A DNA stretch of 61,995 bases, filler included, from Dimorphilus gyrociliatus (Eukaryota > Animalia > Annelida), in assembly GCA_904063045.1 (NCBI GenBank). It is 3 parts of 3 records of this genome, joined end to end, with 100 filler letters (N's around TTAATTAATTAA, not from the genome) between each part and the next. Parts side by side here need not be neighbours in the genome. Positions count along the whole stretch, not along the records: positions 50,476 to 61,995 come from CAJFCJ010000261.1; 2 more parts are not named here. The stretch is one strand, 5' to 3'. The position numbers were made by a program, and so were the translations under genes. The notes beneath the pieces are model-generated. The model saw nothing but the letters and a program-made list of their open reading frames with translations. It searched no databases and was not told the DNA's origin. Every line of letters starts with the position of its first letter. Position 1 is the first letter of the stretch. Positions 1-61,995 of the stretch are shown here, one piece after another.

Positions 1-1361
1 TCTTAACTGGTTCCCCTCTTTTGATAAAGAATGAAGGGAAACTTGTTTTGTTGCAAGGATAATGGCTCCAGAATTTTGTAAGAAGTCACAACCAAGTATT
101 ACAGCCATATCCAATTTTTCCATAATGAAAAATTCTTGTTCATAAGTTCTGTCCAGCAAACTGGATGGTTCAATTTTGCTTTTCCTTTAATCTTAAAGCT
201 TTTCCATCTGCTTAAGTGATGGTTGTAAGTCTGTAGTTTCTATCATGATGATTATGGTCCATTAGCCTGATCCTTTTCAGTAATAAAGACATAAAGGCTC
301 CTGTATCACATAAGGCAATGACCTCTCTTCCATTATGATATTTAATTCGAAATTGGAAATCTTTTCTGCCTTTTACCAAAGAAGTACACTTAAAATGTGC
401 GATTTTCTCTTTTTTTGAGATTAAATGTTGCCATTCTTCCTTTAGAAATTTCAGTCTCATTCGGTCATCAGGTCCAACAGTATTAGTCTCTTAAAGCTGC
501 CTTTTTCATTATTTCCTGCATTTCCATTTCTTTGTTGTTGAAATCTATTTTGAGAAAAAGGTTTAAATGTATGTTCATTTTGATTTGAGTTACTCTGATT
601 GTTGTCAAATCTCCTTTTGTACTGTTTGAATTCATTTTTGCTTTCCTTTCTTGCATTATCAAAAAATATTTTGCTGTTTTTGCCAAATTAATATACTGAT
701 TAACTGAGTTAATCTTTCCATCTTTTTCCACATGATTAACAATTTTTCCTTTAAGACCATTCCTGAATACAGTTAACAGTTGAAGTTCTCTAACTCTTTC
801 AGTAACACAAGCCATTTCAGTATTATTGAATGGTAGGAATTTTTCCCCAAGTTCTTTACTTCTTCTAATAAAACTTTGGACAGTTTCATCATTGAACTGT
901 CTCAATCTATCAATTTCTTTTTTGTAAGCCATAGGATCTGGATTAAATTCTTCATCCAATGCATACCAAATTTCATTTTCATTTGCCATGGAGGGTAAAC
1001 TTTCAATAGCATCTCTGGCTCTTCCAGTAGTATATTTTCTCAGCATTCGAATTCTTTTCTCCTCTGGATCCCAAAGGTTTAATTCACAAGCTGTTTGAAA
1101 GTTCCTCTTAAAGGCCCAAGTATCTTTGCTACCCGAATAGGGTCTCAGCAAAGTAGTATTAGGTTTCTCATTAGCATCAATTAGAAGACTTGCAATTGTC
1201 TTTTCCAAAGTGTTATCTTGAATGCCATCATAAGTGAATTTTGGTTGAGTAGGATCAGGATTAACCATACCTTCAGGAATTGTAGCTGCCCCAGTCATCA
1301 AATGGTACTTTAAAAAGCTATTACCATCAACATTGGCTCCACTACTTTTAATTCTCAACAT
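1..1361 (-). pseudogene. Mirror copy of the Gag-protease retroelement derivative (see 9117-10761), with extra homopolymer frameshifts
   Basis: The N-terminal Gag translation is identical to 9117+, and ALCDTGA lies in ORF 212-460. Confidence 0.85.
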
Positions 1362-2189
1362 TAATTCATTAATTTTTGAAAGATACTCATCTACTTCCTA
1401 GGCTCTGCTTTTGTCACTCCCATAAACCAAAATAACATTCATTGAAGTAGCATTGTGGGCTGTCACCTGTGCCTTATTTGTACTTTGTTGTATTGTAATT
1501 GTAGAATTTCTGGTTCGTCACAACTGTAATTGTCCTTTCCAATCATTTACCAACTTGCAAAGTATGGTCCAAATAGAAACTTTAAAGTTCATCCAAAAAT
1601 AGTCTAACAAATGCAATATCGATAGAAATGAATCAACAAAACACCAGTATTTCATCGAAAGAATATTTATTGAGTAAAATGAGCTTCTAGTTCTAAACAA
1701 GCTAGTTTAAACAACTAGCTGATGGTTAGAAAACTGAACTATCACTGTTAATTTCGTAGGGTTTATATACTCTTTTAAGGGTTGATAGTTCATAAATTTC
1801 AAAGTGACAAAAACAAAAGTAACATTTTAAGACAAAGAAAAGTACTAAATATGGTCATGTTTTTATTGTTTTCCTCTTCTAAATAACAGTTGAATTTCAA
1901 AGGTTGGAGAGTTGCATAAGATGTAACAATTTTAGTCAGACAAGTCCAACAATCAAAACAACATGTAGATTGAATATTTGACCATTTTTGTATTCTATCT
2001 TAATAATGATATTCAATTGATTGAGTTAGTAATTTTAGCATCAGCATATAAGGAGGAAGTTTATCTGAAACTTAGAATTTAAGCATAATTGATACTTAAT
2101 TGAACTAGTTTTAGTTCAAAATCATAAATTTATGGTTTAATAAATGTAATATTAATGCTAGGTTGCAAATAGCAATATTCTTTTTACTA

Positions 2190-2430
2190 ATTTAATAGCT
2201 ATAATTTGAATAAAGAAACAGAGCAAAAATCTAGAAAATTTTCTTAAGAATTGTTGTAAAATAGAAACCTTACAACTGTCAAAGAATATTGGAATTGGTG
2301 ATGGAAACTTCAATTTTTGTGAAGCACTTCACAAATCTTCAAATACACTGTCAAGTCTCTACTTACTTGAATGTAATTTGAATGAAGAACAAACCAAAAA
2401 TCCACAAAATTTTCTAAAGAATTGTTTCAT
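2190..2430 (+). pseudogene. RNI-like leucine-rich-repeat gene fragment (mirror at 8031-8290, minus)
   Basis: Translation NLENFLKNCCKIETLQLSKNIGIGDGNFNFCEALHKSSNTLSSLYLLECNL has the LxxLxLxxN/C repeat pattern. Confidence 0.75.
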
Positions 2431-3229
2431 CATAGTTGAGTAACTATTATATCTGTTACTTACTTAATAAATATGCATATTTGTTTTTGAAGTCTGTAAA
2501 AGAATGATCATTAATAAAATCATCTATTTTTGTGGCTTATGAAAAATTTCTTCTTCAATGTTTAAATAATTTAGAAAATTTAACTTCTGAAAATTATGAA
2601 CTGTGCTGCTTTGGAAAGAAATATTTTAAGAAAATTGAATCCTTTTAACCACAATGACCCAAATTTAATTATTGGGCTGATTTATTAGAATCAACCTTTC
2701 TATATGTTCTGTTATGGATTTTCTGAGTATTAGCATTTTTGAAAATACCTTTGTTTTTATTTTTAGAACTTTCATTTGTAAAGCACCAAGAAGTTACTTT
2801 CAAATGAGTCTAATTTTTGCAGATTTAAGTACTTCTAAATGTTCAATGTATAAAGGAAATGAGACACCTCAAATTTTCTTATGCCCAAAGAACATCTTCC
2901 ACAATGAAGGAGCTATGGTTTTCTGCATTCAGCCTTCTCCTTTTTCTCCAGACTTCAAATCATATTTTCTATTATGTAAAGTAATCCTTTTTTTTCTTTT
3001 TTCTTCTATAGTTTCAATTTTTCCAAGTTTTTGTTGAGATGTAGGAGAGAATATCTTTTAAGGTAGGTTAAGTGTTTTAAAGTGGATATTTTTAAACTTC
3101 CAAAGAAGTAGCCAAGTATAACAAGGAAAAAAGGACTAGTTTGACTTAAAAATTTAAATTTTCAATTTGATTCAACTTTTGTGCTTTTTGAATTTTGGGA
3201 GAAAGATATTTATTCAAGCAATGAAAGAA

Positions 3230-3310
3230 TATTAGTATTTGCAATTGACAATCATTTAAAACTCTTGTCTTTGGCAAAGATGTGGTATATGGATGGTACT
3301 TTCAAATAGT
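3230..3310 (+). mobile_element. MULE (Mutator-like) transposase fragment (mirror about 7170-7260, minus)
   Basis: Translates as LVFAIDNHLKLLSLAKMWYMDGTFK, the MULE DDE first-aspartate motif (W-x-x-D-G-T-F-K). Confidence 0.7.
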
Positions 3311-4309
3311 ATGTATCAAAAGTGTATGCACTGCCCTATGCAAAACTAGGTCAATACTGCCTATTTCTATCAGTGCTATCTGTACAGTACAATATTGTTC
3401 AATACTTTTTATCTATTGTACAATATTGCTGACAATTGTATATGTATAATCTGAGAAAATGAAAACTGTGAAATTGGAAATGAAAAAGTTTTTTTGATAG
3501 CATATTTTTTCAAATGGCTTGAAGATTTTTAATACTGTACATATTTAATAATATAAAGCAGAACATATCTCAATTAAGTTGACATGCTGTGATGTCACCA
3601 ACTTTGAAGTTTTCCCAAATGGAAAACAGTTCTTTTTTAATTTTTGTGTAGAATTTTTTTTTGCATTCTCAATATCTTCTTCTCACTTAATAATTTTTCA
3701 TATACATAAATTAATTTAGACTCTCTCTTTAGTTCATTAATATTTTTGTAAAATGATTAATTTATTTCCATGATTTTATTGAATCTATTATGAAATCCTT
3801 CCAGATCATTATTCATTCGGATTGATTATTTAAAAATAGACCAAGTTTCTAGAGGCCAAAAGCTTCAAACTTAATTCTTTCAGCCAGCTCACTTTTTATT
3901 TTTTAGAATTGATTTACAATTAAAGTATGAGGAAGGCAGGGCAAAGCCATAATCATTTTCATTGATTGGCATTCTCCTTCTCTCTTTTTAAATTCTGGGC
4001 TGTGACCCAGATCCTAAAAGTAAAATAATAAACTTTGATTAAATATTGACACTTATTAGTATTTTTCTAACCTGAAGTGTTTTAAAAATGGCTTGTGACC
4101 AATGTAAAGATCAACCAAGCATTGTAACATCTGGCCATGTATCTCTAATACTTTTCCAAATGGCCTTCTCATAGTTCAACACATTTTTTGGAACAGAGAT
4201 GTGATCAGTTAATTCATTTACAATCAAAATGCACAAATTTTCATTGATTTAAGTATTTAAAATATAACTTACCTTGAATAGTAATTTATTAGCTTTTTGC
4301 TTTTTAAAA

Positions 4310-4735
4310 GTTAAGAATGGAAAAAGCAATGGCACCAGCTTCAACTATACATCACTTCAGAAATCTTCAAATACACTAACAAGTCTCTATTTACCTGAAT
4401 GTAATTTGAATGAAGAACAAACCAAAAATCTAGAAAATTTCCTGAAGAATTGTTCTAAAATAGAAAATTTAGACCTTAATGAAAATATTAGAACTGGTGA
4501 TGGAAACTATAATTTTTGTGAAGCACTTCACAAATCCTTAAATACATTGAATTGGCTGACTCTGAAATCATGTAAAATCAAAGCAAAAATCTAGAAAATT
4601 TTCTAAAGAATTGTTCTAAAATAGAAAAAGTTATATCTGTCAAAGAATATTGGAATTGGTGATGGAAACTTTAATTTTTGTGAAGCACTTCACAAATCTT
4701 CAAATACACTAACAAGTCTCTATTTACGTGAATGA
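4310..4735 (+). pseudogene. LRR gene fragment with 171-nt (57-codon) tandem units (mirror about 5750-6180, minus)
   Basis: KSSNTLTSLYLPECNLNEEQTKNLENFLKNCSKIENLDLNENIRTGDGNYNFCEALH recurs. The AATACACT/AATACATT marker recurs at about 4370, 4541 and 4703. Confidence 0.8.
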
Positions 4736-4784
4736 AGAAAATTGAATACTTTCAAGCACAATGACACAAATTTAATGAGGGTTG

Positions 4785-5070
4785 TTGAAAATGCCCACTG
4801 TTGAAAACGCCCACTGTGCTTGTTCAAAACACCCACTGGGCTTGGTTGAAAACGCCCACTCTGCTTGTTTGAAAATGCCCACTGTGTTTATTGATAATTA
4901 CGCACCATTCCTAAGCTACAAAAGTTGTTTAATTACGTTTGAAATGATAACTCTTCAAGTTGAAGTAATAGAGATGTAATTAGTTTTAACATGTGTATTA
5001 AAAAAATGTAATAGAATTATTTAGAGTAGAAACATTGATGGCAGACAGATTTATAAATGATAAATTGCTG
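4785..5070 (+). repeat. MITE-like repeat end with tandem GTTGAAAACGCCCACT units; homologous to about 22980-23180
   Basis: Five degenerate units lie at 4785-4875. The body matches 22980-23130 (AGAAACATTGA..GCAGACAGATTTATA.ATGATAAATTG), and the inverted motif AGTGGGAGTTTTCAAC is at about 23161-23176. Confidence 0.6.
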
Positions 5071-6289
5071 AATATTTTTCCAAAAGCTCACCAGTACAAA
5101 TATTACCATTGTACCTTGTTGTATTGTAATTGTAGGAATTTCTGCTTCTTCAGAACAGTATTCGTCCTTTCCAATCATTATCAATTTACCAAAGTACTGG
5201 TCCAATTAGAACCTTTCAAGTTCGTCCACAAAAGTCTTAACAAATTGTAATTTCGGTAGAAATAAATTCAACAAATACCAGTATTTCGTCCAAAGAATAT
5301 GTATTGGAAAGGACGAATACTGTTCTGAAGAAGCAGAAATTCCTACAATTACAATACAACAAGGTACAATGGTAATATTTGTACTGGTGAGCTTTTGGAA
5401 AAATATTCAGCAATTTATCATTTATAAATCTGTCTGCCATCAATGTTTCTACTCTAAATAATTCTATTACATTTTTTTAATACACATGTTAAAACTAATT
5501 ACATCTCTATTACTTCAACTTGAAGAGTTATCATTTCAAACGTAATTAAACAACTTTTGTAGCTTAGGAATGGTGCGTAATTATCAATAAACACAGTGGG
5601 CATTTTCAACAAGCAGAGTGGGCGTTTTCAACAAGCCCAGTGGGTGTTTTGAACAAGCACAGTGGGCGTTTTCAACAGTGGGCATTTTCAACAACCCTCA
5701 TTAAATTTGTGTCATTGTGCTTGAAAGTATTCAATTTTCTTCATTCACGTAAATAGAGACTTGTTAGTGTATTTGAAGATTTGTGAAGTGCTTCACAAAA
5801 ATTAAAGTTTCCATCACCAATTCCAATATTCTTTGACAGATATAACTTTTCTATTTTAGAACAATTCTTTAGAAAATTTTCTAGATTTTTGCTTTGATTT
5901 TACATGATTTCAGAGTCAGCCAATTCAATGTATTTAAGGATTTGTGAAGTGCTTCACAAAAATTATAGTTTCCATCACCAGTTCTAATATTTTCATTAAG
6001 GTCTAAATTTTCTATTTTAGAACAATTCTTCAGGAAATTTTCTAGATTTTTGGTTTGTTCTTCATTCAAATTACATTCAGGTAAATAGAGACTTGTTAGT
6101 GTATTTGAAGATTTCTGAAGTGATGTATAGTTGAAGCTGGTGCCATTGCTTTTTCCATTCTTAACTTTAAAAAGCAAAAAGCTAATAAATTACTATTCAA
6201 GGTAAGTTATATTTTTAAATACTTAAATCAATGAAAATTTGTGCATTTTGATTGTAAATGAATTAACTGATCACATCTCTGTTCCAAAA

Positions 6290-6715
6290 AATGTGTTGAA
6301 CTATGAGAAGGCCATTTGGAAAAGTATTAGAGATACATGGCCAGATGTTACAATGCTTGGTTGATCTTTACATTGGTCACAAGCCATTTTTAAAACACTT
6401 CAGGTTAGAAAAAATACTAATAAGTGTCAATATTTAATCAAAGTTTATTATTTTACTTTTAGGATCTGGGTCACAGCCCAGAATTTAAAAAGAGAGAAGG
6501 AGAATGCCAATCAATGAAAATGATTATGGCTTTGCCCTGCCTTCCTCATACTTTAATTGTAAATCAATTCTAAAAAATAAAAAGTGAGCTGGCTGAAAGA
6601 ATTAAGTTTGAAGCTTTTGGCCTCTAGAAACTTGGTCTATTTTTAAATAATCAATCCGAATGAATAATGATCTGGAAGGATTTCATAATAGATTCAATAA
6701 AATCATGGAAATAAA
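6290..6715 (+). mobile_element. MULE transposase remnant (mirror about 3770-4200, minus)
   Basis: YEKAIWKSIRDTWPDVTMLG*SLHWSQAI (DFEKA...CxFHxxQAI motif) and RMNNDLEGFHNRFNK (RTNNxxEGWH motif). Confidence 0.7.
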
Positions 6716-8759
6716 TTAATCATTTTACAAAAATATTAATGAACTAAAGAGAGAGTCTAAATTAATTTATGTATATGAAAAATTATTAAGTGAGAAGAAG
6801 ATATTGAGAATGCAAAAAAAAATTCTACACAAAAATTAAAAAAGAACTGTTTTCCATTTGGGAAAACTTCAAAGTTGGTGACATCACAGCATGTCAACTT
6901 ATTGAGATATGTTCTGCTTTATATTATTAAATATGTACAGTATTAAAAATCTTCAAGCCATTTGAAAAAATATGCTATCAAAAAAACTTTTTCATTTCCA
7001 ATTTCACAGTTTTCATTTTCTCAGATTATACATATACAATTGTCAGCAATATTGTACAATAGATAAAAAGTATTGAACCAATATTGTACTGTACAGATAG
7101 CACTGATAGAAATAGGCAGTATTGACCTAGTTTTGCATAGGGCAGTGCATACACTTTTGATACATACTATTTGAAAGTACCATCCATATACCACATCTTT
7201 GCCAAAGACAAGAGTTTTAAATGATTGTCAATTGCAAATACTAATATTCTTTCATTGCTTGAATAAATATCTTTCTCCCAAAATTCAAAAAGCACAAAAG
7301 TTGAATCAAATTGAAAATTTAAATTTTTAAGTCAAACTAGTCCTTTTTTCCTTGTTATACTTGGCTACTTCTTTGGAAGTTTAAAAATATCCACTTTAAA
7401 ACACTTAACCTACCTTAAAAGATATTCTCTCCTACATCTCAACAAAAACTTGGAAAAATTGAAACTATAGAAGAAAAAGAAAAAAAGGATTACTTTACAT
7501 AATAGAAAATATGATTTGAAGTCTGGAGAAAAAGGAGAAGGCTGAATGCAGAAAACCATAGCTCCTTCATTGTGGAAGATGTTCTTTGGCATAAGAAAAT
7601 TTGAGGTGTCTCATTTCCTTTATACATTGAACATTTAGAAGTACTTAAATCTGCAAAAATTAGACTCATTTGAAAGTAACTTCTTGGTGCTTTACAAATG
7701 AAAGTTCTAAAAATAAAAACAAAGGTATTTTCAAAAAATGCTAATACTCAGAAAATCCATAACAGAACATATAGAAAGGTTGATTCTAATAAATCAGCCC
7801 AATAATTAAATTTGGGTCATTGTGGTTAAAAGGATTCAATTTTCTTAAAATATTTCTTTCCAAAGCAGCACAGTTCATAATTTTCAGAAGTTAAATTTTC
7901 TAAATTATTTAAACATTGAAGAAGAAATTTTTCATAAGCCACAAAAATAGATGATTTTATTAATGATCATTCTTTTACAGACTTCAAAAACAAATATGCA
8001 TATTTATTAAGTAAGTAACAGATATAATAGTTACTCAACTATGATGAAACAATTCTTTAGAAAATTTTGTGGATTTTTGGTTTGTTCTTCATTCAAATTA
8101 CATTCAAGTAAGTAGAGACTTGACAGTGTATTTGAAGATTTGTGAAGTGCTTCACAAAAATTGAAGTTTCCATCACCAATTCCAATATTCTTTGACAGTT
8201 GTAAGGTTTCTATTTTACAACAATTCTTAAGAAAATTTTCTAGATTTTTGCTCTGTTCTTTATTCAAATTATAGCTATTAAATTAGTAAAAGAATATTGC
8301 TATTTGCAACCTAGCATTAATATTACAATTTATTAAACCATAAATTTATGATTTTGAACTAAAACTAGTTCAATTAAGTATCAATTATGCTTAAATTCTA
8401 AGTTTCAGATAAACTTCCTCCTTATATGCTGATGCTAAAATTACTAACTCAATCAATTGAATATCATTATTAAGATAGAATACAAAAATGGTCAAATATT
8501 CAATCTACATGTTGTTTTGATTGTTGGACTTGTCTGACTAAAATTGTTACATCTTATGCAACTCTCCAACCTTTGAAATTCAACTGTTATTTAGAAGAGG
8601 AAAACAATAAAAACATGACCATATTTAGTACTTTTCTTTGTCTTAAAATGTTACTTTTGTTTTTGTCAACTTTGAAATTTATGAACTATCAACCCTTAAA
8701 AGAGTATATAAACCCTACGAAATTAACAGTTGATAGTTCAGTTTTCTAACCATCAGCTA

Positions 8760-9000
8760 GTTGTTTAAACTAGCTTGTTTAGAACTAGAAGCTCATTTTA
8801 CTCAATAAATATTCTTTCGATGAAATACTGGTGTTTTGTTGATTCATTTCTATCGATATTGCATTTGTTAGACTATTTTTGGATGAACTTTAAAGTTTCT
8901 ATTTGGACCCATACTTTGGCAAGTTGGTAAATGATTGGAAAGGACAATTACAGTTGTGACGAACCAGAAATTCCTACAATTACAATACAACAAAGTACAA
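8760..9000. repeat. Unclassified dispersed repeat; other copies at about 5120-5300, 11030-11250, 43930-44070 and their mirrors
   Basis: Shared segments TTGGAAAGGAC(A/G)AATACTG and CTACAATTACAATACAACAAAGTAC. No protein family recognised. Confidence 0.65.
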
Positions 9001-9116
9001 ATAAGGCACAGGTGACAGCCCACAATGCTACTTCAATGAATGTTATTTTGGTTTATGGGAGTGACAAAGCCAGAGCCTAGGAAGTAGATGAGTATCTTTC
9101 AATAATTAATGAATTA

Positions 9117-10091
9117 ATGTTGAGAATTAAAAGTAGTGGAGCCAATGTTGATGGTAATAGCTTTTTAAAGTACCATTTGATGACTGGGGCAGCTACAATT
9201 CCTGAAGGTATGGTTAATCCTGATCCTACTCAACCAAAATTCACTTATGATGGCATTCAAGATAACACTTTGGAAAAGACAATTGCAAGTCTTCTAATTG
9301 ATGCTAATGAGAAACCTAATACTACTTTGCTGAGACCCTATTCGGGTAGCAAAGATACTTGGGCCTTTAAGAGGAACTTTCAAACAGCTTGTGAATTAAA
9401 CCTTTGGGATCCAGAGGAGAAAAGAATTCGAATGCTGAGAAAATATACTACTGGAAGAGCCAGAGATGCTATTGAAAGTTTACCCTCCATGGCAAATGAA
9501 AATGAAATTTGGTATGCATTGGATGAAGAATTTAATCCAGATCCTATGGCTTACAAAAAAGAAATTGATAGATTGAGACAGTTCAATGATGAAACTGTCC
9601 AAAGTTTTATTAGAAGAAGTAAAGAACTTGGGGAAAAATTCCTACCATTCAATAATACTGAAATGGCTTGTGTTACTGAAAGAGTTAGAGAACTTCAACT
9701 GTTAACTGTATTCAGGAATGGTCTTAAAGGAAAAATTGTTAATCATGTGGAAAAAGATGGAAAGATTAACTCAGTTAATCAGTATATTAATTTGGCAAAA
9801 ACAGCAAAAATATTTTTTGATAATGCAAGAAAGGAAAGCAAAAATGAATTCAAACAGTACAAAAGGAGATTTGACAACAATCAGAGTAACTCAAATCAAA
9901 ATGAACATACATTTAAACCTTTTTCTCAAAATAGATTTCAACAACAAAGAAATGGAAATGCAGGAAATAATGAAAAAGGCAGCTTTAAGAGACTAATACA
10001 TGTTGGACCTGATGAACCGAATGAGACTGAAATTTCTAAAGGAAGAATGGCAACATTTAATCTCAAAAAAAGAGAAAATCGCACATTTTAA
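9117..10091 (+). CDS. gag: Ty3/gypsy-type Gag (capsid) ORF, 324 aa
   Basis: LLRPYSGSKDTWAFKRNFQTACELNLW...EIWYALDEEFNPDP...RQFNDETVQSF aligns with the Gag of the full element (ILKLYDGSKECSKFKEDFNQAC...EIWKALHDEFDLDP...KQMNGESVVQF). No PBS or LTR lies immediately upstream. Confidence 0.85.
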   Translation: MLRIKSSGANVDGNSFLKYHLMTGAATIPEGMVNPDPTQPKFTYDGIQDNTLEKTIASLLIDANEKPNTTLLRPYSGSKDTWAFKRNFQTACELNLWDPEEKRIRMLRKYTTGRARDAIESLPSMANENEIWYALDEEFNPDPMAYKKEIDRLRQFNDETVQSFIRRSKELGEKFLPFNNTEMACVTERVRELQLLTVFRNGLKGKIVNHVEKDGKINSVNQYINLAKTAKIFFDNARKESKNEFKQYKRRFDNNQSNSNQNEHTFKPFSQNRFQQQRNGNAGNNEKGSFKRLIHVGPDEPNETEISKGRMATFNLKKRENRTF

Positions 10092-10761
10092 GTGTACTTC
10101 TTTGGTAAAAGGCAGAAAAGATTTCCAATTTCGAATTAAATATCATAATGGAAGAGAGGTCATTGCCTTATGTGATACAGGAGCCTTTATGTCCTTTATT
10201 ACTGAAAAGGAAATCAGGCTAATGGACCATAAATTCATCATGATAGAAACTACAGACTTACCAACCATCACTTAAGCAGATGGAAAAGCTTTAAAGATTA
10301 AAGGAAAAGCAAAATTGAACATCCAGTTTGCTGGAAGAATTATGAAACAAGAATTTTTCATTATGGAAAAATTGGATATGGCTGTAATACTTGGTTGTGA
10401 CTTCTTACAAAATTCTGGAGCCATTATCAACTTTGCAACAAAACAAGTTTCCCTTCCATTCTTTATCAAAAGAGGGGAACCAGTTAAGAAGTTTATACAA
10501 CAAGCCCAAAATCAACAAACAAAATCTGGAAAACAAGCAAATATGACAAAAATAACTTTTGGAATGTTGGGAAAATATTTTCACAACTACCAAAACACCA
10601 CTGAAGAAGCTGGCACTAAAACCTATCCAGGCTCTGATTCAGAACTTATTATAAATTCATTTGAAGAAAGAATGAAACCACCTCAGAAGAAGAGTATCTA
10701 TTTTTGTTTTTTAAAATTTGTGATATTTTATGAAAAATGGGAAATTTTAAATATCTTTTAA
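10065..10761 (+). pseudogene. Retropepsin (aspartic protease) region in the +1 frame after Gag, with an in-frame TAA at 10273-10275
   Basis: ALCDTGA (DTG at 10174-10182) and ILGCDFL. It matches the C-terminal second protease of the 51720-56882 ORF; PTIT*ADG corresponds to PIITSADG. Confidence 0.85.
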
Positions 10762-11605
10762 ATAAATCAAATGTGGAAGTGTCTAAAATGCAAAATATTT
10801 TAAATGGATATTGCTAAAATAGGTTGTTAAGAAGTATATAAATATAATATTGAATAATATAATGATCACATTATACAGAATCTGTTGAGCTGAATTATAC
10901 ACTTGAAATTTAACAAAATAGGGGTAAAACCATACCTGATTGAAACCCTAGTCATATTAGGTGAAACCATACTCTTGAAATTCCAGACATTTTATTTATT
11001 AATACATAGGAAAAGCATATAGAATATGTACTTTGTTGTATTGTAATCATAGGAATATCTGCTTCTTCGGAACAGTATTTGTCCTTTCCAATTATTTATC
11101 AATTTACCAAAGTACTCACACAAATAGAACCTTTCAAGTTCCTACACAAATAGTCTTAAAAAATGTAATTTTTGTAGAAATTAATCAACAAAGTGCCAGT
11201 ATTTCAGTTAAAGAAAATATATTAAGTAAATGAGTTTCTAGTTCTAAACAATGTGAAGAATGGAAAAGTGAATTGATTGAATATGGTTTTATCAAAGAAA
11301 ATAAAGACTTAATAAAGAAACCTACAATTAACACATTTGCTGACTGGGTTCAAATAGTCAATGAACACATTGGACAAGAAATGAACTGGATAAATAAGAC
11401 AAATTAGAGTGGTTTATGCCTGTTAATTGTTGGTAATAATACACAAAGTCATACATCATCTTGAAAAACTCTAGATAAAAATGTTGAATGCATCAAGCTA
11501 AGAAGATATTTATCATATCCAAACTATTCAATAATGAACCTCCCATATCAAGACAGACACATAAGAGGATTAGGTGGACCAAGAAAAAGAGTGTTAATTC
11601 CACAT

Positions 11606-12217
11606 TGTACAACTTTGGTTATATTTTACATGCTTGAACTCTATTATTTTATGCAACATATACATGTACATCTTGAAACCTACGCAAGAAAATGCTATAA
11701 CACTGACCAAACATAAGTCTGATTAGTCAGTTTGAAGGCTCATCTTTAATTAACAATAAAGGTTTGGCCAAGTTATGATTTAATTAACTTGCCTAGGGTG
11801 TGGCCAAGTTATAATTCAATTAACCTTCCTAAATGTTCAACCTTGTAACATCCTCTTACTAAACATAAATATGAACTACACATTTCGGCAACTGTAAAGT
11901 GATGATTGGATGTCAGAGGCAAACCTCAAAGTATATAAATCCTCACTATTCTCATTCTGCATGCAGCTTCCATCTGAACCCAAGGACCTGGAAAGATAAC
12001 CTGGAAACAACTCCTCGACATTGGAAGACAGTTTGGTAACTTGGCAACCTGCTAATACAAACTATCTACTCTGCTATTGAACTCTCATATTGCACTTGCT
12101 TAAGTATTATTATTGTGAATAAACCATTTTAATTTAAACATTTGTTTAAAAGGTTTGAGTAGAACCAGTATTGTTATAACTTGCAAATGCATAGATTTTG
12201 CCAGCAAGAGCAGTACA
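11606..12217 (+). mobile_element. Solo LTR of the contig-3 gypsy family, 4-bp TSD ACAT
   Basis: TGTAC...GTACA termini, ACAT at 11602-11605 and 12218-12221, colinear with LTR 56943-57577 apart from substitutions and an about 20-nt deletion. Confidence 0.93.
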
Positions 12218-12514
12218 ACATAAAGCATTTGATTTATTAAAAACTGACCTCAAAGAGTCAAACTATGCTAATAAGATAATGCTAACAGACACAAATTATC
12301 AAGTTATTTCAAATATTGAAGCTATGAGACTGGAAAAGTTTCAAGGAAAAAAGAAATCCTTTTTGAGAAATGCAAATGAAACAGATAAACAAAATATTGT
12401 AACTTATATTGATAGGGGGTGTAGGAGAAAACATCCAATTATCTATACCAAATATTAATCTCTAAACCGTTGTTCATATAAAAAATTACTGTTCATGCTT
12501 TCTCCTAAGTTATG

Positions 12515-12610
12515 GACATTTTCTCCTGTGGACGTTCTCTCTTGTGGACATTTTCTCTTTAGTTGTGGACGATTTCTCCTGTGAATGTTTTCTCTTGTGG
12601 ACATTTTCTC
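12515..12610. repeat. Degenerate tandem TGTGGAC(A/G)TTTTCTC units, likely a DNA-transposon subterminal repeat (mirror about 17395-17490)
   Basis: Five or six imperfect units are directly visible. Confidence 0.6.
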
Positions 12611-13632
12611 CATAAACCAACGATTGGTATAGAGAAGGTGATAAAAGCTATGACATGTTGCTAAAAACCCAATCAACACCAATAGTAAAAACACTTATTT
12701 TGGCAAAAATTATATTGCACCTGATATTTCGGATATAGATAACAATTACATTCTGACAATGCTGAAAAATTCCAAATTGAAATCTACTACAAGATTCCGA
12801 CCAGATGATTTCAGATTGAAGCACAAAGGATTATGAAGTTTAAATTTAATGGTCTCATAATGCATATATAAAAAAAAACAGGAAAAATTATTACATCAGT
12901 TATGGCTAACAAGCCTGCGTCTTCCACATCTGTTTTGAATGAGATATAAGAAGTTTGACATGCATTTTTTCATATTGTTTGTTTCTTTGTTAATTCCATA
13001 GTGGCACCATCTGTAATGGTCAAAGAATCTATTTCCTACAGAATATAGATCTTTTTAAAGGTCTAGACTCTTATTCTACTAAATAAAAGTCTTTCTAAAG
13101 CTCCACAATTATAAATTCAATGAAATAACACTTTTTTCTAAACCTCCACCATTCCTCCACATCAAATCCTTTTGTTGTACTTTCATAGAAGGGTGAATTT
13201 TGTCTTTTACCCTTTGAGTTCCTCATTATTAATTTTTCTTTTTGTTTCTGTAAGCCCCTCAATCCAGGATTTACTACTGCTCTCATTGTTGCTTCTCCTT
13301 TCAATCTGTCCTATCTTTCAGATCCTTTTTATCTTGTCCTCTGTCCTGGAGTTTTGTGTGCGGCATATTACCCTCTGTCTCTTTCATCTTCTTCACTGTC
13401 TGACTATCCCATTCTTTTACTGAGGCAGGCAGTCAAATTTCACATCCCTTGTTTTGATTGCACAAGCCATCTTAATTTATCACATTTGCTTTACTGGTAT
13501 ACTTTCGTCCTTACATGACTGCTTTTACTTTAACCCTAAATCCAACCCTTGTCTGTAACTAGCCTTTTGCATTACTCCCAACTCTTATATGAGCGGTTAC
13601 TGTGTGGTTTATACCGTCCCATTATACTGAGT

Positions 13633-14266
13633 TGTACAACTTTGGTTATATTTTACATGCTTGAACTCTATTATTTTATGCAACATATACATGTACATCT
13701 TAAAACCTACGCAAGAAAATGCTATAACATTGGCCAAACATAAGTCTGATTAGTCAGCTTCAAGGCTCATCTTTAATTACCAATAAAGGTTTGGCCAAGT
13801 TATAATTTAATTAACTTGCCTAGGGTGTGGCCAAGTTATAATTCAATTAACCTTCCTAAATGTTCAACCTTGTAACATCCTGTTACTAAACATAAATATG
13901 AACTACACATTTTGGCAACTGTAAAGTGATGATTGGATGTCAGAGCAAACCTCAAAGTATATAAATCCTCACTATTCTCATTTGGCATGCAGCTTCCATC
14001 TGGACCCAAGGACCTGGGAGAATCATCTGGAAACAACCTCCACTGGAACCATCCATCTACTCCTCAACATTAGAAGACAGTTTGGTAATTTGGCAACCTG
14101 CTTTTACAAACTATCTACTCTGCTATCGAACTCTCATATTGTTACTTGCTTAAGTATTATTATTGCGAATAAACCGTTTTAATTTAAACATTTGTTTAAA
14201 GGTTCGAGTAGAACCAGTATTGTTATAACTTGCAAACGCATAGATTTCGCCAGCAAGAGCAGTACA
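13633..14266 (+). mobile_element. Solo LTR of the same family, TSD GAGT/GAAT (one mismatch)
   Basis: TGTAC...GTACA termini, nearly identical to 56943-57577. Contains a duplicated TGGCCAAGTTATAATT(T/C)AATTAAC motif, TATATAAAT and AATAAA. Confidence 0.92.
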
Positions 14267-15740
14267 GAATAATGAAATTCTGAGTTGTTACTATGTGCTC
14301 AATTGTCAACCTTTGTGGATTATCATTTAGCTTTTTTTAGTTCTATTTTATTTTTCAAACTTACAATGAAGCTTAGCTAAAGCAGTACAACATAAATTTA
14401 AGTAGCATTAGTCAAAGGACTCAGTTCATCATTATTATTTATCAACCATTTCAAATACATCATTTTACAAATTGATTGACTTGATTATGAAAATTTTATA
14501 GACAAATAAAGTTAAATTTATCTCTTTTTTCTTTTAAATTTTCAAAAGAATGACAGAGCAGATATTTATTTTTAATGAATTATGATTTGAAATTTTCATT
14601 CCAACTTTTTTGTCTTACCAAAATGAAAGAAATTCATTGGAAGTTCACAAGCCAATACATTAATTATTGTAAATAATTCACCAATTTGTAAATTTCCATA
14701 ATCTTTTCAAAAATGTAGGTTTTTTTGTGTAAGTGCATGGATCAGTTGTATCTAATCGCATAGTATAACAAAAGTTGTACATTACCAAATGATTTTATGG
14801 AATGATGTAGTTTGTATTTCCATAAATGAAAATTTTCCAACAGCATCAACATTAGCTTTTTTATTTCAATGTACACTGATTTTTGTTTCATTATTATAAT
14901 GTAAAAGCATTGCTGTTTAATAAATCTGTCTTTTTTTTCTGAATATTCAAATTTTTATAAGAAAGAGTAGTAGACCACTGATTATTTCTTCATTTTTTAT
15001 TTCAATAAGGATTATAAGAAATAAAAAAAAAGAAAAAAAGAAACAATGGGTCTACTACTCTTTCTTATAAAAATTTGAATATTCAGAAAAAAAAGACAGA
15101 TTTATTAAACAGCAATGCTTTTACATTATAATAATGAAACAAAAATCAGTGTACATTGATATAAATAAGCTACTGTTGTTACCATTGGAAAATTTTCATT
15201 TATCATTCAAGAAAATCATTTGGTAATTTACAACTTTTGTTATACTATGCAATTAGATACAACTGATCCATGCACTTACACAAAAAACCTACATTTTTGA
15301 AAAGATTATGGAAATTTACAAATTGGTGAATTATTTACAATAATTAATGTATTGGCTTGTGAACTTCCAATGAATTTCTTTCATTTTGGTAAGACAAAAA
15401 AGTTGGAATGAAAATTTCAAATCATAATTCATTAAAAATAAATATCTGCTCTGTCATTCTTTTGAAAATTTAAAAGAAAAAAGAGATAAATTTAACTTTA
15501 TTTGTCTATAAAAATTTTCATAATCAAGTCAATCAATTTGTAAAATGATGTATTGAAATGGTTGATAAATAATAATGATGAACTGAGTCCTTTGACTAAT
15601 GCTACTTAAATTTATGTTGTACTGCTTTAGCTAAGCTTCATTGTAAGTTTGAAAAATAAAATAGAACTAAAAAAAGCTAAATGATAATCCACAAAGGTTG
15701 ACAATTGAGCACATAGTAACAACTCAGAATTTCATTATTC

Positions 15741-16374
15741 TGTACTGCTCTTGCTGGCGAAATCTATGCGTTTGCAAGTTATAACAATACTGGTTCTACT
15801 CGAACTTTAAACAAATGTTTAAATTAAAACGGTTTATTCGCAATAATAATACTTAAGCAAGTAACAATATGAGAGTTCGATAGCAGAGTAGATAGTTTGT
15901 AAAAGCAGGTTGCCAAATTACCAAACTGTCTTCTAATGTTGAGGAGTAGATGGATGGTTCCAGTGGAGGTTGTTTCCAGATGATTCTCCCAGGTCCTTGG
16001 GTCCAGATGGAAGCTGCATGCCAAATGAGAATAGTGAGGATTTATATACTTTGAGGTTTGCCTCTGACATCCAATCATCACTTTACAGTTGCCAAAATGT
16101 GTAGTTCATATTTATGTTTAGTAACAGGATGTTACAAGGTTGAACATTTAGGAAGGTTAATTGAATTATAACTTGGCCACACCCTAGGCAAGTTAATTAA
16201 ATTATAACTTGGCCAAACCTTTATTGGTAATTAAAGATGAGCCTTGAAGCTGACTAATCAGACTTATGTTTGGGCCAATGTTATAGCATTTTCTTGCGTA
16301 GGTTTTAAGATGTACATGTATATGTTGCATAAAATAATAGAGTTCAAGCATGTAAAATATAACCAAAGTGTACA
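15741..16374 (-). mobile_element. Mirror copy of solo LTR 13633-14266
   Basis: Reverse complement within the fold-back 2 arm. Confidence 0.9.
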
Positions 16375-17778
16375 ACTCAGTATAATGGGACGGTATAAAC
16401 CACACAGTAACCGCTCATATAAGAGTTGGGAGTAATGCAAAAGGCTAGTTACAGACAAGGGTTGGATTTAGGGTTAAAGTAAAAGCAGTCATGTAAGGAC
16501 GAAAGTATACCAGTAAAGCAAATGTGATAAATTAAGATGGCTTGTGCAATCAAAACAAGGGATGTGAAATTTGACTGCCTGCCTCAGTAAAAGAATGGAT
16601 AGTCAGACAGTGAAGAAGATGAAAGAGACAGAGGGTAATATGCCGCACACAAAACTCCAGGACAGAGGACAAGATAAAAAGGATCTGAAAGATAGGACAG
16701 ATTGAAAGGAGAAGCAACAATGAGAGCAGTAGTAAATCCTGGATTGAGGGCTTACAGAAACAAAAAGAAAAATTAATAATGAGGAACTCAAAGGGTAAAA
16801 GACAAAATTCACCCTTCTATGAAAGTACAACAAAAGGATTTGATGTGGAGGAATGGTGGAGGTTTAGAAAAAGTGTTATTTCATTGAATTTATAATTGTG
16901 GAGCTTTAGAAAGACTTTTATTTAGTAGAATAAGAGTCTAGACCTTTAAAAAGATCTATATTCTGTAGGAAATAGATTCTTTGACCATTACAGATGGTGC
17001 CACTATGGAATTAACAAAGAAACAAACAATATGAAAAAATGCATGTCAACTTCTTATATCTCATTCAAAACAGATGTGGAAGACGCAGGCTTGTTAGCCA
17101 TAACTGATGTAATAATTTTTCCTGTTTTTTTTATATATGCATTATGAGACCATTAAATTTAAACTTCATAATCCTTTGTGCTTCAATCTGAAATCATCTG
17201 GTCGAATCTTGTAGTAGATTTCAATTTGGAATTTTTCAGCATTGTCAGAATGTAATTTTATCTATATCCGAAATATCAGGTGCAATATAATTTTGCCAAA
17301 ATAAGTGTTTTTACTATTGGTGTTGATTGGGTTTTAGCAACATGTCATAGCTTTTATCACCTTCTCTATACCAATCGTTGGTTTATGGAAGAAAATGTCC
17401 ACAAGAGAAAACATTCACAGGAGAAATCGTCCACAACTAAAGAGAAAATGTCCACAAGAGAGAAACGTCCACAGGAGAAATGTCCATAACTTAGGAGAAA
17501 GCATGAACAGTAATTTTTATATGAACAACGGTTTAGAGATTAATATTTGGTATAGATAATTGGATGTTTTCTCCTACACCCCTATCAATATAAGTTACAA
17601 TATTTTGTTTATCTGTTTCATTTGCATTTCTCAAAAAGGATTTCTTTTTCCTTGAAACTTTTCCAGTCTCATAGCTTCAATATTTGAAATAACTTGATAA
17701 TTTGTGTCTGTTAGCATTATCTTATTAGCATAGTTTGACTCTTTGAGGTCAGTTTTTAATAAATCAAATGCTTTATGT

Positions 17779-18391
17779 TGTACTGCTCTTGCTGGCAAAA
17801 TCTATGCATTTGCAAGTTATAACAATACTGGTTCTACTCAAACCTTTAAACAAATGTTTAAATTAAAATGGTTTATTCACAATAATAATACTTTAGCAAG
17901 TGCAATATGAGAGTTCAATAGCAGAGTAGATAGTTTGTATTAGCAGGTTGCCAAGTTACCAAACTGTCTTCCAATGTCGAGGAGTTGTTTCCAGGTTATC
18001 TTTCCAGGTCCTTGGGTTCAGATGGAAGCTGCATGCCAGAATGAGAATAGTGAGGATTTATATACTTTGAGGTTTGCCTCTGACATCCAATCATCACTTT
18101 ACAGTTGCCGAAATGTGTAGTTCATATTTATGTTTAGTAAGAGGATGTTACAAGGTTGAACATTTAGGAAGGTTAATTGAATTATAACTTGGCCACACCC
18201 TAGGCAAGTTAATTAAATCATAACTTGGCCAAACCTTTATTGTTAATTAAAGATGAGCCTTCAAACTGACTAATCAGACTTATGTTTGGTCAGTGTTTAT
18301 AGCATTTTCTTGCGTAGGTTTCAAGATGTACATGTATATGTTGCATAAAATAATAGAGTTCAAGCATGTAAAATATAACCAAAGTTGTACA
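17779..18391 (-). mobile_element. Mirror copy of solo LTR 11606-12217
   Basis: Reverse complement, flanked by ATGT/ATGT. Confidence 0.9.
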
Positions 18392-19257
18392 ATGTGGAAT
18401 TAACACTCTTTTTCTGGTCCCACCTAATCCTCTTATGTGTCTGTCTTGATATGGGAGGTTCATTATTGAATAGTTTGGATATGATAAATATCTTCTTAGC
18501 TTGATGCATTCAACATTTTTATCTAGAGTTTTTCAAGATGATGTATGACTTTGTGTATTATTACCAACAATTAACAGGCATAAACCACTCTAATTTGTCT
18601 TATTTATCCAGTTCATTTCTTGTCCAATGTGTTCATTGACTATTTGAACCCAGTCAGCAAATGTGTTAATTGTAGGTTTCTTTATTAAGTCTTTATTTTC
18701 TTTGATAAAACCATATTCAATCAATTCACTTTCCATCTTCACATTGTTTAGAACTAGAAACTCATTTACTTAATATATTTTCTTTAACTGAAATACTGGC
18801 ACTTTGTTGATTAATTTCTACAAAAATTACATTTTTTAAGACTATTTGTGTAGGAACTTGAAAGGTTCTATTTGTGTGAGTACTTTGGTAAATTGATAAT
18901 AATTGGAAAGGACAAATACTGTTCCGAAGAAGCAGATATTCCTATGATTACAATACAACAAAGTACATATTCTATATGCTTTTCCTATGTATTAATAAAT
19001 AAAATGTCTGGAATTCAAGAGTATGGTTTCACCTAATATGACTAGGGTTTCAATCAGGTATGGTTTACCCCTATTTTGTTAAATTTCAAGTGTATAATTC
19101 AGCTCAACAGATTCTGTATAATGTGATCATTATATTATTCAATATTATATTTATATACTTCTTAACAACCTATTTTAGCAATATCCATTTAAAATATTTG
19201 CATTTTAGACACTTCCACATTTGATTTATTTAAAAGATATTTAAAATTTCCCATTTT

Positions 19258-20871
19258 TCATAAAATATCACAAATTTTAAAAAACAAAAATAGATACTCT
19301 TTCTTCTGAGGTGGTTTCATTCTTTCTTCAAATGAATTTATAATAAGTTCTGAATCAGAGCCTGGATAGGTTTTAGTGCCAGCTTCTTCAGTGGTGTTTT
19401 GGTAGTTGTGAAAATATTTTCCCAACATTCCAAAAGTTATTTTTGTCATATTTGCTTGTTTTTCCAGATTTTGTTTGTTGATTTTGGGCTTGTTGTATAA
19501 ACTTCTTAACTGGTTCCCCTCTTTTGATAAAGAATGGAGGGAAACTTGTTTTGTTGCAAAGTTGATAATGGCTCCAGAATTTTGTAAGAAGTCACAACCA
19601 AGTATTACAGCCATATCCAATTTTTCCATAATGAAAAATTCTTGTTCATAATTCTTCCAGCAAACTGGATGTTCAATTTTGCTTTTCCTTTAATCTTTAA
19701 GCTTTTCCATCTGCTTAAGTGATGGTTGGTAAGTCTGTAGTTTCTATCATGATGAATTTATGGTCCATTAGCCTGATTTCCTTTTCAGTAATAAAGGACA
19801 TAAAGGCTCCTGTATCACATAAGGCAATGACCTCTCTTCCATTATGATATTTAATTCGAAATTGGAAATCTTTTCTGCCTTTTACCAAAGAAGTACACTT
19901 AAAATGTGCGATTTTCTCTTTTTTTGAGATTAAATGTTGCCATTCTTCCTTTAGAAATTTCAGTCTCATTCGGTTCATCAGGTCCAACATGTATTAGTCT
20001 CTTAAAGCTGCCTTTTTCATTATTTCCTGCATTTCCATTTCTTTGTTGTTGAAATCTATTTTGAGAAAAAGGTTTAAATGTATGTTCATTTTGATTTGAG
20101 TTACTCTGATTGTTGTCAAATCTCCTTTGTACTGTTTGAATCATTTTTGCTTTCCTTTCTTGCATTATCAAAAAAATTTTTTGCTGTTTTTGCCAAATTA
20201 ATATACTGATTAACTGAGTTAATCTTTCCATCTTTTTCCCACATGATTAACAATTTTTCCTTTAAGACCATTCCTGAATACAGTTAACAGTTGAAGTTCT
20301 CTAACTCTTTCAGTAACACAAGCCATTTCAGTATTATTGAATGGTAGGAATTTTTCCCCAAGTTCTTTACTTCTTCTAATAAAACTTTGGACAGTTTCAT
20401 CATTGAAACTGTCTCAATCTATCAATTTCTTTTTTGTAAGCCATAGGATCTGGATTAAATTCTTCATCCAATGCATACCAAATTTCATTTTCATTTGCCA
20501 TGGAGGGTAAACTTTCAATAGCATCTCTGGCTCTTCCAGTAGTATATTTTCTCAGCATTCGAATTCTTTTCTCCTCTGGATCCCAAAGGTTTAATTCACA
20601 AGCTGTTTGAAAGTTCCTCTTAAAGGCCCAAGTATCTTTGCTACCCGAATAGGGTCTCAGCAAAGTAGTATTAGGTTTCTCATTAGCATCAATTAGAAGA
20701 CTTGCAATTGTCTTTCCAAAGTGTTATCTTGAATGCCATCATAAGTGAATTTTGGTTGAGTAGGATCAGGATTAACCATACCTTCAGGAATTGTAGCTCC
20801 CCAGTCATCAAATGGTACTTTAAAAAGCTATTACCATCAACATTGGCTCCACTACTTTTAATTCTCAACAT
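19258..20871 (-). pseudogene. Third (mirror) copy of the Gag-protease derivative, fragmented by indels
   Basis: ORF-track fragments 19258-19629, 19715-19990, 19899-20231, 20400-20663 and 20689-20871 reproduce 9117-10761. Confidence 0.85.
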
Positions 20872-20907
20872 TAATTATTAATTATTGAAAGATACTCATC
20901 TACTTCT

Positions 20908-21007
20908 NNNNNNNNNNNNNNNNNNNNNNNNNNNNNNNNNNNNNNNNNNNNTTAATTAATTAANNNNNNNNNNNNNNNNNNNNNNNNNNNNNNNNNNNNN
21001 NNNNNNN
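20908..21007. other. Artificial contig linker (44 N + TTAATTAATTAA + 44 N)
   Basis: Exactly 100 nt with a six-frame-stop core; identical to 50376-50475. Confidence 0.97.
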
Positions 21008-21679
21008 AAGTATAGAAAAGTAATTTTATTTTTAAATATCATAATGATTATAAAAAGAAGACAATATTGTTTATGCTTTGCAACTGAGACTGTTTATAGC
21101 TTTTGAAGAGAAAAGAAGTCTTATATGGTAATTATATTTAAAGATTTTCTTAAATTGAATATATTATTAGCTCTTAACAAAAGATATTACCATACTGCTT
21201 GACTTGTTTAATTGACATAGTTAAGTTTAAATTGCCACTGGCATATATTATTTTTATATGGAATCCATAGAATAGCTTAGGTATACTAACTAGTATAGTT
21301 ATTACTGACTAGTAATGAAGATAAACATATAACTTTATGTTGAATTTTTACAATGATCTTCATTGGCATACAAGTAGGGGTGTGGATAAATTTCTTCAGA
21401 TACAACATCAGCTGATGGTCTGTTGTTGATTGATGCTTGCAAATTGACAATTAAAATAGGAACACTGTAAAAAATGTCCAGGATTGATTTGGCCAGAATT
21501 CAAAATGGTCCATAGTAAACTTTTATTAATAAAAAAGCATTTCTTTCATCTTTGTAAATATTTAAAATTGGTCCCTTAAAACAATTGTTAAAATTATAAT
21601 TTGAAGACATTTTCAAAATCCTTAAAGTCTGCTTTAGGGTAAGAAAAAATCAAACATATGTTTATATTATCTTTTTTTG

Positions 21680-21790
21680 TTGAATAGCAGAGTAGATACT
21701 TTGTAATAGCAGGTTACCAAGTTACCAAACTAATGTCCAATGTTAAAGGAGTAGAAGGCTTATCCCAGTGTTGGTTGCATTCATCTTATC
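21680..21790 (-). mobile_element. Degenerate fragment of the gypsy-family LTR
   Basis: AATAGCAGAGTAGATACTTTGTAATAGCAGGTTACCAAGTTACCAAAC matches LTR 57081-57130. Confidence 0.75.
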
Positions 21791-23775
21791 CCTGACAGTA
21801 CTTTATATGATCATTTTTTATTGACTAGACAAATAGATAGATAGACAATTTGAGAGAAGCTATCTTTGCTGCTGATATATCTTTAATTCTTGTAATGTTC
21901 TTTCTGAAAACTGTTATTTTTTTCAAATCAATCAGGTTTTTTCATACTTGCTTGGGTCAGAGTTGGAAAAACTTTTCCTCACTCTCATGTTTTGAAGTTA
22001 CTATTGGGGTTAGAAAATGCTTTTTCTGAGGAAATGATTAATGGTTAGGTTAGGGTTGAGATTAAAGTTACATTAAAAACTACAGGTAATAGCTTTAATA
22101 TTTTTAGGTTAAGGGTTAGGGTAAAACCTTCAAAATGACGACAAGTTTCTATCATTTATCTGAGGGAGTGTACAAATTAATATAACTGAATTATTTCCAA
22201 TTTTAAACCCTTATAATATATATCTCAACAAAAAAAATCTAAAATCTGCTGTGTCACGGCCACTTCTCCCGTGCAAGACAATTGCAAACAAAGTCTTATG
22301 TGCCAAATATAATTATAGTTTAAAAAGCACATACAAAGTAAAGTTTAATATTTTGTTAGTAAATCTTACTTATTAACAATTGCCTCTTATACACTTATGA
22401 TAATCTGAACTGTGAACATTTATCAAAACATTTCTCGCGCTATAAAGACAGATTATATGTTGTTTTATTATTAACTTACTCATTTATTGATAACCTACTT
22501 TTTGCAAGTAATCTTTCAAAAGTTCTTTCTTAAGTAACTGATCTTGAAGGGTCTCTTCCAATTTCTCTCTTTTCTCCATTTGTTCTAAAATTGAATTAAA
22601 ACTGCCAACAGCATGAAATGCAGAAGCATTCACTGAAAGTCAAATAACTGAACAAATAATAATCAGTTTTTTATCCATTTTGTCAAAATACAGAAATGTT
22701 TCTTGTAAAGAAAAATAAGATTTAAATTTTCTCTTCTGTTACCTACCCCTTTTATAGACCAGAAGCACCTTGAAACTACTCTGAAACTAGTTTTCTTTAT
22801 TGTATGAGAAAAGAATATTGGAAAAAACTAACATTTTAAAAAAGCATTATATTCAATTCAAACACATTCAAAGAACATAATAGAAAGCAATCTATTATTT
22901 CTTTTGTGTAAAAATTGGTTATGGTTGAAATCCTCAAAAACAACTGTGAGAAATTGAAAATGGCCACCATGCCTAACTATTACATCAAAACTACAAAAGT
23001 TGTATAATTACATTTGAAGTGATAACACTTTAAATTGAAATAATTATTTTTTACATTTGTATTAAAGAATTGTAAAAGAATTATTTTGAATAGAAACATT
23101 GACAGCAGACAGATTTATATATGATAAATTGTTCAACGCGCTTTTCCATTTCAACAGGTTAGTGGGAGTTTTCAACAATATCCAATCATTTTGCAATATC
23201 AAAAATATTTCGAAATTTTGTACAACTCTCTTTGTCCAGCCTTTACAGATTTAATGACATATTTTTATATGATTACAATTAGCAATATAGCTCAATATTT
23301 CACAGGCAATTACATTGAAAACGCTATTTATGGAGAAATAGAATAAACTGTAAGTTGATTATCATTCAAATTTCTTTTTTTTTGAATAGTATTAGTACTT
23401 TTGCCAATTAGGGAAGTATATTTTTCTTTTATAGGCCTAATAGACTGTTAATGAGAGATCACTTCACAATTTAAATGGTTATTTTTCAATTAATCTAGTT
23501 AAAAGTGATATTTCGCAATAACTAAATAATGCTAAGCCATTTTATATTTGTAATTTCATATACGAAAACTTCAATTAATGCTCTGGCCATTTTTTATGGG
23601 TCCCAATTAAGACATTATATATCCTTAGCAATCATTATAAGCCAATATTTAAACAAGCAAGCAGAAGCTGATATTGATTTGGAAAACTAGAAGCAAAAAA
23701 AACTTACAAATTCATCTTTTTCTGCCAATCAATTGATTGTTGATTCTAGATGGTTGAAATACAAAAACATTTACA

Positions 23776-24763
23776 ATGGAAAGCTTTGAATCTAAAATAC
23801 CTGCGAAAATGCTCCTTCATAATTATTCTGATTGGAAGAATGATAAAGATAAACACTTTAATGATATTTTGTATGAAATTACTCCTGATAAAAGAAAATA
23901 CAAGGTAAATATTTAAAATTGAATTTTTTAAAATCCCTTATATTTTCTTTCACACATTAAGCTGAAATTACAAACCTACTGGAATGAGGATCTTGGGAAG
24001 ATAATCAAGAAATTTCATGTGAAGAGTACATTGATAGGCATAGAAATTTGAGAATAGGCTCATTCAATATTCAAGGAATTTCTAAAGAAAAAAGTGACAA
24101 TTCTACTTTAAAAGAGGTTTTGTTATATTTCTATAAAATAAAACAAAGATTTAGTTTCCTTTTTCTATAACAGATTGTAAACAATTTTCATTTTCTTCTT
24201 CTTTTGAAAATAAAAACAGAAAGAAAAAATTTACAAAATTTGCTAAAGAACATTAATGGTGATTATTAAAATTCTTATTAAGGACACTTCGGAATGTTAC
24301 ATTTAATGGAATGAAAACAAATGTTATACAATCTGCAAGGAATGATAGGTAATCTAAACTAGAAGAAAATGAATCCTTTTTTTCTCATTGAATGTTTTTT
24401 CTCTGTAGGCTATTCATTTGTGGAGATGAATTAGAAAAACATTTTATAAAAGAAAGTGACATAGTATTTTACTATCATCCTGTAAGTCATCACTATCCAA
24501 TTGGTTTTGAAATTGAATCTACATTGGATTTGGAAATTGATAATAGTGAACCTCCAACTAATTTGACTATTGACCTAAATAAAGATGAAATGAAATTAGA
24601 AAATATCAAATTACTATTCTTTAATATGAAACATAGTCCTTTGTTTTCTTCTCAATATATTTATGATAGTTTAAATAAATTAGACTATGAAGAACTTGGA
24701 ATACAATTTTCTCAACATTCCAAATACAACAATTCACTCATTTCAACAAGTTTAGTAATTTAA
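23776..24763 (+). pseudogene. Multi-exon gene remnant, possibly exonuclease/endonuclease/phosphatase (EEPD1-like); inverted paralog at about 44431-45640
   Basis: GT..AG mini-intron at 23905-23960. LRIGSFNIQGISKEKSDNSTLKEVL at about 24048-24120 resembles the N-terminal strand of the EEP fold. Stops are present. Confidence 0.4.
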
Positions 24764-25399
24764 TTAGCTAAAATAATGTTCATAGGTAGTTAAATCACAC
24801 TATGGTTAGTGAACCTTAATGTCTGTTTAACTTTTCACTTTCTTTTTGTTTGATCTTTGTAAAAGATGTTTGTTGATATTAAACTGCAATGACACTGCAG
24901 ACACAGTGTGAAATCTGCATTCTCTTAACATTCAAAATATAGCATGAACTGACAAACAAATACAGACATGGTGTGTTCAAGCAAAATTTAAACATTTTAA
25001 AAAAATAATATGTGAATTCATAGAAATTTATTTGGTTAAGAAGCATGTATCAGTTAAAAATCATGACTCTAAAAGTCTAGTGCACTATGAAAGTCAAATG
25101 ATATGATATAAACATTGATATTTTACTTGGTTTATTCTGTTAAATTATCATTTTAAGGACTTTCAATCTCTCCAATATATCTTTTATTTTAAAAACATAT
25201 AAGTAATTTGTATGTCACTGTGTCTTGAGCAGCTGTTGCTTTTCTTGAGCAATAAAATATACTTCATAAAAAATGGAACACTTTGAATTTTGATAGGTCA
25301 ACATATTAAAAATCTTGTTCACATTTTTTTTCTGCATTGAATCTTAGATTAAGCCTAAATTTATTTATGGTTTTCTTTCAAATACAAATTAGGTAAGAT

Positions 25400-26530
25400 T
25401 TTATATAATATTTTTATGTTTATATTATGCACTGTTTTATTGATTTTTTTCTTATTTGCCCATACTTCATAATAATTGGAACAGGCGCAAAAAATGTTTA
25501 TATTATTCCTCTTTTTAGATCTGACCACCCTCTTTTTGTAAGAATCTACTGATTCAATGTCCCATTCCATTGTATAGACTTGGTAACAACCTAGCTCCTC
25601 TTTTATCAGCTGATAAGAGCATTTTTTAATGTTTTTCCATAACTCATCCTCAGATGCTAATTGTACCAGTTTTTTAGTGAGATGCCACATGTTCTCAATT
25701 GGGCTGACATGTGTTCTCCTTGCTGGCCTATCAAGAGGATGGATACCATTCATCTGAAAGGCTCTTTTAGTTATCTTGGCAGTATGTCATCCAGCAAGAT
25801 AATGCTTCCTCCCCATTTTTGCCTCAATCTTTTCTATAACTGGGGAACATCTTGCACAATAAAACAGCTGCAATTGTCAGCATTAAGTTTTTTCTTTATC
25901 TGTCATATCTCAAATATTCCATCAGATGTTATCAGCCCCCAGACCATTATTCCACGTCTACCTATATTTTTTGTCACCCTAAAGTCTTTTTCACCATCTT
26001 TGGTCCACATATAAAAATCATATGGCCCATTTATTGAGAATCTAACCTCGTCTGTACTTAAGACCAGTCTAGATTATCGCTGATCATATTAAGACAAAAA
26101 ATTTCTCCTTTTCCAATTGTTGGTTGTGAGATCAGGTTTTTGTCTAACTCACTTATACCAAAATTTTTGTTTTTTTAGTTCCCTCTGAATGGTTACTAGG
26201 CTAATATCAAAATCTAACTCCTTCAAAATTTCGACTGGTGTCACCCTTTCCTTATTTCTGCATGGCTCTCTTCATCCTGCCTATATCTCTCTCTGTAAGC
26301 TTCTTTGGGCAACCTCTATCCTCCTCTTCTGGTGGTTGATAATTCAAAATACTGATAACTGAAGAAGGTGCTACTCCTAAAGCTCTTGCCATGGCCCATA
26401 ATTTTCTTAGTTTATTATATTTCTTGATTACAAGATGCCTAATGTCTTCATTTAACGGGATCTGGAAAGATTTTCCCATGGAATGAACATCCCAAATTGG
26501 AATGACCAAACACAGGTCTGCTTAGTCGGC
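25400..26530 (-). mobile_element. Tc1-like transposase pseudogene
   Basis: HTH ORF 26252-26509 (RGCPKKLTERD), VLSTDEVRFSINGP, IMVWGLIT and SPIENMW. Confidence 0.85.
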
Positions 26531-26589
26531 TTGAAGGCTTATGTTTAATTACCAGTTAAGGTTTGATCAAGTTAAAATTCAATTGGCTT

Positions 26590-26730
26590 TCCTAAGATAA
26601 CCTGGAAACAACCTCCACTGGGGCGAGCCCTTTACTCCTCAATATTGGATGACTGTTTGATAATTTTGCTATTACGAACTATCTACTGTGCTATTGAACT
26701 CTCATGTAGAACCAGTATTGTTGTAAAGTA
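26590..26730 (+). mobile_element. Degenerate internal fragment of the gypsy-family LTR
   Basis: CCTGGAAACAACCTCCACTGG...ACTCCTCAATATTGGA...AACTATCTACT.TGCTATTGAACTCTCAT..TAGAACCAGTATTGTT matches the LTR. Confidence 0.75.
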
Positions 26731-26778
26731 CTTAAAGTACTGGCAAAAATATTACAAAAACTAAATGCTGTATGAGGA

Positions 26779-28073
26779 ATGAATTGGGAAATGCTCAAAC
26801 AATTTGAGGAATTATTAAATAACTGCTCAAAACATCAAATGGTAACAATTCCACTAATTGTATATGATATACCAAATGATGATTTCTTTACTATTTGTCA
26901 AGGTTTGCAAAATTCTTGTCATACTTTGAAAATCTTAAATTTTACAAGTTGCTCTCTAAATTCAAATTGCTATAAAAATATTGGAAAATTTTTAAAATTT
27001 TTTTCAAATATTGAAATTATTAATATTCAAAATATTTTCTGTACAAAGAACGATATATAAAATATTTGTGATGGCCTTGAAAATTCGTATAAAACCTTGA
27101 AATTAATATATTTTAGTGGAAGCGAAACTGTTATTGAATCATGGATTCCTCTATTAAGCTTGTTTATCAAATGTCCAAATAGACTAAAAATAATTGATTT
27201 TTTGAATTTGAAGTCAACCATAACTGAGTAGATGACTATATCATCAAATACAATAAAAGAGATTAGATTAAGTGAACTTTTTCTTAATCTTGACGTATTA
27301 ATGGATTTGGCAAGTGTCGCACGACAACATACAAGAATAAAATCAGTAGAATTAGTTAAAGCAAATGATAAAAATATGTCATCCATAGTTTGCAGTGCTC
27401 TGGAAATGTCATGTAACAATATTGAAAGCATTCATATTTCACTAGGAGGCTCACAATTTCTAATTTCTGGAAACAGTATAGCACAACTGTTGAGTAAATG
27501 TTGTAAACTTGAAACGGTAATATTATCTTCCAATTTGAGAGATGAACAAAACAATATATTCAAAGAATTGGAAAAATTTTCTGCTTCTTTAGAGGATTTG
27601 AGTTTTAAAAACTGTCAGTTAGATGATAGTCATTTAAGATTTATTGGAAATTTATTAAAATAGTGTACAAAACTTGAAAGTATCTGCTTAAGTGAAAATC
27701 AAATTTCAGCAAAAGTTTGTACTATATTTGAAAATTCATTGAATGAGATTGACCTTAACAAACACTTTTAAATAAAATTGTATTTTCTAATTGTAAATTA
27801 CCAGAAACTGACTGTGAAGATCTTTCAAATCTTTTATATATGTGTCCACACATTAAAACAATAGATCTAAGTTTAAATCAAAATACGGGAAATCGAATTG
27901 TAAATCTTCTAAAGTCATCTCTCTGTTTGGAGGAGATCAATTTAGAATACTGCAAATTAAAAAGTAATGTTTGTAGTAGCTTTACCAAACTGATTATTAA
28001 ATGTCCATATATTCAATCCATTAAGCTGGAAGGTAATGAAGATTTTATTAAGAGTATGAATATTATAGATTGA
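26779..28073 (+). pseudogene. LRR pseudogene; internally deleted, inverted paralog of 39753-42929
   Basis: ORF fragments 26779-27060, 27232-27663 and 27840-28073 align closely with the 1058-aa LRR protein. Stops and block deletions are present. Confidence 0.9.
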
Positions 28074-28164
28074 TTATGTATAATAGTGAGTACTATTCAT
28101 GGCAGTCATCTTCAATACTTTCATAGATCTTAACTTCCAAAAGATTCCCATTAAGTCATCACAA

Positions 28165-29178
28165 GGGGTCGGGAAAAAATGTCCTTGGGAAAAAACGTCC
28201 CTGGGAAAAAACGTCCCAGGGTGGGAAAAAACGTTCTAATTGTTGGGAAAAAACATCCTAATTGTTGGGAAAAAACGCCCTAAAGCTTGGGAAAAAACTT
28301 CCTATGCCTGGCTAAAGATATACTTGGCATAATTATTGATACTTATAATCAGAAATGTTTTTCTCTTTTGCTGTTTACTTCATTTATAGAATAAAATATT
28401 AATATTTTTGAAGAAAGGTATATGTATTGTGATGTTTTTACCAGTTTTCTCTGAATTACGTATTGCTATTAAAAGAGAAATGAATTATTTCCTTGTATTG
28501 TCTGTAAGTGAAAGATAAATTTTGCAGTTCTTGGCATATTTTCAGGCTAATTTGTTTTTTAAGCATTGAAACTCTTGTATTGATTTGGTTTTTTTGAATA
28601 TTACAAGATTATACATTTTTTTAAGAACCCTTCTCTCCTGTCAGTTATTATTTATAATTTTTGTATTGGCAGCCATATTTGATATTTGAAAGTTAACTTA
28701 TTTTTACAGAAACATTGAAAGTACTTGGATTAAGCATTCAATTTGGACACCAAATTGTTGGTCTGTATTTGGTCTTGCCATCAGGACCAACAATGATGTT
28801 GAAGGATGGCACAGAAGAATAAATGAAAAGACTCCTGCAAAAGGGTCATTTTATATGCTCATAGATATTTTAAAACAGGAATCAAGTCTTATTCCAGTTG
28901 TAGAGAAACTTCTATCAGAAAAAAGGCTAAAGAAGTATCAGAAGAAAAGTGTCATCCAGAAGCAGAACCAAGTATTTGCTGTTTGGGATGAATACAGATT
29001 GGGAATGGTTACATCTGCTGTCCTCTTGCAGAAGATTGCATTAAACATATATTCATTATTAATTATTATATACTCAGTATATTGTCATTGGTTCCCAAAA
29101 TAGAGCAATCTTTTTAATTCAAATATCTTTTCCCACTACTTATTTTTCCCAACCTTGGGACGTTTTTTCCCATACTCC
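28165..29178 (+). mobile_element. Non-autonomous MULE derivative with TIRs and TSD
   Basis: Left end GGGGTCGGGAAAAAATGTCC with tandem GGGAAAAAACGTCC; the right end reverse complement is GGAGTATGGGAAAAAACGTCC. Flanks are ATCACAA (28158-28164 and 29179-29185). Internal IRTNNDVEGWHRRIN. Confidence 0.88.
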
Positions 29179-29443
29179 ATCACAATGTTTAAGGTGTCTT
29201 AACATAAATGGATGATAAACCAATATTCTATCAAGCAAACAAGAAAGCAAAAAGAAAAAAATAGCAAAGCAACTGTTGTCTTTAGTAATTAAAAAAAATT
29301 GATTAAAAGTAGGGTTAGTAAGATTAATAAATTTAAAAGTTAAAATGTTAATGTGTCAATTCTAGGGTGTGGCTTTTATTCATTTATAATGCTGTGAAAT
29401 GTTTATGTTTTTGATTTTTTTAATAGAAAACATAAAATTTTAC

Positions 29444-29939
29444 CTTTACAAGCTGTCAAATTGCAACTGGCAAACATTGTTGCATTTCCAATACAATCGT
29501 TACCTCCGTATTGTTGAGGTGGATTAGTACAAGTTCTTGTTCTGTTTTGTATACAGTTTTGGGAACATTCGTTCCATTGTCCCCAATCTGACCATCCACC
29601 GCTAATAGGGCATTTTGGTAGGTTACGACACCACTGATTTCTGTATTGACCATTTGGACAATTTCTACCAGTTCTGAAAATGTAATAATTATAATAATTA
29701 AAATTCTAAAAATTAAATTAAACTAATTACGAACCCTATATTTGGTCTACATCTGCTACTTCTTGAGGCATGTCCACAAGTAGCCTTGCAATTACCCCAT
29801 TCTGACCAATTCAATGAAACTGCAATCAAAGACAGTATAATTGTATTATGTAAATTGTAATAAACTATAAACTTTTACCTTCACAATCAATTTCTAGATT
29901 TTGTAAAAGTAACATCATAACTAAACATAAAATCTTCAT
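29444..29939 (-). CDS. Secreted thrombospondin type-1 repeat protein, three exons (29879-29939, 29735-29819, 29444-29673); 3' end not found
   Basis: Signal-like MKILCLVMMLLLQNLEIDCE, WSEWGNCKATCG and GGWSDWGQWNECSQNCIQNRTRTCTNPPQQYGGNDCIG. Phase-compatible GT-AG introns of 59 and 61 nt. Confidence 0.8.
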
Positions 29940-30329
29940 ATTTGTACTATTCTCTCTTCTAGATAGGAATTAGATGACTTTTTTGATTAATCCCTATCTT
30001 TATTAAAATATAAAGTATTTAATAAGTAATTACTGTACAATCATACATATTTTAATATAATTCAATTCTCTTGAACATTTATAATAAATTCACCATATTT
30101 TTTATTAGAAGTAAATTTTTTTATTGTTTAGTGTCTTCAAATAAAAGAAATATTTTAATGTATTTTACAAAAGATTTCAAAAATTAAACAAGGGGAAAAA
30201 AATCAAATATTAGGAATGTCTGTCTGTCTGTTTGTGTTTTTTTTCTCTCTTATAGAAACCATAACCATTGCAGGTGAAAGTGTACAACACTCTTTTTGCA
30301 CATTCCAAATAAACTGAGGGAAACAGCCC

Positions 30330-30600
30330 ACAAAAATTGGAGAATTTGTTTCATATTGTTTACTTTTCAAGACAAGACAAGTAGATTCATCACTGTCAGA
30401 AAGAAAACAATATCTTGAATTTTTTATCACTGTCAGATATACTCTCATTACTCAGTGTATCCATTTTTTGTCACTTAGGCTATTCTTCCAATACTGGGTT
30501 TGATTGTTGAGTTTTCCTGTAGTTTTCGGTAGCTGAAGGTAAATTTTGTTTGGTGAATGCTCTAGTTGATGTTTATCTTTAGTAACACTATGTCACAAAA
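30330..30600 (-). mobile_element. Degenerate Gag-protease linker fragment of a related gypsy element
   Basis: FLSDSDESTCLVLKSKQYETNSPIFVG aligns with CFSDSDESTCQLLQSKQSERNASTFIG of the full element (about 55710-55790). Confidence 0.65.
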
Positions 30601-30919
30601 TCCTGAAGACATAATCCTTGTCTTTTATGAAGACTTGGCAAAAATGTTTGTTTTTCTCGCAAGTGGTTTGTAATTGGTCTAAGTATTTGGCCTATATAGC
30701 ATAATAAAGTATATTAGAAAATTATACACTATTTGTATTATAGGCCAAATATTTTCTTTAATGTTTAATAGAACAATTATCAGACCTTTTTAGAGACATT
30801 TGCTTAAACAAGGACTTGAAAAAACTGGCAGTGTTCAAAAGAAATTTTGTGTGCTATAGCTATATAATATACAAAAGCTTTCTTATTTTGTATTTGTAAT
30901 GATTCTAAAAAGGTTAAAC

Positions 30920-31190
30920 AAAAAATAGAGATAGTGATGTCATTTTCAAAAAATCATTATACACAATGTATCTTGTCTCTACTGATACAGTATCGCCTTG
31001 TTGCAAATTTTAACAATCCTCCTCAACTCTTACTCTCAATACCGGACCTAATTTTTAATCTTTGCATACCTAACTTTTGTTGGTCATTTACCATAATGTA
31101 GATCAACTGACTGTCTTGCTGGCCATGTTCCAATAGATATGTCAATATAATATAAACCAGGAACTGCAATTTCATAACATCCCATGGAAT
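30920..31190 (-). pseudogene. C1q globular-domain pseudogene fragment
   Basis: Across two frameshifts and a stop it reads YEIAVPGLYYIDISIG...YIMVNDQQK...S*GGLLK/LQQGDTVSV, paralleling YKVPVTGTYYIDISV...SKGGLIQMFKDDILTV of the 46746 gene. Confidence 0.7.
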
Positions 31191-31690
31191 ATTTGAGATA
31201 TGGAGGATAAAGAAGAAACTGAATGCTGACAACTATAGCAGTTTTATTGTGGAAGATGTTCTGCCTGTAATAGAAGATATATCAGCAAAAATGGGGAGGC
31301 AGTACATCTTCCAGCAAGACTATGCTGGGTGCCATACTGCTAGGACAACTAAAAGAGCCTTTCAAACGAATGGCCCTCTTGATTCGCTGGCAAAGAGCCC
31401 TGACCTCAGCCCAATTGAAAACATGTGGCATTTGACCAAAAGACTAGTATATGATCGTCCACAATTGGAATCTGAAGAGCAATTATGGAAGAAAATCCAA
31501 AAGTGCTGTTATGATGTCATAAAAAGGCAACCAGACTTGTTACAAAATTTATACAGGGGAATGGGGCATAGAGTCAGCAAGTGTTTAGAAAAGGAGGGTG
31601 GTTACATTGAAAAATAGAAAAAATATCAACATTAAACCCCCTGTACCAATTATTATGAAGCGCGGCCAAATAAGAAAAAAACTCAATAAA
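31190..31690 (+). mobile_element. Tc1-like transposase 3' fragment (same family as 25400-26530)
   Basis: FQQDYAGCHTA...SPDLSPIENMW catalytic D and E motifs. Confidence 0.85.
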
Positions 31691-31899
31691 ACAATACATA
31701 ACATCAAACCAAAAAAATTATATAAAAACTTACCTAAATTCTATTTAGAAGCTATTCATATATATATATATATATATATGTTTAATCTAATATTTAAGAT
31801 ATAAAAAATAAAAATAAAATATCTTTTTTCTTTGTGAAAAAGATTTTTAATGTTCGGCCTATCAAAATTTATGGTGTACCAAAATTTATGCAGGCTACT

Positions 31900-32290
31900 T
31901 TATACCAGATCTGCTAAATGTATCTTTATGGAAACTATTATGTTGAAATAAAGATACTTGGAAAGCCAACATTTTTAGGGTCATTAACAAATTCTGTGAT
32001 GATGAAATATATGATAGAGCAATGTCAACTTTTTCAATTATATATGAGAAAGATGAAAGGCTTATGCAGGATGGAGCAAAGTGCCATACTTTGGCCTCAA
32101 CATCGAAATTTTTGAGGAAAGAGAAAATAAAGACACCGAAAGATTGGCCAGCCAACAGCCCTGAGCTTAATACTATAGAGAATTTGTGGGCAAACTTAAA
32201 AAATCGAGTGCAAAAACATACCATGAATAACAAACAGGAGTTATGGACAGCAGTGGAGGACGAATTTCAAAAAATACCTAATTAGTATAT
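31900..32290 (+). mobile_element. Fragment of a second Tc1-like family
   Basis: MQDGAKCHT...WPANSPELNTIENLWANLK...ELWTAVEDEF. Confidence 0.85.
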
Positions 32291-32314
32291 AAAAAACTTA
32301 TATAAAAGACTTTG

Positions 32315-32456
32315 ATATTTTTAACATTTGACCAAAAGTTATTATCCATACCTCAAAATCTAATGTCAATCTCTTTCAATGAATTTTCAAATAGAGTACA
32401 AACTTCCGCTGAAATTTTATTTTCACTTAGGCAGATACTTTCAAGTTTTGTACATT
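32315..32456 (-). pseudogene. Short inverted piece of an LRR gene closely matching 40545-40685
   Basis: TTAACATTTGACCAAAAGTTATTATCC...GGCAGATACTTTCAAGTTTTGTAC is present at both loci. Confidence 0.85.
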
Positions 32457-34969
32457 ATCAGGATTTTTTGATATTTGTCTTGGACTTGAAAATTCCATAA
32501 TTACTTTAAAGTCTCTTTTTGTAACATTTCAATTAATTGATAATATATATGATAAAGAAAGCTATAGTGGTTTTTGTAAATTTTTAAAGAAATGTACTCA
32601 AATTGAACATTTTACATTCAATGATCGATCAAATTATGAAAGTGAATTATTTACATTTTGCCCTTCTTTGGAATCTTCTGCAAGTACACTAAGAGAAATT
32701 CATTTATGTGATATATATTTTAATCCGAAAAATTCACACTACATTGAGAATTTATTGTTAAAATGTGAAAATATTGAAAGTATAAATATAGATATGCATA
32801 ATCACAACGAATTTCGACTATGGTCCATATTTTCTGCACTTAATTTATCAGCAAAAAATTTGAAAGAGATTAATATTTACTTCAAAATGAATTCCGAAAT
32901 GCTTATGCAATTTGAGAGACTTTTAAATAATTTCTCAAAACTTGAAAGTGTAACCTTTCCATCAATATCCAGTAATTTAGGAAATGATGATATGTTTACT
33001 ATTTGTCAAGGATTGCAGAAATCTTGTAAAACTTTAAAAAAACTAGAATTTATCTTTTGTTCATTAAATGCAAAATGTTTTATAAACATAAGAAATCTTT
33101 TACTCTTTTGCTCAAATATTGAGACAATTATTATTGAATATAGTACCTGTATAGAAAATTATGCATTAAATATTTGTGATGGACTTGAAAATTTTTATAG
33201 TTCTTTAAAATTTCTATATTTTGATAGATGCATAAATGTGGAAAGATTGCTGACACCTATAGTAAATTTCCTTATAAAATGTTCATATAGACCAGAGATA
33301 CAACTTGAAAGTGCTTCTATGGATGGACATATCCGGCTTTTGAATGTAATTGATAAATGACTATTTCATCAATTACTATAAAAGAAATCAATTTGGATGA
33401 ATCTCGCTTATCTATTCAAATTATAATAGATTTGGCAACTATAATACAACAGCATACAAGAATTGAATCTGTAAGCTTAGTTGGTATAAATGATGAAAAT
33501 GGAATTTTGGTGTGTGGATTTAGATGATATTCACTATAATAACTTAAAAATATTTTTAGAGAAATGTTCAAACATTGAAAGATTAGATCTATCAAGAACC
33601 TCTTCTATTCCAAATGATTGCTTTTCAAAAATCATTAAAGCTATGGAATATTCATCCAAAAAATTAAGAAACTTAAATTTAAGTTTTTGTAATATCAATA
33701 ACGAAAATGGTAAAAAGTATTGCAAATCTTTTGAAGAAGTGTTCAAAAATTGAATCATTTGATCTAAACAGTAGCCAAGATATTGGAGGTTCATTAACAA
33801 ATATTTGTAAACAACTGGAGAGATCAGCAACCAATTTGAAAGAAATTAATTTCAGTAGATGTAATATCAGAGATGAAAGTTGTAAAAGTCTAACACAACT
33901 ATTGAGTAAATGCTCTAATATAGAAAAGATTATTTTATCCTCAAATTGGAATTTGAGCGATGAATTCAATAATATTTTAAAAGAATTAGAAAAATCCTCA
34001 ACTACATTGAAAGAAATTTGTTTTGAAAGTTGTAATTTGGCTAATAATCGCTTAATAAATTTTGGAGATCTTATGAAAAGGTGTACAAAGCTTGAAAATA
34101 TTAACATAAGCCATAATAAAATTTCATCAAAACTATGCCTTGAATTTGCCAATTTATCACATTCACTAAAAGTCTTAGATATTAGTTTTTGTGATATGGG
34201 TCAAACAATTTGGCTTGATATTAGAAATATGTTAAAAAATTTTCATGATATTCCAACTATTCATTTACTTGAAAATACTGATCAATATTACATACCTTTT
34301 GGTTTTACAGGGAAAGTCAATGATAAAGAAATTTCATTTTGTTTAACTATATATATAAAAAATACTTTGCCATCAAACATTGGAAATATTATTTTAAATG
34401 CCTATGAAGTTTCTACAGTTCATCTTGGTGGAAGATTTCATAATAGTTTTGAACTTTTGACCATCTTAAAGTATTTTTCCCAGGCTGAAACTGATGTGGC
34501 TAGTGTTGACTTTAGTTGTTGTGATCTTAATGAAAAAATGTGTAATTATATTGGGAAAATTTTTATGTCATATCCTAAAATTCTATCTGTTGATTTTTCC
34601 TGCAATCCAAATATGTCAGATGCTTTTGGATATCTATTCAATCCACTTCAAATGTCAGGCTATATCTTAAAACAAATAGTCCTTTGTAATTGTAATTTAA
34701 CAGAGAATTCATGCATGATTCTTGTAGAACTTTTATCTGACTGTAATTCTATCCAATTAATAGATCTAAGTTTTAATGAAAATATGGGAAATTATATTGA
34801 AGACATTATTAAAGAACTTCACAACTCAAATCTTTACTTGAAGGAGATTTATCTGGAATACTGCAAACTAACAGAGAATGTTTATGAAAGCCTTAATAAT
34901 CTATTAGTTAAATGCCCAAACCTTCAATCTATTGAGCTTGGAGGGAATGAAAATTTAATGAAAAGTTAA
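32456..34969 (+). pseudogene. Intronless RNI-like LRR gene, 5'-truncated and frameshifted (ORFs 32668-33360, 33490-33753, 33707-34969)
   Basis: Colinear with the 1058-aa LRR protein (e.g. ICQGLQKSCKTLKKLEF, IDLSFNENMG). At least two of the frameshifts fall in A runs. Confidence 0.85.
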
Positions 34970-35364
34970 GAGATTTAATGAATGTTACAGAGAGATGAAT
35001 AAACAAAAGCAAAGAGATTAGATAATGAAAGACAGAGATGTTGGACATTCTTTGTTTTATTCCACAATTTCAATCTCAGTTATATTAATGAATCATTTGC
35101 ATATAACAAAGTAGAAGTAACACTGATAATGTCTTGTACTTGGGCGTTTTTCTAATCTCGAGTTGTTTGTACTTGCAAAATACGAGGATGTGGTAGAAAA
35201 CGGCCATAAATCTATGGTTTTACCCAAACCCTAACCCAGCCCTTGTTTTTGCCTAACCTTTTTGAATACCCCTAACCCTTAGATGGGACCCTCCTAAGAA
35301 CATATCAACAGTTATCTTATTCCTCCTAACCATTTCCCAGGCTGAAATCTAACTTTCAAATATT

Positions 35365-35700
35365 TCATTTATGGCCGTTTTCGACTGATCCCAAAATACG
35401 ACTAGGAACAACTATATTAATTTTTGCTGAAGAATTCAAAGATGCTTGACATTTGCCAAAAAAGAAATTTCTAATATTTTTTCTAAATGACACTTGGAAT
35501 AAAATATAAATAAATAAATTTGAAGAATTATTGATAAGATATGTATGATATAGGATGGCATTTGTTGGAAATATGCCAACAGTTGCTAATATAATTGGAA
35601 ACCAACCGAGTATAAATATTGTTGTAACTCCAAATAGCATAGTTGCAATTTTAATATTTTTAATAAACAGTTTAAAATCACTTGTAATAAAGTGATTTTT
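35365..35700 (-). pseudogene. Class A GPCR fragment (TM6-TM7-helix 8)
   Basis: IFILGWFPIIL (CWxP-like), NNSSNLFIY (NPxxY-like) and SFRKNI. The upstream part is replaced by a MULE. Confidence 0.65.
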
Positions 35701-35737
35701 CTTGAATTTTATACTCCTTGAATAGATGACTTTATAA

Positions 35738-37690
35738 GGGTCAGGACATTTCGGCCCACTTTAGGACATTTCGGCCCATTCTAAGGCAGTCATACTAAAG
35801 GCATTGTGTCTCACTTGAAGACAGGGTTAGTACTTATTAATGGATAAATATGACAAATATAATTTTTATTTTGTGAAAAATTATGTTTATTTTGTTAATA
35901 TAAAAAAAAACAATTTACAAATAGTAAGGAGTGTTAAGTTTAATAACTAAAATGCAGAACAAGAAATAACAAATTTTAACAAATATTTAAATCAACAAGT
36001 CTATCCAATAATTCATCAAAACTCAATTCTCTTTCTTCAAATTTACTCCACAACTGGAATACTTTAAATTCTAAATCTTGATACTTCTTCTTCTGCATCT
36101 TTCTCAACTTTTTTTCAGACAAAAATTTTTCAAAGATCTCTACTAATTCAGCTTCTCTTCTCAATTCTTTTATTAGAGAATAAAAGTTCTCATCCATTTT
36201 CAAATTTTTGTTGAGTCTGGAATGCCATGCCTCAACATGATTGTTTGTTCTCACAATTAATTAATAAACAGACCAGAATTGAGGAGGCCAAGTACTGCTT
36301 TTAATGAATGTTTCTTCTATATATTCAAGCAAATCTGCAAACAATTTCTTTTCACAAAGTTCTTCTTTTAGTTGGACAAACTTTTGTTCAATAAAATTTG
36401 AAGGCAGATATGCCAAACACATCAATTTTTGTAACATTTTTCCTTTGTACCCATTTTCTTTATAATCAGTAATTTATCCAAGTTTCTAATAAAATAAATA
36501 TTTAATTATTTTCTTTATATTATCATTTAATCTACCTGAATGTTCCTCAAAACTGCTTGTTTGAAATGAAAAGAGCATCTTTGAAGGTCAGAATTGGGAA
36601 ATTGCTCTTTAAGTGCCATCCATATAGCCTTTTCAAAGTCAAGCACACATTTTCTGGGATCATTGATTAGTTTTCTTATCTCCTGTTTTCAAATGATAAA
36701 TGATAAATTAAAAGTGATTAAAATACTGAAATATTTCAAACCTGAAGTTCAGCAATATAACAGCTTTTCTTCTTGCTACTCATCAGAACATAGACCAATG
36801 GAACCTGTTGATATTCATCATGTTTTTTCAAGAATCCATAAATTGAAAAGAGTTGATAAAATGGATCTCTGATAACTTTAAAAGTTGCATCAATGAACCA
36901 AATTTTACAACATCCCAGTAATTCTATTTGATGATTTGTGCCAAATATGATACAACGATTTTTCTTTTCTTTTATATCTCTCAATAAGAAATCAATTGGA
37001 ATTTCATCCAGGTTTATTTCAAAATCTAAATATTTTGGATGCTTTGGTCTTTTACTCTCTTTATATCTAGAAGCTTTTGTTCATAGTGATTCTAGTTCTG
37101 GCAAGTCTTAAATTTAAGGATAATATCTTCTGCTATTCTTTTACCAGTTTTTCCATTGTCACCAGTTGTGATTTCTTTCAAGTTCATTCTTGATTGAAGA
37201 ACACTTGCTATGTTTTTATGCAATTTTTGAAGATGATTTTCATTTTTTACAATGAACTTTGATCGTTTTTGTAATATGTATGCAGGACAAGTAGCTTTGG
37301 CATATCTCTGAGTACATCTCCAGGTGATTGAACTTTTGGTTTTTCTTTTTACAGAATATGAACAGTTTTTGTCTAGAAGTAAGTCTTTATTTTTTGTATT
37401 TACACCTACAACTATTTTGAAATCATCTCTTTCTGTTTCCATGATGTTATACTGCTTATCCATCTCAAATGAAGTTTCATCACTTATACCTGAGAAAGTT
37501 AGAGAGTTTACTTACATTTTGAACACTTTGCATGATAAAAATGTATGCACAACTTGCATCTGAATTTTCTTTTTGTCCAATGAAATCTTAATCCACACTT
37601 CCAACAGTTTTTCAAATTCATGTTGTGGTTTCTATCAATCAGAAATGTCACTGCACCATTGAGGCTTCTATCTGTTAAAAAATTGGTCAA
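35738..37690 (-). mobile_element. Degenerate MULE transposon with a FLYWCH-type zinc finger
   Basis: ITWRCTQRYAKATCPA, WFIDATFK..PFYQLFSI..PLVYVLM, DFEKAIWMALKEQFP..CSFHFKQAV and RTNNHVEAWH. Terminal GGACATTTCGGCCC repeats at 35738-35785. Confidence 0.9.
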
Positions 37691-38009
37691 TCTTTGTTTC
37701 CATATATTTAAATAAACAATGTGTTAAATCTTTAGCATTTTCTAAACAATTTAAACTATAAAATACAAAATACATTTCGTTTACTACTCCATTAAATTTC
37801 AAGTTTTGAGTTGAATGAACTTTTATATTGACAACTCTCGTAATTAATTTTGGAATAATGAATGGTTTTTTCGAGTGTTGAAAAATAATTGTACGATATT
37901 TAAATTTAAAATATTTGCATTATGTTTGTATTTCGTTATGGCGTAATATTAACGTTTTAAAACCCAACCATATTTTCATTACCCAATTGGAAACCCTCAA
38001 TCAACAGAC

Positions 38010-39400
38010 CAACATGGTCGACTCAGCAACACTTGATGAGAAATTGGAAAAATGAAATGCTCAGAATTTAGCAGCACTGGAAACATAATTTGAGACAAAC
38101 TGTAATCAAACTTGGAACAAATTGTTCAAATAGTTAATTCCATTAAACTCAACCCTCGTCAAGAAATTCCGTTGAATTCTGGATATGCTCCAGAAATGGA
38201 ATATTTTCCAACGGTCGAAGAACAAGATAGCGGAAGTTCGCAGGTTCGAAATATTTCGAATCCAATACAGGAAGTCGAAAGTTCTTCGAAACAACTTGAT
38301 CCTAGAATCAAAAACTTAAGAATGATCGCTAAATGCACCAACTCTCCAAATCAACTGGAAACTACTATCCAAGGGACCAACATGGTCAATCTAGCAATGT
38401 TTGAAGAGAAATTGGATGAACAGTCAAGGGCATTCGAAGAATCAAATACTCAGAATAAAGCAAGAATGGACCAACTCATTCAACTGGTCAACTCTATCAA
38501 GTTCAATTCCTCCAATAAAAATCTGTCAAATTCCAGCGATGCCTCAGAAATGGAACATTTTCCAATGGTCAAAGAACAAGATGGCAGAAGTTTGCAGGTT
38601 CGGAATACTTCAAATCCAATACAGGAAGTCGAAAGTGCTTCGAAACAACTTAATCCTAGAATCGAAAATTTAAGGAACAAAAAGGTTACCATATCAGAAA
38701 TGTTCAGTGGTACCAATTTCCAAGATTTTTGTAGGAACAATATTGTTCCACTGTTAGAATCCGACATTACCAAATCGGAAAAATGTCAGATTTTAAAGAA
38801 ATGGATACTTGAGGGGACAGTATGCCATGAATACTATGATTTAGCAAATTGCAAACATAATAAAGGGAATTTCATAGAATTGTGTTCAGACATTAGATTA
38901 TGTTTACAGTGATATATCTTCACATGGATGTAATTTGGTACAACAAATTCTGGACAAAAAGGATCCATTCCAACCTCAAATGATGTCTGATTGGGTCGAA
39001 TTTAGGACTCTCCTTGCGTTATTAAACACGTCAACTTATGAAAGTCAATTGAAATTCGAAAGACTTCGACAGTTTTCCAAGAGATTACCTTATGAAATCC
39101 AATCCCTAGTCATTCAGTACATTAACCAATACCTTGACGATTTTGGTTCAATCGTAATTAAATTAAGACAATACATATCAAGAGTTGTCAATGATTCCCG
39201 CGAATACAGAAACAAGCATCATAGCTTCAAATATGACAAAGGATGATGGTACATTATTGAGGCAGACCTCTCCCCCCCACTTTTCCACCTAACTGTAAAC
39301 CTTTGAAACATGTTCAGATACAAAACAAAGATAGGACTACACCTACCAAAAATGATAGTAGATGTATGTGTGCAGAAAATCACAAACAAAATTGTATTCA
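38010..39400 (+). mobile_element. Decayed Gag-like ORF (possibly BEL/Pao) with an about 370-nt internal duplication
   Basis: EMEYFPTVEEQDSGSSQVRNISNPIQEVES and EMEHFPMVKEQDGRSLQVRNTSNPIQEVES are duplicates. FSGTNFQDF...SEKCQILK resembles the Pao Gag core. A CxCxxxHxxxC motif lies at about 39362-39395. Confidence 0.45.
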
Positions 39401-39505
39401 AAACAAAACAAGAACTTGTGACAAACCCACCTCCAAAACCCGGAGGTAACGATTGTATTGGAAATGCAACAATGTTTGCCAGTTGCAATTTGACAGCTTG
39501 TAAAG
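39385..39505 (+). pseudogene. Partial inverted copy of TSP1 exon 3 (29444-29673)
   Basis: GGAGGTAACGATTGTATTGGAAATGCAACAATGTTTGCCAGTTGCAATTTGACAGCTTGTAAAG plus the following intron is shared. Confidence 0.85.
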
Positions 39506-39752
39506 GTAAAATTTTATGTTTTCTATTAAAAAAATCAAAAACATAAACATTTCACAGCATTATAAATAAATATAAAACCACACCAATGAATTGACACAAA
39601 TCAAATCAAAGAAATATGGTTTACTCTCAATTGGATATTAAATCAGAGATGTTAGAATAGGAAAGATTTTTCATCTGTTATGTAACTATTTCAACTATAT
39701 AACTAATGATGAATCATTTTTATCATAATTCCCCTGCAATTATTGAAGATGA

Positions 39753-42700
39753 CTAACACGAATAGGACTCATAAGCATACACCACAGTCGATTTGTAATA
39801 TTCATACCTTTCAATAAAATCTTCATTACCTTCCAGCTTAATGGATTGAAGTTTTGGACATTTATTAATCAGCTTGTTAAAGTTACAACAAGTATTATTC
39901 TTTAAATTGCAGTATTCTAAATTGATCTCCTCCAAACAGAGAGATGACTTGCAAAGATTTTCAAAAACTTCCATAATTACATCTCCCATATTTTCATTTA
40001 AACTTAAATCAATTGTTTTAATGTGTGGACATATATATAAAAGATCTGCAAGATCTTCACAGTCTTTTTCTCCTAATTTACTATTAGAAAATGCAATTTC
40101 ATTTAAATAACAACTTGAACTTTTAAGTCCATTGCATAATTCTCTAAAATTATATGATATGTTTGGATTATTTGAAAAATTTACAGATTTAATATAACTA
40201 GAAGAATTCAGAAGATTTCCAATAATTTCATATATTCTTAAATCAAGATTGCAATTACTGAGATTGACACCAATTAGACTATCTTTACATTCCCAAAAAT
40301 ATTGAAGAATTTTTACAAGTCCAGGTATATTTTGGAATGTTTTACCAAGATGTTCTGTTGATATTTTATATGAATTTAATATAATATTTCCAATATTTTG
40401 TGACATATCATTATTCCTTGTATTGATTTCACAAATTAATGTCATTTCTTCATCATTGATTGTCCCTTTAAAAACAAAACATATCAAATCATCTATTGAA
40501 TTTCCATGCAAATGAATAATTGGAATATGGTGAAATTTTTTCAACATATTTTTAACATTTGACCAAAAGTTATTATCCGTACCACAAAATCTAATGTCAA
40601 TCTCTTTCAGTGAATTTTCAAATAGAGTACAAACCTCCGCTGAAATTCTATTTTCACTTAGGCAGATACTTTCAAGTTTTGTACACTTTTTCAATAATTT
40701 GCCAATAAATTTTAAATGACTATCATCTAATTGACAGTTTTTAAAACTCAATTTCTTTAAAGTAGCAGAAGATTTTTCCAATTCTTTGAATATATTGTTT
40801 ACTTCATCTCTCAAATTGGAAGATAATATTACCGTTTCAAGTTTACAACATTTACTCAACAGTTGCGCTAAACCGTTTTCAGATTCATCAACGACAGGAC
40901 AAAGTGAAAAATCAATATTTTTTAACTTATTGGCTGATCTCTCCAATCCTTTAAAAATATTTCTTAATGAGCTTCCAATAACACAACTTAGATCTATTGT
41001 TTCAATTTTTGAACAATTCATCAACAGTTCACTAATGTTTTCAACTTTTTTGTCATTAACGTTACATGAACTGAAATTTAAAATTTTCAAATTTTTTGAT
41101 GATTTTCTCAAACCTTTAATAATTTTTGAAAAGCAATCATCTGATAAAGAAGCATTGCCTGAAAGATCAATTTCTTCAATGTTGGCGCATTTCTCTAAAA
41201 ACTTTCCTAAATTAGTATAATGACTGGTGTCTTCATGTTGAGAACTCAATTTTAAAACTTTTAAAGTAGACACGGAATTCTGTAAACTATCCCAAATACT
41301 TGTAATCTGATTGCTTAATTCATTATCCTTAAATGAGAATGATTGAATTTTACACTTTTTCAAAAAATTACAAACTTTATTAAATGATCTATGATTCCAG
41401 TCTCCTTGTGAAATATGAATTCTTTCAATATTGTCACGTGACATTTCCAGAGCACTGCAAACTCTGGATAGCATATTTTCATCATTTGCTTTAATTAATT
41501 CTACTGATTTTATTCTTGTATGTTGTCGTACAACAATTGCCAAATCCTTTAATACATTGAGATTAAGAGAAAGTTCACTTAATCTAATCTCTTTTATTGT
41601 ATTTGATGATATAGTCATCTGTTCAGTTATATTTAACAATAAATCTTTTATAGGTATGGTTGCCTTCAAATTCAAAAAATCAATTAATTTTAGCCTATTT
41701 GGACATTTGATTAACAAGCTTAATAGAGGAATCCACGATTTAACGGCAGTTTTGCCTTCACTCAAATAAAGTAACTTTAATGAATTAGATGAATTTTTAA
41801 GGCCATCACAAATATTTAATATATCTTTCTTTTTATAGAAAATATTTTGAATATAAATAAATTCAATATTTGAACAAAATTTTAAGAATTTTCCAATATT
41901 TTTATAGCAATTTGAATTTAGAGCGCATTTTGTAAAATCTAAATTTTTCAAAGTATTACAAGAATTTTGCAAACCTTGACAAATTTTAAAGAAATCATCC
42001 TCTGGCACATCATATACAATTATTGGAAATGTTACCATTTGAAGTTTTGAGCAATTGTTTAATAATTCCTCAAATTGTTTAAGCATTTCCCTATTCATTC
42101 CGCATACAATATTTAATTCTTTTAATTTTTTTGCCAGTACATTAAGTGTAGAAAATATTGACCAAGGTTGAAAGTCTTCAAAACTACCATGTATATTTAT
42201 ACTTTCCATATTTTCACATTTTATTAAAAGATTTTCAATACAACGCAAATTTTTTAGTTTGCATTCAAAAAGTAATAAATCAAGTTTTCTTAGCGTCTTT
42301 GCAGATATTTCCAACGAAGTGCATAATTTAAGCAACTTTTTACTAGAACTTGAATAACAATGGATTGTGATGTTTTCAATACGATTACATTTCTGTAAAA
42401 ATTTATCAAAACATCTATGAGTTCTTTCATTCAACGTTTCAAATGTTATAGAAATTGATTTTAAAGAATTCAGGGAATTACTTAGTCCAAGCAAAATATC
42501 TAACCATTCCGATGTCTTTTGAATGTTTTCTTCTAAATTGAATACTTCAATTTGAAAGCATTTAATCAATAGCTTCCTAATCCATTTACATACACCATTA
42601 TCAATGCCAGAACGCCGAAATGTTATTTCTTTTAATTTTTTTGACGAATTGCCTAATCCTCTACAAATATTGGATAATCCATCTTTTAAATTAATATTAC

Positions 42701-42929
42701 CATTAATACTTATCTTTTCGATTTGAGTACATTCATTTAATAATTTTGAAATAGGAATACTATCTTCGTAATTAAGTTCAGCGTAATTAAAATTAATTTC
42801 TTTCAATGTTTTTGTTGATTTACTAAGGCCTTTGCAGATGACTGGCCAAATATATTCTGGATATAGCATTGCCTCTTGTTCTGAAATAGACATCATTTTT
42901 TTTATCGAACAATTTATTTGTCGAGTCAT
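39753..42929 (-). CDS. Intronless 1058-aa ribonuclease-inhibitor-like LRR protein (no NACHT, TIR, signal peptide or TM seen)
   Basis: Uninterrupted ORF with about 28/29-aa alternating LRRs throughout (LKEINF..., CxxIExIDLSxN). Confidence 0.9.
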   Translation of the reverse strand: MTRQINCSIKKMMSISEQEAMLYPEYIWPVICKGLSKSTKTLKEINFNYAELNYEDSIPISKLLNECTQIEKISINGNINLKDGLSNICRGLGNSSKKLKEITFRRSGIDNGVCKWIRKLLIKCFQIEVFNLEENIQKTSEWLDILLGLSNSLNSLKSISITFETLNERTHRCFDKFLQKCNRIENITIHCYSSSSKKLLKLCTSLEISAKTLRKLDLLLFECKLKNLRCIENLLIKCENMESINIHGSFEDFQPWSIFSTLNVLAKKLKELNIVCGMNREMLKQFEELLNNCSKLQMVTFPIIVYDVPEDDFFKICQGLQNSCNTLKNLDFTKCALNSNCYKNIGKFLKFCSNIEFIYIQNIFYKKKDILNICDGLKNSSNSLKLLYLSEGKTAVKSWIPLLSLLIKCPNRLKLIDFLNLKATIPIKDLLLNITEQMTISSNTIKEIRLSELSLNLNVLKDLAIVVRQHTRIKSVELIKANDENMLSRVCSALEMSRDNIERIHISQGDWNHRSFNKVCNFLKKCKIQSFSFKDNELSNQITSIWDSLQNSVSTLKVLKLSSQHEDTSHYTNLGKFLEKCANIEEIDLSGNASLSDDCFSKIIKGLRKSSKNLKILNFSSCNVNDKKVENISELLMNCSKIETIDLSCVIGSSLRNIFKGLERSANKLKNIDFSLCPVVDESENGLAQLLSKCCKLETVILSSNLRDEVNNIFKELEKSSATLKKLSFKNCQLDDSHLKFIGKLLKKCTKLESICLSENRISAEVCTLFENSLKEIDIRFCGTDNNFWSNVKNMLKKFHHIPIIHLHGNSIDDLICFVFKGTINDEEMTLICEINTRNNDMSQNIGNIILNSYKISTEHLGKTFQNIPGLVKILQYFWECKDSLIGVNLSNCNLDLRIYEIIGNLLNSSSYIKSVNFSNNPNISYNFRELCNGLKSSSCYLNEIAFSNSKLGEKDCEDLADLLYICPHIKTIDLSLNENMGDVIMEVFENLCKSSLCLEEINLEYCNLKNNTCCNFNKLINKCPKLQSIKLEGNEDFIERYEYYKSTVVYAYESYSC

Positions 42930-43409
42930 AAAAAGTCAATTTTGTGATCCACTGAAATCTCTGCTAATCTTCTTTATTGTGCTGTTTTTTATGATATATA
43001 TGGGTATATATAAAAAAGCTTTTTCTTCCTGAAAAGCAAATTAAGAGAATGTTTAACATGGGGGAAAAAAATCACAAAAATGTTTCATACTCAACAAAAA
43101 AAGAATGAAAAAGTAAATTAAACTAAACACACCTGATTAAAAAAGGCGGCTCTAACGAAATCTAAAAACAAGTTGAACTTTTTCTTGTTAGGATTCCTTG
43201 ATCAAGCATTCCAAGAGTAGAACTGAGAATATATGGATATAAAACTTTATTGGTTATAAGATAAGATAAAATCTCATAGTTTCAAGTACACTTGTAAAGG
43301 TAATGAATTATTCATATTTGTTTTGGATTCGGTCAAGAAGGCCTGTATTGCTACTAACTGACTCAGAGATATTCTAAAATATATTAGGAGTTAGACAAAA
43401 ATCCGATCT

Positions 43410-43800
43410 CACAGCCAACAATTGTAAAAGGAGAAATTTTTTGTCTTCAGATGATCAGTGATAATCTAGACTGGTCTAAAGTACAGACGAGGTTAGATTC
43501 TCAATAAGTGAGCCATATGATTTTCATTTGTGAACCAAAGATGGTGAAAAAGACATTACGGTGACAAAAAATATGGGCAGAGGTGGATTAATGGTCTGGG
43601 AGCTCATAACATCTGATGGAATATTTGAGATATGGAGGCTAAAGAAAAAACTTAATGCTTACAATTACAGCAAGATAATGCTGGATGACATACTGCAAAG
43701 ATAACTAAAAGAGCCTTTCAGGTGAATGGCATCCATCCTCTTGATTGGCCAGCAAGGAGAACACATATCAGCCCAATTGAGAACATGTGGCTTGGAGGAT
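43410..43800 (+). mobile_element. Tc1-like fragment, inverted homolog of about 25680-26120
   Basis: AGTACAGACGAGGTTAGATTCTCAATA and CCCAATTGAGAACATGTGG are shared. Confidence 0.85.
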
Positions 43801-44430
43801 GAGTTATGCTGATGAGACAGACTTGTTACACAGTAATACATGTTGGCTATCTAAAGATTATATTTTATAATCTGTGATATAACAAGTCTTTCATATTTTT
43901 GTTATATGTGAATTATGAGACAATCAAATTTCACGTTTGTTAAGACTATTTGCTGACGAATTGGAAAGGTTCTATTTGTTTGCGTACTATGGTGAGTTGA
44001 TAAATGGCTGGTAAGGACAAATACTGTTCAGACTTAGGAGAAATTCCATCAATTGCAATACAACAAAGTCAAACAGATCAATCATTTTATTGGAAAAAAA
44101 CCTTATTTAACAAAATATAGCATTTCTTTTTAGGAAGTTTGAGTAAATCTTATAGTAAAAGCTTTGTAGTTTAGGTGAGAATCATTTAAATAATGCCTTC
44201 TTTACTTCACATAGATTTTATCAAGTTACAAATCTTTTCGTTGATATTTCTTCTATATCAGAAAATATAACAAAAGTTGTACAATATACTGTTTTTAACT
44301 GATCATTAAAGAATAATAATGTTACTCTATTGTGTAGATATAGTTATTGTGATATTAACTACTAATTTAGTTTTTTTATAGGCCAACAACACCCAATAAC
44401 ATCCATTTATATTTGAATAATATTCCAAAT

Positions 44431-45640
44431 CTATGCTTCATTTTTAGGCTGTTCATTTTCAGATTGTTCATTTTTTCTTAAAAACATAAAATAAGTTTTT
44501 TTAGATTTAGATTGTTCATCTTCTGAATATTTGAAAACATATAACTTTGTTGGGAAAGAATTATCAATAATCTCAATTATAGATCGATTTTGATAAACTA
44601 CTGTACCAATGTGATCATACTCCAAGCTTTCAGAGTCTTTAGATGGTTTTAGTTTAAATTTAGTAGATTTATCTAATTTAGGTGGAGAATTATTTTCATC
44701 AAAAACTTTTTTCACAATTTTATATGGTGATTTTTTATTATTTAGCTCAGGAATACCAAAATAGACAAAGGACTATGTTTCATATTAAAGAATAGTAATT
44801 TGACATTTTCTAATTTCATTTCATTTTTATTTAGGTCAATAGTCAAATTAGTTGGAGGTTCACTATTATCAATTTCCAAATCCAATGTAGATTCAATTTC
44901 AAAACCAATTGGATAGTGATGACTTTCAGGATGATAGTAAAATACTATGTCACTTTCTTTTATAAAATGTTTTTTTAATTCATCTCCACAAATGAAAAGC
45001 CTACAGAGAAAAAACATTCAATGAGAAAAAAAGGATTCATTTTCTTCTAGTTTAGATTACCTATCATTCCTTGCAGATTGTATAACACTTGTTTTCATTC
45101 CATTAAATGTAACATTCCGAAGTGTCCTTAATAAGAATTTTAATAATCACCATTAATGTTCTTTAGCAAATTTTCTAAATCTTCTGTTTCTGTATGTATT
45201 TGCAAAAGAAGAAGAAAATGAAAATTGTTTACAATCTGTTATAGAAAAAGGAAACTAAATCTTTGTTTTATTTTATAGAAATATAACAAAACCTCTTTTA
45301 AAGTAGAATTGTCACTTTTTTCTTTAGAAATTCCTTGAATATTGAATGAGCCTATTCTCAAATTTCTATGCCTATCAATGTACTCTTCACATGAAATTTC
45401 TTGATTATCTTCCCAAGATCCTCATTCCAGTAGGTTTGTAATTTCAGCTTAATGTGTGAAAGAAAATATAAGGGATTTTAAAAAATTCAATTTTAAATAT
45501 TTACCTTGTATTTTCTTTTATCAGGAGTAATTTCATACAAAATATCATTAAACTGTTTATCTTTATCATTCTTTCTATCAGAATAATTATGAAGGAGAAT
45601 TTTCGCAGGTATTTTAGATTCAAAGCTTTCCATTGTAAAT
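44431..45640 (-). pseudogene. Inverted paralog of the 23776-24763 gene remnant, with additional 3' coding sequence (44431-44715)
   Basis: ORF 44742-45017 is nearly identical to 24392-24763, with substitutions. Confidence 0.5.
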
Positions 45641-46063
45641 GTTTTTGTATTTCAACCGTCTTTAGTAACAACCATCAATCGATTGGCAGAAAAAAAAATC
45701 AATTTATAAGCTTTATTTACTGCCGCGTATCAGTGAACCTGTAATGATAGGGTAACGCCCATTATATGATTCATCAAAGAATCATGAATTGTTAATGAAA
45801 CTATTGATAATATTGAGTGAAACAAATCAATGAAACACTACATAATATAAACAAAAAAAAAACAGTTTTCAGGTGTTTTCTTAAACTAGATGTTCAAAAA
45901 CGAAGATAAGATATAACATAGCTAGATTAAAATTTATTCACAATAGAAAATGCAGATCATAATGATATCAAGAAAACAAATTACTTAGCTAAAAGTTGAA
46001 GTAAAAAACAGATTTGAAAAAAAGAAAATGTGATACTCTGAAGTCTGAAAGAAACCTTGTCAA

Positions 46064-46443
46064 AGGGGGCCGACAGAAAACGTCCCCAAGTGAGATTTTT
46101 GAAAGCGACATTTCGGATTGAAAAATGGTTAGGAGGGGTAAAGTAGCTTTTGATTTGTAGTTAGGGGTAATCAAAAGGGTTAGAGAGAGACAAGGGCTAG
46201 GTTAGGGTTAGGGGACGTTTTAAACAATACTACAAAGGATGCTGCACAAAATGTCCCCTATTTTGCAATTTTACCCTAACCCTTACCCAACAGTGGGTAA
46301 AGTAATTTCTACTTTTTTGTCCCTGACCTTCAGTTTGGCCTTGGCATAGACTGAAATCAATGAAATTGAATTTTTCCTAATCCTAAAAAAGCTCCTAACC
46401 AGCCCTAAAATTTACCTTCAGGAGACGTTTTGTCTGGACCCCT
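46064..46443. mobile_element. MITE-like element with imperfect TIRs and internal telomere-like GGTTAG/CTAACC motifs
   Basis: Left GGGGGCCGACAGAAAACGTCCCC vs right-end reverse complement GGGGTCCAGACAAAACGTCTCC. GGTTAGGGTTAGGGG at about 46200. Confidence 0.6.
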
Positions 46444-46745
46444 ACTACAAACCTCAGCCCAGAATTCCCCTATTCTTGAACTTGAGATTAGAAAAGATCC
46501 GAATATTAACACTATTTCAAGTGTTTTTTAATTGATTGAGTAGATTTTGATTATCAATAAATTAATTCAATATCTGTTTTTTATCTTAACTTGAAGATTT
46601 GATAATGAAATAGTTAAACTTGCTTTTTTTTGATAAAAAATGTAATAATAAAGAGAGAATTATCATTTAGACTGGTTTCTTAATTCTATATAGGCAGAGG
46701 CAAAGTTTTTATTTGTTTATTAAACAGTGAAAAACAGATTCTGTA

Positions 46746-48683
46746 ATGAAAAGTTTTATATTTTCACTTTGTAAGTATTTTAATTCTGTTTTTCTTTTTT
46801 GCTTTTTGTAATTATCTACTCTATTCTATATAGTTTGCATTTTGCAACTGTTTTCATCGTCACTTGGTTTTATATGTCCTGTTGATGATCAGTTTAGACC
46901 AATTAATGGAGCGTATAGAGATCCAGAGTTCTGTGGTGCCTATTATCAATGTATAAATGGAACTGCTTTTCCTCAGAATTGTCCTCTTGGTCTGTTCTTT
47001 AGATTTTCAACATTGGATTGTAAGATTAGAACTTGCACTGAACCTGAACTTGCGGATTGCCCACCTCTAGGGAATGCAACCATTGAAAACGAACCTTTGG
47101 AATGTAAATCTGGACAAATAGATTTTAAAACTCCATGCTTCACAAAAACAAATGAGTGCGCTCCAAATTTAAATGCAACAGTTGCTAGTTTAGTAGATTG
47201 TAGAATCTATTACCATTGTCAAAATGGAGTAGCTTGGCCGCAGCAATGTCCTCCTGGATACTTTTTCAATCCTATAGTAAATCCACGAGATTGTACAGTG
47301 CAATTATGTGTTCCACCCCAAGATGCGAAATGTCCTAGTGACGGAAACTGGTCCGAATGGTCAGCATGGGGCGATTGCGAACCAAGGTGTGGTGGTGAAG
47401 GAATTCGTACTAGAACAAGAGATTGCAATAATCCCCCACCCTCAAATGGTGGTCGTGAATGTTCTGGATTACCAATTGAAATTGAAAATTGTCAAACACC
47501 TCCTTGTCCATCTGGCGAAAAACCATGCTTTATGGTATCACTGCAGTCAACCATTAGTGTATCAGAGGGAAGAATCCAATGGAGTTCTATTGATGTAAAT
47601 CAAGATAATCTCTACAATCCTTTGACCAGTCGTTTGAATATTAAAGAGGCAGGAGTGTATTACTTTGCGATGACTGCAACAATGAGCAGACAAACTGGAG
47701 CACATCTTCGCCTTCAGAATATTGGAAGGGAGATTGATTTGAAAAGAGATAAAAATGAAGATGGTATAGAGCAAATAAGTAGAAGTGGTTTATATTTCCT
47801 AAATCCTTTGTTTAGTCCATACATCAATCAAATGTTACCCACCGCATCCCTACTAGGTAGCAATGCTGGAAAGGATACAAACTGGGTAGGATTTAAATAT
47901 TCAACAGATAATTATATTTTTGTTGGGTCAGATAGTAGTTCTCTGGAACAAAATTATATTCCATTAAATATTCTTGTAAATATGAGAGGCTATTCAATCG
48001 GTGCATCAAATACTGAATTCATAAACTTGGAAGGTGGAAAATATTTTATTCATTTTGGTTGTGGCATTGTGCCAAATGTTAATCTAAGAATCAGCATTTA
48101 TAGTAATAATCATAATACTCCTTATTCAAGGATACAAAGACTTGAAAACCAAATGGCTAGTTCCGATCAACTATCACGTAGTTTCATTAATGCATTACCA
48201 GCTAATTCTAAATTGCAATATAGATTGGATGGAGGCCATAATTCAACAATAGGCCTACCTACATACCTTATGGCATTCAAATTAAATGATAGTCTACCAA
48301 TTCTCTTTGTGCATCAAAGTTACAGATATCCATCATCTTGTTCTACTTTTATGCAGTTGATGGCTTTTAATGTTGTAATTGAAGATACAACTAATTCATG
48401 GACTATTAGAACTAGGGAATATAAAGTTCCAGTTACTGGTACATATTACATTGATATTAGTGTGGTTGTCATACTCAGAAACACTGTTGAAGCCTATGTA
48501 GAAGTTAATAATATTAGAAAATTCAGACTATTGAAATTTGGTAGATCTCATGGAAGATCAGAGCTTATATCAAAAGGTGGATTAATTCAAATGTTTAAGG
48601 ATGATATCTTAACTGTAAGATATAGAGGTTGTATGACAGCTGATGACATGGTTTCATCAATGGTAATCTTTTTACTACCATAG
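46746..48683 (+). CDS. Secreted protein of about 624 aa: signal peptide, 2x chitin-binding type 2 (CBM14), TSP1, 3x C1q-like; exons 46746-46770 and 46834-48683
   Basis: The 63-nt GTAAGT..TAG intron yields MKSFIFSLFCILQLFSSSLG. Motifs: CGAYYQCING...CPLGLFF, CRIYYHCQNG...CPPGYFFN, WSEWSAWGDC...RTRTRDC..GGREC, and GVYYF / GKYFIHF / GTYYID. Confidence 0.9.
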
Positions 48684-48859
48684 AATGGTTTTTCAAACTA
48701 GACTAATTCACTTGACTTCCTTTGCTCAAGTTCATATTTTAATAGATTTTTAGATTTGTAACATTTTCTCAAATAAAACTCAACGATTTCTTCATTCCTC
48801 TACAATTCATCTCGAAATCAATCTCAAATAAATCAAACAAGTGAATCAATAGAAAAAGA

Positions 48860-49560
48860 AATCATGGGGGTTTAATGTTTACATTTTTTCTATTTTTCAG
48901 TGTAACCATCCTCTTTTTCTAAACACTTGCTGACTCTATGCCCTACTCCCCTGTATAAATTTGGTAATAAGTTTGGTATCCTTTTTACACCCTCATAAGA
49001 ACACTTTTGAACTTTCTTCCATAATTCCGCCTCAGATTTGAATTTTAGCTGATATATCTTCTATTACAGGCAGAACATCTTCAACAATAAAACTGCTATA
49101 GTTGTCAGCATTCAGTTTTTTCTTTAGCCTCCATATCTCAAATATTCCATCAGATGTTATGAGTCCCCAAACCATTACTCCACCTCTGCCCATATTTTTC
49201 ATCACCCTGAAGTCTTTTTCACCATGATTTGTCCATGTGAAGTCAGGTCTTTGTCTCACTCATTTATACCTGAAATTTTGTCTTTTCAGCTCCATACATC
49301 TGCTTCTAATTCCTGGAAAATTTTTCCTGCTATCACCCTTTCTTTATTTATTTCTAATTTCTTTAGTATTCTTTTCATCCTGCCTATGTCTCTCTCTGTA
49401 AGTCTCTTTGAACAACCCTTATTCTCCTGTTCTAGTGGATTGATATCATATAATATTGCTAACTGATGATTGTGCCATTCCCAAAATCTTTGCTGTTGCT
49501 CTTAATTTTCCTATTTTCTTGTATTTCCTTAGTACAAGATTCCCAATGTCTTTACTCCAC
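48860..49560 (-). mobile_element. Internally deleted Tc1-like transposase
   Basis: ENKGCSKRLTERDIGRMK and WTNHGEKDFRVMKNMGRGGVMVWGLITSDG; same family as 25400-26530. Confidence 0.85.
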
Positions 49561-50375
49561 ATCATAGTTAAATAAATACAATAAAAATTAACCAATATAT
49601 TTAAATTGACAATAATAGATAAATTTAACTTGGATAATTGAACAAGTCAAAAAAATTTTAGTTTACAATGTTTTTTTTAATGCCAAACTGGAAATCAAGT
49701 GTCTGTTCCAATAATTATGAAACACAGCCAAATAAAGAAAAAATATTTTGCTAATAATATTCCCAAATATCATCATTTTCTCAATTTTTTTTTCAATATT
49801 ACATAAATATTACTCTTTATCTGTATAAATTTAGACAAAAAAAACTATTTTCATGGGAATGAACATTTTTGACCATTATTTGAAATTTGGCTTATCAAAA
49901 TTTAGGGTGTTTCAAAATGTATGCGGATTTCTGTATACCTAACTAATAATTGAATTCTACAAGCTACTAATCACCTTATGGTATTAGCCAATTCATTTTC
50001 AGGTATAAGACATATAATTTCATTCTATCGAAATCTGTTTAAACTGCATCCGGTTTGAACAGTAGATCAGGGCACTTTTTACTATGAGACTACAAATAGT
50101 TACAGATTTTTATATAGGTTCTGGTTAACAAAGGGATGCTTACCTTTTTTGAACATTTGTATATTAATATCTGTTGTATAGGTTAATTGGGGTTCAAAGA
50201 TCTGAAATTGAGTTAATTAACTTAAGACTGAGGATGTAAATTATATTTTACTGTATTGTCCTAACTTGTTAAATACTCCCACTAGATGGCATTAAATAAA
50301 ATTTCATTTTCCCCAAGGACTCTTAACTTCTTCATAAGAAATCACTTGAATTTGTACATATTTAGAGTTCTACTA

Positions 50376-50475
50376 NNNNNNNNNNNNNNNNNNNNNNNNN
50401 NNNNNNNNNNNNNNNNNNNTTAATTAATTAANNNNNNNNNNNNNNNNNNNNNNNNNNNNNNNNNNNNNNNNNNNN
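50376..50475. other. Artificial contig linker (44 N + TTAATTAATTAA + 44 N)
   Basis: Identical to 20908-21007. Confidence 0.97.
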
Positions 50476-51485
50476 TCTGTACATTGGTTAAGACTTGGTA
50501 AGGGGTTGTTTCGCTTGTATAGTATAATTTGTTCTTCAACTTTATTGGGATAGTTTAATAGTCGTTTTTCTTCATTTTTGCCAATCTCTGATATTGTAGC
50601 AAATTGTATAGGTGTTCCTTGCTTGTTTCCTGTATTAAACTCTGTTCCTCCAGTGGTACTAGTACTTTTGTTCCAGGACCACCAATTCCATCAATAAACT
50701 TATCTGATAAGGGATGTCCAGAATAGAATACCCTGGACAAGAATAGTGACCAGCAAATTTGATACAACTAATTCTGTTGCTAATTTTTATCCATGGTGAT
50801 TGTTGCCCAAGTGTGTAATTATTCTTGAGGTTTCTAAAGACAATAATTGCCTCTTCTGTCTCACAATAGGACTGCCCTGGTAAACAATCTTCCAGGTAGT
50901 CCAGATTAGTTGTAATTTTCATATTAGGAGGTTGCCAATATGCTTTGCCAAACTGGATAATTGTGGTGTATTCCAGCACCTTGGTCGTTGTTGGCCATGT
51001 GTAGGCAGCAGGAAACTGATCTTGGTGGATCCAAGTGTTTCTTTTCACCATTAAAGGTTTTCCTTGAAAAGATCGTTTGTCTTTTATCATCTGTCTGCAT
51101 TGATCATGAGTTACTTTGATAACTGAGTTAACAATCCTCCTCTTCTTTGCTCCAAAGAAATAGTAAGTGTAAAAATTAGTTCTTAGATACACTTGACATT
51201 TTACTGCTCTTGTTTCAATTTCTTCCAAGTTCAATTCATAGATATCAGCTGTAATTGTCTTGGTTTCTTGTGATTCTATATTACAAGTTGGCTCATCTGC
51301 TAGATCAAATGCCTGGCTTGGTAGTTGGTTAGAACAAAAGTATAACGGTGGTTTAAATGTTAAGGTAATGTTTGCACTTGTAACATGGCACCTTGGTAGG
51401 ATGGTTTTGGGACTGTTATTGAGTGGATGCAGCCACAGATCACCATTACAGTCATCACTAGTGGAAGCCACAACATCTGTTTCAT
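50476..51485 (-). CDS. env: Env-like glycoprotein resembling a class III viral fusogen; two apparent frameshifts, truncated
   Basis: Signal peptide MKQMLWLPLVMTVMVICGCIHS (ATG 51485) joins ORF 50659-51471 by one added A at T4 51405-51408. KC...YYFFGAK...QCRQMI and AAYTWPT resemble fusion loops. Another frame is open from about 50665 to the contig end. Confidence 0.7.
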
Positions 51486-51719
51486 GTTAGCTCTTCCTGT
51501 GTTGGCTATAGTTGAATGGTTGAAAATTTTGTGTTGTTGTTCCACTCTGATAGTTATTCCATCTTCTAACTCTATATATTGTGGTTCCACTTCTTGTTGG
51601 GAATCTAATTGTTCAGAGATGATTTTAGTCTCATCTAAAAATATGACTGACTCATTGTCTGTGTCACTTGTATTTTTTTCTTTGTGTCTCACTTTCATTA
51701 TGATGTTTTAATTTTTCAT

Positions 51720-51723
51720 TTAT

Positions 51724-51760
<37 letters not shown>

Positions 51761-54700
51761 TTTCTGTGTCATCACTTTCAGATGAGCTTGAAGGTTCATT
51801 GAGACTGTAATTACTGTCTGTTTTGAAAGTATTGCTTGTGTCATAACCAGTATCAGAATTAGTAACTTCCATCTCTGAGTCATCACTATCTGAGCTTTCT
51901 GATGAAGAGTCATGCTGTCCCATCATGGCTATAGTGACTTTGTTTAGTTGAGGTTGCCTTATTCTTTCAGCCAGGTTCCCTTTCCTTCTATCAAATTTGA
52001 GAGAACACTGTTTAGCTTCAAAATTGAGGTTTGCTCCCACAGTTTGTAGGAAATCACAACCAAGTATTATTGCTATGTCTAGATTTTCCATAACTATAAA
52101 TTCTTGTTCCATACTTTCTCCAGCAAATTGGATATTCAGCTTTACGCTTCCTTTTTGCTTTAAAGCTTTCCCATCAGCTGAAGTTATAATTGGTAAGCCA
52201 ATTGTTTCTTTATCCATAATTGTAACATCCATTAACTTGATTTCTTTTTCAGTAATAAAGGATCTCAATGCTCCTGTGTCACACAAGGCAATGACTTCTT
52301 GGCCTTTTTGATTCTTCAAACGGAATTGGAAGTCATTTCTTCCTTCTACCTGAGAAAGATATTGGAGGTGTGTTATTTCCTTCTCCACAAGGTGAAAGAT
52401 TGTTGTTGCTTCTTTCCCTGTTTCCAACTTATTAGATTCATTGGCTAGTCTTAATCTGCTACCATGTACCAACTTGCATGTATTATCATCCATTTGTATT
52501 TCATATATCCACTTTTGATGATTGACTTTTGTTATTCGGTATGGGCCTAACCATTTTAAAGAAGGGATTTTTGTTATTGCAATTCTTGCAGCATCATTTC
52601 TTAAGAATACTTCATCATCAACCTCAAAATATTTTGGAAGATTGAGATTTCTATTCTTTCTTTCCCTATATTGTTCTTTTGCCATGATGGATTTACAGAA
52701 GGCTGTAGCTCTTAACTGTACTAATTGCTGCTGGTGATTGAATACAAATAGTACATTTGTTTCAGGAGAGGTAGTATGCATTGTTACATCAATCAGTGTT
52801 CTTGTGCTGGTGCCAAAAAGAAGTTCCTGGGGTGGTAGTCTTGTACTTCCTACAGGTGATTGATTCAAAAATGCTTGAATCAAGGGTAGGTTTGCAACCC
52901 AGTTATGCTGATTTTCTTCCACCACTAATTTATTGATTTCCTTCCTCACTTCTCTATTTCTTCGTTCAACTAGTCCATTGCTCTGGCTTCTATAAGCTGT
53001 TGTTTGGATTTTCTCAATACCTAATACCTTCATAAACTCTTTAAAAGCTTTACCAACAAAGTTTCTTCCTTGATCTGTCAACATTTGTTTTGGAATTCCA
53101 AAAATGGGAAAAAATCTGTTGAAAAGAAGGTTTGCAATTTCTTTACTGGTTTGCTGTTTGAGTGCATATAAAACTGTGTATCTACTGAAATGATCCACTA
53201 TCACAAGTATGAATCTGTATGACTTAACCATGGGTAAGGGTCCCATTATATCCATGGCTACCAACTCCATTGGTGATGCAGGGTGAAAGGTTTCTACCAA
53301 AGGGTATACTCTACTCCTACCATTCATTTGTTCACACAAAGTGCAATCCTTTATTGAATTCTCAATCATAATCTTTAATTTTGGGTGCCAAAAGGTCTTT
53401 GTAATTATTTGTAATGTCATTCTGGGTCCATGGTGATTGTGAATTTTATTTTTATGGAATTTAGGGAGCAGAGTTAGCATCAAATGGTCAGGTAAAACCA
53501 GAATGTTTCTTTCTTCAAGGATAATCCAGATCATTTCCTTGTGAACAAACATCTCCATTATGAAAGGTGTAAAAGTTCCAAAATAAGGAATAGGTAGCTG
53601 ACCATCCAATGTTAAATATTCTTTAATTGATTTTAAATTCACATCTTTTTCTTGCTCTGACTGTAAGTCAACAGAAGACAAATCAATTTTCTCTTCACTG
53701 TTATCACTGGTAGCTACAAAAGTTAACTCTGGTGTATGTTCATACTGTTCCATTTTAACTGAAATAGAGGGAGAATTCTCCTTTTTGATCTTTCCATGAA
53801 TTAGCTCTTCAAATGTTACTTTCCTTGGGGGTGTATATTCTTCTAATCTTGTTAATGCATCTGCTCTATTTTTTCGTCCTGTCACATAGTTAATTGTAAA
53901 TTTTAAATCCATTAAAGCCATGACCCATTTTGCTGTGCTGACATTCAATTTGTTTTGCTTAAATGTTTGTACTAGACTCTGATGGTCAGTATATAAAAAG
54001 AATGGCTTGTCTTGAAGGTAATGTAAAAATTTCTTTACAACCCAGTAAACACCAAATGCTTCCTTTTGATAGGCTGCATATTTCATTTGATTATTGTTGA
54101 ATTGTTTTGAAGCGTAGGCAATGGGTTTCATTGTTTTCTTCCCATTCTCATCTACATAAACTTGTTCAAGAACTCCTCCTACAGCTACATTCGATGCATC
54201 TGTTGTTAAGTGAAAATCTTTAGCAAAATCAGGTAGTTGTAATACAGGAGGGTTAACTACTGCATCTCTCAACTTGAAAAATGATTGCTTGGCTTCCTCA
54301 GTCCATTGCAATTTATCCTTTTTCCCATGTAGTTTCATTAACATATACAGAGGTTTAGCTACTCTTGCAAAATCTTGTATAAATTTTCTGTAATAGCCAC
54401 AAAATGCAACAAAGCTTAGTAGTGAATTTGCAAACACTGGTGGCTGTAAATTATATAATTTATCTGTCTTGGACTTATCTGTTTCAATCCCCTTTTCTGA
54501 TACAATGTGTCCCAAGAATTGAACTTGTTCTTTCAAAAACACACATTTACTTAGTTTAATCTTAAAATTGTACTTTTGAATCTGTTGAAGAATGGTCTCC
54601 AATGCTTCCCAATGTTGGTCCAGCGACTTGGTAAATATTATTATGTCATCAAGGTAGTTTAGGCACAAATGCTTTACATCCTTTAGCACAAATGAATTCA

Positions 54701-56882
54701 TTACATAACTAAAATGAGGAGGGGCATTGGTTAATCCAAAAGGCATCTTAATAAATTCAAACAAGCCAAAAGGTGTAATAAATGCTGTTTTAGACCTATC
54801 TTCTTTCTTGATGTTAATGTGGTGGTATGCACTTGTCAAATCCATTGTAGAAAAGAATTTATTTCCTCCTCCCAAATGGTCAAAAAGATCATCTTGATTT
54901 GGCAGTGGATACTTGTTTTTAACTGTCATTTTGTTTAGTTTTCTATAATCTACACACATTCGTAGACTACCTTCCTTCTTTCTTACGAAAACAATTGGTG
55001 AAGCCCAATTGCTCTTGCTTGGTTGAATAACTTTGCTTTTTACCAATTCAGCTATCTGTTGCTTACATTCTTCTTGTTTTTGAGGAGGCATTCTATATGG
55101 CCTTTGTCTATATGGTGTTGAACCTGGTTCAAGAGTTATTTCCAAGGGTGGTACCTCTGGATTGCCAATATCAAATCTGTCTTCTGCAATAGTTTCTTTA
55201 TATTTTGCCAGAATTTGGGTAACTTTGTTCTTCATCTCGGGATTTTCTTGTTCAATTGTTGTCTGAAGGGTATGTATTTGACTCTCATTCTTTTTCATAA
55301 TAAGAGGAACTGGGTAAAACCCTTTGAAAGATAAGTGTTGTGTTCCAACAGGGTAATTCTTTTCTGTACCTGGCTGGAGTATAATCTGTCTCTTGCCAAA
55401 GTCAAGGGTAGCTCCATTTTGTTGTAGAAAGTCACACCCAATAATACATTGTTGTGTAATGATTTTGTTGATCAGAAAGCGTTGTTTAATAATCTTTTCA
55501 TTAAAATAAAGTCTGAGAATGATTTCTCCACATATCTCGATGCTATTTCCTGAAGCATCTCTAGCATTTTTCACAGTTTGTTCTGGGAAGGATGCTTTTC
55601 CTTGAACTTGTCTTAATACCTTTTTTGAAATGAAAGATCTGTCACTACCAGAGTCTATCAAGGCATCAAACTTAAAACCAGTATTAGTTTCAAATTGTCC
55701 AATAAATGTTGAAGCATTTCGCTCAGATTGTTTGCTTTGTAACAGCTGACAAGTGGATTCGTCACTATCTGAAAAACAGAGAATATCTTGAACTTCGTCG
55801 TTTTCTGACATGCTTTCATTGTCTAATGTTTCTAATTTTTGTAGCTTAGGTTCCTCTTTCAGTATCGTCTTTGCTGGTTGATTTTTCTTATAATACCTAT
55901 TTGTTGTAGTTGGTGCATACTTTTGGACTTTTTGGCTTGAAAACTTTTCTTTAGTAGCATTTTTGTTGTCAGGTACATGCTTTCTATTCCAGAAATTTGG
56001 GGTTTCTGTAGAAGCATCTTTTCTGATTACCTGGGTCTTTTTGGTCTCTTTTCTTTGTTGAGTTTCCAATTTTGACACCATTGTGATCGGTTTTCTTTGA
56101 GTTAGTTTTAATGAAGTTTCTGCTTGCTTAGCAGCCTCATATAGTTCTGCCAATGTTTGACATTTAGGATGTAAGGTGTACACTAAATGTAGAATATCCT
56201 GTTGTAATCCTCTTTGTAAAACTTCCATCAGTTTTATTTCTTTCATAGTTGCAAGCAATTGTGGTTCCATTGGTCTAGGTGGAGAAAACCTCTTTATCAA
56301 TTTCTTTGCTCTATTAACAAACTGAACCACACTTTCGCCATTCATTTGCTTTAAGTTAAGCAATTTCTCCTGATACTCCAAAGGATCTAGATCAAATTCG
56401 TCATGGAGGGCTTTCCATATTTCCTCCACAGTAGGCTCTCCATCCAGAGCCAACACCAAATCCTTTGCAGGACCAGTTAAATAATCTAAAAGATTTGCTT
56501 TCACAACATCTTCTCCTATCCAACCATAAGCATAACATGCCTGATTAAAGTCTTCTTTGAATTTTGAACACTCCTTGCTTCCATCATACAACTTGAGAAT
56601 AGTTCTTTGAGGGCGGTCCCAAGCAGCCCTTAATGCTTGAATTACTGTTGTGATATCAACATTTGGGTTCTGTGCTGGGTGATGTGTTCCATCTCCATGA
56701 TCTGTTGGAATTGTGATTCGATTTCTTTTCATTTCACTCACCAATCTATCATAGTCTTCAATTAGTCTTTGTTGCCTTTCTGACATTCCTGCTGGCTGAA
56801 TTGTAATTGTTGGAGTTGCTGGGGTTGAAGGGTTAGAGTCTGTAACTGCCCCAGTGGCGTTTCCATTTCCTCCTTCTGCCAT
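51720..56882 (-). CDS. gag-pol: Gag-Pol polyprotein, 1720 aa from ATG 56882: Gag, PR1, RT, RNase H, integrase, PR2
   Basis: LIDSGS (55647-55655), YLDD (54645-54656), TDAS...E...TDH RNase H, HH/CC zinc finger, MDIMGP / TDQG / GLVER integrase triad, GPY motif, then LCDTGA (52272-52280)...ILGCDFL. Confidence 0.96.
51727..51758 (-). repeat. A32 homopolymer at the end of the pol ORF
   Basis: 32 T on the + strand, translated as a poly-Lys run. Confidence 0.95.
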
Positions 56883-56920
56883 ATTTACTTTCTCAAAACT
56901 TTTGAATAAACCAAAAGAAT

Positions 56921-56938
56921 ATCCTGTCGACTGCGCCA
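56921..56938 (-). promoter_or_regulatory. Primer-binding site, tRNA-Ser type (TGGCGCAGTCGACAGGAT)
   Basis: Lies 4 nt after the LTR end and is complementary to the ...ATCCTGTCGACTGCG-CCA type 3' end of animal tRNA-Ser. Confidence 0.88.
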
Positions 56939-56942
56939 AATT

Positions 56943-57577
56943 TGTACTGCTCTTGCTGGCAAAATCTATGCGTTTGCAAGTTATAACAATACTGGTTCTA
57001 CTCGAACCTTTAAACAAATGTTTAAATTAAAATGGTTTATTCGCAATAATAATACTTAAGCAAGTAACAATATGAGAGTTCAATAGCAGAGTAGATAGTT
57101 TGTAATAGCAGGTTGCCAAATTACCAAACTGTCTTCCAATGTTGAGGAGTAGATGGATGGTTCCAGTGGAGGTTGTTTCCAGATGATTTTCCCAGGTCCT
57201 TGGGTCCAGATGGAAGCTGCATGCCAAATGAGAATAATGAGAATTTATATACTTTGAGGTTTGTCTCTGACATCCAATCATCACTTTACAGTTGCCGAAA
57301 TGTGTAGTTCATATTTATCTTTAGTAACAGGATGTTACAAGGTTCAACATTTAGGAAGGTTAATTGAATTATAACTTGGCCACACCCTAGGCAAGTTAAT
57401 TAAATTATAACTTGGCCAAACCTTTATTGGTAATTAAAGATGAGCCTTCAAGCTGACTAATCAGACTTATGTTTGGCCAATGTTATAGCATTTTCTTGCG
57501 TAGGTTTTAAGATGTACATGTATATGTTGCATAAAATAATAGAGTTCAAGCATGTAAAATATAACCAAAGTTGTACA
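56943..57577 (-). repeat. 5' LTR, 635 bp
   Basis: TGTAC...GTACA termini. Boundaries are confirmed by the solo LTR copies with TSDs. Confidence 0.95.
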
Positions 57578-57949
57578 ATAATATGCTATTTGTTGTATAA
57601 AAACAAGTAAAACTGACCTCATTTCCTTATTTTATCAAAAGGCAGTTCCTTAATTTGTCTAAACTGTTTTTTAAGGCTCAAAAATTCAAGGCCCTATATT
57701 TAGTTGCTTGATCGAAAAATATAAGATGAGGCTAAAAGATGAGTAGCAACCCAAATCATGGATATAATAACCACAATTTACTTTTAAAATTGAAAAGGCA
57801 CTATTCTAACAGCCATTTCAACACAAAAAATATGCTGATTTTATACACAAATTATTTTCTGTTTTCCAAATATTCCTTTACAATGCAGTGATTTTTTCAA
57901 AAAACACCAAAATTCTATACGAGTGATTCATTAAATCGAATTATGAAAT

Positions 57950-59600
57950 GAAGCAATTTCTTACAATTTGAATCTTGCCAATATTTTAGAAATCAAAAGT
58001 GATTCAATCAAAGTGCAACTTTTATACATGTGTCTTTGAGAAAGAAATTGGGCTTGTGGAAATCTATCTGAAATGCTATGGTCGTGATCGAAAAAAATGT
58101 CATTCCATTGACTGATATGCCACTGAATGAGCCAGTGGTCAGAATTATGAGTTATTGTTGTTAATTTAAGGTAAAGTTTTTAGAATTTTACATGATGTAA
58201 TATCTTTAACAAAACTTTTATGTGTTTACACCATCATTTCTGTTAAAATGTCAAGTGCGCAAATTTAAGAACCGGATGACCTTTCATTCCTTCAGAAAGC
58301 TTTCTAGATAGAATAGATGCTATAGATGTTCAATATAGGTGTTATTGAAACCTTTTCAAACATTTATCCTTTGATCAAAAGAATATCATTTAAATTGTGC
58401 TGTAATGCCTATCAATTAACTTGAAAATCAATCAACAGCTTAATTTGTGATTTTCCTTTTCCACTTATGTCCAACACTATTATTAAAAAATTCAGATGCA
58501 TCAAGCATCCACTAGTCCATCTTGGGTTATTGTCTAGTTTTGGTGGCTTTTGCTCGGGCTGGGAATTGATTGCATGTGCAATTGTGGTGAATTCATTATT
58601 AATTTATGTGAAGGTGTGAGATTTCAACAATGTCTGATTCTAAAAATCGTTTTGAATCCTAACTGAGATGTATCAGCTCAGCAATTGATGAGTTCTGCAA
58701 CTTTAATAAGATTTTTATAGATTGTTGAGTGATTCAGATACTATACAGTCACCTTCATCTGCGATGTGTGAATTAGTGACTTAATTACCAAGGTAGTATC
58801 ATTTTGAACCTCACAATCCTTCAAATAATCATTTTGAGGACAGATGATTTTTTGCAGCTTTATTTTGCGTGTTGACAAAAGATTGCTCTCGGGGGTTAAA
58901 CTTACGCCCACTGTTTCACATACATCCCTATTGGTTTGCTGAATCATTGTAATCATGCTTGCTGTTGTCTACAGTAACACTCAATAGGCGATAGTATCTT
59001 CAAATGTCTTGATTTCAGGCGTCTTTTTCGCAATATTGAATGTTAATCAGGAAAGAATGTCTCAGAGATTTTGTGGTGGTATCAAAGTTCAGTGATAGGA
59101 AACTTTTCTTAAATAATGTTATGTAATTTTCGCCTAATTCTTAGGCTTCCCCTCCAATCATATCAATGATTTTTTTTGCTCGAATCTATGTTGAAGGCAT
59201 TTAGAGAAGGACTTACAAATGTCTTGAACCAAAATTAATTAACAACGTAAAGCGATCTTCCACTTACAGTAAAGATATTTATGACACGGATTCCAGGTTT
59301 ATTCATTCGATTGTAGCCAACATTTGTTTTATCATTGATTTGATACGAGTTCCATGGTTTTAAAACTGGTTATCTTTATTGTAAAGGGCCCTAAATTGTT
59401 CTCAGATTGTTTTTTGAAAAAGTCCTAGTAACGGCTTTTGTAAATATCAATGTGCATTTGATTGATGTGTGCTCTCTACAGATCTAAATGGTACCCGAAT
59501 TTTCTTTCATATGAGCAGCTTTTTTCTTGCGTGATCATAATTCTACATGTAAAATATTCTGTAGTTTAAATCAAAACAACTTACGATGAATTTTTTGGTG
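57950..59600 (-). mobile_element. Heavily decayed hAT-family transposase
   Basis: Across frameshifts: SLNFDTTTK (first D), LLSVTVDN/ASMI (second D), SCRTHQLL (CxxH) and PKLDNNPRWTS (DxxTRWNS), in hAT order. Confidence 0.6.
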
Positions 59601-61995
59601 CTCTGTTGATTTAATCTTTCTCTTCTGTGCTCATTTCTAGAGGCACTAAAAAGGTTTTAAAGGCGTGAGTAATGACATTGGAAGGGCAGTATAATTTTCA
59701 ATTTTCTGGATATTCGATATGATATTAAGTAGAAATAACGATGGCATAACAAACTTTTGAAATTATCATTTTTATGAAAATTGATGATATCTTGTACCAT
59801 ATCCGTATAAACAGGAAGAACTTGAACTAAATCCCTAGTGGCCATTTCAAATCTGAGAGTTGATAAGTTCACAGATATAATTCACTTTTGTGGTGTGAGA
59901 CTCAATATATTATGTGGATTTTGTTTTGGTTTCGATTTTGGAAATGCTGGCTATTATAATTATCTGGCATGTTTGAACCAGCGTTCGATGTAGGTTTTGG
60001 TACACAAAGTTATCACTTTTATCACGGAAATGTCAGTTTCGGCCATCCTTACTACATCACTGCTTTCATATGAATTCGAACTTGCTTCGGTTTTAACCAT
60101 TTCATGAAATTCTACTTCAAAATTTCAATCAACTTTCAAATAATCTTCTTTCCTCAGATCGTTCTTAATTTTAAAATTGATAATTTATCAGAAAAGATAA
60201 AATCAAAAAAATAAAAGTCGGGTATCATATTATTTAACAACAATTAATTGTTAATATCTTGGGTACTCTAATTCTCTACCTACATATGTTAAGGTATTTA
60301 GGTCTTCTACAACCTGTCTGTGTGGATTCTTCAGGTTCTACCTGTAAAATTTCAATCTCTCAAAAAAATTCTGTGATGTCCAAATCATTTGAAGTTTTCA
60401 TGTAAGTATTTGTATTTTTCATTGAAATACTAGAGGATGAAACGCCGTACAACCATGAGTAAAAATCTCTCAGGTTGACAGGGTTGTCATCCAAAAATTC
60501 CTCTGAGGCTGTCTTCTTTCTATTAGAACTCGCTATCCATATATTCAGGCATCTTATGAATAGTTTCTGGTCTATGTATAGATCAGCTTTATTTTCAAAT
60601 TTGGTTATAGAACCTCTCAGATTTGATGAGATTTTCCCTCTGAATTTGAGGAAATCTTTCAACTCTTTTATTAGAGTTTGCTTTTCAATGACAAAGTCAT
60701 CAAAGTCGTCCATATTCACATGTGACTGCTCATCATTTCGATGTTGCAGATCCTCATGTCCATGATTATTGCCACTATTTTTATTTGAGGCCGCTTACTG
60801 TGAATACCCACACAGCAAGAAAATTGGATACCTCGGGCCATCCCTAAGGAATTCATTCAATTTTTTGAGATATTCCTGGCTGACATGTGTAATTCTACCA
60901 GATGCAGGTCTCAAAAGGTGTCTTTCTATGAAACTTTATTATCAATGCTCGAACTCTTCAATTTGTGCTATGAATTCGTGGACTGGTAACTTTTGAGAAA
61001 TGGGGGTTTGGGAATGGCGGGATCCACATAAGTGGTGGCTGCTTTCTTTGTCATGTAAAGAGATAATAAATAAGACAAGGTATAACTCAATGGCTGGGAA
61101 CAGTGGGGAGATAAAGAAATCTGTATTCTATTGTTTTTCAATTTCTTATATAGTTTCACTGAAACCCCCTTTTGAAACCAACTACCACTTAAAACGTGGG
61201 TTGACATTTCCATCAACTGATCTCCCAAACAGTTTCGCGCCTGCGATCACTGTGACAGAAATCTACCACTTCATTGGAGGGTTTTAACATCACACCATGT
61301 TCCATCTCAGACATGCCTCGAAAACCTCCTTTATATGAAACAGTTTCCAAAATGGAAACCTATCAGTTTCAAACTTCCCTCTCTGCTACTTCACGTATCA
61401 TCTGCTCCAACAATGCTTTTGATTTTTTTTTTCAATTTTTCCTGAAGAATATGTAACATTGCTCTATAGGGTGCTTATACCATCCGCAACATTGTGCATT
61501 GTGCAATAGCGTGTTTTAATCAAACTAAGTGGTGGGTCACATGAAAGAATTGGGATCCAGTAGGCAATGTTTCTCTGGAAATGGTGATTAATACTTGTCA
61601 AAAGATCGATAAAATCCTTACTTGTTTTTTCAATTTAGCATGTTATATTGTGTAATAAATGATCGAAACAAAACAGCCTTATCATATTTGGATATTCTAA
61701 TCCAATGTCATTATACCATTTGGCATTATATAAGGCATTGACTGTAATGATATAAAATACATTATACTTTTTGAAACCAATAATGATTAATACTGTTTCA
61801 ATAAAATTGGCTACATTATTGCAATTCGGCACATCAAATGAGATATCTAATTAAACCATCTCAAATTGGAATGGATCTGTTACTTTTTACGCCAGACCAG
61901 TAATAAAGTGCTGTTTTTTGATGACAATCATATAAAAAAATGATGTTTTTATTATTGTAAAAATCGATAAAACCTTTCAAATATTTTTTATACCC

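What the first reader, a model, noticed from the sequence alone, without database searches (positions are those of the whole stretch)
50476..51485. Env resembling a rhabdovirus-G-like class III fusion protein in a gypsy element
Seen: a signal peptide followed by a Cys-rich ectodomain. TRAVKCQVYLRTNFYTYYFFGAKKRRIVNSVIKVTHDQCRQMI and FPAAYTWPTT parallel, by my recollection of VSV G, GWMCH..WVTTCDFRWYGPKYITHSI...EQCKESI and FPPQSCGYAT, i.e. two aromatic fusion loops. Both cysteines of the loop-linking pair appear to be absent together. Established: LTR retroelements have captured viral fusogens several times (baculovirus F-like in errantiviruses; herpes gB-like and chuvirus-like genes in BEL/Pao). 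Inference: this could be an infectious gypsy-type endogenous virus with an independently captured class III fusogen.
Basis: partly seen in the sequence, partly recalled or inferred. Interest (0 to 1): 0.85.

Follow-up and report, generated by a model that had tools for sequence, protein, structure and literature searches.

The report
Worm retrotransposon with viral fusion gene
This is the envelope gene of a gypsy-type jumping element whose product is predicted to fold like the membrane-fusion proteins of rabies and herpes viruses; the element is likely one already described from a tiny marine worm, so it is real but not new.

Summary
On the minus strand, an LTR, primer site and gag-pol are followed by an env gene that an assembly gap cuts at 50475. 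Its 222-residue core folds confidently (pLDDT 80), and the 11 best of 48,161 structures are all class III fusogens. By sequence and register it is nearer mononegavirus G (rabies, VSV, nyamiviruses) than herpes gB. The missing cysteine pair is also missing in rabies G. The three frame breaks are probably assembly errors.

It is not new. Gypsy elements with class III env are published (221 of 1,512 in Chary and Hayashi, eLife). This element matches that table's Dgyr_errantivirus_1 in primer site, LTR length, 4-nt spacer, fused gag-pol and size. The same worm's 'Dingle' elements with gB-like env were described in 2020. I could not compare sequences, so identity is inferred.

Infectivity, the membrane anchor and independent capture were not shown. 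One oddity that I did not find in print is a second intact aspartic protease between integrase and env.

The parts
50476..51485 (-). env gene, 5' part (about 337 codons), in four frame pieces, cut by an assembly gap
   Evidence: contigs run on past the gap
51420..51485 (-). likely signal peptide of Env
   Evidence: ATG and hydrophobic stretch; homologs begin the same way
50701..51366 (-). Env core: predicted PH-like domain with inserted fusion domain of class III type
   Evidence: AlphaFold2 pLDDT 80; fold searches
51151..51168 (-). predicted fusion loop 1 (TYYFFG) at the turn of the long hairpin
   Evidence: strands 50-69 and 72-83; F70 and G72 invariant; aligns with the rabies G loop
50992..51006 (-). 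predicted fusion loop 2 (AYTWP)
   Evidence: loop between strands 111-118 and 126-145; W124 and P125 invariant
51720..56882 (-). fused gag-pol reading frame (gag, protease, RT, RNase H, integrase, second protease)
   Evidence: 1768-codon open frame; Pfam; first Met at 56882
55392..55679 (-). first aspartic protease (DSG)
54501..54986 (-). reverse transcriptase (YLDD)
   Evidence: RVT_1 E 4.7e-33
53910..54305 (-). RNase H
   Evidence: RT_RNaseH and RT_RNaseH_2
52989..53492 (-). integrase zinc finger and core
   Evidence: Integrase_H2C2 and rve
51996..52307 (-). second aspartic protease (DTG) after the integrase
   Evidence: four protease families above their cut-off; 28% identical to the first protease
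56927..56938 (-). primer binding site, 4 nt after the LTR; tRNA-Ser-like
   Evidence: the same 12-mer is listed under tRNA-Ser for 25 insect elements
56943..57577 (-). 5' LTR, 635-636 bp, TGTAC...GTACA ends
11606..12217 (+). solo LTR of the same family with a 4-bp target duplication; mirror copy at 17778-18393
   Evidence: 95.8% identical to the 5' LTR
13633..14266 (+). solo LTR of the same family; mirror copy at 15741-16375
   Evidence: 98.1% identical to the 5' LTR

Best explanation
The stretch is the 5' half of the env gene of a Ty3/gypsy LTR retrotransposon, encoding a predicted class III fusion glycoprotein, and the element is likely the published Dingle / Dgyr_errantivirus_1 family of the annelid Dimorphilus gyrociliatus. 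[quoted passage not shown] Inferred from the family: Env enters the secretory path by its signal peptide, is anchored by a C-terminal helix that lies beyond the gap, and forms trimers on budding particles. It would insert its two loops into a target membrane and refold to fuse it, carrying the element from somatic cells into the germ line as Drosophila gypsy does. The second protease most likely trims the C-terminal end of Gag-Pol, or is a passenger that came in with env; this is untested.
For: Domain order PR-RT-RH-IN, then env. All 11 chains with Z>=5 among 48,161 are class III fusogens; the next has Z 4.1. Foldseek's listed PDB rows are gB or thogotovirus glycoprotein. Homologs P0003, P0007 and P0009 run on to a hydrophobic C-terminal stretch (read), and P0009 hits Monjiviricetes_fusion at 68 bits. 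P0009 is the env of another gag-pol-env gypsy element, L001. Match to the published row: the PBS 12-mer is identical and occurs in 26 of 1,512 rows. Of these, only the Dgyr row has ENV_HSV and a PBS starting 4 nt after the LTR. Its LTRs are 631 and 636 bp against 635-636 here, it is labelled GAG-POL, and its 8.05-kb interior fits the 6.5 kb seen here plus the missing env end. LTR copies at 96-98% identity and an unbroken 1768-codon pol suggest recent activity. Contigs of 5 of the 7 runs laid carry the same three small gaps against the window inside env.
Against: The published element's sequence is not in the supplements that I could read, so identity rests on features, and the host species was not tested. 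The paper lists a chromodomain for Dgyr_errantivirus_1. Pfam found none in this pol at E<=10, although the end of pol lies in a stretch where contigs are about 140 letters longer than the window. The window's own env piece has no Pfam hit. The anchor and 3' LTR are not in the window. The top Z of 10.2 comes with an rmsd of 8 A. The model of the longer homolog P0002 is poor beyond residue 250 (mean pLDDT 55), so the trimer core and crown were not shown by fold. No function was tested.
Confidence: 0.85

Rival explanations
1. The env is a separate capture of a mononegavirus (nyamivirus- or rhabdovirus-like) glycoprotein by an annelid gypsy lineage, wrongly lumped with gB-type envs, and it arrived as a cassette with the second protease.
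For: The profile hits only rabies G among fusogen sequences in the PDB (4 sequences, E 0.004-0.008) and no gB. Model residues 33-222 match VSV G 34-222 one to one (Z 8.6, rmsd 4.5, 168 aligned), whereas gB needs a span of about 265 residues (Z 10.4, rmsd 8.0, 185 aligned). The best BFVD hit for both models is Beihai rhabdo-like virus 3, a nyamivirus of the species Berhavirus sipunculi. In the published table the Dgyr row is the only annelid element with ENV_HSV, and it was left out of the cysteine-bridge comparison.
Against: Identity to any viral G is only 13-20%. Entomopoxvirus proteins score about as well in BFVD. The same env family is on a pol only 26% identical (L001), which fits an old retroelement lineage or swaps between elements equally well. 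No tree or direction of transfer was tested. L001 has no second protease.
Confidence: 0.25
2. The env is a dead or dying gene; the element moves as an ordinary intracellular retrotransposon.
For: There are three frame breaks in the window. A decayed env remnant of a related family lies at 11438-11605.
Against: Contigs of 5 runs from 2 studies disagree with the window by three small gaps in this stretch, at full depth. The published element counts 7 copies with all three reading frames.
Confidence: 0.1
3. It is a different, undescribed env-bearing gypsy family from another invertebrate that shares the primer site and LTR length by chance.
For: No chromodomain was found. No sequence comparison was possible and the host is untested.
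Against: Five features match at once. Even so it would be one more member of a class with 221 listed elements.
Confidence: 0.1

Closest known systems
Dgyr_errantivirus_1 (Chary and Hayashi, eLife RP108449, PMC13524379) and Dingle (Martin-Duran et al., PMC7854359)
   Same: Ty3/gypsy with fused gag-pol and a class III env downstream of integrase; same PBS 12-mer, 4-nt spacer, LTR length and overall size; the predicted structure matches HSV-1 and CMV gB, as reported for Dingle.
   Different: The paper lists a chromodomain that I did not find. I find a second aspartic protease after integrase that neither main text mentions (the gene-map figures are not held). Sequences were not compared.
HSV/gB-type errantiviruses (221 of 1,512 listed elements)
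   Same: Gag-pol-env order, signal peptide, two aromatic fusion loops, class III fold.
   Different: The only annelid with this env type in the table; the fusion domain is in register with rhabdovirus G rather than gB; cysteine configuration not classified.
Rhabdovirus G (rabies, VSV, Chandipura) and Nyamiviridae G
   Same: Same length and layout of the PH and fusion domains; four cysteines aligned with rabies G; no loop-linking pair, as in rabies G.
   Different: Encoded by a retroelement; 6-20% identity; homologs' C-terminal half scores with Monjiviricetes_fusion and weakly with gB.
Nematode gag-env-pol elements (Sacco et al. 2022; title seen in a reference list, content recalled) and chuvirus-like env of mosquito BEL/Pao (Dezordi et al. 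2020; search listing and citation only)
   Same: A retroelement with a glycoprotein like those of negative-strand RNA viruses.
   Different: Gene order (env before pol) or retroelement family (BEL/Pao).

Membership tests
Ty3/gypsy LTR retrotransposon | PR-RT-RH-IN order with gypsy-type RNase H and integrase | tested here: met
   Pfam
Ty3/gypsy LTR retrotransposon | 5' LTR with TG...CA ends, tRNA primer site, 4-6 bp target duplications | tested here: met
   exact 4-bp duplication at one solo LTR, 3 of 4 at the other
Ty3/gypsy LTR retrotransposon | 3' LTR and polypurine tract | not testable with these tools
   beyond the N gap; no genome held
Ty3/gypsy LTR retrotransposon | placement in an RT tree | not tested
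   no reference set on hand
Class III viral fusion protein | elongated fusion domain with two aromatic loops inserted in a PH-like domain | tested here: met
Class III viral fusion protein | central helical trimer core and crown domain | tested here: inconclusive
   beyond the gap; homolog model low in confidence there; P0009 hits PF24664
Class III viral fusion protein | C-terminal membrane anchor | tested here: inconclusive
   not in the window; hydrophobic C-terminal stretches in 3 longer homologs, read by eye
Class III viral fusion protein | membrane fusion activity | not testable with these tools
   bench only
Rhabdovirus G proper | Pfam Rhabdo_glycop_FD above cut-off | tested here: inconclusive
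   window protein no hit; 1 of 9 homologs above cut-off, 2 below
Dgyr_errantivirus_1 / Dingle | PBS, LTR length, spacer, fused gag-pol, env type, size | tested here: met
Dgyr_errantivirus_1 / Dingle | chromodomain at the end of pol | tested here: inconclusive
   no Pfam hit, but the end of pol is collapsed in the window
Dgyr_errantivirus_1 / Dingle | sequence identity to the deposited element | not testable with these tools
   not in the supplements held

The most novel reading that the evidence does not exclude
This annelid gypsy carries a fusogen taken from a nyamivirus- or rhabdovirus-like RNA virus separately from other gB-type errantiviruses. It came as a protease-linker-env cassette, so the element runs on two aspartic proteases, the second serving the env end. 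A sister family in the same window has that protease directly behind gag with an env remnant further on, and may be a gag-protease-env element that lacks RT.
Probability: 0.2. Interest if true: 0.6.

Novelty: already known. Interest (0 to 1): 0.27.

Why it matters
Retroelements with class III fusogens bear on whether viruses gave their entry proteins to transposons or the reverse. This family is a useful case: it looks recently active, its likely host is cultured in the laboratory, and its fusion domain is closer to mononegavirus G than the published 'gB-type' label suggests. But the class and most likely the family are in print, so what is added here is that refinement and the second protease.

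Tried and rejected
No whole genome is held. The window's env piece alone found nothing in Pfam, PDB sequences, the longer-protein search, metagenome contigs (140 candidates, none confirmed) or earlier findings. The alignment search returned only two of its own members. Viral contigs gave nothing for P0007 or P0001. The integrase-end plus second protease region found no homolog among 940 candidates of 972-3094 aa, which is weak evidence. The ESM Atlas gave Monjiviricetes_fusion at 0.87, a lead only. P0008 was dropped as an unrelated repeat protein. No RNA holder was listed, which says nothing about expression. Depths were not used. The flank beyond 57580 had no cover in X1-X4 and X6. X6 holds only short pieces. 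No LTRs were found in L001, which starts inside gag. Literature searches for 'second protease' with retrotransposon, integrase and env (0 papers) and for 'two aspartic protease' with gypsy (1 unrelated paper) found no description; 'protease' occurs once in each of the two main texts, not about this. The idea that the missing cysteine pair is unusual was rejected. Whether pol and env share one reading frame stays open: the window has stops between them, in a stretch that is collapsed.

Full report
Observation. The flagged stretch is on the minus strand. The quoted motifs lie in one frame, a hydrophobic N-terminal stretch begins at an ATG at 51485 in another, and the gene continues in two more pieces until the N gap that ends at 50475. 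The breaks are near 51370-51400, 50700 and 50600. Contigs of five runs (X1-X5, two studies) all differ from the window by the same three small gaps inside 50482-51676 at full depth; X6 barely covers the stretch and X7 shows one gap nearby. X1-X4 may be the window's own source; X5 is from another study. The breaks are therefore probably assembly errors. The same contigs run on past the gap, by at least 670 letters in X4, so the gene is longer than the window shows.

Context. Upstream lie a 635-636-bp LTR (57577-56943), a primer site 4 nt further, and a 1768-codon frame with gag, protease, RT, RNase H and integrase in the Ty3/gypsy order. Two solo LTRs, each also present as a mirror copy, are 98.1% and 95.8% identical to it; one has an exact 4-bp target duplication. 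After integrase, the same frame holds a second aspartic protease.

What the env is. The 222-residue core found 9 proteins at E<=0.001 among 1.84 billion representatives; 8 are env-like, and I dropped P0008. P0002 passes the Pfam rhabdovirus fusion-domain cut-off (25.6 against 22 bits), and P0005 and P0001 score below it. P0009 hits Monjiviricetes_fusion (68 bits) and gB below cut-off (24 against 43); four have no hit. The AlphaFold2 model (pLDDT 80, pTM 0.65) has a long hairpin with YFFG at the turn and a second loop with YTW. Among 48,161 chains, the 11 with Z>=5 are herpes gB, rhabdovirus G, thogotovirus GP and GP64. HSV-1 gB leads (Z 10.2, rmsd 8.0, 186 aligned), then Chandipura G among the rhabdoviruses (Z 8.1, rmsd 5.6, 172 aligned); the first unrelated chain has Z 4.1. 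Class III is thus well supported for this domain. The C-terminal half could only be tried on a homolog, and that model was poor.

Rhabdovirus G or gB. By Z score gB leads by about 2, but gB needs about 265 residues to cover what VSV G covers in 189. The profile's only fusogen hits in PDB sequences are four rabies G sequences at E 0.004-0.008; two unrelated proteins follow at E>0.4. In that alignment the four cysteines match, and rabies G too has none at the loops, so the missing pair (present in VSV G, from recall) is not unusual. In BFVD the best hit for both models is a nyamivirus glycoprotein, followed by entomopoxvirus proteins and other mononegavirus G; the first herpes gB is at rank 11 and 22. 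The env family also sits in L001, a gag-pol-env gypsy element whose pol is 26% identical and has one protease.

What is known. Chary and Hayashi (PMC13524379) list 1,512 env-bearing Ty3/gypsy elements, 221 with 'HSV/gB-type' class III env with signal peptide, fusion loops and variable cysteine bridges, and argue for an ancient association. I read the abstract, sections 6 and 14 whole, the first parts of 5 and 9, passages, and parts and searches of supplementary files 2, 3, 5, 6 and 7; figures are not held. The row Dgyr_errantivirus_1 has the identical primer 12-mer. Of the 26 rows with it, 25 are insect F-type elements whose primer site starts at or inside the LTR end, and only this one has class III env and the 4-nt spacer. 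Its LTRs are 631 and 636 bp, it has 7 copies and a fused gag-pol label, and its 8.05-kb interior leaves about 1.4 kb for the part lost in the gap. Martin-Duran et al. (PMC7854359; passages of the paper and preprint, and searches of the supplements including the review file; the figure itself not seen) named these elements Dingle and reported env similarity to CMV and HSV-1 gB. Against identity: the listed chromodomain was not found here, though the end of pol is collapsed in the window; no sequence could be compared; the host was not tested. Extended Data Fig. 3d of the genome paper and the authors' sequence repository may already show the second protease.

Mechanism. Most likely Env is a secreted, membrane-anchored trimer on particles of the element that inserts two aromatic loops into a target membrane and fuses it, giving cell-to-cell spread into the germ line. 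The fold and gene order are shown. The anchor, trimer, expression and infectivity are inferred from the family. The second protease is intact in the window and in the contigs of X1-X3. It is 28% identical to the first, so it is not a recent duplicate, and 48% identical to the protease behind gag in a sister element that also holds an env remnant. It most likely travels with env. It may process the end of Gag-Pol, or be dispensable, since X5 has a 60-letter skip in it.

Verdict. The feature is real and correctly read as a class III env of a gypsy element, but the class is published and this is very probably a named family. Interest 0.27. The open points are the mononegavirus-like register of the fusion domain and the second protease, which my two searches did not find described.

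Noticed in passing
window 51996-52307 (-): A second aspartic protease with an intact DTG motif follows the integrase in the same frame. It is 28% identical to the element's first protease but 48% to the protease of the sister element at 10054-10641. X5 has a 60-letter skip inside it, and X4 a one-letter gap there and another in RT.
   Followed up: partly
window 8775-11605 (+), mirror copies at 1-1700 and 18374-20906: Sister element: an LTR-like repeat ending near 9000, gag (29% identical), a protease directly after gag, a linker, an inverted copy of the repeat at 11024-11251 and an env remnant at 11438-11605 (44% to P0001, E 5e-13) cut by a solo LTR; no RT or integrase. It is either an internal deletion or a gag-protease-env element.
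   Followed up: partly
window 1-10489 and 9081-20906: Two overlapping mirror-image duplications at 98.5% identity, probably fold-back assembly artefacts; they double the count of solo LTRs.
   Followed up: partly
window 51677-51771: Poly-T stretch at the end of pol where contigs of X1, X2 and X4 hold about 236 letters against 95 in the window, so the poly-lysine tail and the end of pol are unreliable.
   Followed up: partly
BFVD hits Q9YVZ3, W6JPK9, A0A916P111: Uncharacterised entomopoxvirus proteins rank 2, 4 and 50 in the fold search (TM 0.57, 0.56 and 0.40), suggesting class III fusogen-like genes in insect poxviruses.
   Followed up: no
window 46812-48683 (+): Intronless host gene with chitin-binding CBM14, thrombospondin type 1 and C1q-like domains.
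   Followed up: no
window 39753-42935 (-), 32431-34969 (+), 27232-27663 (+): Family of long intronless leucine-rich-repeat-like genes in several copies; no Pfam hit at E<=0.01 for the longest.
   Followed up: no
L001 8694-10124 (+): The related gypsy element L001 has a fourth long open frame (476 aa) after env, and a long extension after integrase without a listed family.
   Followed up: no
run X7 on window 50476-57800: Contigs differ almost only by C>T and G>A (92 and 89 places), as in a base-converted methylation library; the element is present there.
   Followed up: no
window 20908-21007 and 50376-50475: Both N gaps are 100 letters with the same 12-letter spacer in the middle, an assembly join mark.
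   Followed up: no

What the first reader, a model, noticed from the sequence alone, without database searches (positions are those of the whole stretch)
51990..52340. Ty3/gypsy Pol carrying a second aspartic protease after the integrase
Seen: the uninterrupted ORF has a normal PR1 (LIDSGS...CIIGCDFLQ) before RT and, after the integrase GPY module, a second complete retropepsin (VIALCDTGA...IILGCDFLQ). The two are clearly divergent, so this is not a recent tandem copy. Established: Ty3/gypsy Pol normally has one protease, and known post-IN additions are mainly chromodomains. Inference: PR2 sits directly before the env region and may process Env or a Pol-Env junction. I know of no described element with this layout but could not search.
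Basis: partly seen in the sequence, partly recalled or inferred. Interest (0 to 1): 0.88.

Follow-up and report, generated by a model that had tools for sequence, protein, structure and literature searches.

The report
Retrotransposon with a captured second protease
A retrovirus-like mobile element, likely from a small marine worm, encodes a second protease-like domain behind its integrase; the domain was likely captured from a sister element and is predicted to cut itself free rather than to mature the envelope protein.

Summary
Observation confirmed. One open frame (57026-51720, minus strand) reads Gag-PR1-RT-RNase H-IN-GPY/F-PR2. PR2 (51990-52322) keeps DTG and GCD motifs, passes four Pfam cut-offs alone, folds as a retropepsin and is 29% identical to PR1. 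Contigs of 3 of 4 runs laid span the IN-PR2 junction. The element matches the catalogued Dimorphilus gyrociliatus element Dgyr_errantivirus_1 (Dingle family, 7 copies) by primer site, LTR length and estimated length; no sequence comparison was possible. The texts I could search do not mention a second protease. PR2 is not a copy of PR1: it is 66% identical to the protease that sits directly after Gag in a decayed sister element in this window, upstream of that element's integrase and env remnants. It was likely captured by recombination. PR2 versus that relative gives dN/dS 0.19, but selection since capture and activity are untested. An Env-processing role is weakly supported: Env has its own signal-like start about 500 bases downstream and is catalogued as a separate ORF. 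Extra retropepsins also occur in two other gypsy lineages, at other positions. New variant of a known kind; interest 0.5.

The parts
56943..57577 (-). 5' LTR of element A, 635 bases, TG...CA
   Evidence: other copies at 92-98% in the window
56927..56938 (-). Primer binding site, 4 bases inside the LTR; same 12 letters as listed for Dgyr_errantivirus_1
   Evidence: tRNA-Ser assignment is recalled, no tRNA gene in the window
51720..57026 (-). Single Gag-Pol frame, 1768 codons stop to stop, first Met at 56882
56190..56501 (-). Gag capsid-like region (Pfam PNMA, E 0.0016, below cut-off)
   Evidence: 34% to Gag of element B
55371..55694 (-). PR1, aspartic protease in the ordinary position (DSG)
53910..54986 (-). 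Reverse transcriptase and RNase H
52422..53492 (-). Integrase: zinc finger, core, GPY/F C-terminal module
51990..52322 (-). PR2, second aspartic protease (DTG, GCD); similarity to element B's protease runs from about 52394 to 51912
51677..51900 (-). S/D-rich then K-rich low-complexity tail; the window is shorter than the runs' contigs across 51677-51771, so the real end of the frame is open
51486..51707 (-). Acidic segment, 57% identical to residues 277-330 of D. gyrociliatus gene model P0001
50476..51485 (-). Start of the env-like gene: Met at 51485, hydrophobic stretch from 51470; broken in the window near 51386, 50704 and 50586 and cut by the assembly gap
   Evidence: family call rests on papers and a weak Atlas lead
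9081..10659 (+). Element B (decayed sister element): Gag followed by a PR2-type protease that holds one stop and a frame break at the Gag-PR border in the window
11264..11605 (+). Element B: integrase C-terminal remnant, then env remnant, both downstream of its protease
   Evidence: 0 of 1000 shuffles reach either score
11606..12217 (+). Solo LTR of family A inserted into B's env remnant, 4-base duplication on both sides; not B's own LTR

Best explanation
This env-bearing Ty3/gypsy element encodes a second retropepsin, PR2, in frame behind its integrase; PR2 was likely captured by recombination from the ordinary Gag-adjacent protease of a sister family in the same genome, and is predicted to dimerise during particle maturation and cut itself off the integrase at the processing sites it brought along. 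Shown: the domain order, the intact motifs and fold, the junction in independent contigs, and the kinship of PR2 with Gag-adjacent proteases. Inferred: the direction and route of transfer (template switch between co-packaged RNAs, or nested insertion followed by deletions). Inferred and untested: catalytic activity, the cleavage sites, and the idea that self-release is what lets the integrase tolerate the addition. I put capture at about 0.75 and activity at about 0.65.
For: Element B has Gag then a PR2-type protease (66% to PR2, 31% to PR1), with an integrase C-terminal remnant and an env remnant downstream (0 of 1000 shuffles each), so this protease type holds the ordinary position there. 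P0067 has Gag and a PR2-type protease in one frame (47%), with a Gag only 28% like B's. PR2, P0066, B and P0067 form one group (SH-aLRT 100 in a 149-row quick tree; 87/96 in a 28-row tree); PR1 and PR2 as exclusive sisters are rejected, p-AU 0.023. A related integrase tail, P0068, ends without a protease. PR2 versus B: dN/dS 0.19, bootstrap 0.08-0.36, 120 codons. PR2's end branch is short, 0.17 against 0.27 for P0066. Similarity extends past the core on both sides, including a shared motif about 20-30 residues after it. The frame stays open for 233 codons after the integrase tail.
Against: The dN/dS covers both branches and includes time before any capture; no test of selection since capture was possible. 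No near-identical donor was seen, and none was seen whole (no Gag-PR2type-RT record). The place of P0066's protease fragment in its element is unknown, so post-integrase PR2 may be older and wider. P0001 is ambiguous: the 22 residues after its acidic segment resemble env (1 of 2000 shuffles, picked after seeing the alignment), so the gene model may join separate pieces. A group of PR1 plus all PR2-types is not rejected (p-AU 0.60), which fits sister families but also an old duplication. The main X5 contig skips 60 bases inside PR2; if X5 is DNA this is an in-frame loss of about residues 1592-1611 and PR2 would be dispensable there. Cleavage sites are by eye only.
Confidence: 0.5

Rival explanations
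1. PR2 is a captured passenger: PR1 does all processing, and PR2 looks intact only because the capture is recent or loss is slow.
For: Family copies are near-identical (7 at over 98%; PMC13524379 supplement row), so little time is sampled. Relatives replicate with one protease (P0068 tail). The X5 skip inside PR2 would be a tolerated deletion if X5 is DNA.
Against: No donor above about 80% identity stands out over PR2 in X1 or X2 (depth there matches the rest of the element; depth is a poor measure). Motifs, fold and a 233-codon open tail are kept, and the end branch is short. The X5 skip has GT...AG ends on the opposite strand and intron-like size, which reads better as splicing.
Confidence: 0.3
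2. PR2 serves Env: it would cut a Pol-Env junction if the frame reads on into env, or trim Env's cytoplasmic tail.
For: The acidic segment and the env start lie in the same frame as Gag-Pol in the window, and the stretch between is not reliably assembled. An unrelated element, P0178/P0070, has one frame with Gag-PR-RT-RH-IN-chromodomain, an env-like region (by eye) and then a second intact-motif protease. Tail trimming of Env by the viral protease is known in gammaretroviruses (recalled).
Against: The catalogue names the ORF GAG-POL, not GAG-POL-ENV. Env has its own Met and hydrophobic signal-like stretch, which would send it to host enzymes in the secretory path (established for gB-type Env; passages). 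PR2 descends from Gag-adjacent proteases. Two other elements place an extra protease between RNase H and integrase, far from any env.
Confidence: 0.12
3. PR2 arose by an old duplication in the Dingle ancestor and sat after integrase from the start; elements B and P0067 later moved it next to Gag.
For: PR1 and the PR2-types may be one wider group (86/83 with P0151; p-AU 0.60). P0066 could be another post-integrase copy.
Against: It needs a duplication, a move with loss of PR1, and loss after integrase in P0068; capture needs one event. All outgroup elements have the protease next to Gag.
Confidence: 0.07
4. The junction is an assembly error or a one-off nested insertion in this copy.
For: The window holds mirror-image repeats and indel-rich stretches, and X1/X2 may be the assembly's own source.
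Against: Contigs of X1, X2 (study P1) and X5 (study P2) bridge the junction with 1, 1 and 11 differences. No LTR or Gag lies around PR2. The estimated full length, 9320, fits the catalogued 7-copy element, 9314.
Confidence: 0.01

Closest known systems
Annelida_Polychaeta_Dgyr_errantivirus_1 (PMC13524379) / Dingle family (PMC7854359)
   Same: Same 12-base primer site 4 bases inside the LTR, LTR 635 against 630-635, estimated length 9320 against 9314, fused GAG-POL, gB-type env; closest RT is a D. gyrociliatus gene model.
   Different: The catalogue lists a chromodomain at the Pol C-terminus and no second protease; I find PR2 and no chromodomain in the window. Sequences and figures of both papers were not visible, so identity is inferred.
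Canonical Ty3/gypsy (Metaviridae) Pol
   Same: PR-RT-RNase H-IN order, GPY/F module, LTRs, primer site, purine tract.
   Different: A second clan AA protease after integrase in the same frame.
Unnamed element P0178/P0070
   Same: One long gypsy frame with two intact-motif retropepsins and an env-like region.
   Different: Second protease lies after the env-like region; 23% to PR2; RT in a different branch.
Unnamed elements P0039 and P0119
   Same: Two retropepsin domains in one Pol.
   Different: Second protease lies between RNase H and integrase; 19-23% to PR2; RT in a third branch.
Ginger1 transposases (PMC2836005)
   Same: A protease domain attached C-terminal to a Gypsy-like integrase with GPY/F.
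   Different: DNA transposons; OTU or Ulp1 cysteine proteases, not retropepsins (passages).

Membership tests
Ty3/gypsy LTR retrotransposon | PR-RT-RNase H-IN order | tested here: met
Ty3/gypsy LTR retrotransposon | TG...CA LTRs, primer site, purine tract | tested here: met
   5' LTR and primer site in the window; second LTR with purine tract only in an X1 contig end, the window has a gap there
Errantivirus (operational: gypsy with env) | Env-like ORF after pol | tested here: inconclusive
   Cys-rich ORF with signal-like start; no Pfam or PDB hit, fold failed (pLDDT 31), Atlas lead Monjiviricetes_fusion 0.84; gB-type call comes from the papers
Dgyr_errantivirus_1 / Dingle | Primer site, LTR length, element length | tested here: met
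   length assumes two X1 contigs adjoin
Dgyr_errantivirus_1 / Dingle | Sequence identity above 98% to the catalogued copy | not testable with these tools
   sequence is in a repository that could not be read
Dgyr_errantivirus_1 / chromodomain-bearing elements | Chromodomain after integrase | tested here: not met
   no Pfam Chromo hit; 10-row chromodomain profile scores at most 0.1 bit on six frames; the unassembled stretch 51677-51771 could not be checked
Clan AA retropepsin (PR2) | D-T/S-G motif and hydrophobic-G-x-D motif | tested here: met
Clan AA retropepsin (PR2) | Retropepsin fold | tested here: met
   (predicted model)
Clan AA retropepsin (PR2) | Homodimer with paired catalytic Asp | not tested
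   no complex prediction was run
Clan AA retropepsin (PR2) | Proteolytic activity | not testable with these tools
   needs a bench assay

The most novel reading that the evidence does not exclude
gB-type env-bearing gypsy elements have repeatedly recruited a second, dedicated retropepsin that matures or releases the envelope protein (here before env, in P0178 after it), a two-protease division of labour not described for LTR retroelements in the papers I could search.
Probability: 0.15. Interest if true: 0.75.

Novelty: new variant of a known kind. Interest (0 to 1): 0.5.

Why it matters
LTR retroelements are taken to use one protease, and tight control of its activation is central to particle maturation (established knowledge). 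A recently multiplied family that carries two divergent, intact-looking proteases in one polyprotein is a natural test of how specificity and timing are shared, and shows pol modules being swapped between sister families. It also suggests that the catalogue's C-terminal domain label for this element needs a second look, and that extra proteases in gypsy polyproteins (three positions seen here) are overlooked by surveys that trim to RT and IN.

Tried and rejected
No whole genome is held, so copies could not be counted or compared directly. No RNA holder listed. Homolog searches: IN+PR2 region gave 65 proteins, none covering both parts well; env and PR2 against longer proteins gave nothing. Contig scans found no related loci. 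Env fold without an alignment failed; no PDB sequence hit. The VIA-align search did not run. No complex prediction was sent, since a retropepsin dimer would pass by likeness. Rejected: that B is a non-autonomous partner sharing A's LTR (the LTR is a later solo insertion with a 4-base duplication). Rejected as two-protease elements: P0007 and P0095 (two whole PR-RT-RH-IN units in a row, probably joined gene models) and P0028 (two weak hits, 19 and 17 bits). P0001 first looked like proof that the acidic segment is a PR-RT linker; downgraded to ambiguous. Base composition does not set PR2 apart (GC 0.35, GC3 0.27). Of 25 displayed substitution rows inside the frame, 22 were classed (15 silent, 7 not; 56370, 56388 and 56930 left out; 401 rows in all were not displayed); none of those displayed lies in the PR2 core, too few to test. 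Depth from contigs was not used as copy number. Three look-ups of earlier findings returned nothing.

Full report
Observation. The minus-strand frame 57026-51720 is open for 1768 codons. Pfam gives a weak Gag capsid hit, RT, RNase H, integrase zinc finger and core, and two aspartic-protease stretches, the better one at residues 1575-1677, after integrase. The 250-residue piece holding the integrase tail and PR2 passes four curated cut-offs alone. A model built on a 55-row alignment has pLDDT about 90 or more across the PR2 core and matches Ddi1 and retroviral proteases. PR1 and PR2 are 29% identical.

Is the junction real? Six listed runs hold the stretch or part of it, none on record as RNA. 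Of 4 runs laid, 3 have one contig bridging integrase and PR2: X1 51772-53213, X2 51772-55497 (both study P1, possibly the assembly's own source) and X5 52252-54591 (study P2); X6 does not cover it. These are contigs, not raw reads. The window is shorter than the X1 and X2 contigs across the low-complexity stretch 51677-51771, whose letters were not shown, so the true end of the Gag-Pol frame is open. The env-like gene is broken in the window near 51386, 50704 and 50586; X1, X2 and X5 differ from the window at those places, so the breaks may be assembly errors.

What element is it? It has a 635-base LTR, a primer site 4 bases inside it and an env-like ORF with Met at 51485 and a hydrophobic stretch. 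The closest Pol relative is a Dimorphilus gyrociliatus gene model, P0001 (RT sister pair, SH-aLRT 99 among 68 rows), so the host is likely that worm or a close relative. PMC13524379 (seen: passages, part 1 of 5 of Results, one methods section, supplement rows, part 2 of 3 of one supplement; no figures, no deposited sequences) lists Dgyr_errantivirus_1 with the same 12-base primer site, LTRs of 630-635, a span of 9314, gB-type env and 7 copies at over 98% identity. Adding window and X1 contig lengths gives 9320, assuming two contigs adjoin. I take it as the same family; this is inferred. PMC7854359 (seen: passages, search of 5 supplement files; figure not seen) names the species' main gypsy family Dingle, with gB-like env (preprint passages). 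'Protease' occurs once in the main text of each paper, not for a second domain. The catalogue lists a chromodomain for this element; I find none in the window, though the unassembled stretch could hide one.

Where did PR2 come from? The window holds a decayed second element, B, at 9081-11605, mirrored twice at 99%, probably one locus. Its Gag is 34% like A's and is followed by a protease 66% identical to PR2 and 31% to PR1. Downstream lie an integrase C-terminal remnant and an env remnant (scores 67 and 65; 0 of 1000 shuffles reach either). The LTR beside it is a later solo insertion with a 4-base duplication. B-type sequence is present in X1, X2, X3 and X5 at about 95% identity, not as this exact copy. 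A profile-free HMMER search of 1.84 billion representatives with the IN-tail+PR2 piece gave 112 hits, none spanning both parts in one stretch; the top three were a PR2-type fragment in another D. gyrociliatus gene model (P0066, 68%), an unnamed Gag+PR2-type frame (P0067, 47%) and an integrase tail that ends without a protease (P0068). PR2, P0066, B and P0067 group together. PR1 and PR2 as exclusive sisters are rejected (p-AU 0.023), while PR1 plus all PR2-types is not (p-AU 0.60) (28 of 149 rows, chosen as 13 rows of interest plus the 15 nearest; 110 columns, many long branches). So PR2 is a sister family's ordinary protease in a new place. Capture is the simplest reading; direction is inferred, not rooted. 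P0001 carries a segment 57% like window 51677-51528 upstream of RT, but the next residues resemble env, so it may be a joined gene model and I give it no weight.

Is PR2 functional? PR2 against B's protease gives dN 0.20, dS 1.06, ratio 0.19 (bootstrap 0.08-0.36; 120 codons). That shows constraint on the path between them, not since capture. PR2's end branch is short, and similarity runs beyond the core on both sides, where processing sites would lie; that last step is by eye. Against: the main X5 contig skips 60 bases within PR2. Its ends read GT...AG on the plus strand with a pyrimidine run, as does a 66-base skip in the LTR, and the species' median intron is 66 bases, so I read both as introns of an antisense RNA; X5's kind is not on record, and if it is DNA the skip is an in-frame deletion that argues for dispensability.

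Mechanism. Most likely (0.5): PR2 is active, and during maturation releases itself from the integrase tail at the sites captured with it, leaving PR1 to process Gag-Pol, with possible overlap. Passenger: 0.3. Env processing: 0.12; Env has its own signal-like start about 500 bases on, and the catalogue names the ORF GAG-POL while using GAG-POL-ENV and POL-ENV for others. Old duplication: 0.07. Artefact: 0.01.

How unusual? Among 180 proteins screened locally (179 fetched plus this ORF), 97 had integrase hits and 5 of these a protease after it: this ORF, P0070 and P0178 (one cluster; protease after an env-like region), and P0007 and P0095 (tandem whole Pol units). Two more, P0039 and P0119, have a second protease between RNase H and integrase. 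The set was retrieved with IN and PR2 queries and includes copia-type integrases, so it gives no frequency. The three layouts sit on separate RT branches. Phrase searches for a second, additional or doubled protease in gypsy elements found no description (0, 1, 0, 1, 7 and 0 papers listed; of these I read passages of PMC2836005 and PMC6431247 only; the rest were seen as listings). One search found only the Dingle paper. PMC12440569 was seen as abstract and outline; as listings apart from the papers named. Repbase, GyDB, Dfam, subscription papers and the figures were not searchable, so prior description is not excluded.

Verdict. A real, rare layout in a very likely known element: new variant of a known kind, interest 0.5.

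Noticed in passing
window 52193-52252 and 57259-57324: Run X5 skips two short stretches with GT...AG ends on the strand opposite to the element (60 and 66 bases): likely introns of an antisense transcript across the element, if X5 is RNA.
   Followed up: partly
window 1-20900: Nested mirror-image repeats at 96-100% identity centred near 5240 and 15000; may be fold-back artefacts of amplification or assembly. X1 and X2 do not cover much of 5400-8100 or 12250-13600.
   Followed up: partly
window 11606-12217 and 13633-14266: Two solo LTRs of family A (92% and 98% to the 5' LTR); the first has an exact 4-base duplication, the second one mismatch in 4.
   Followed up: partly
window 8775-9002 and 11024-11251: Two inverted copies (81%) of a dispersed repeat flank B's Gag-PR block; further copies near 5110-5368 and 43926-44073.
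   Followed up: no
window 46812-48683 (+): Uninterrupted 623-codon ORF with two chitin-binding CBM_14 domains, a TSP1 domain and C1q domains.
   Followed up: partly
window 32431-34969 and 39753-42935: Long ORFs that look like leucine-rich-repeat proteins by eye; not scanned.
   Followed up: no
proteins P0039, P0119: Gypsy Pol with a second retropepsin between RNase H and integrase, preceded by a stretch that looks OTU-like by eye (no Pfam hit).
   Followed up: partly
proteins P0178, P0070: Single 3129-residue frame: Gag, PR, RT, RNase H, IN, chromodomain, env-like region, second retropepsin, hydrophobic stretch.
   Followed up: partly
protein P0066: D. gyrociliatus gene model joins a PR2-type fragment to a TIR domain; may be a prediction artefact.
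   Followed up: no
proteins P0072, P0073, P0078, P0086: Short proteins made of two or three retropepsin domains without RT or IN hits.
   Followed up: no
window 50376-50475 and 20908-21007: Assembly gaps with an identical 12-base linker between runs of N; the first cuts element A inside env.
   Followed up: yes
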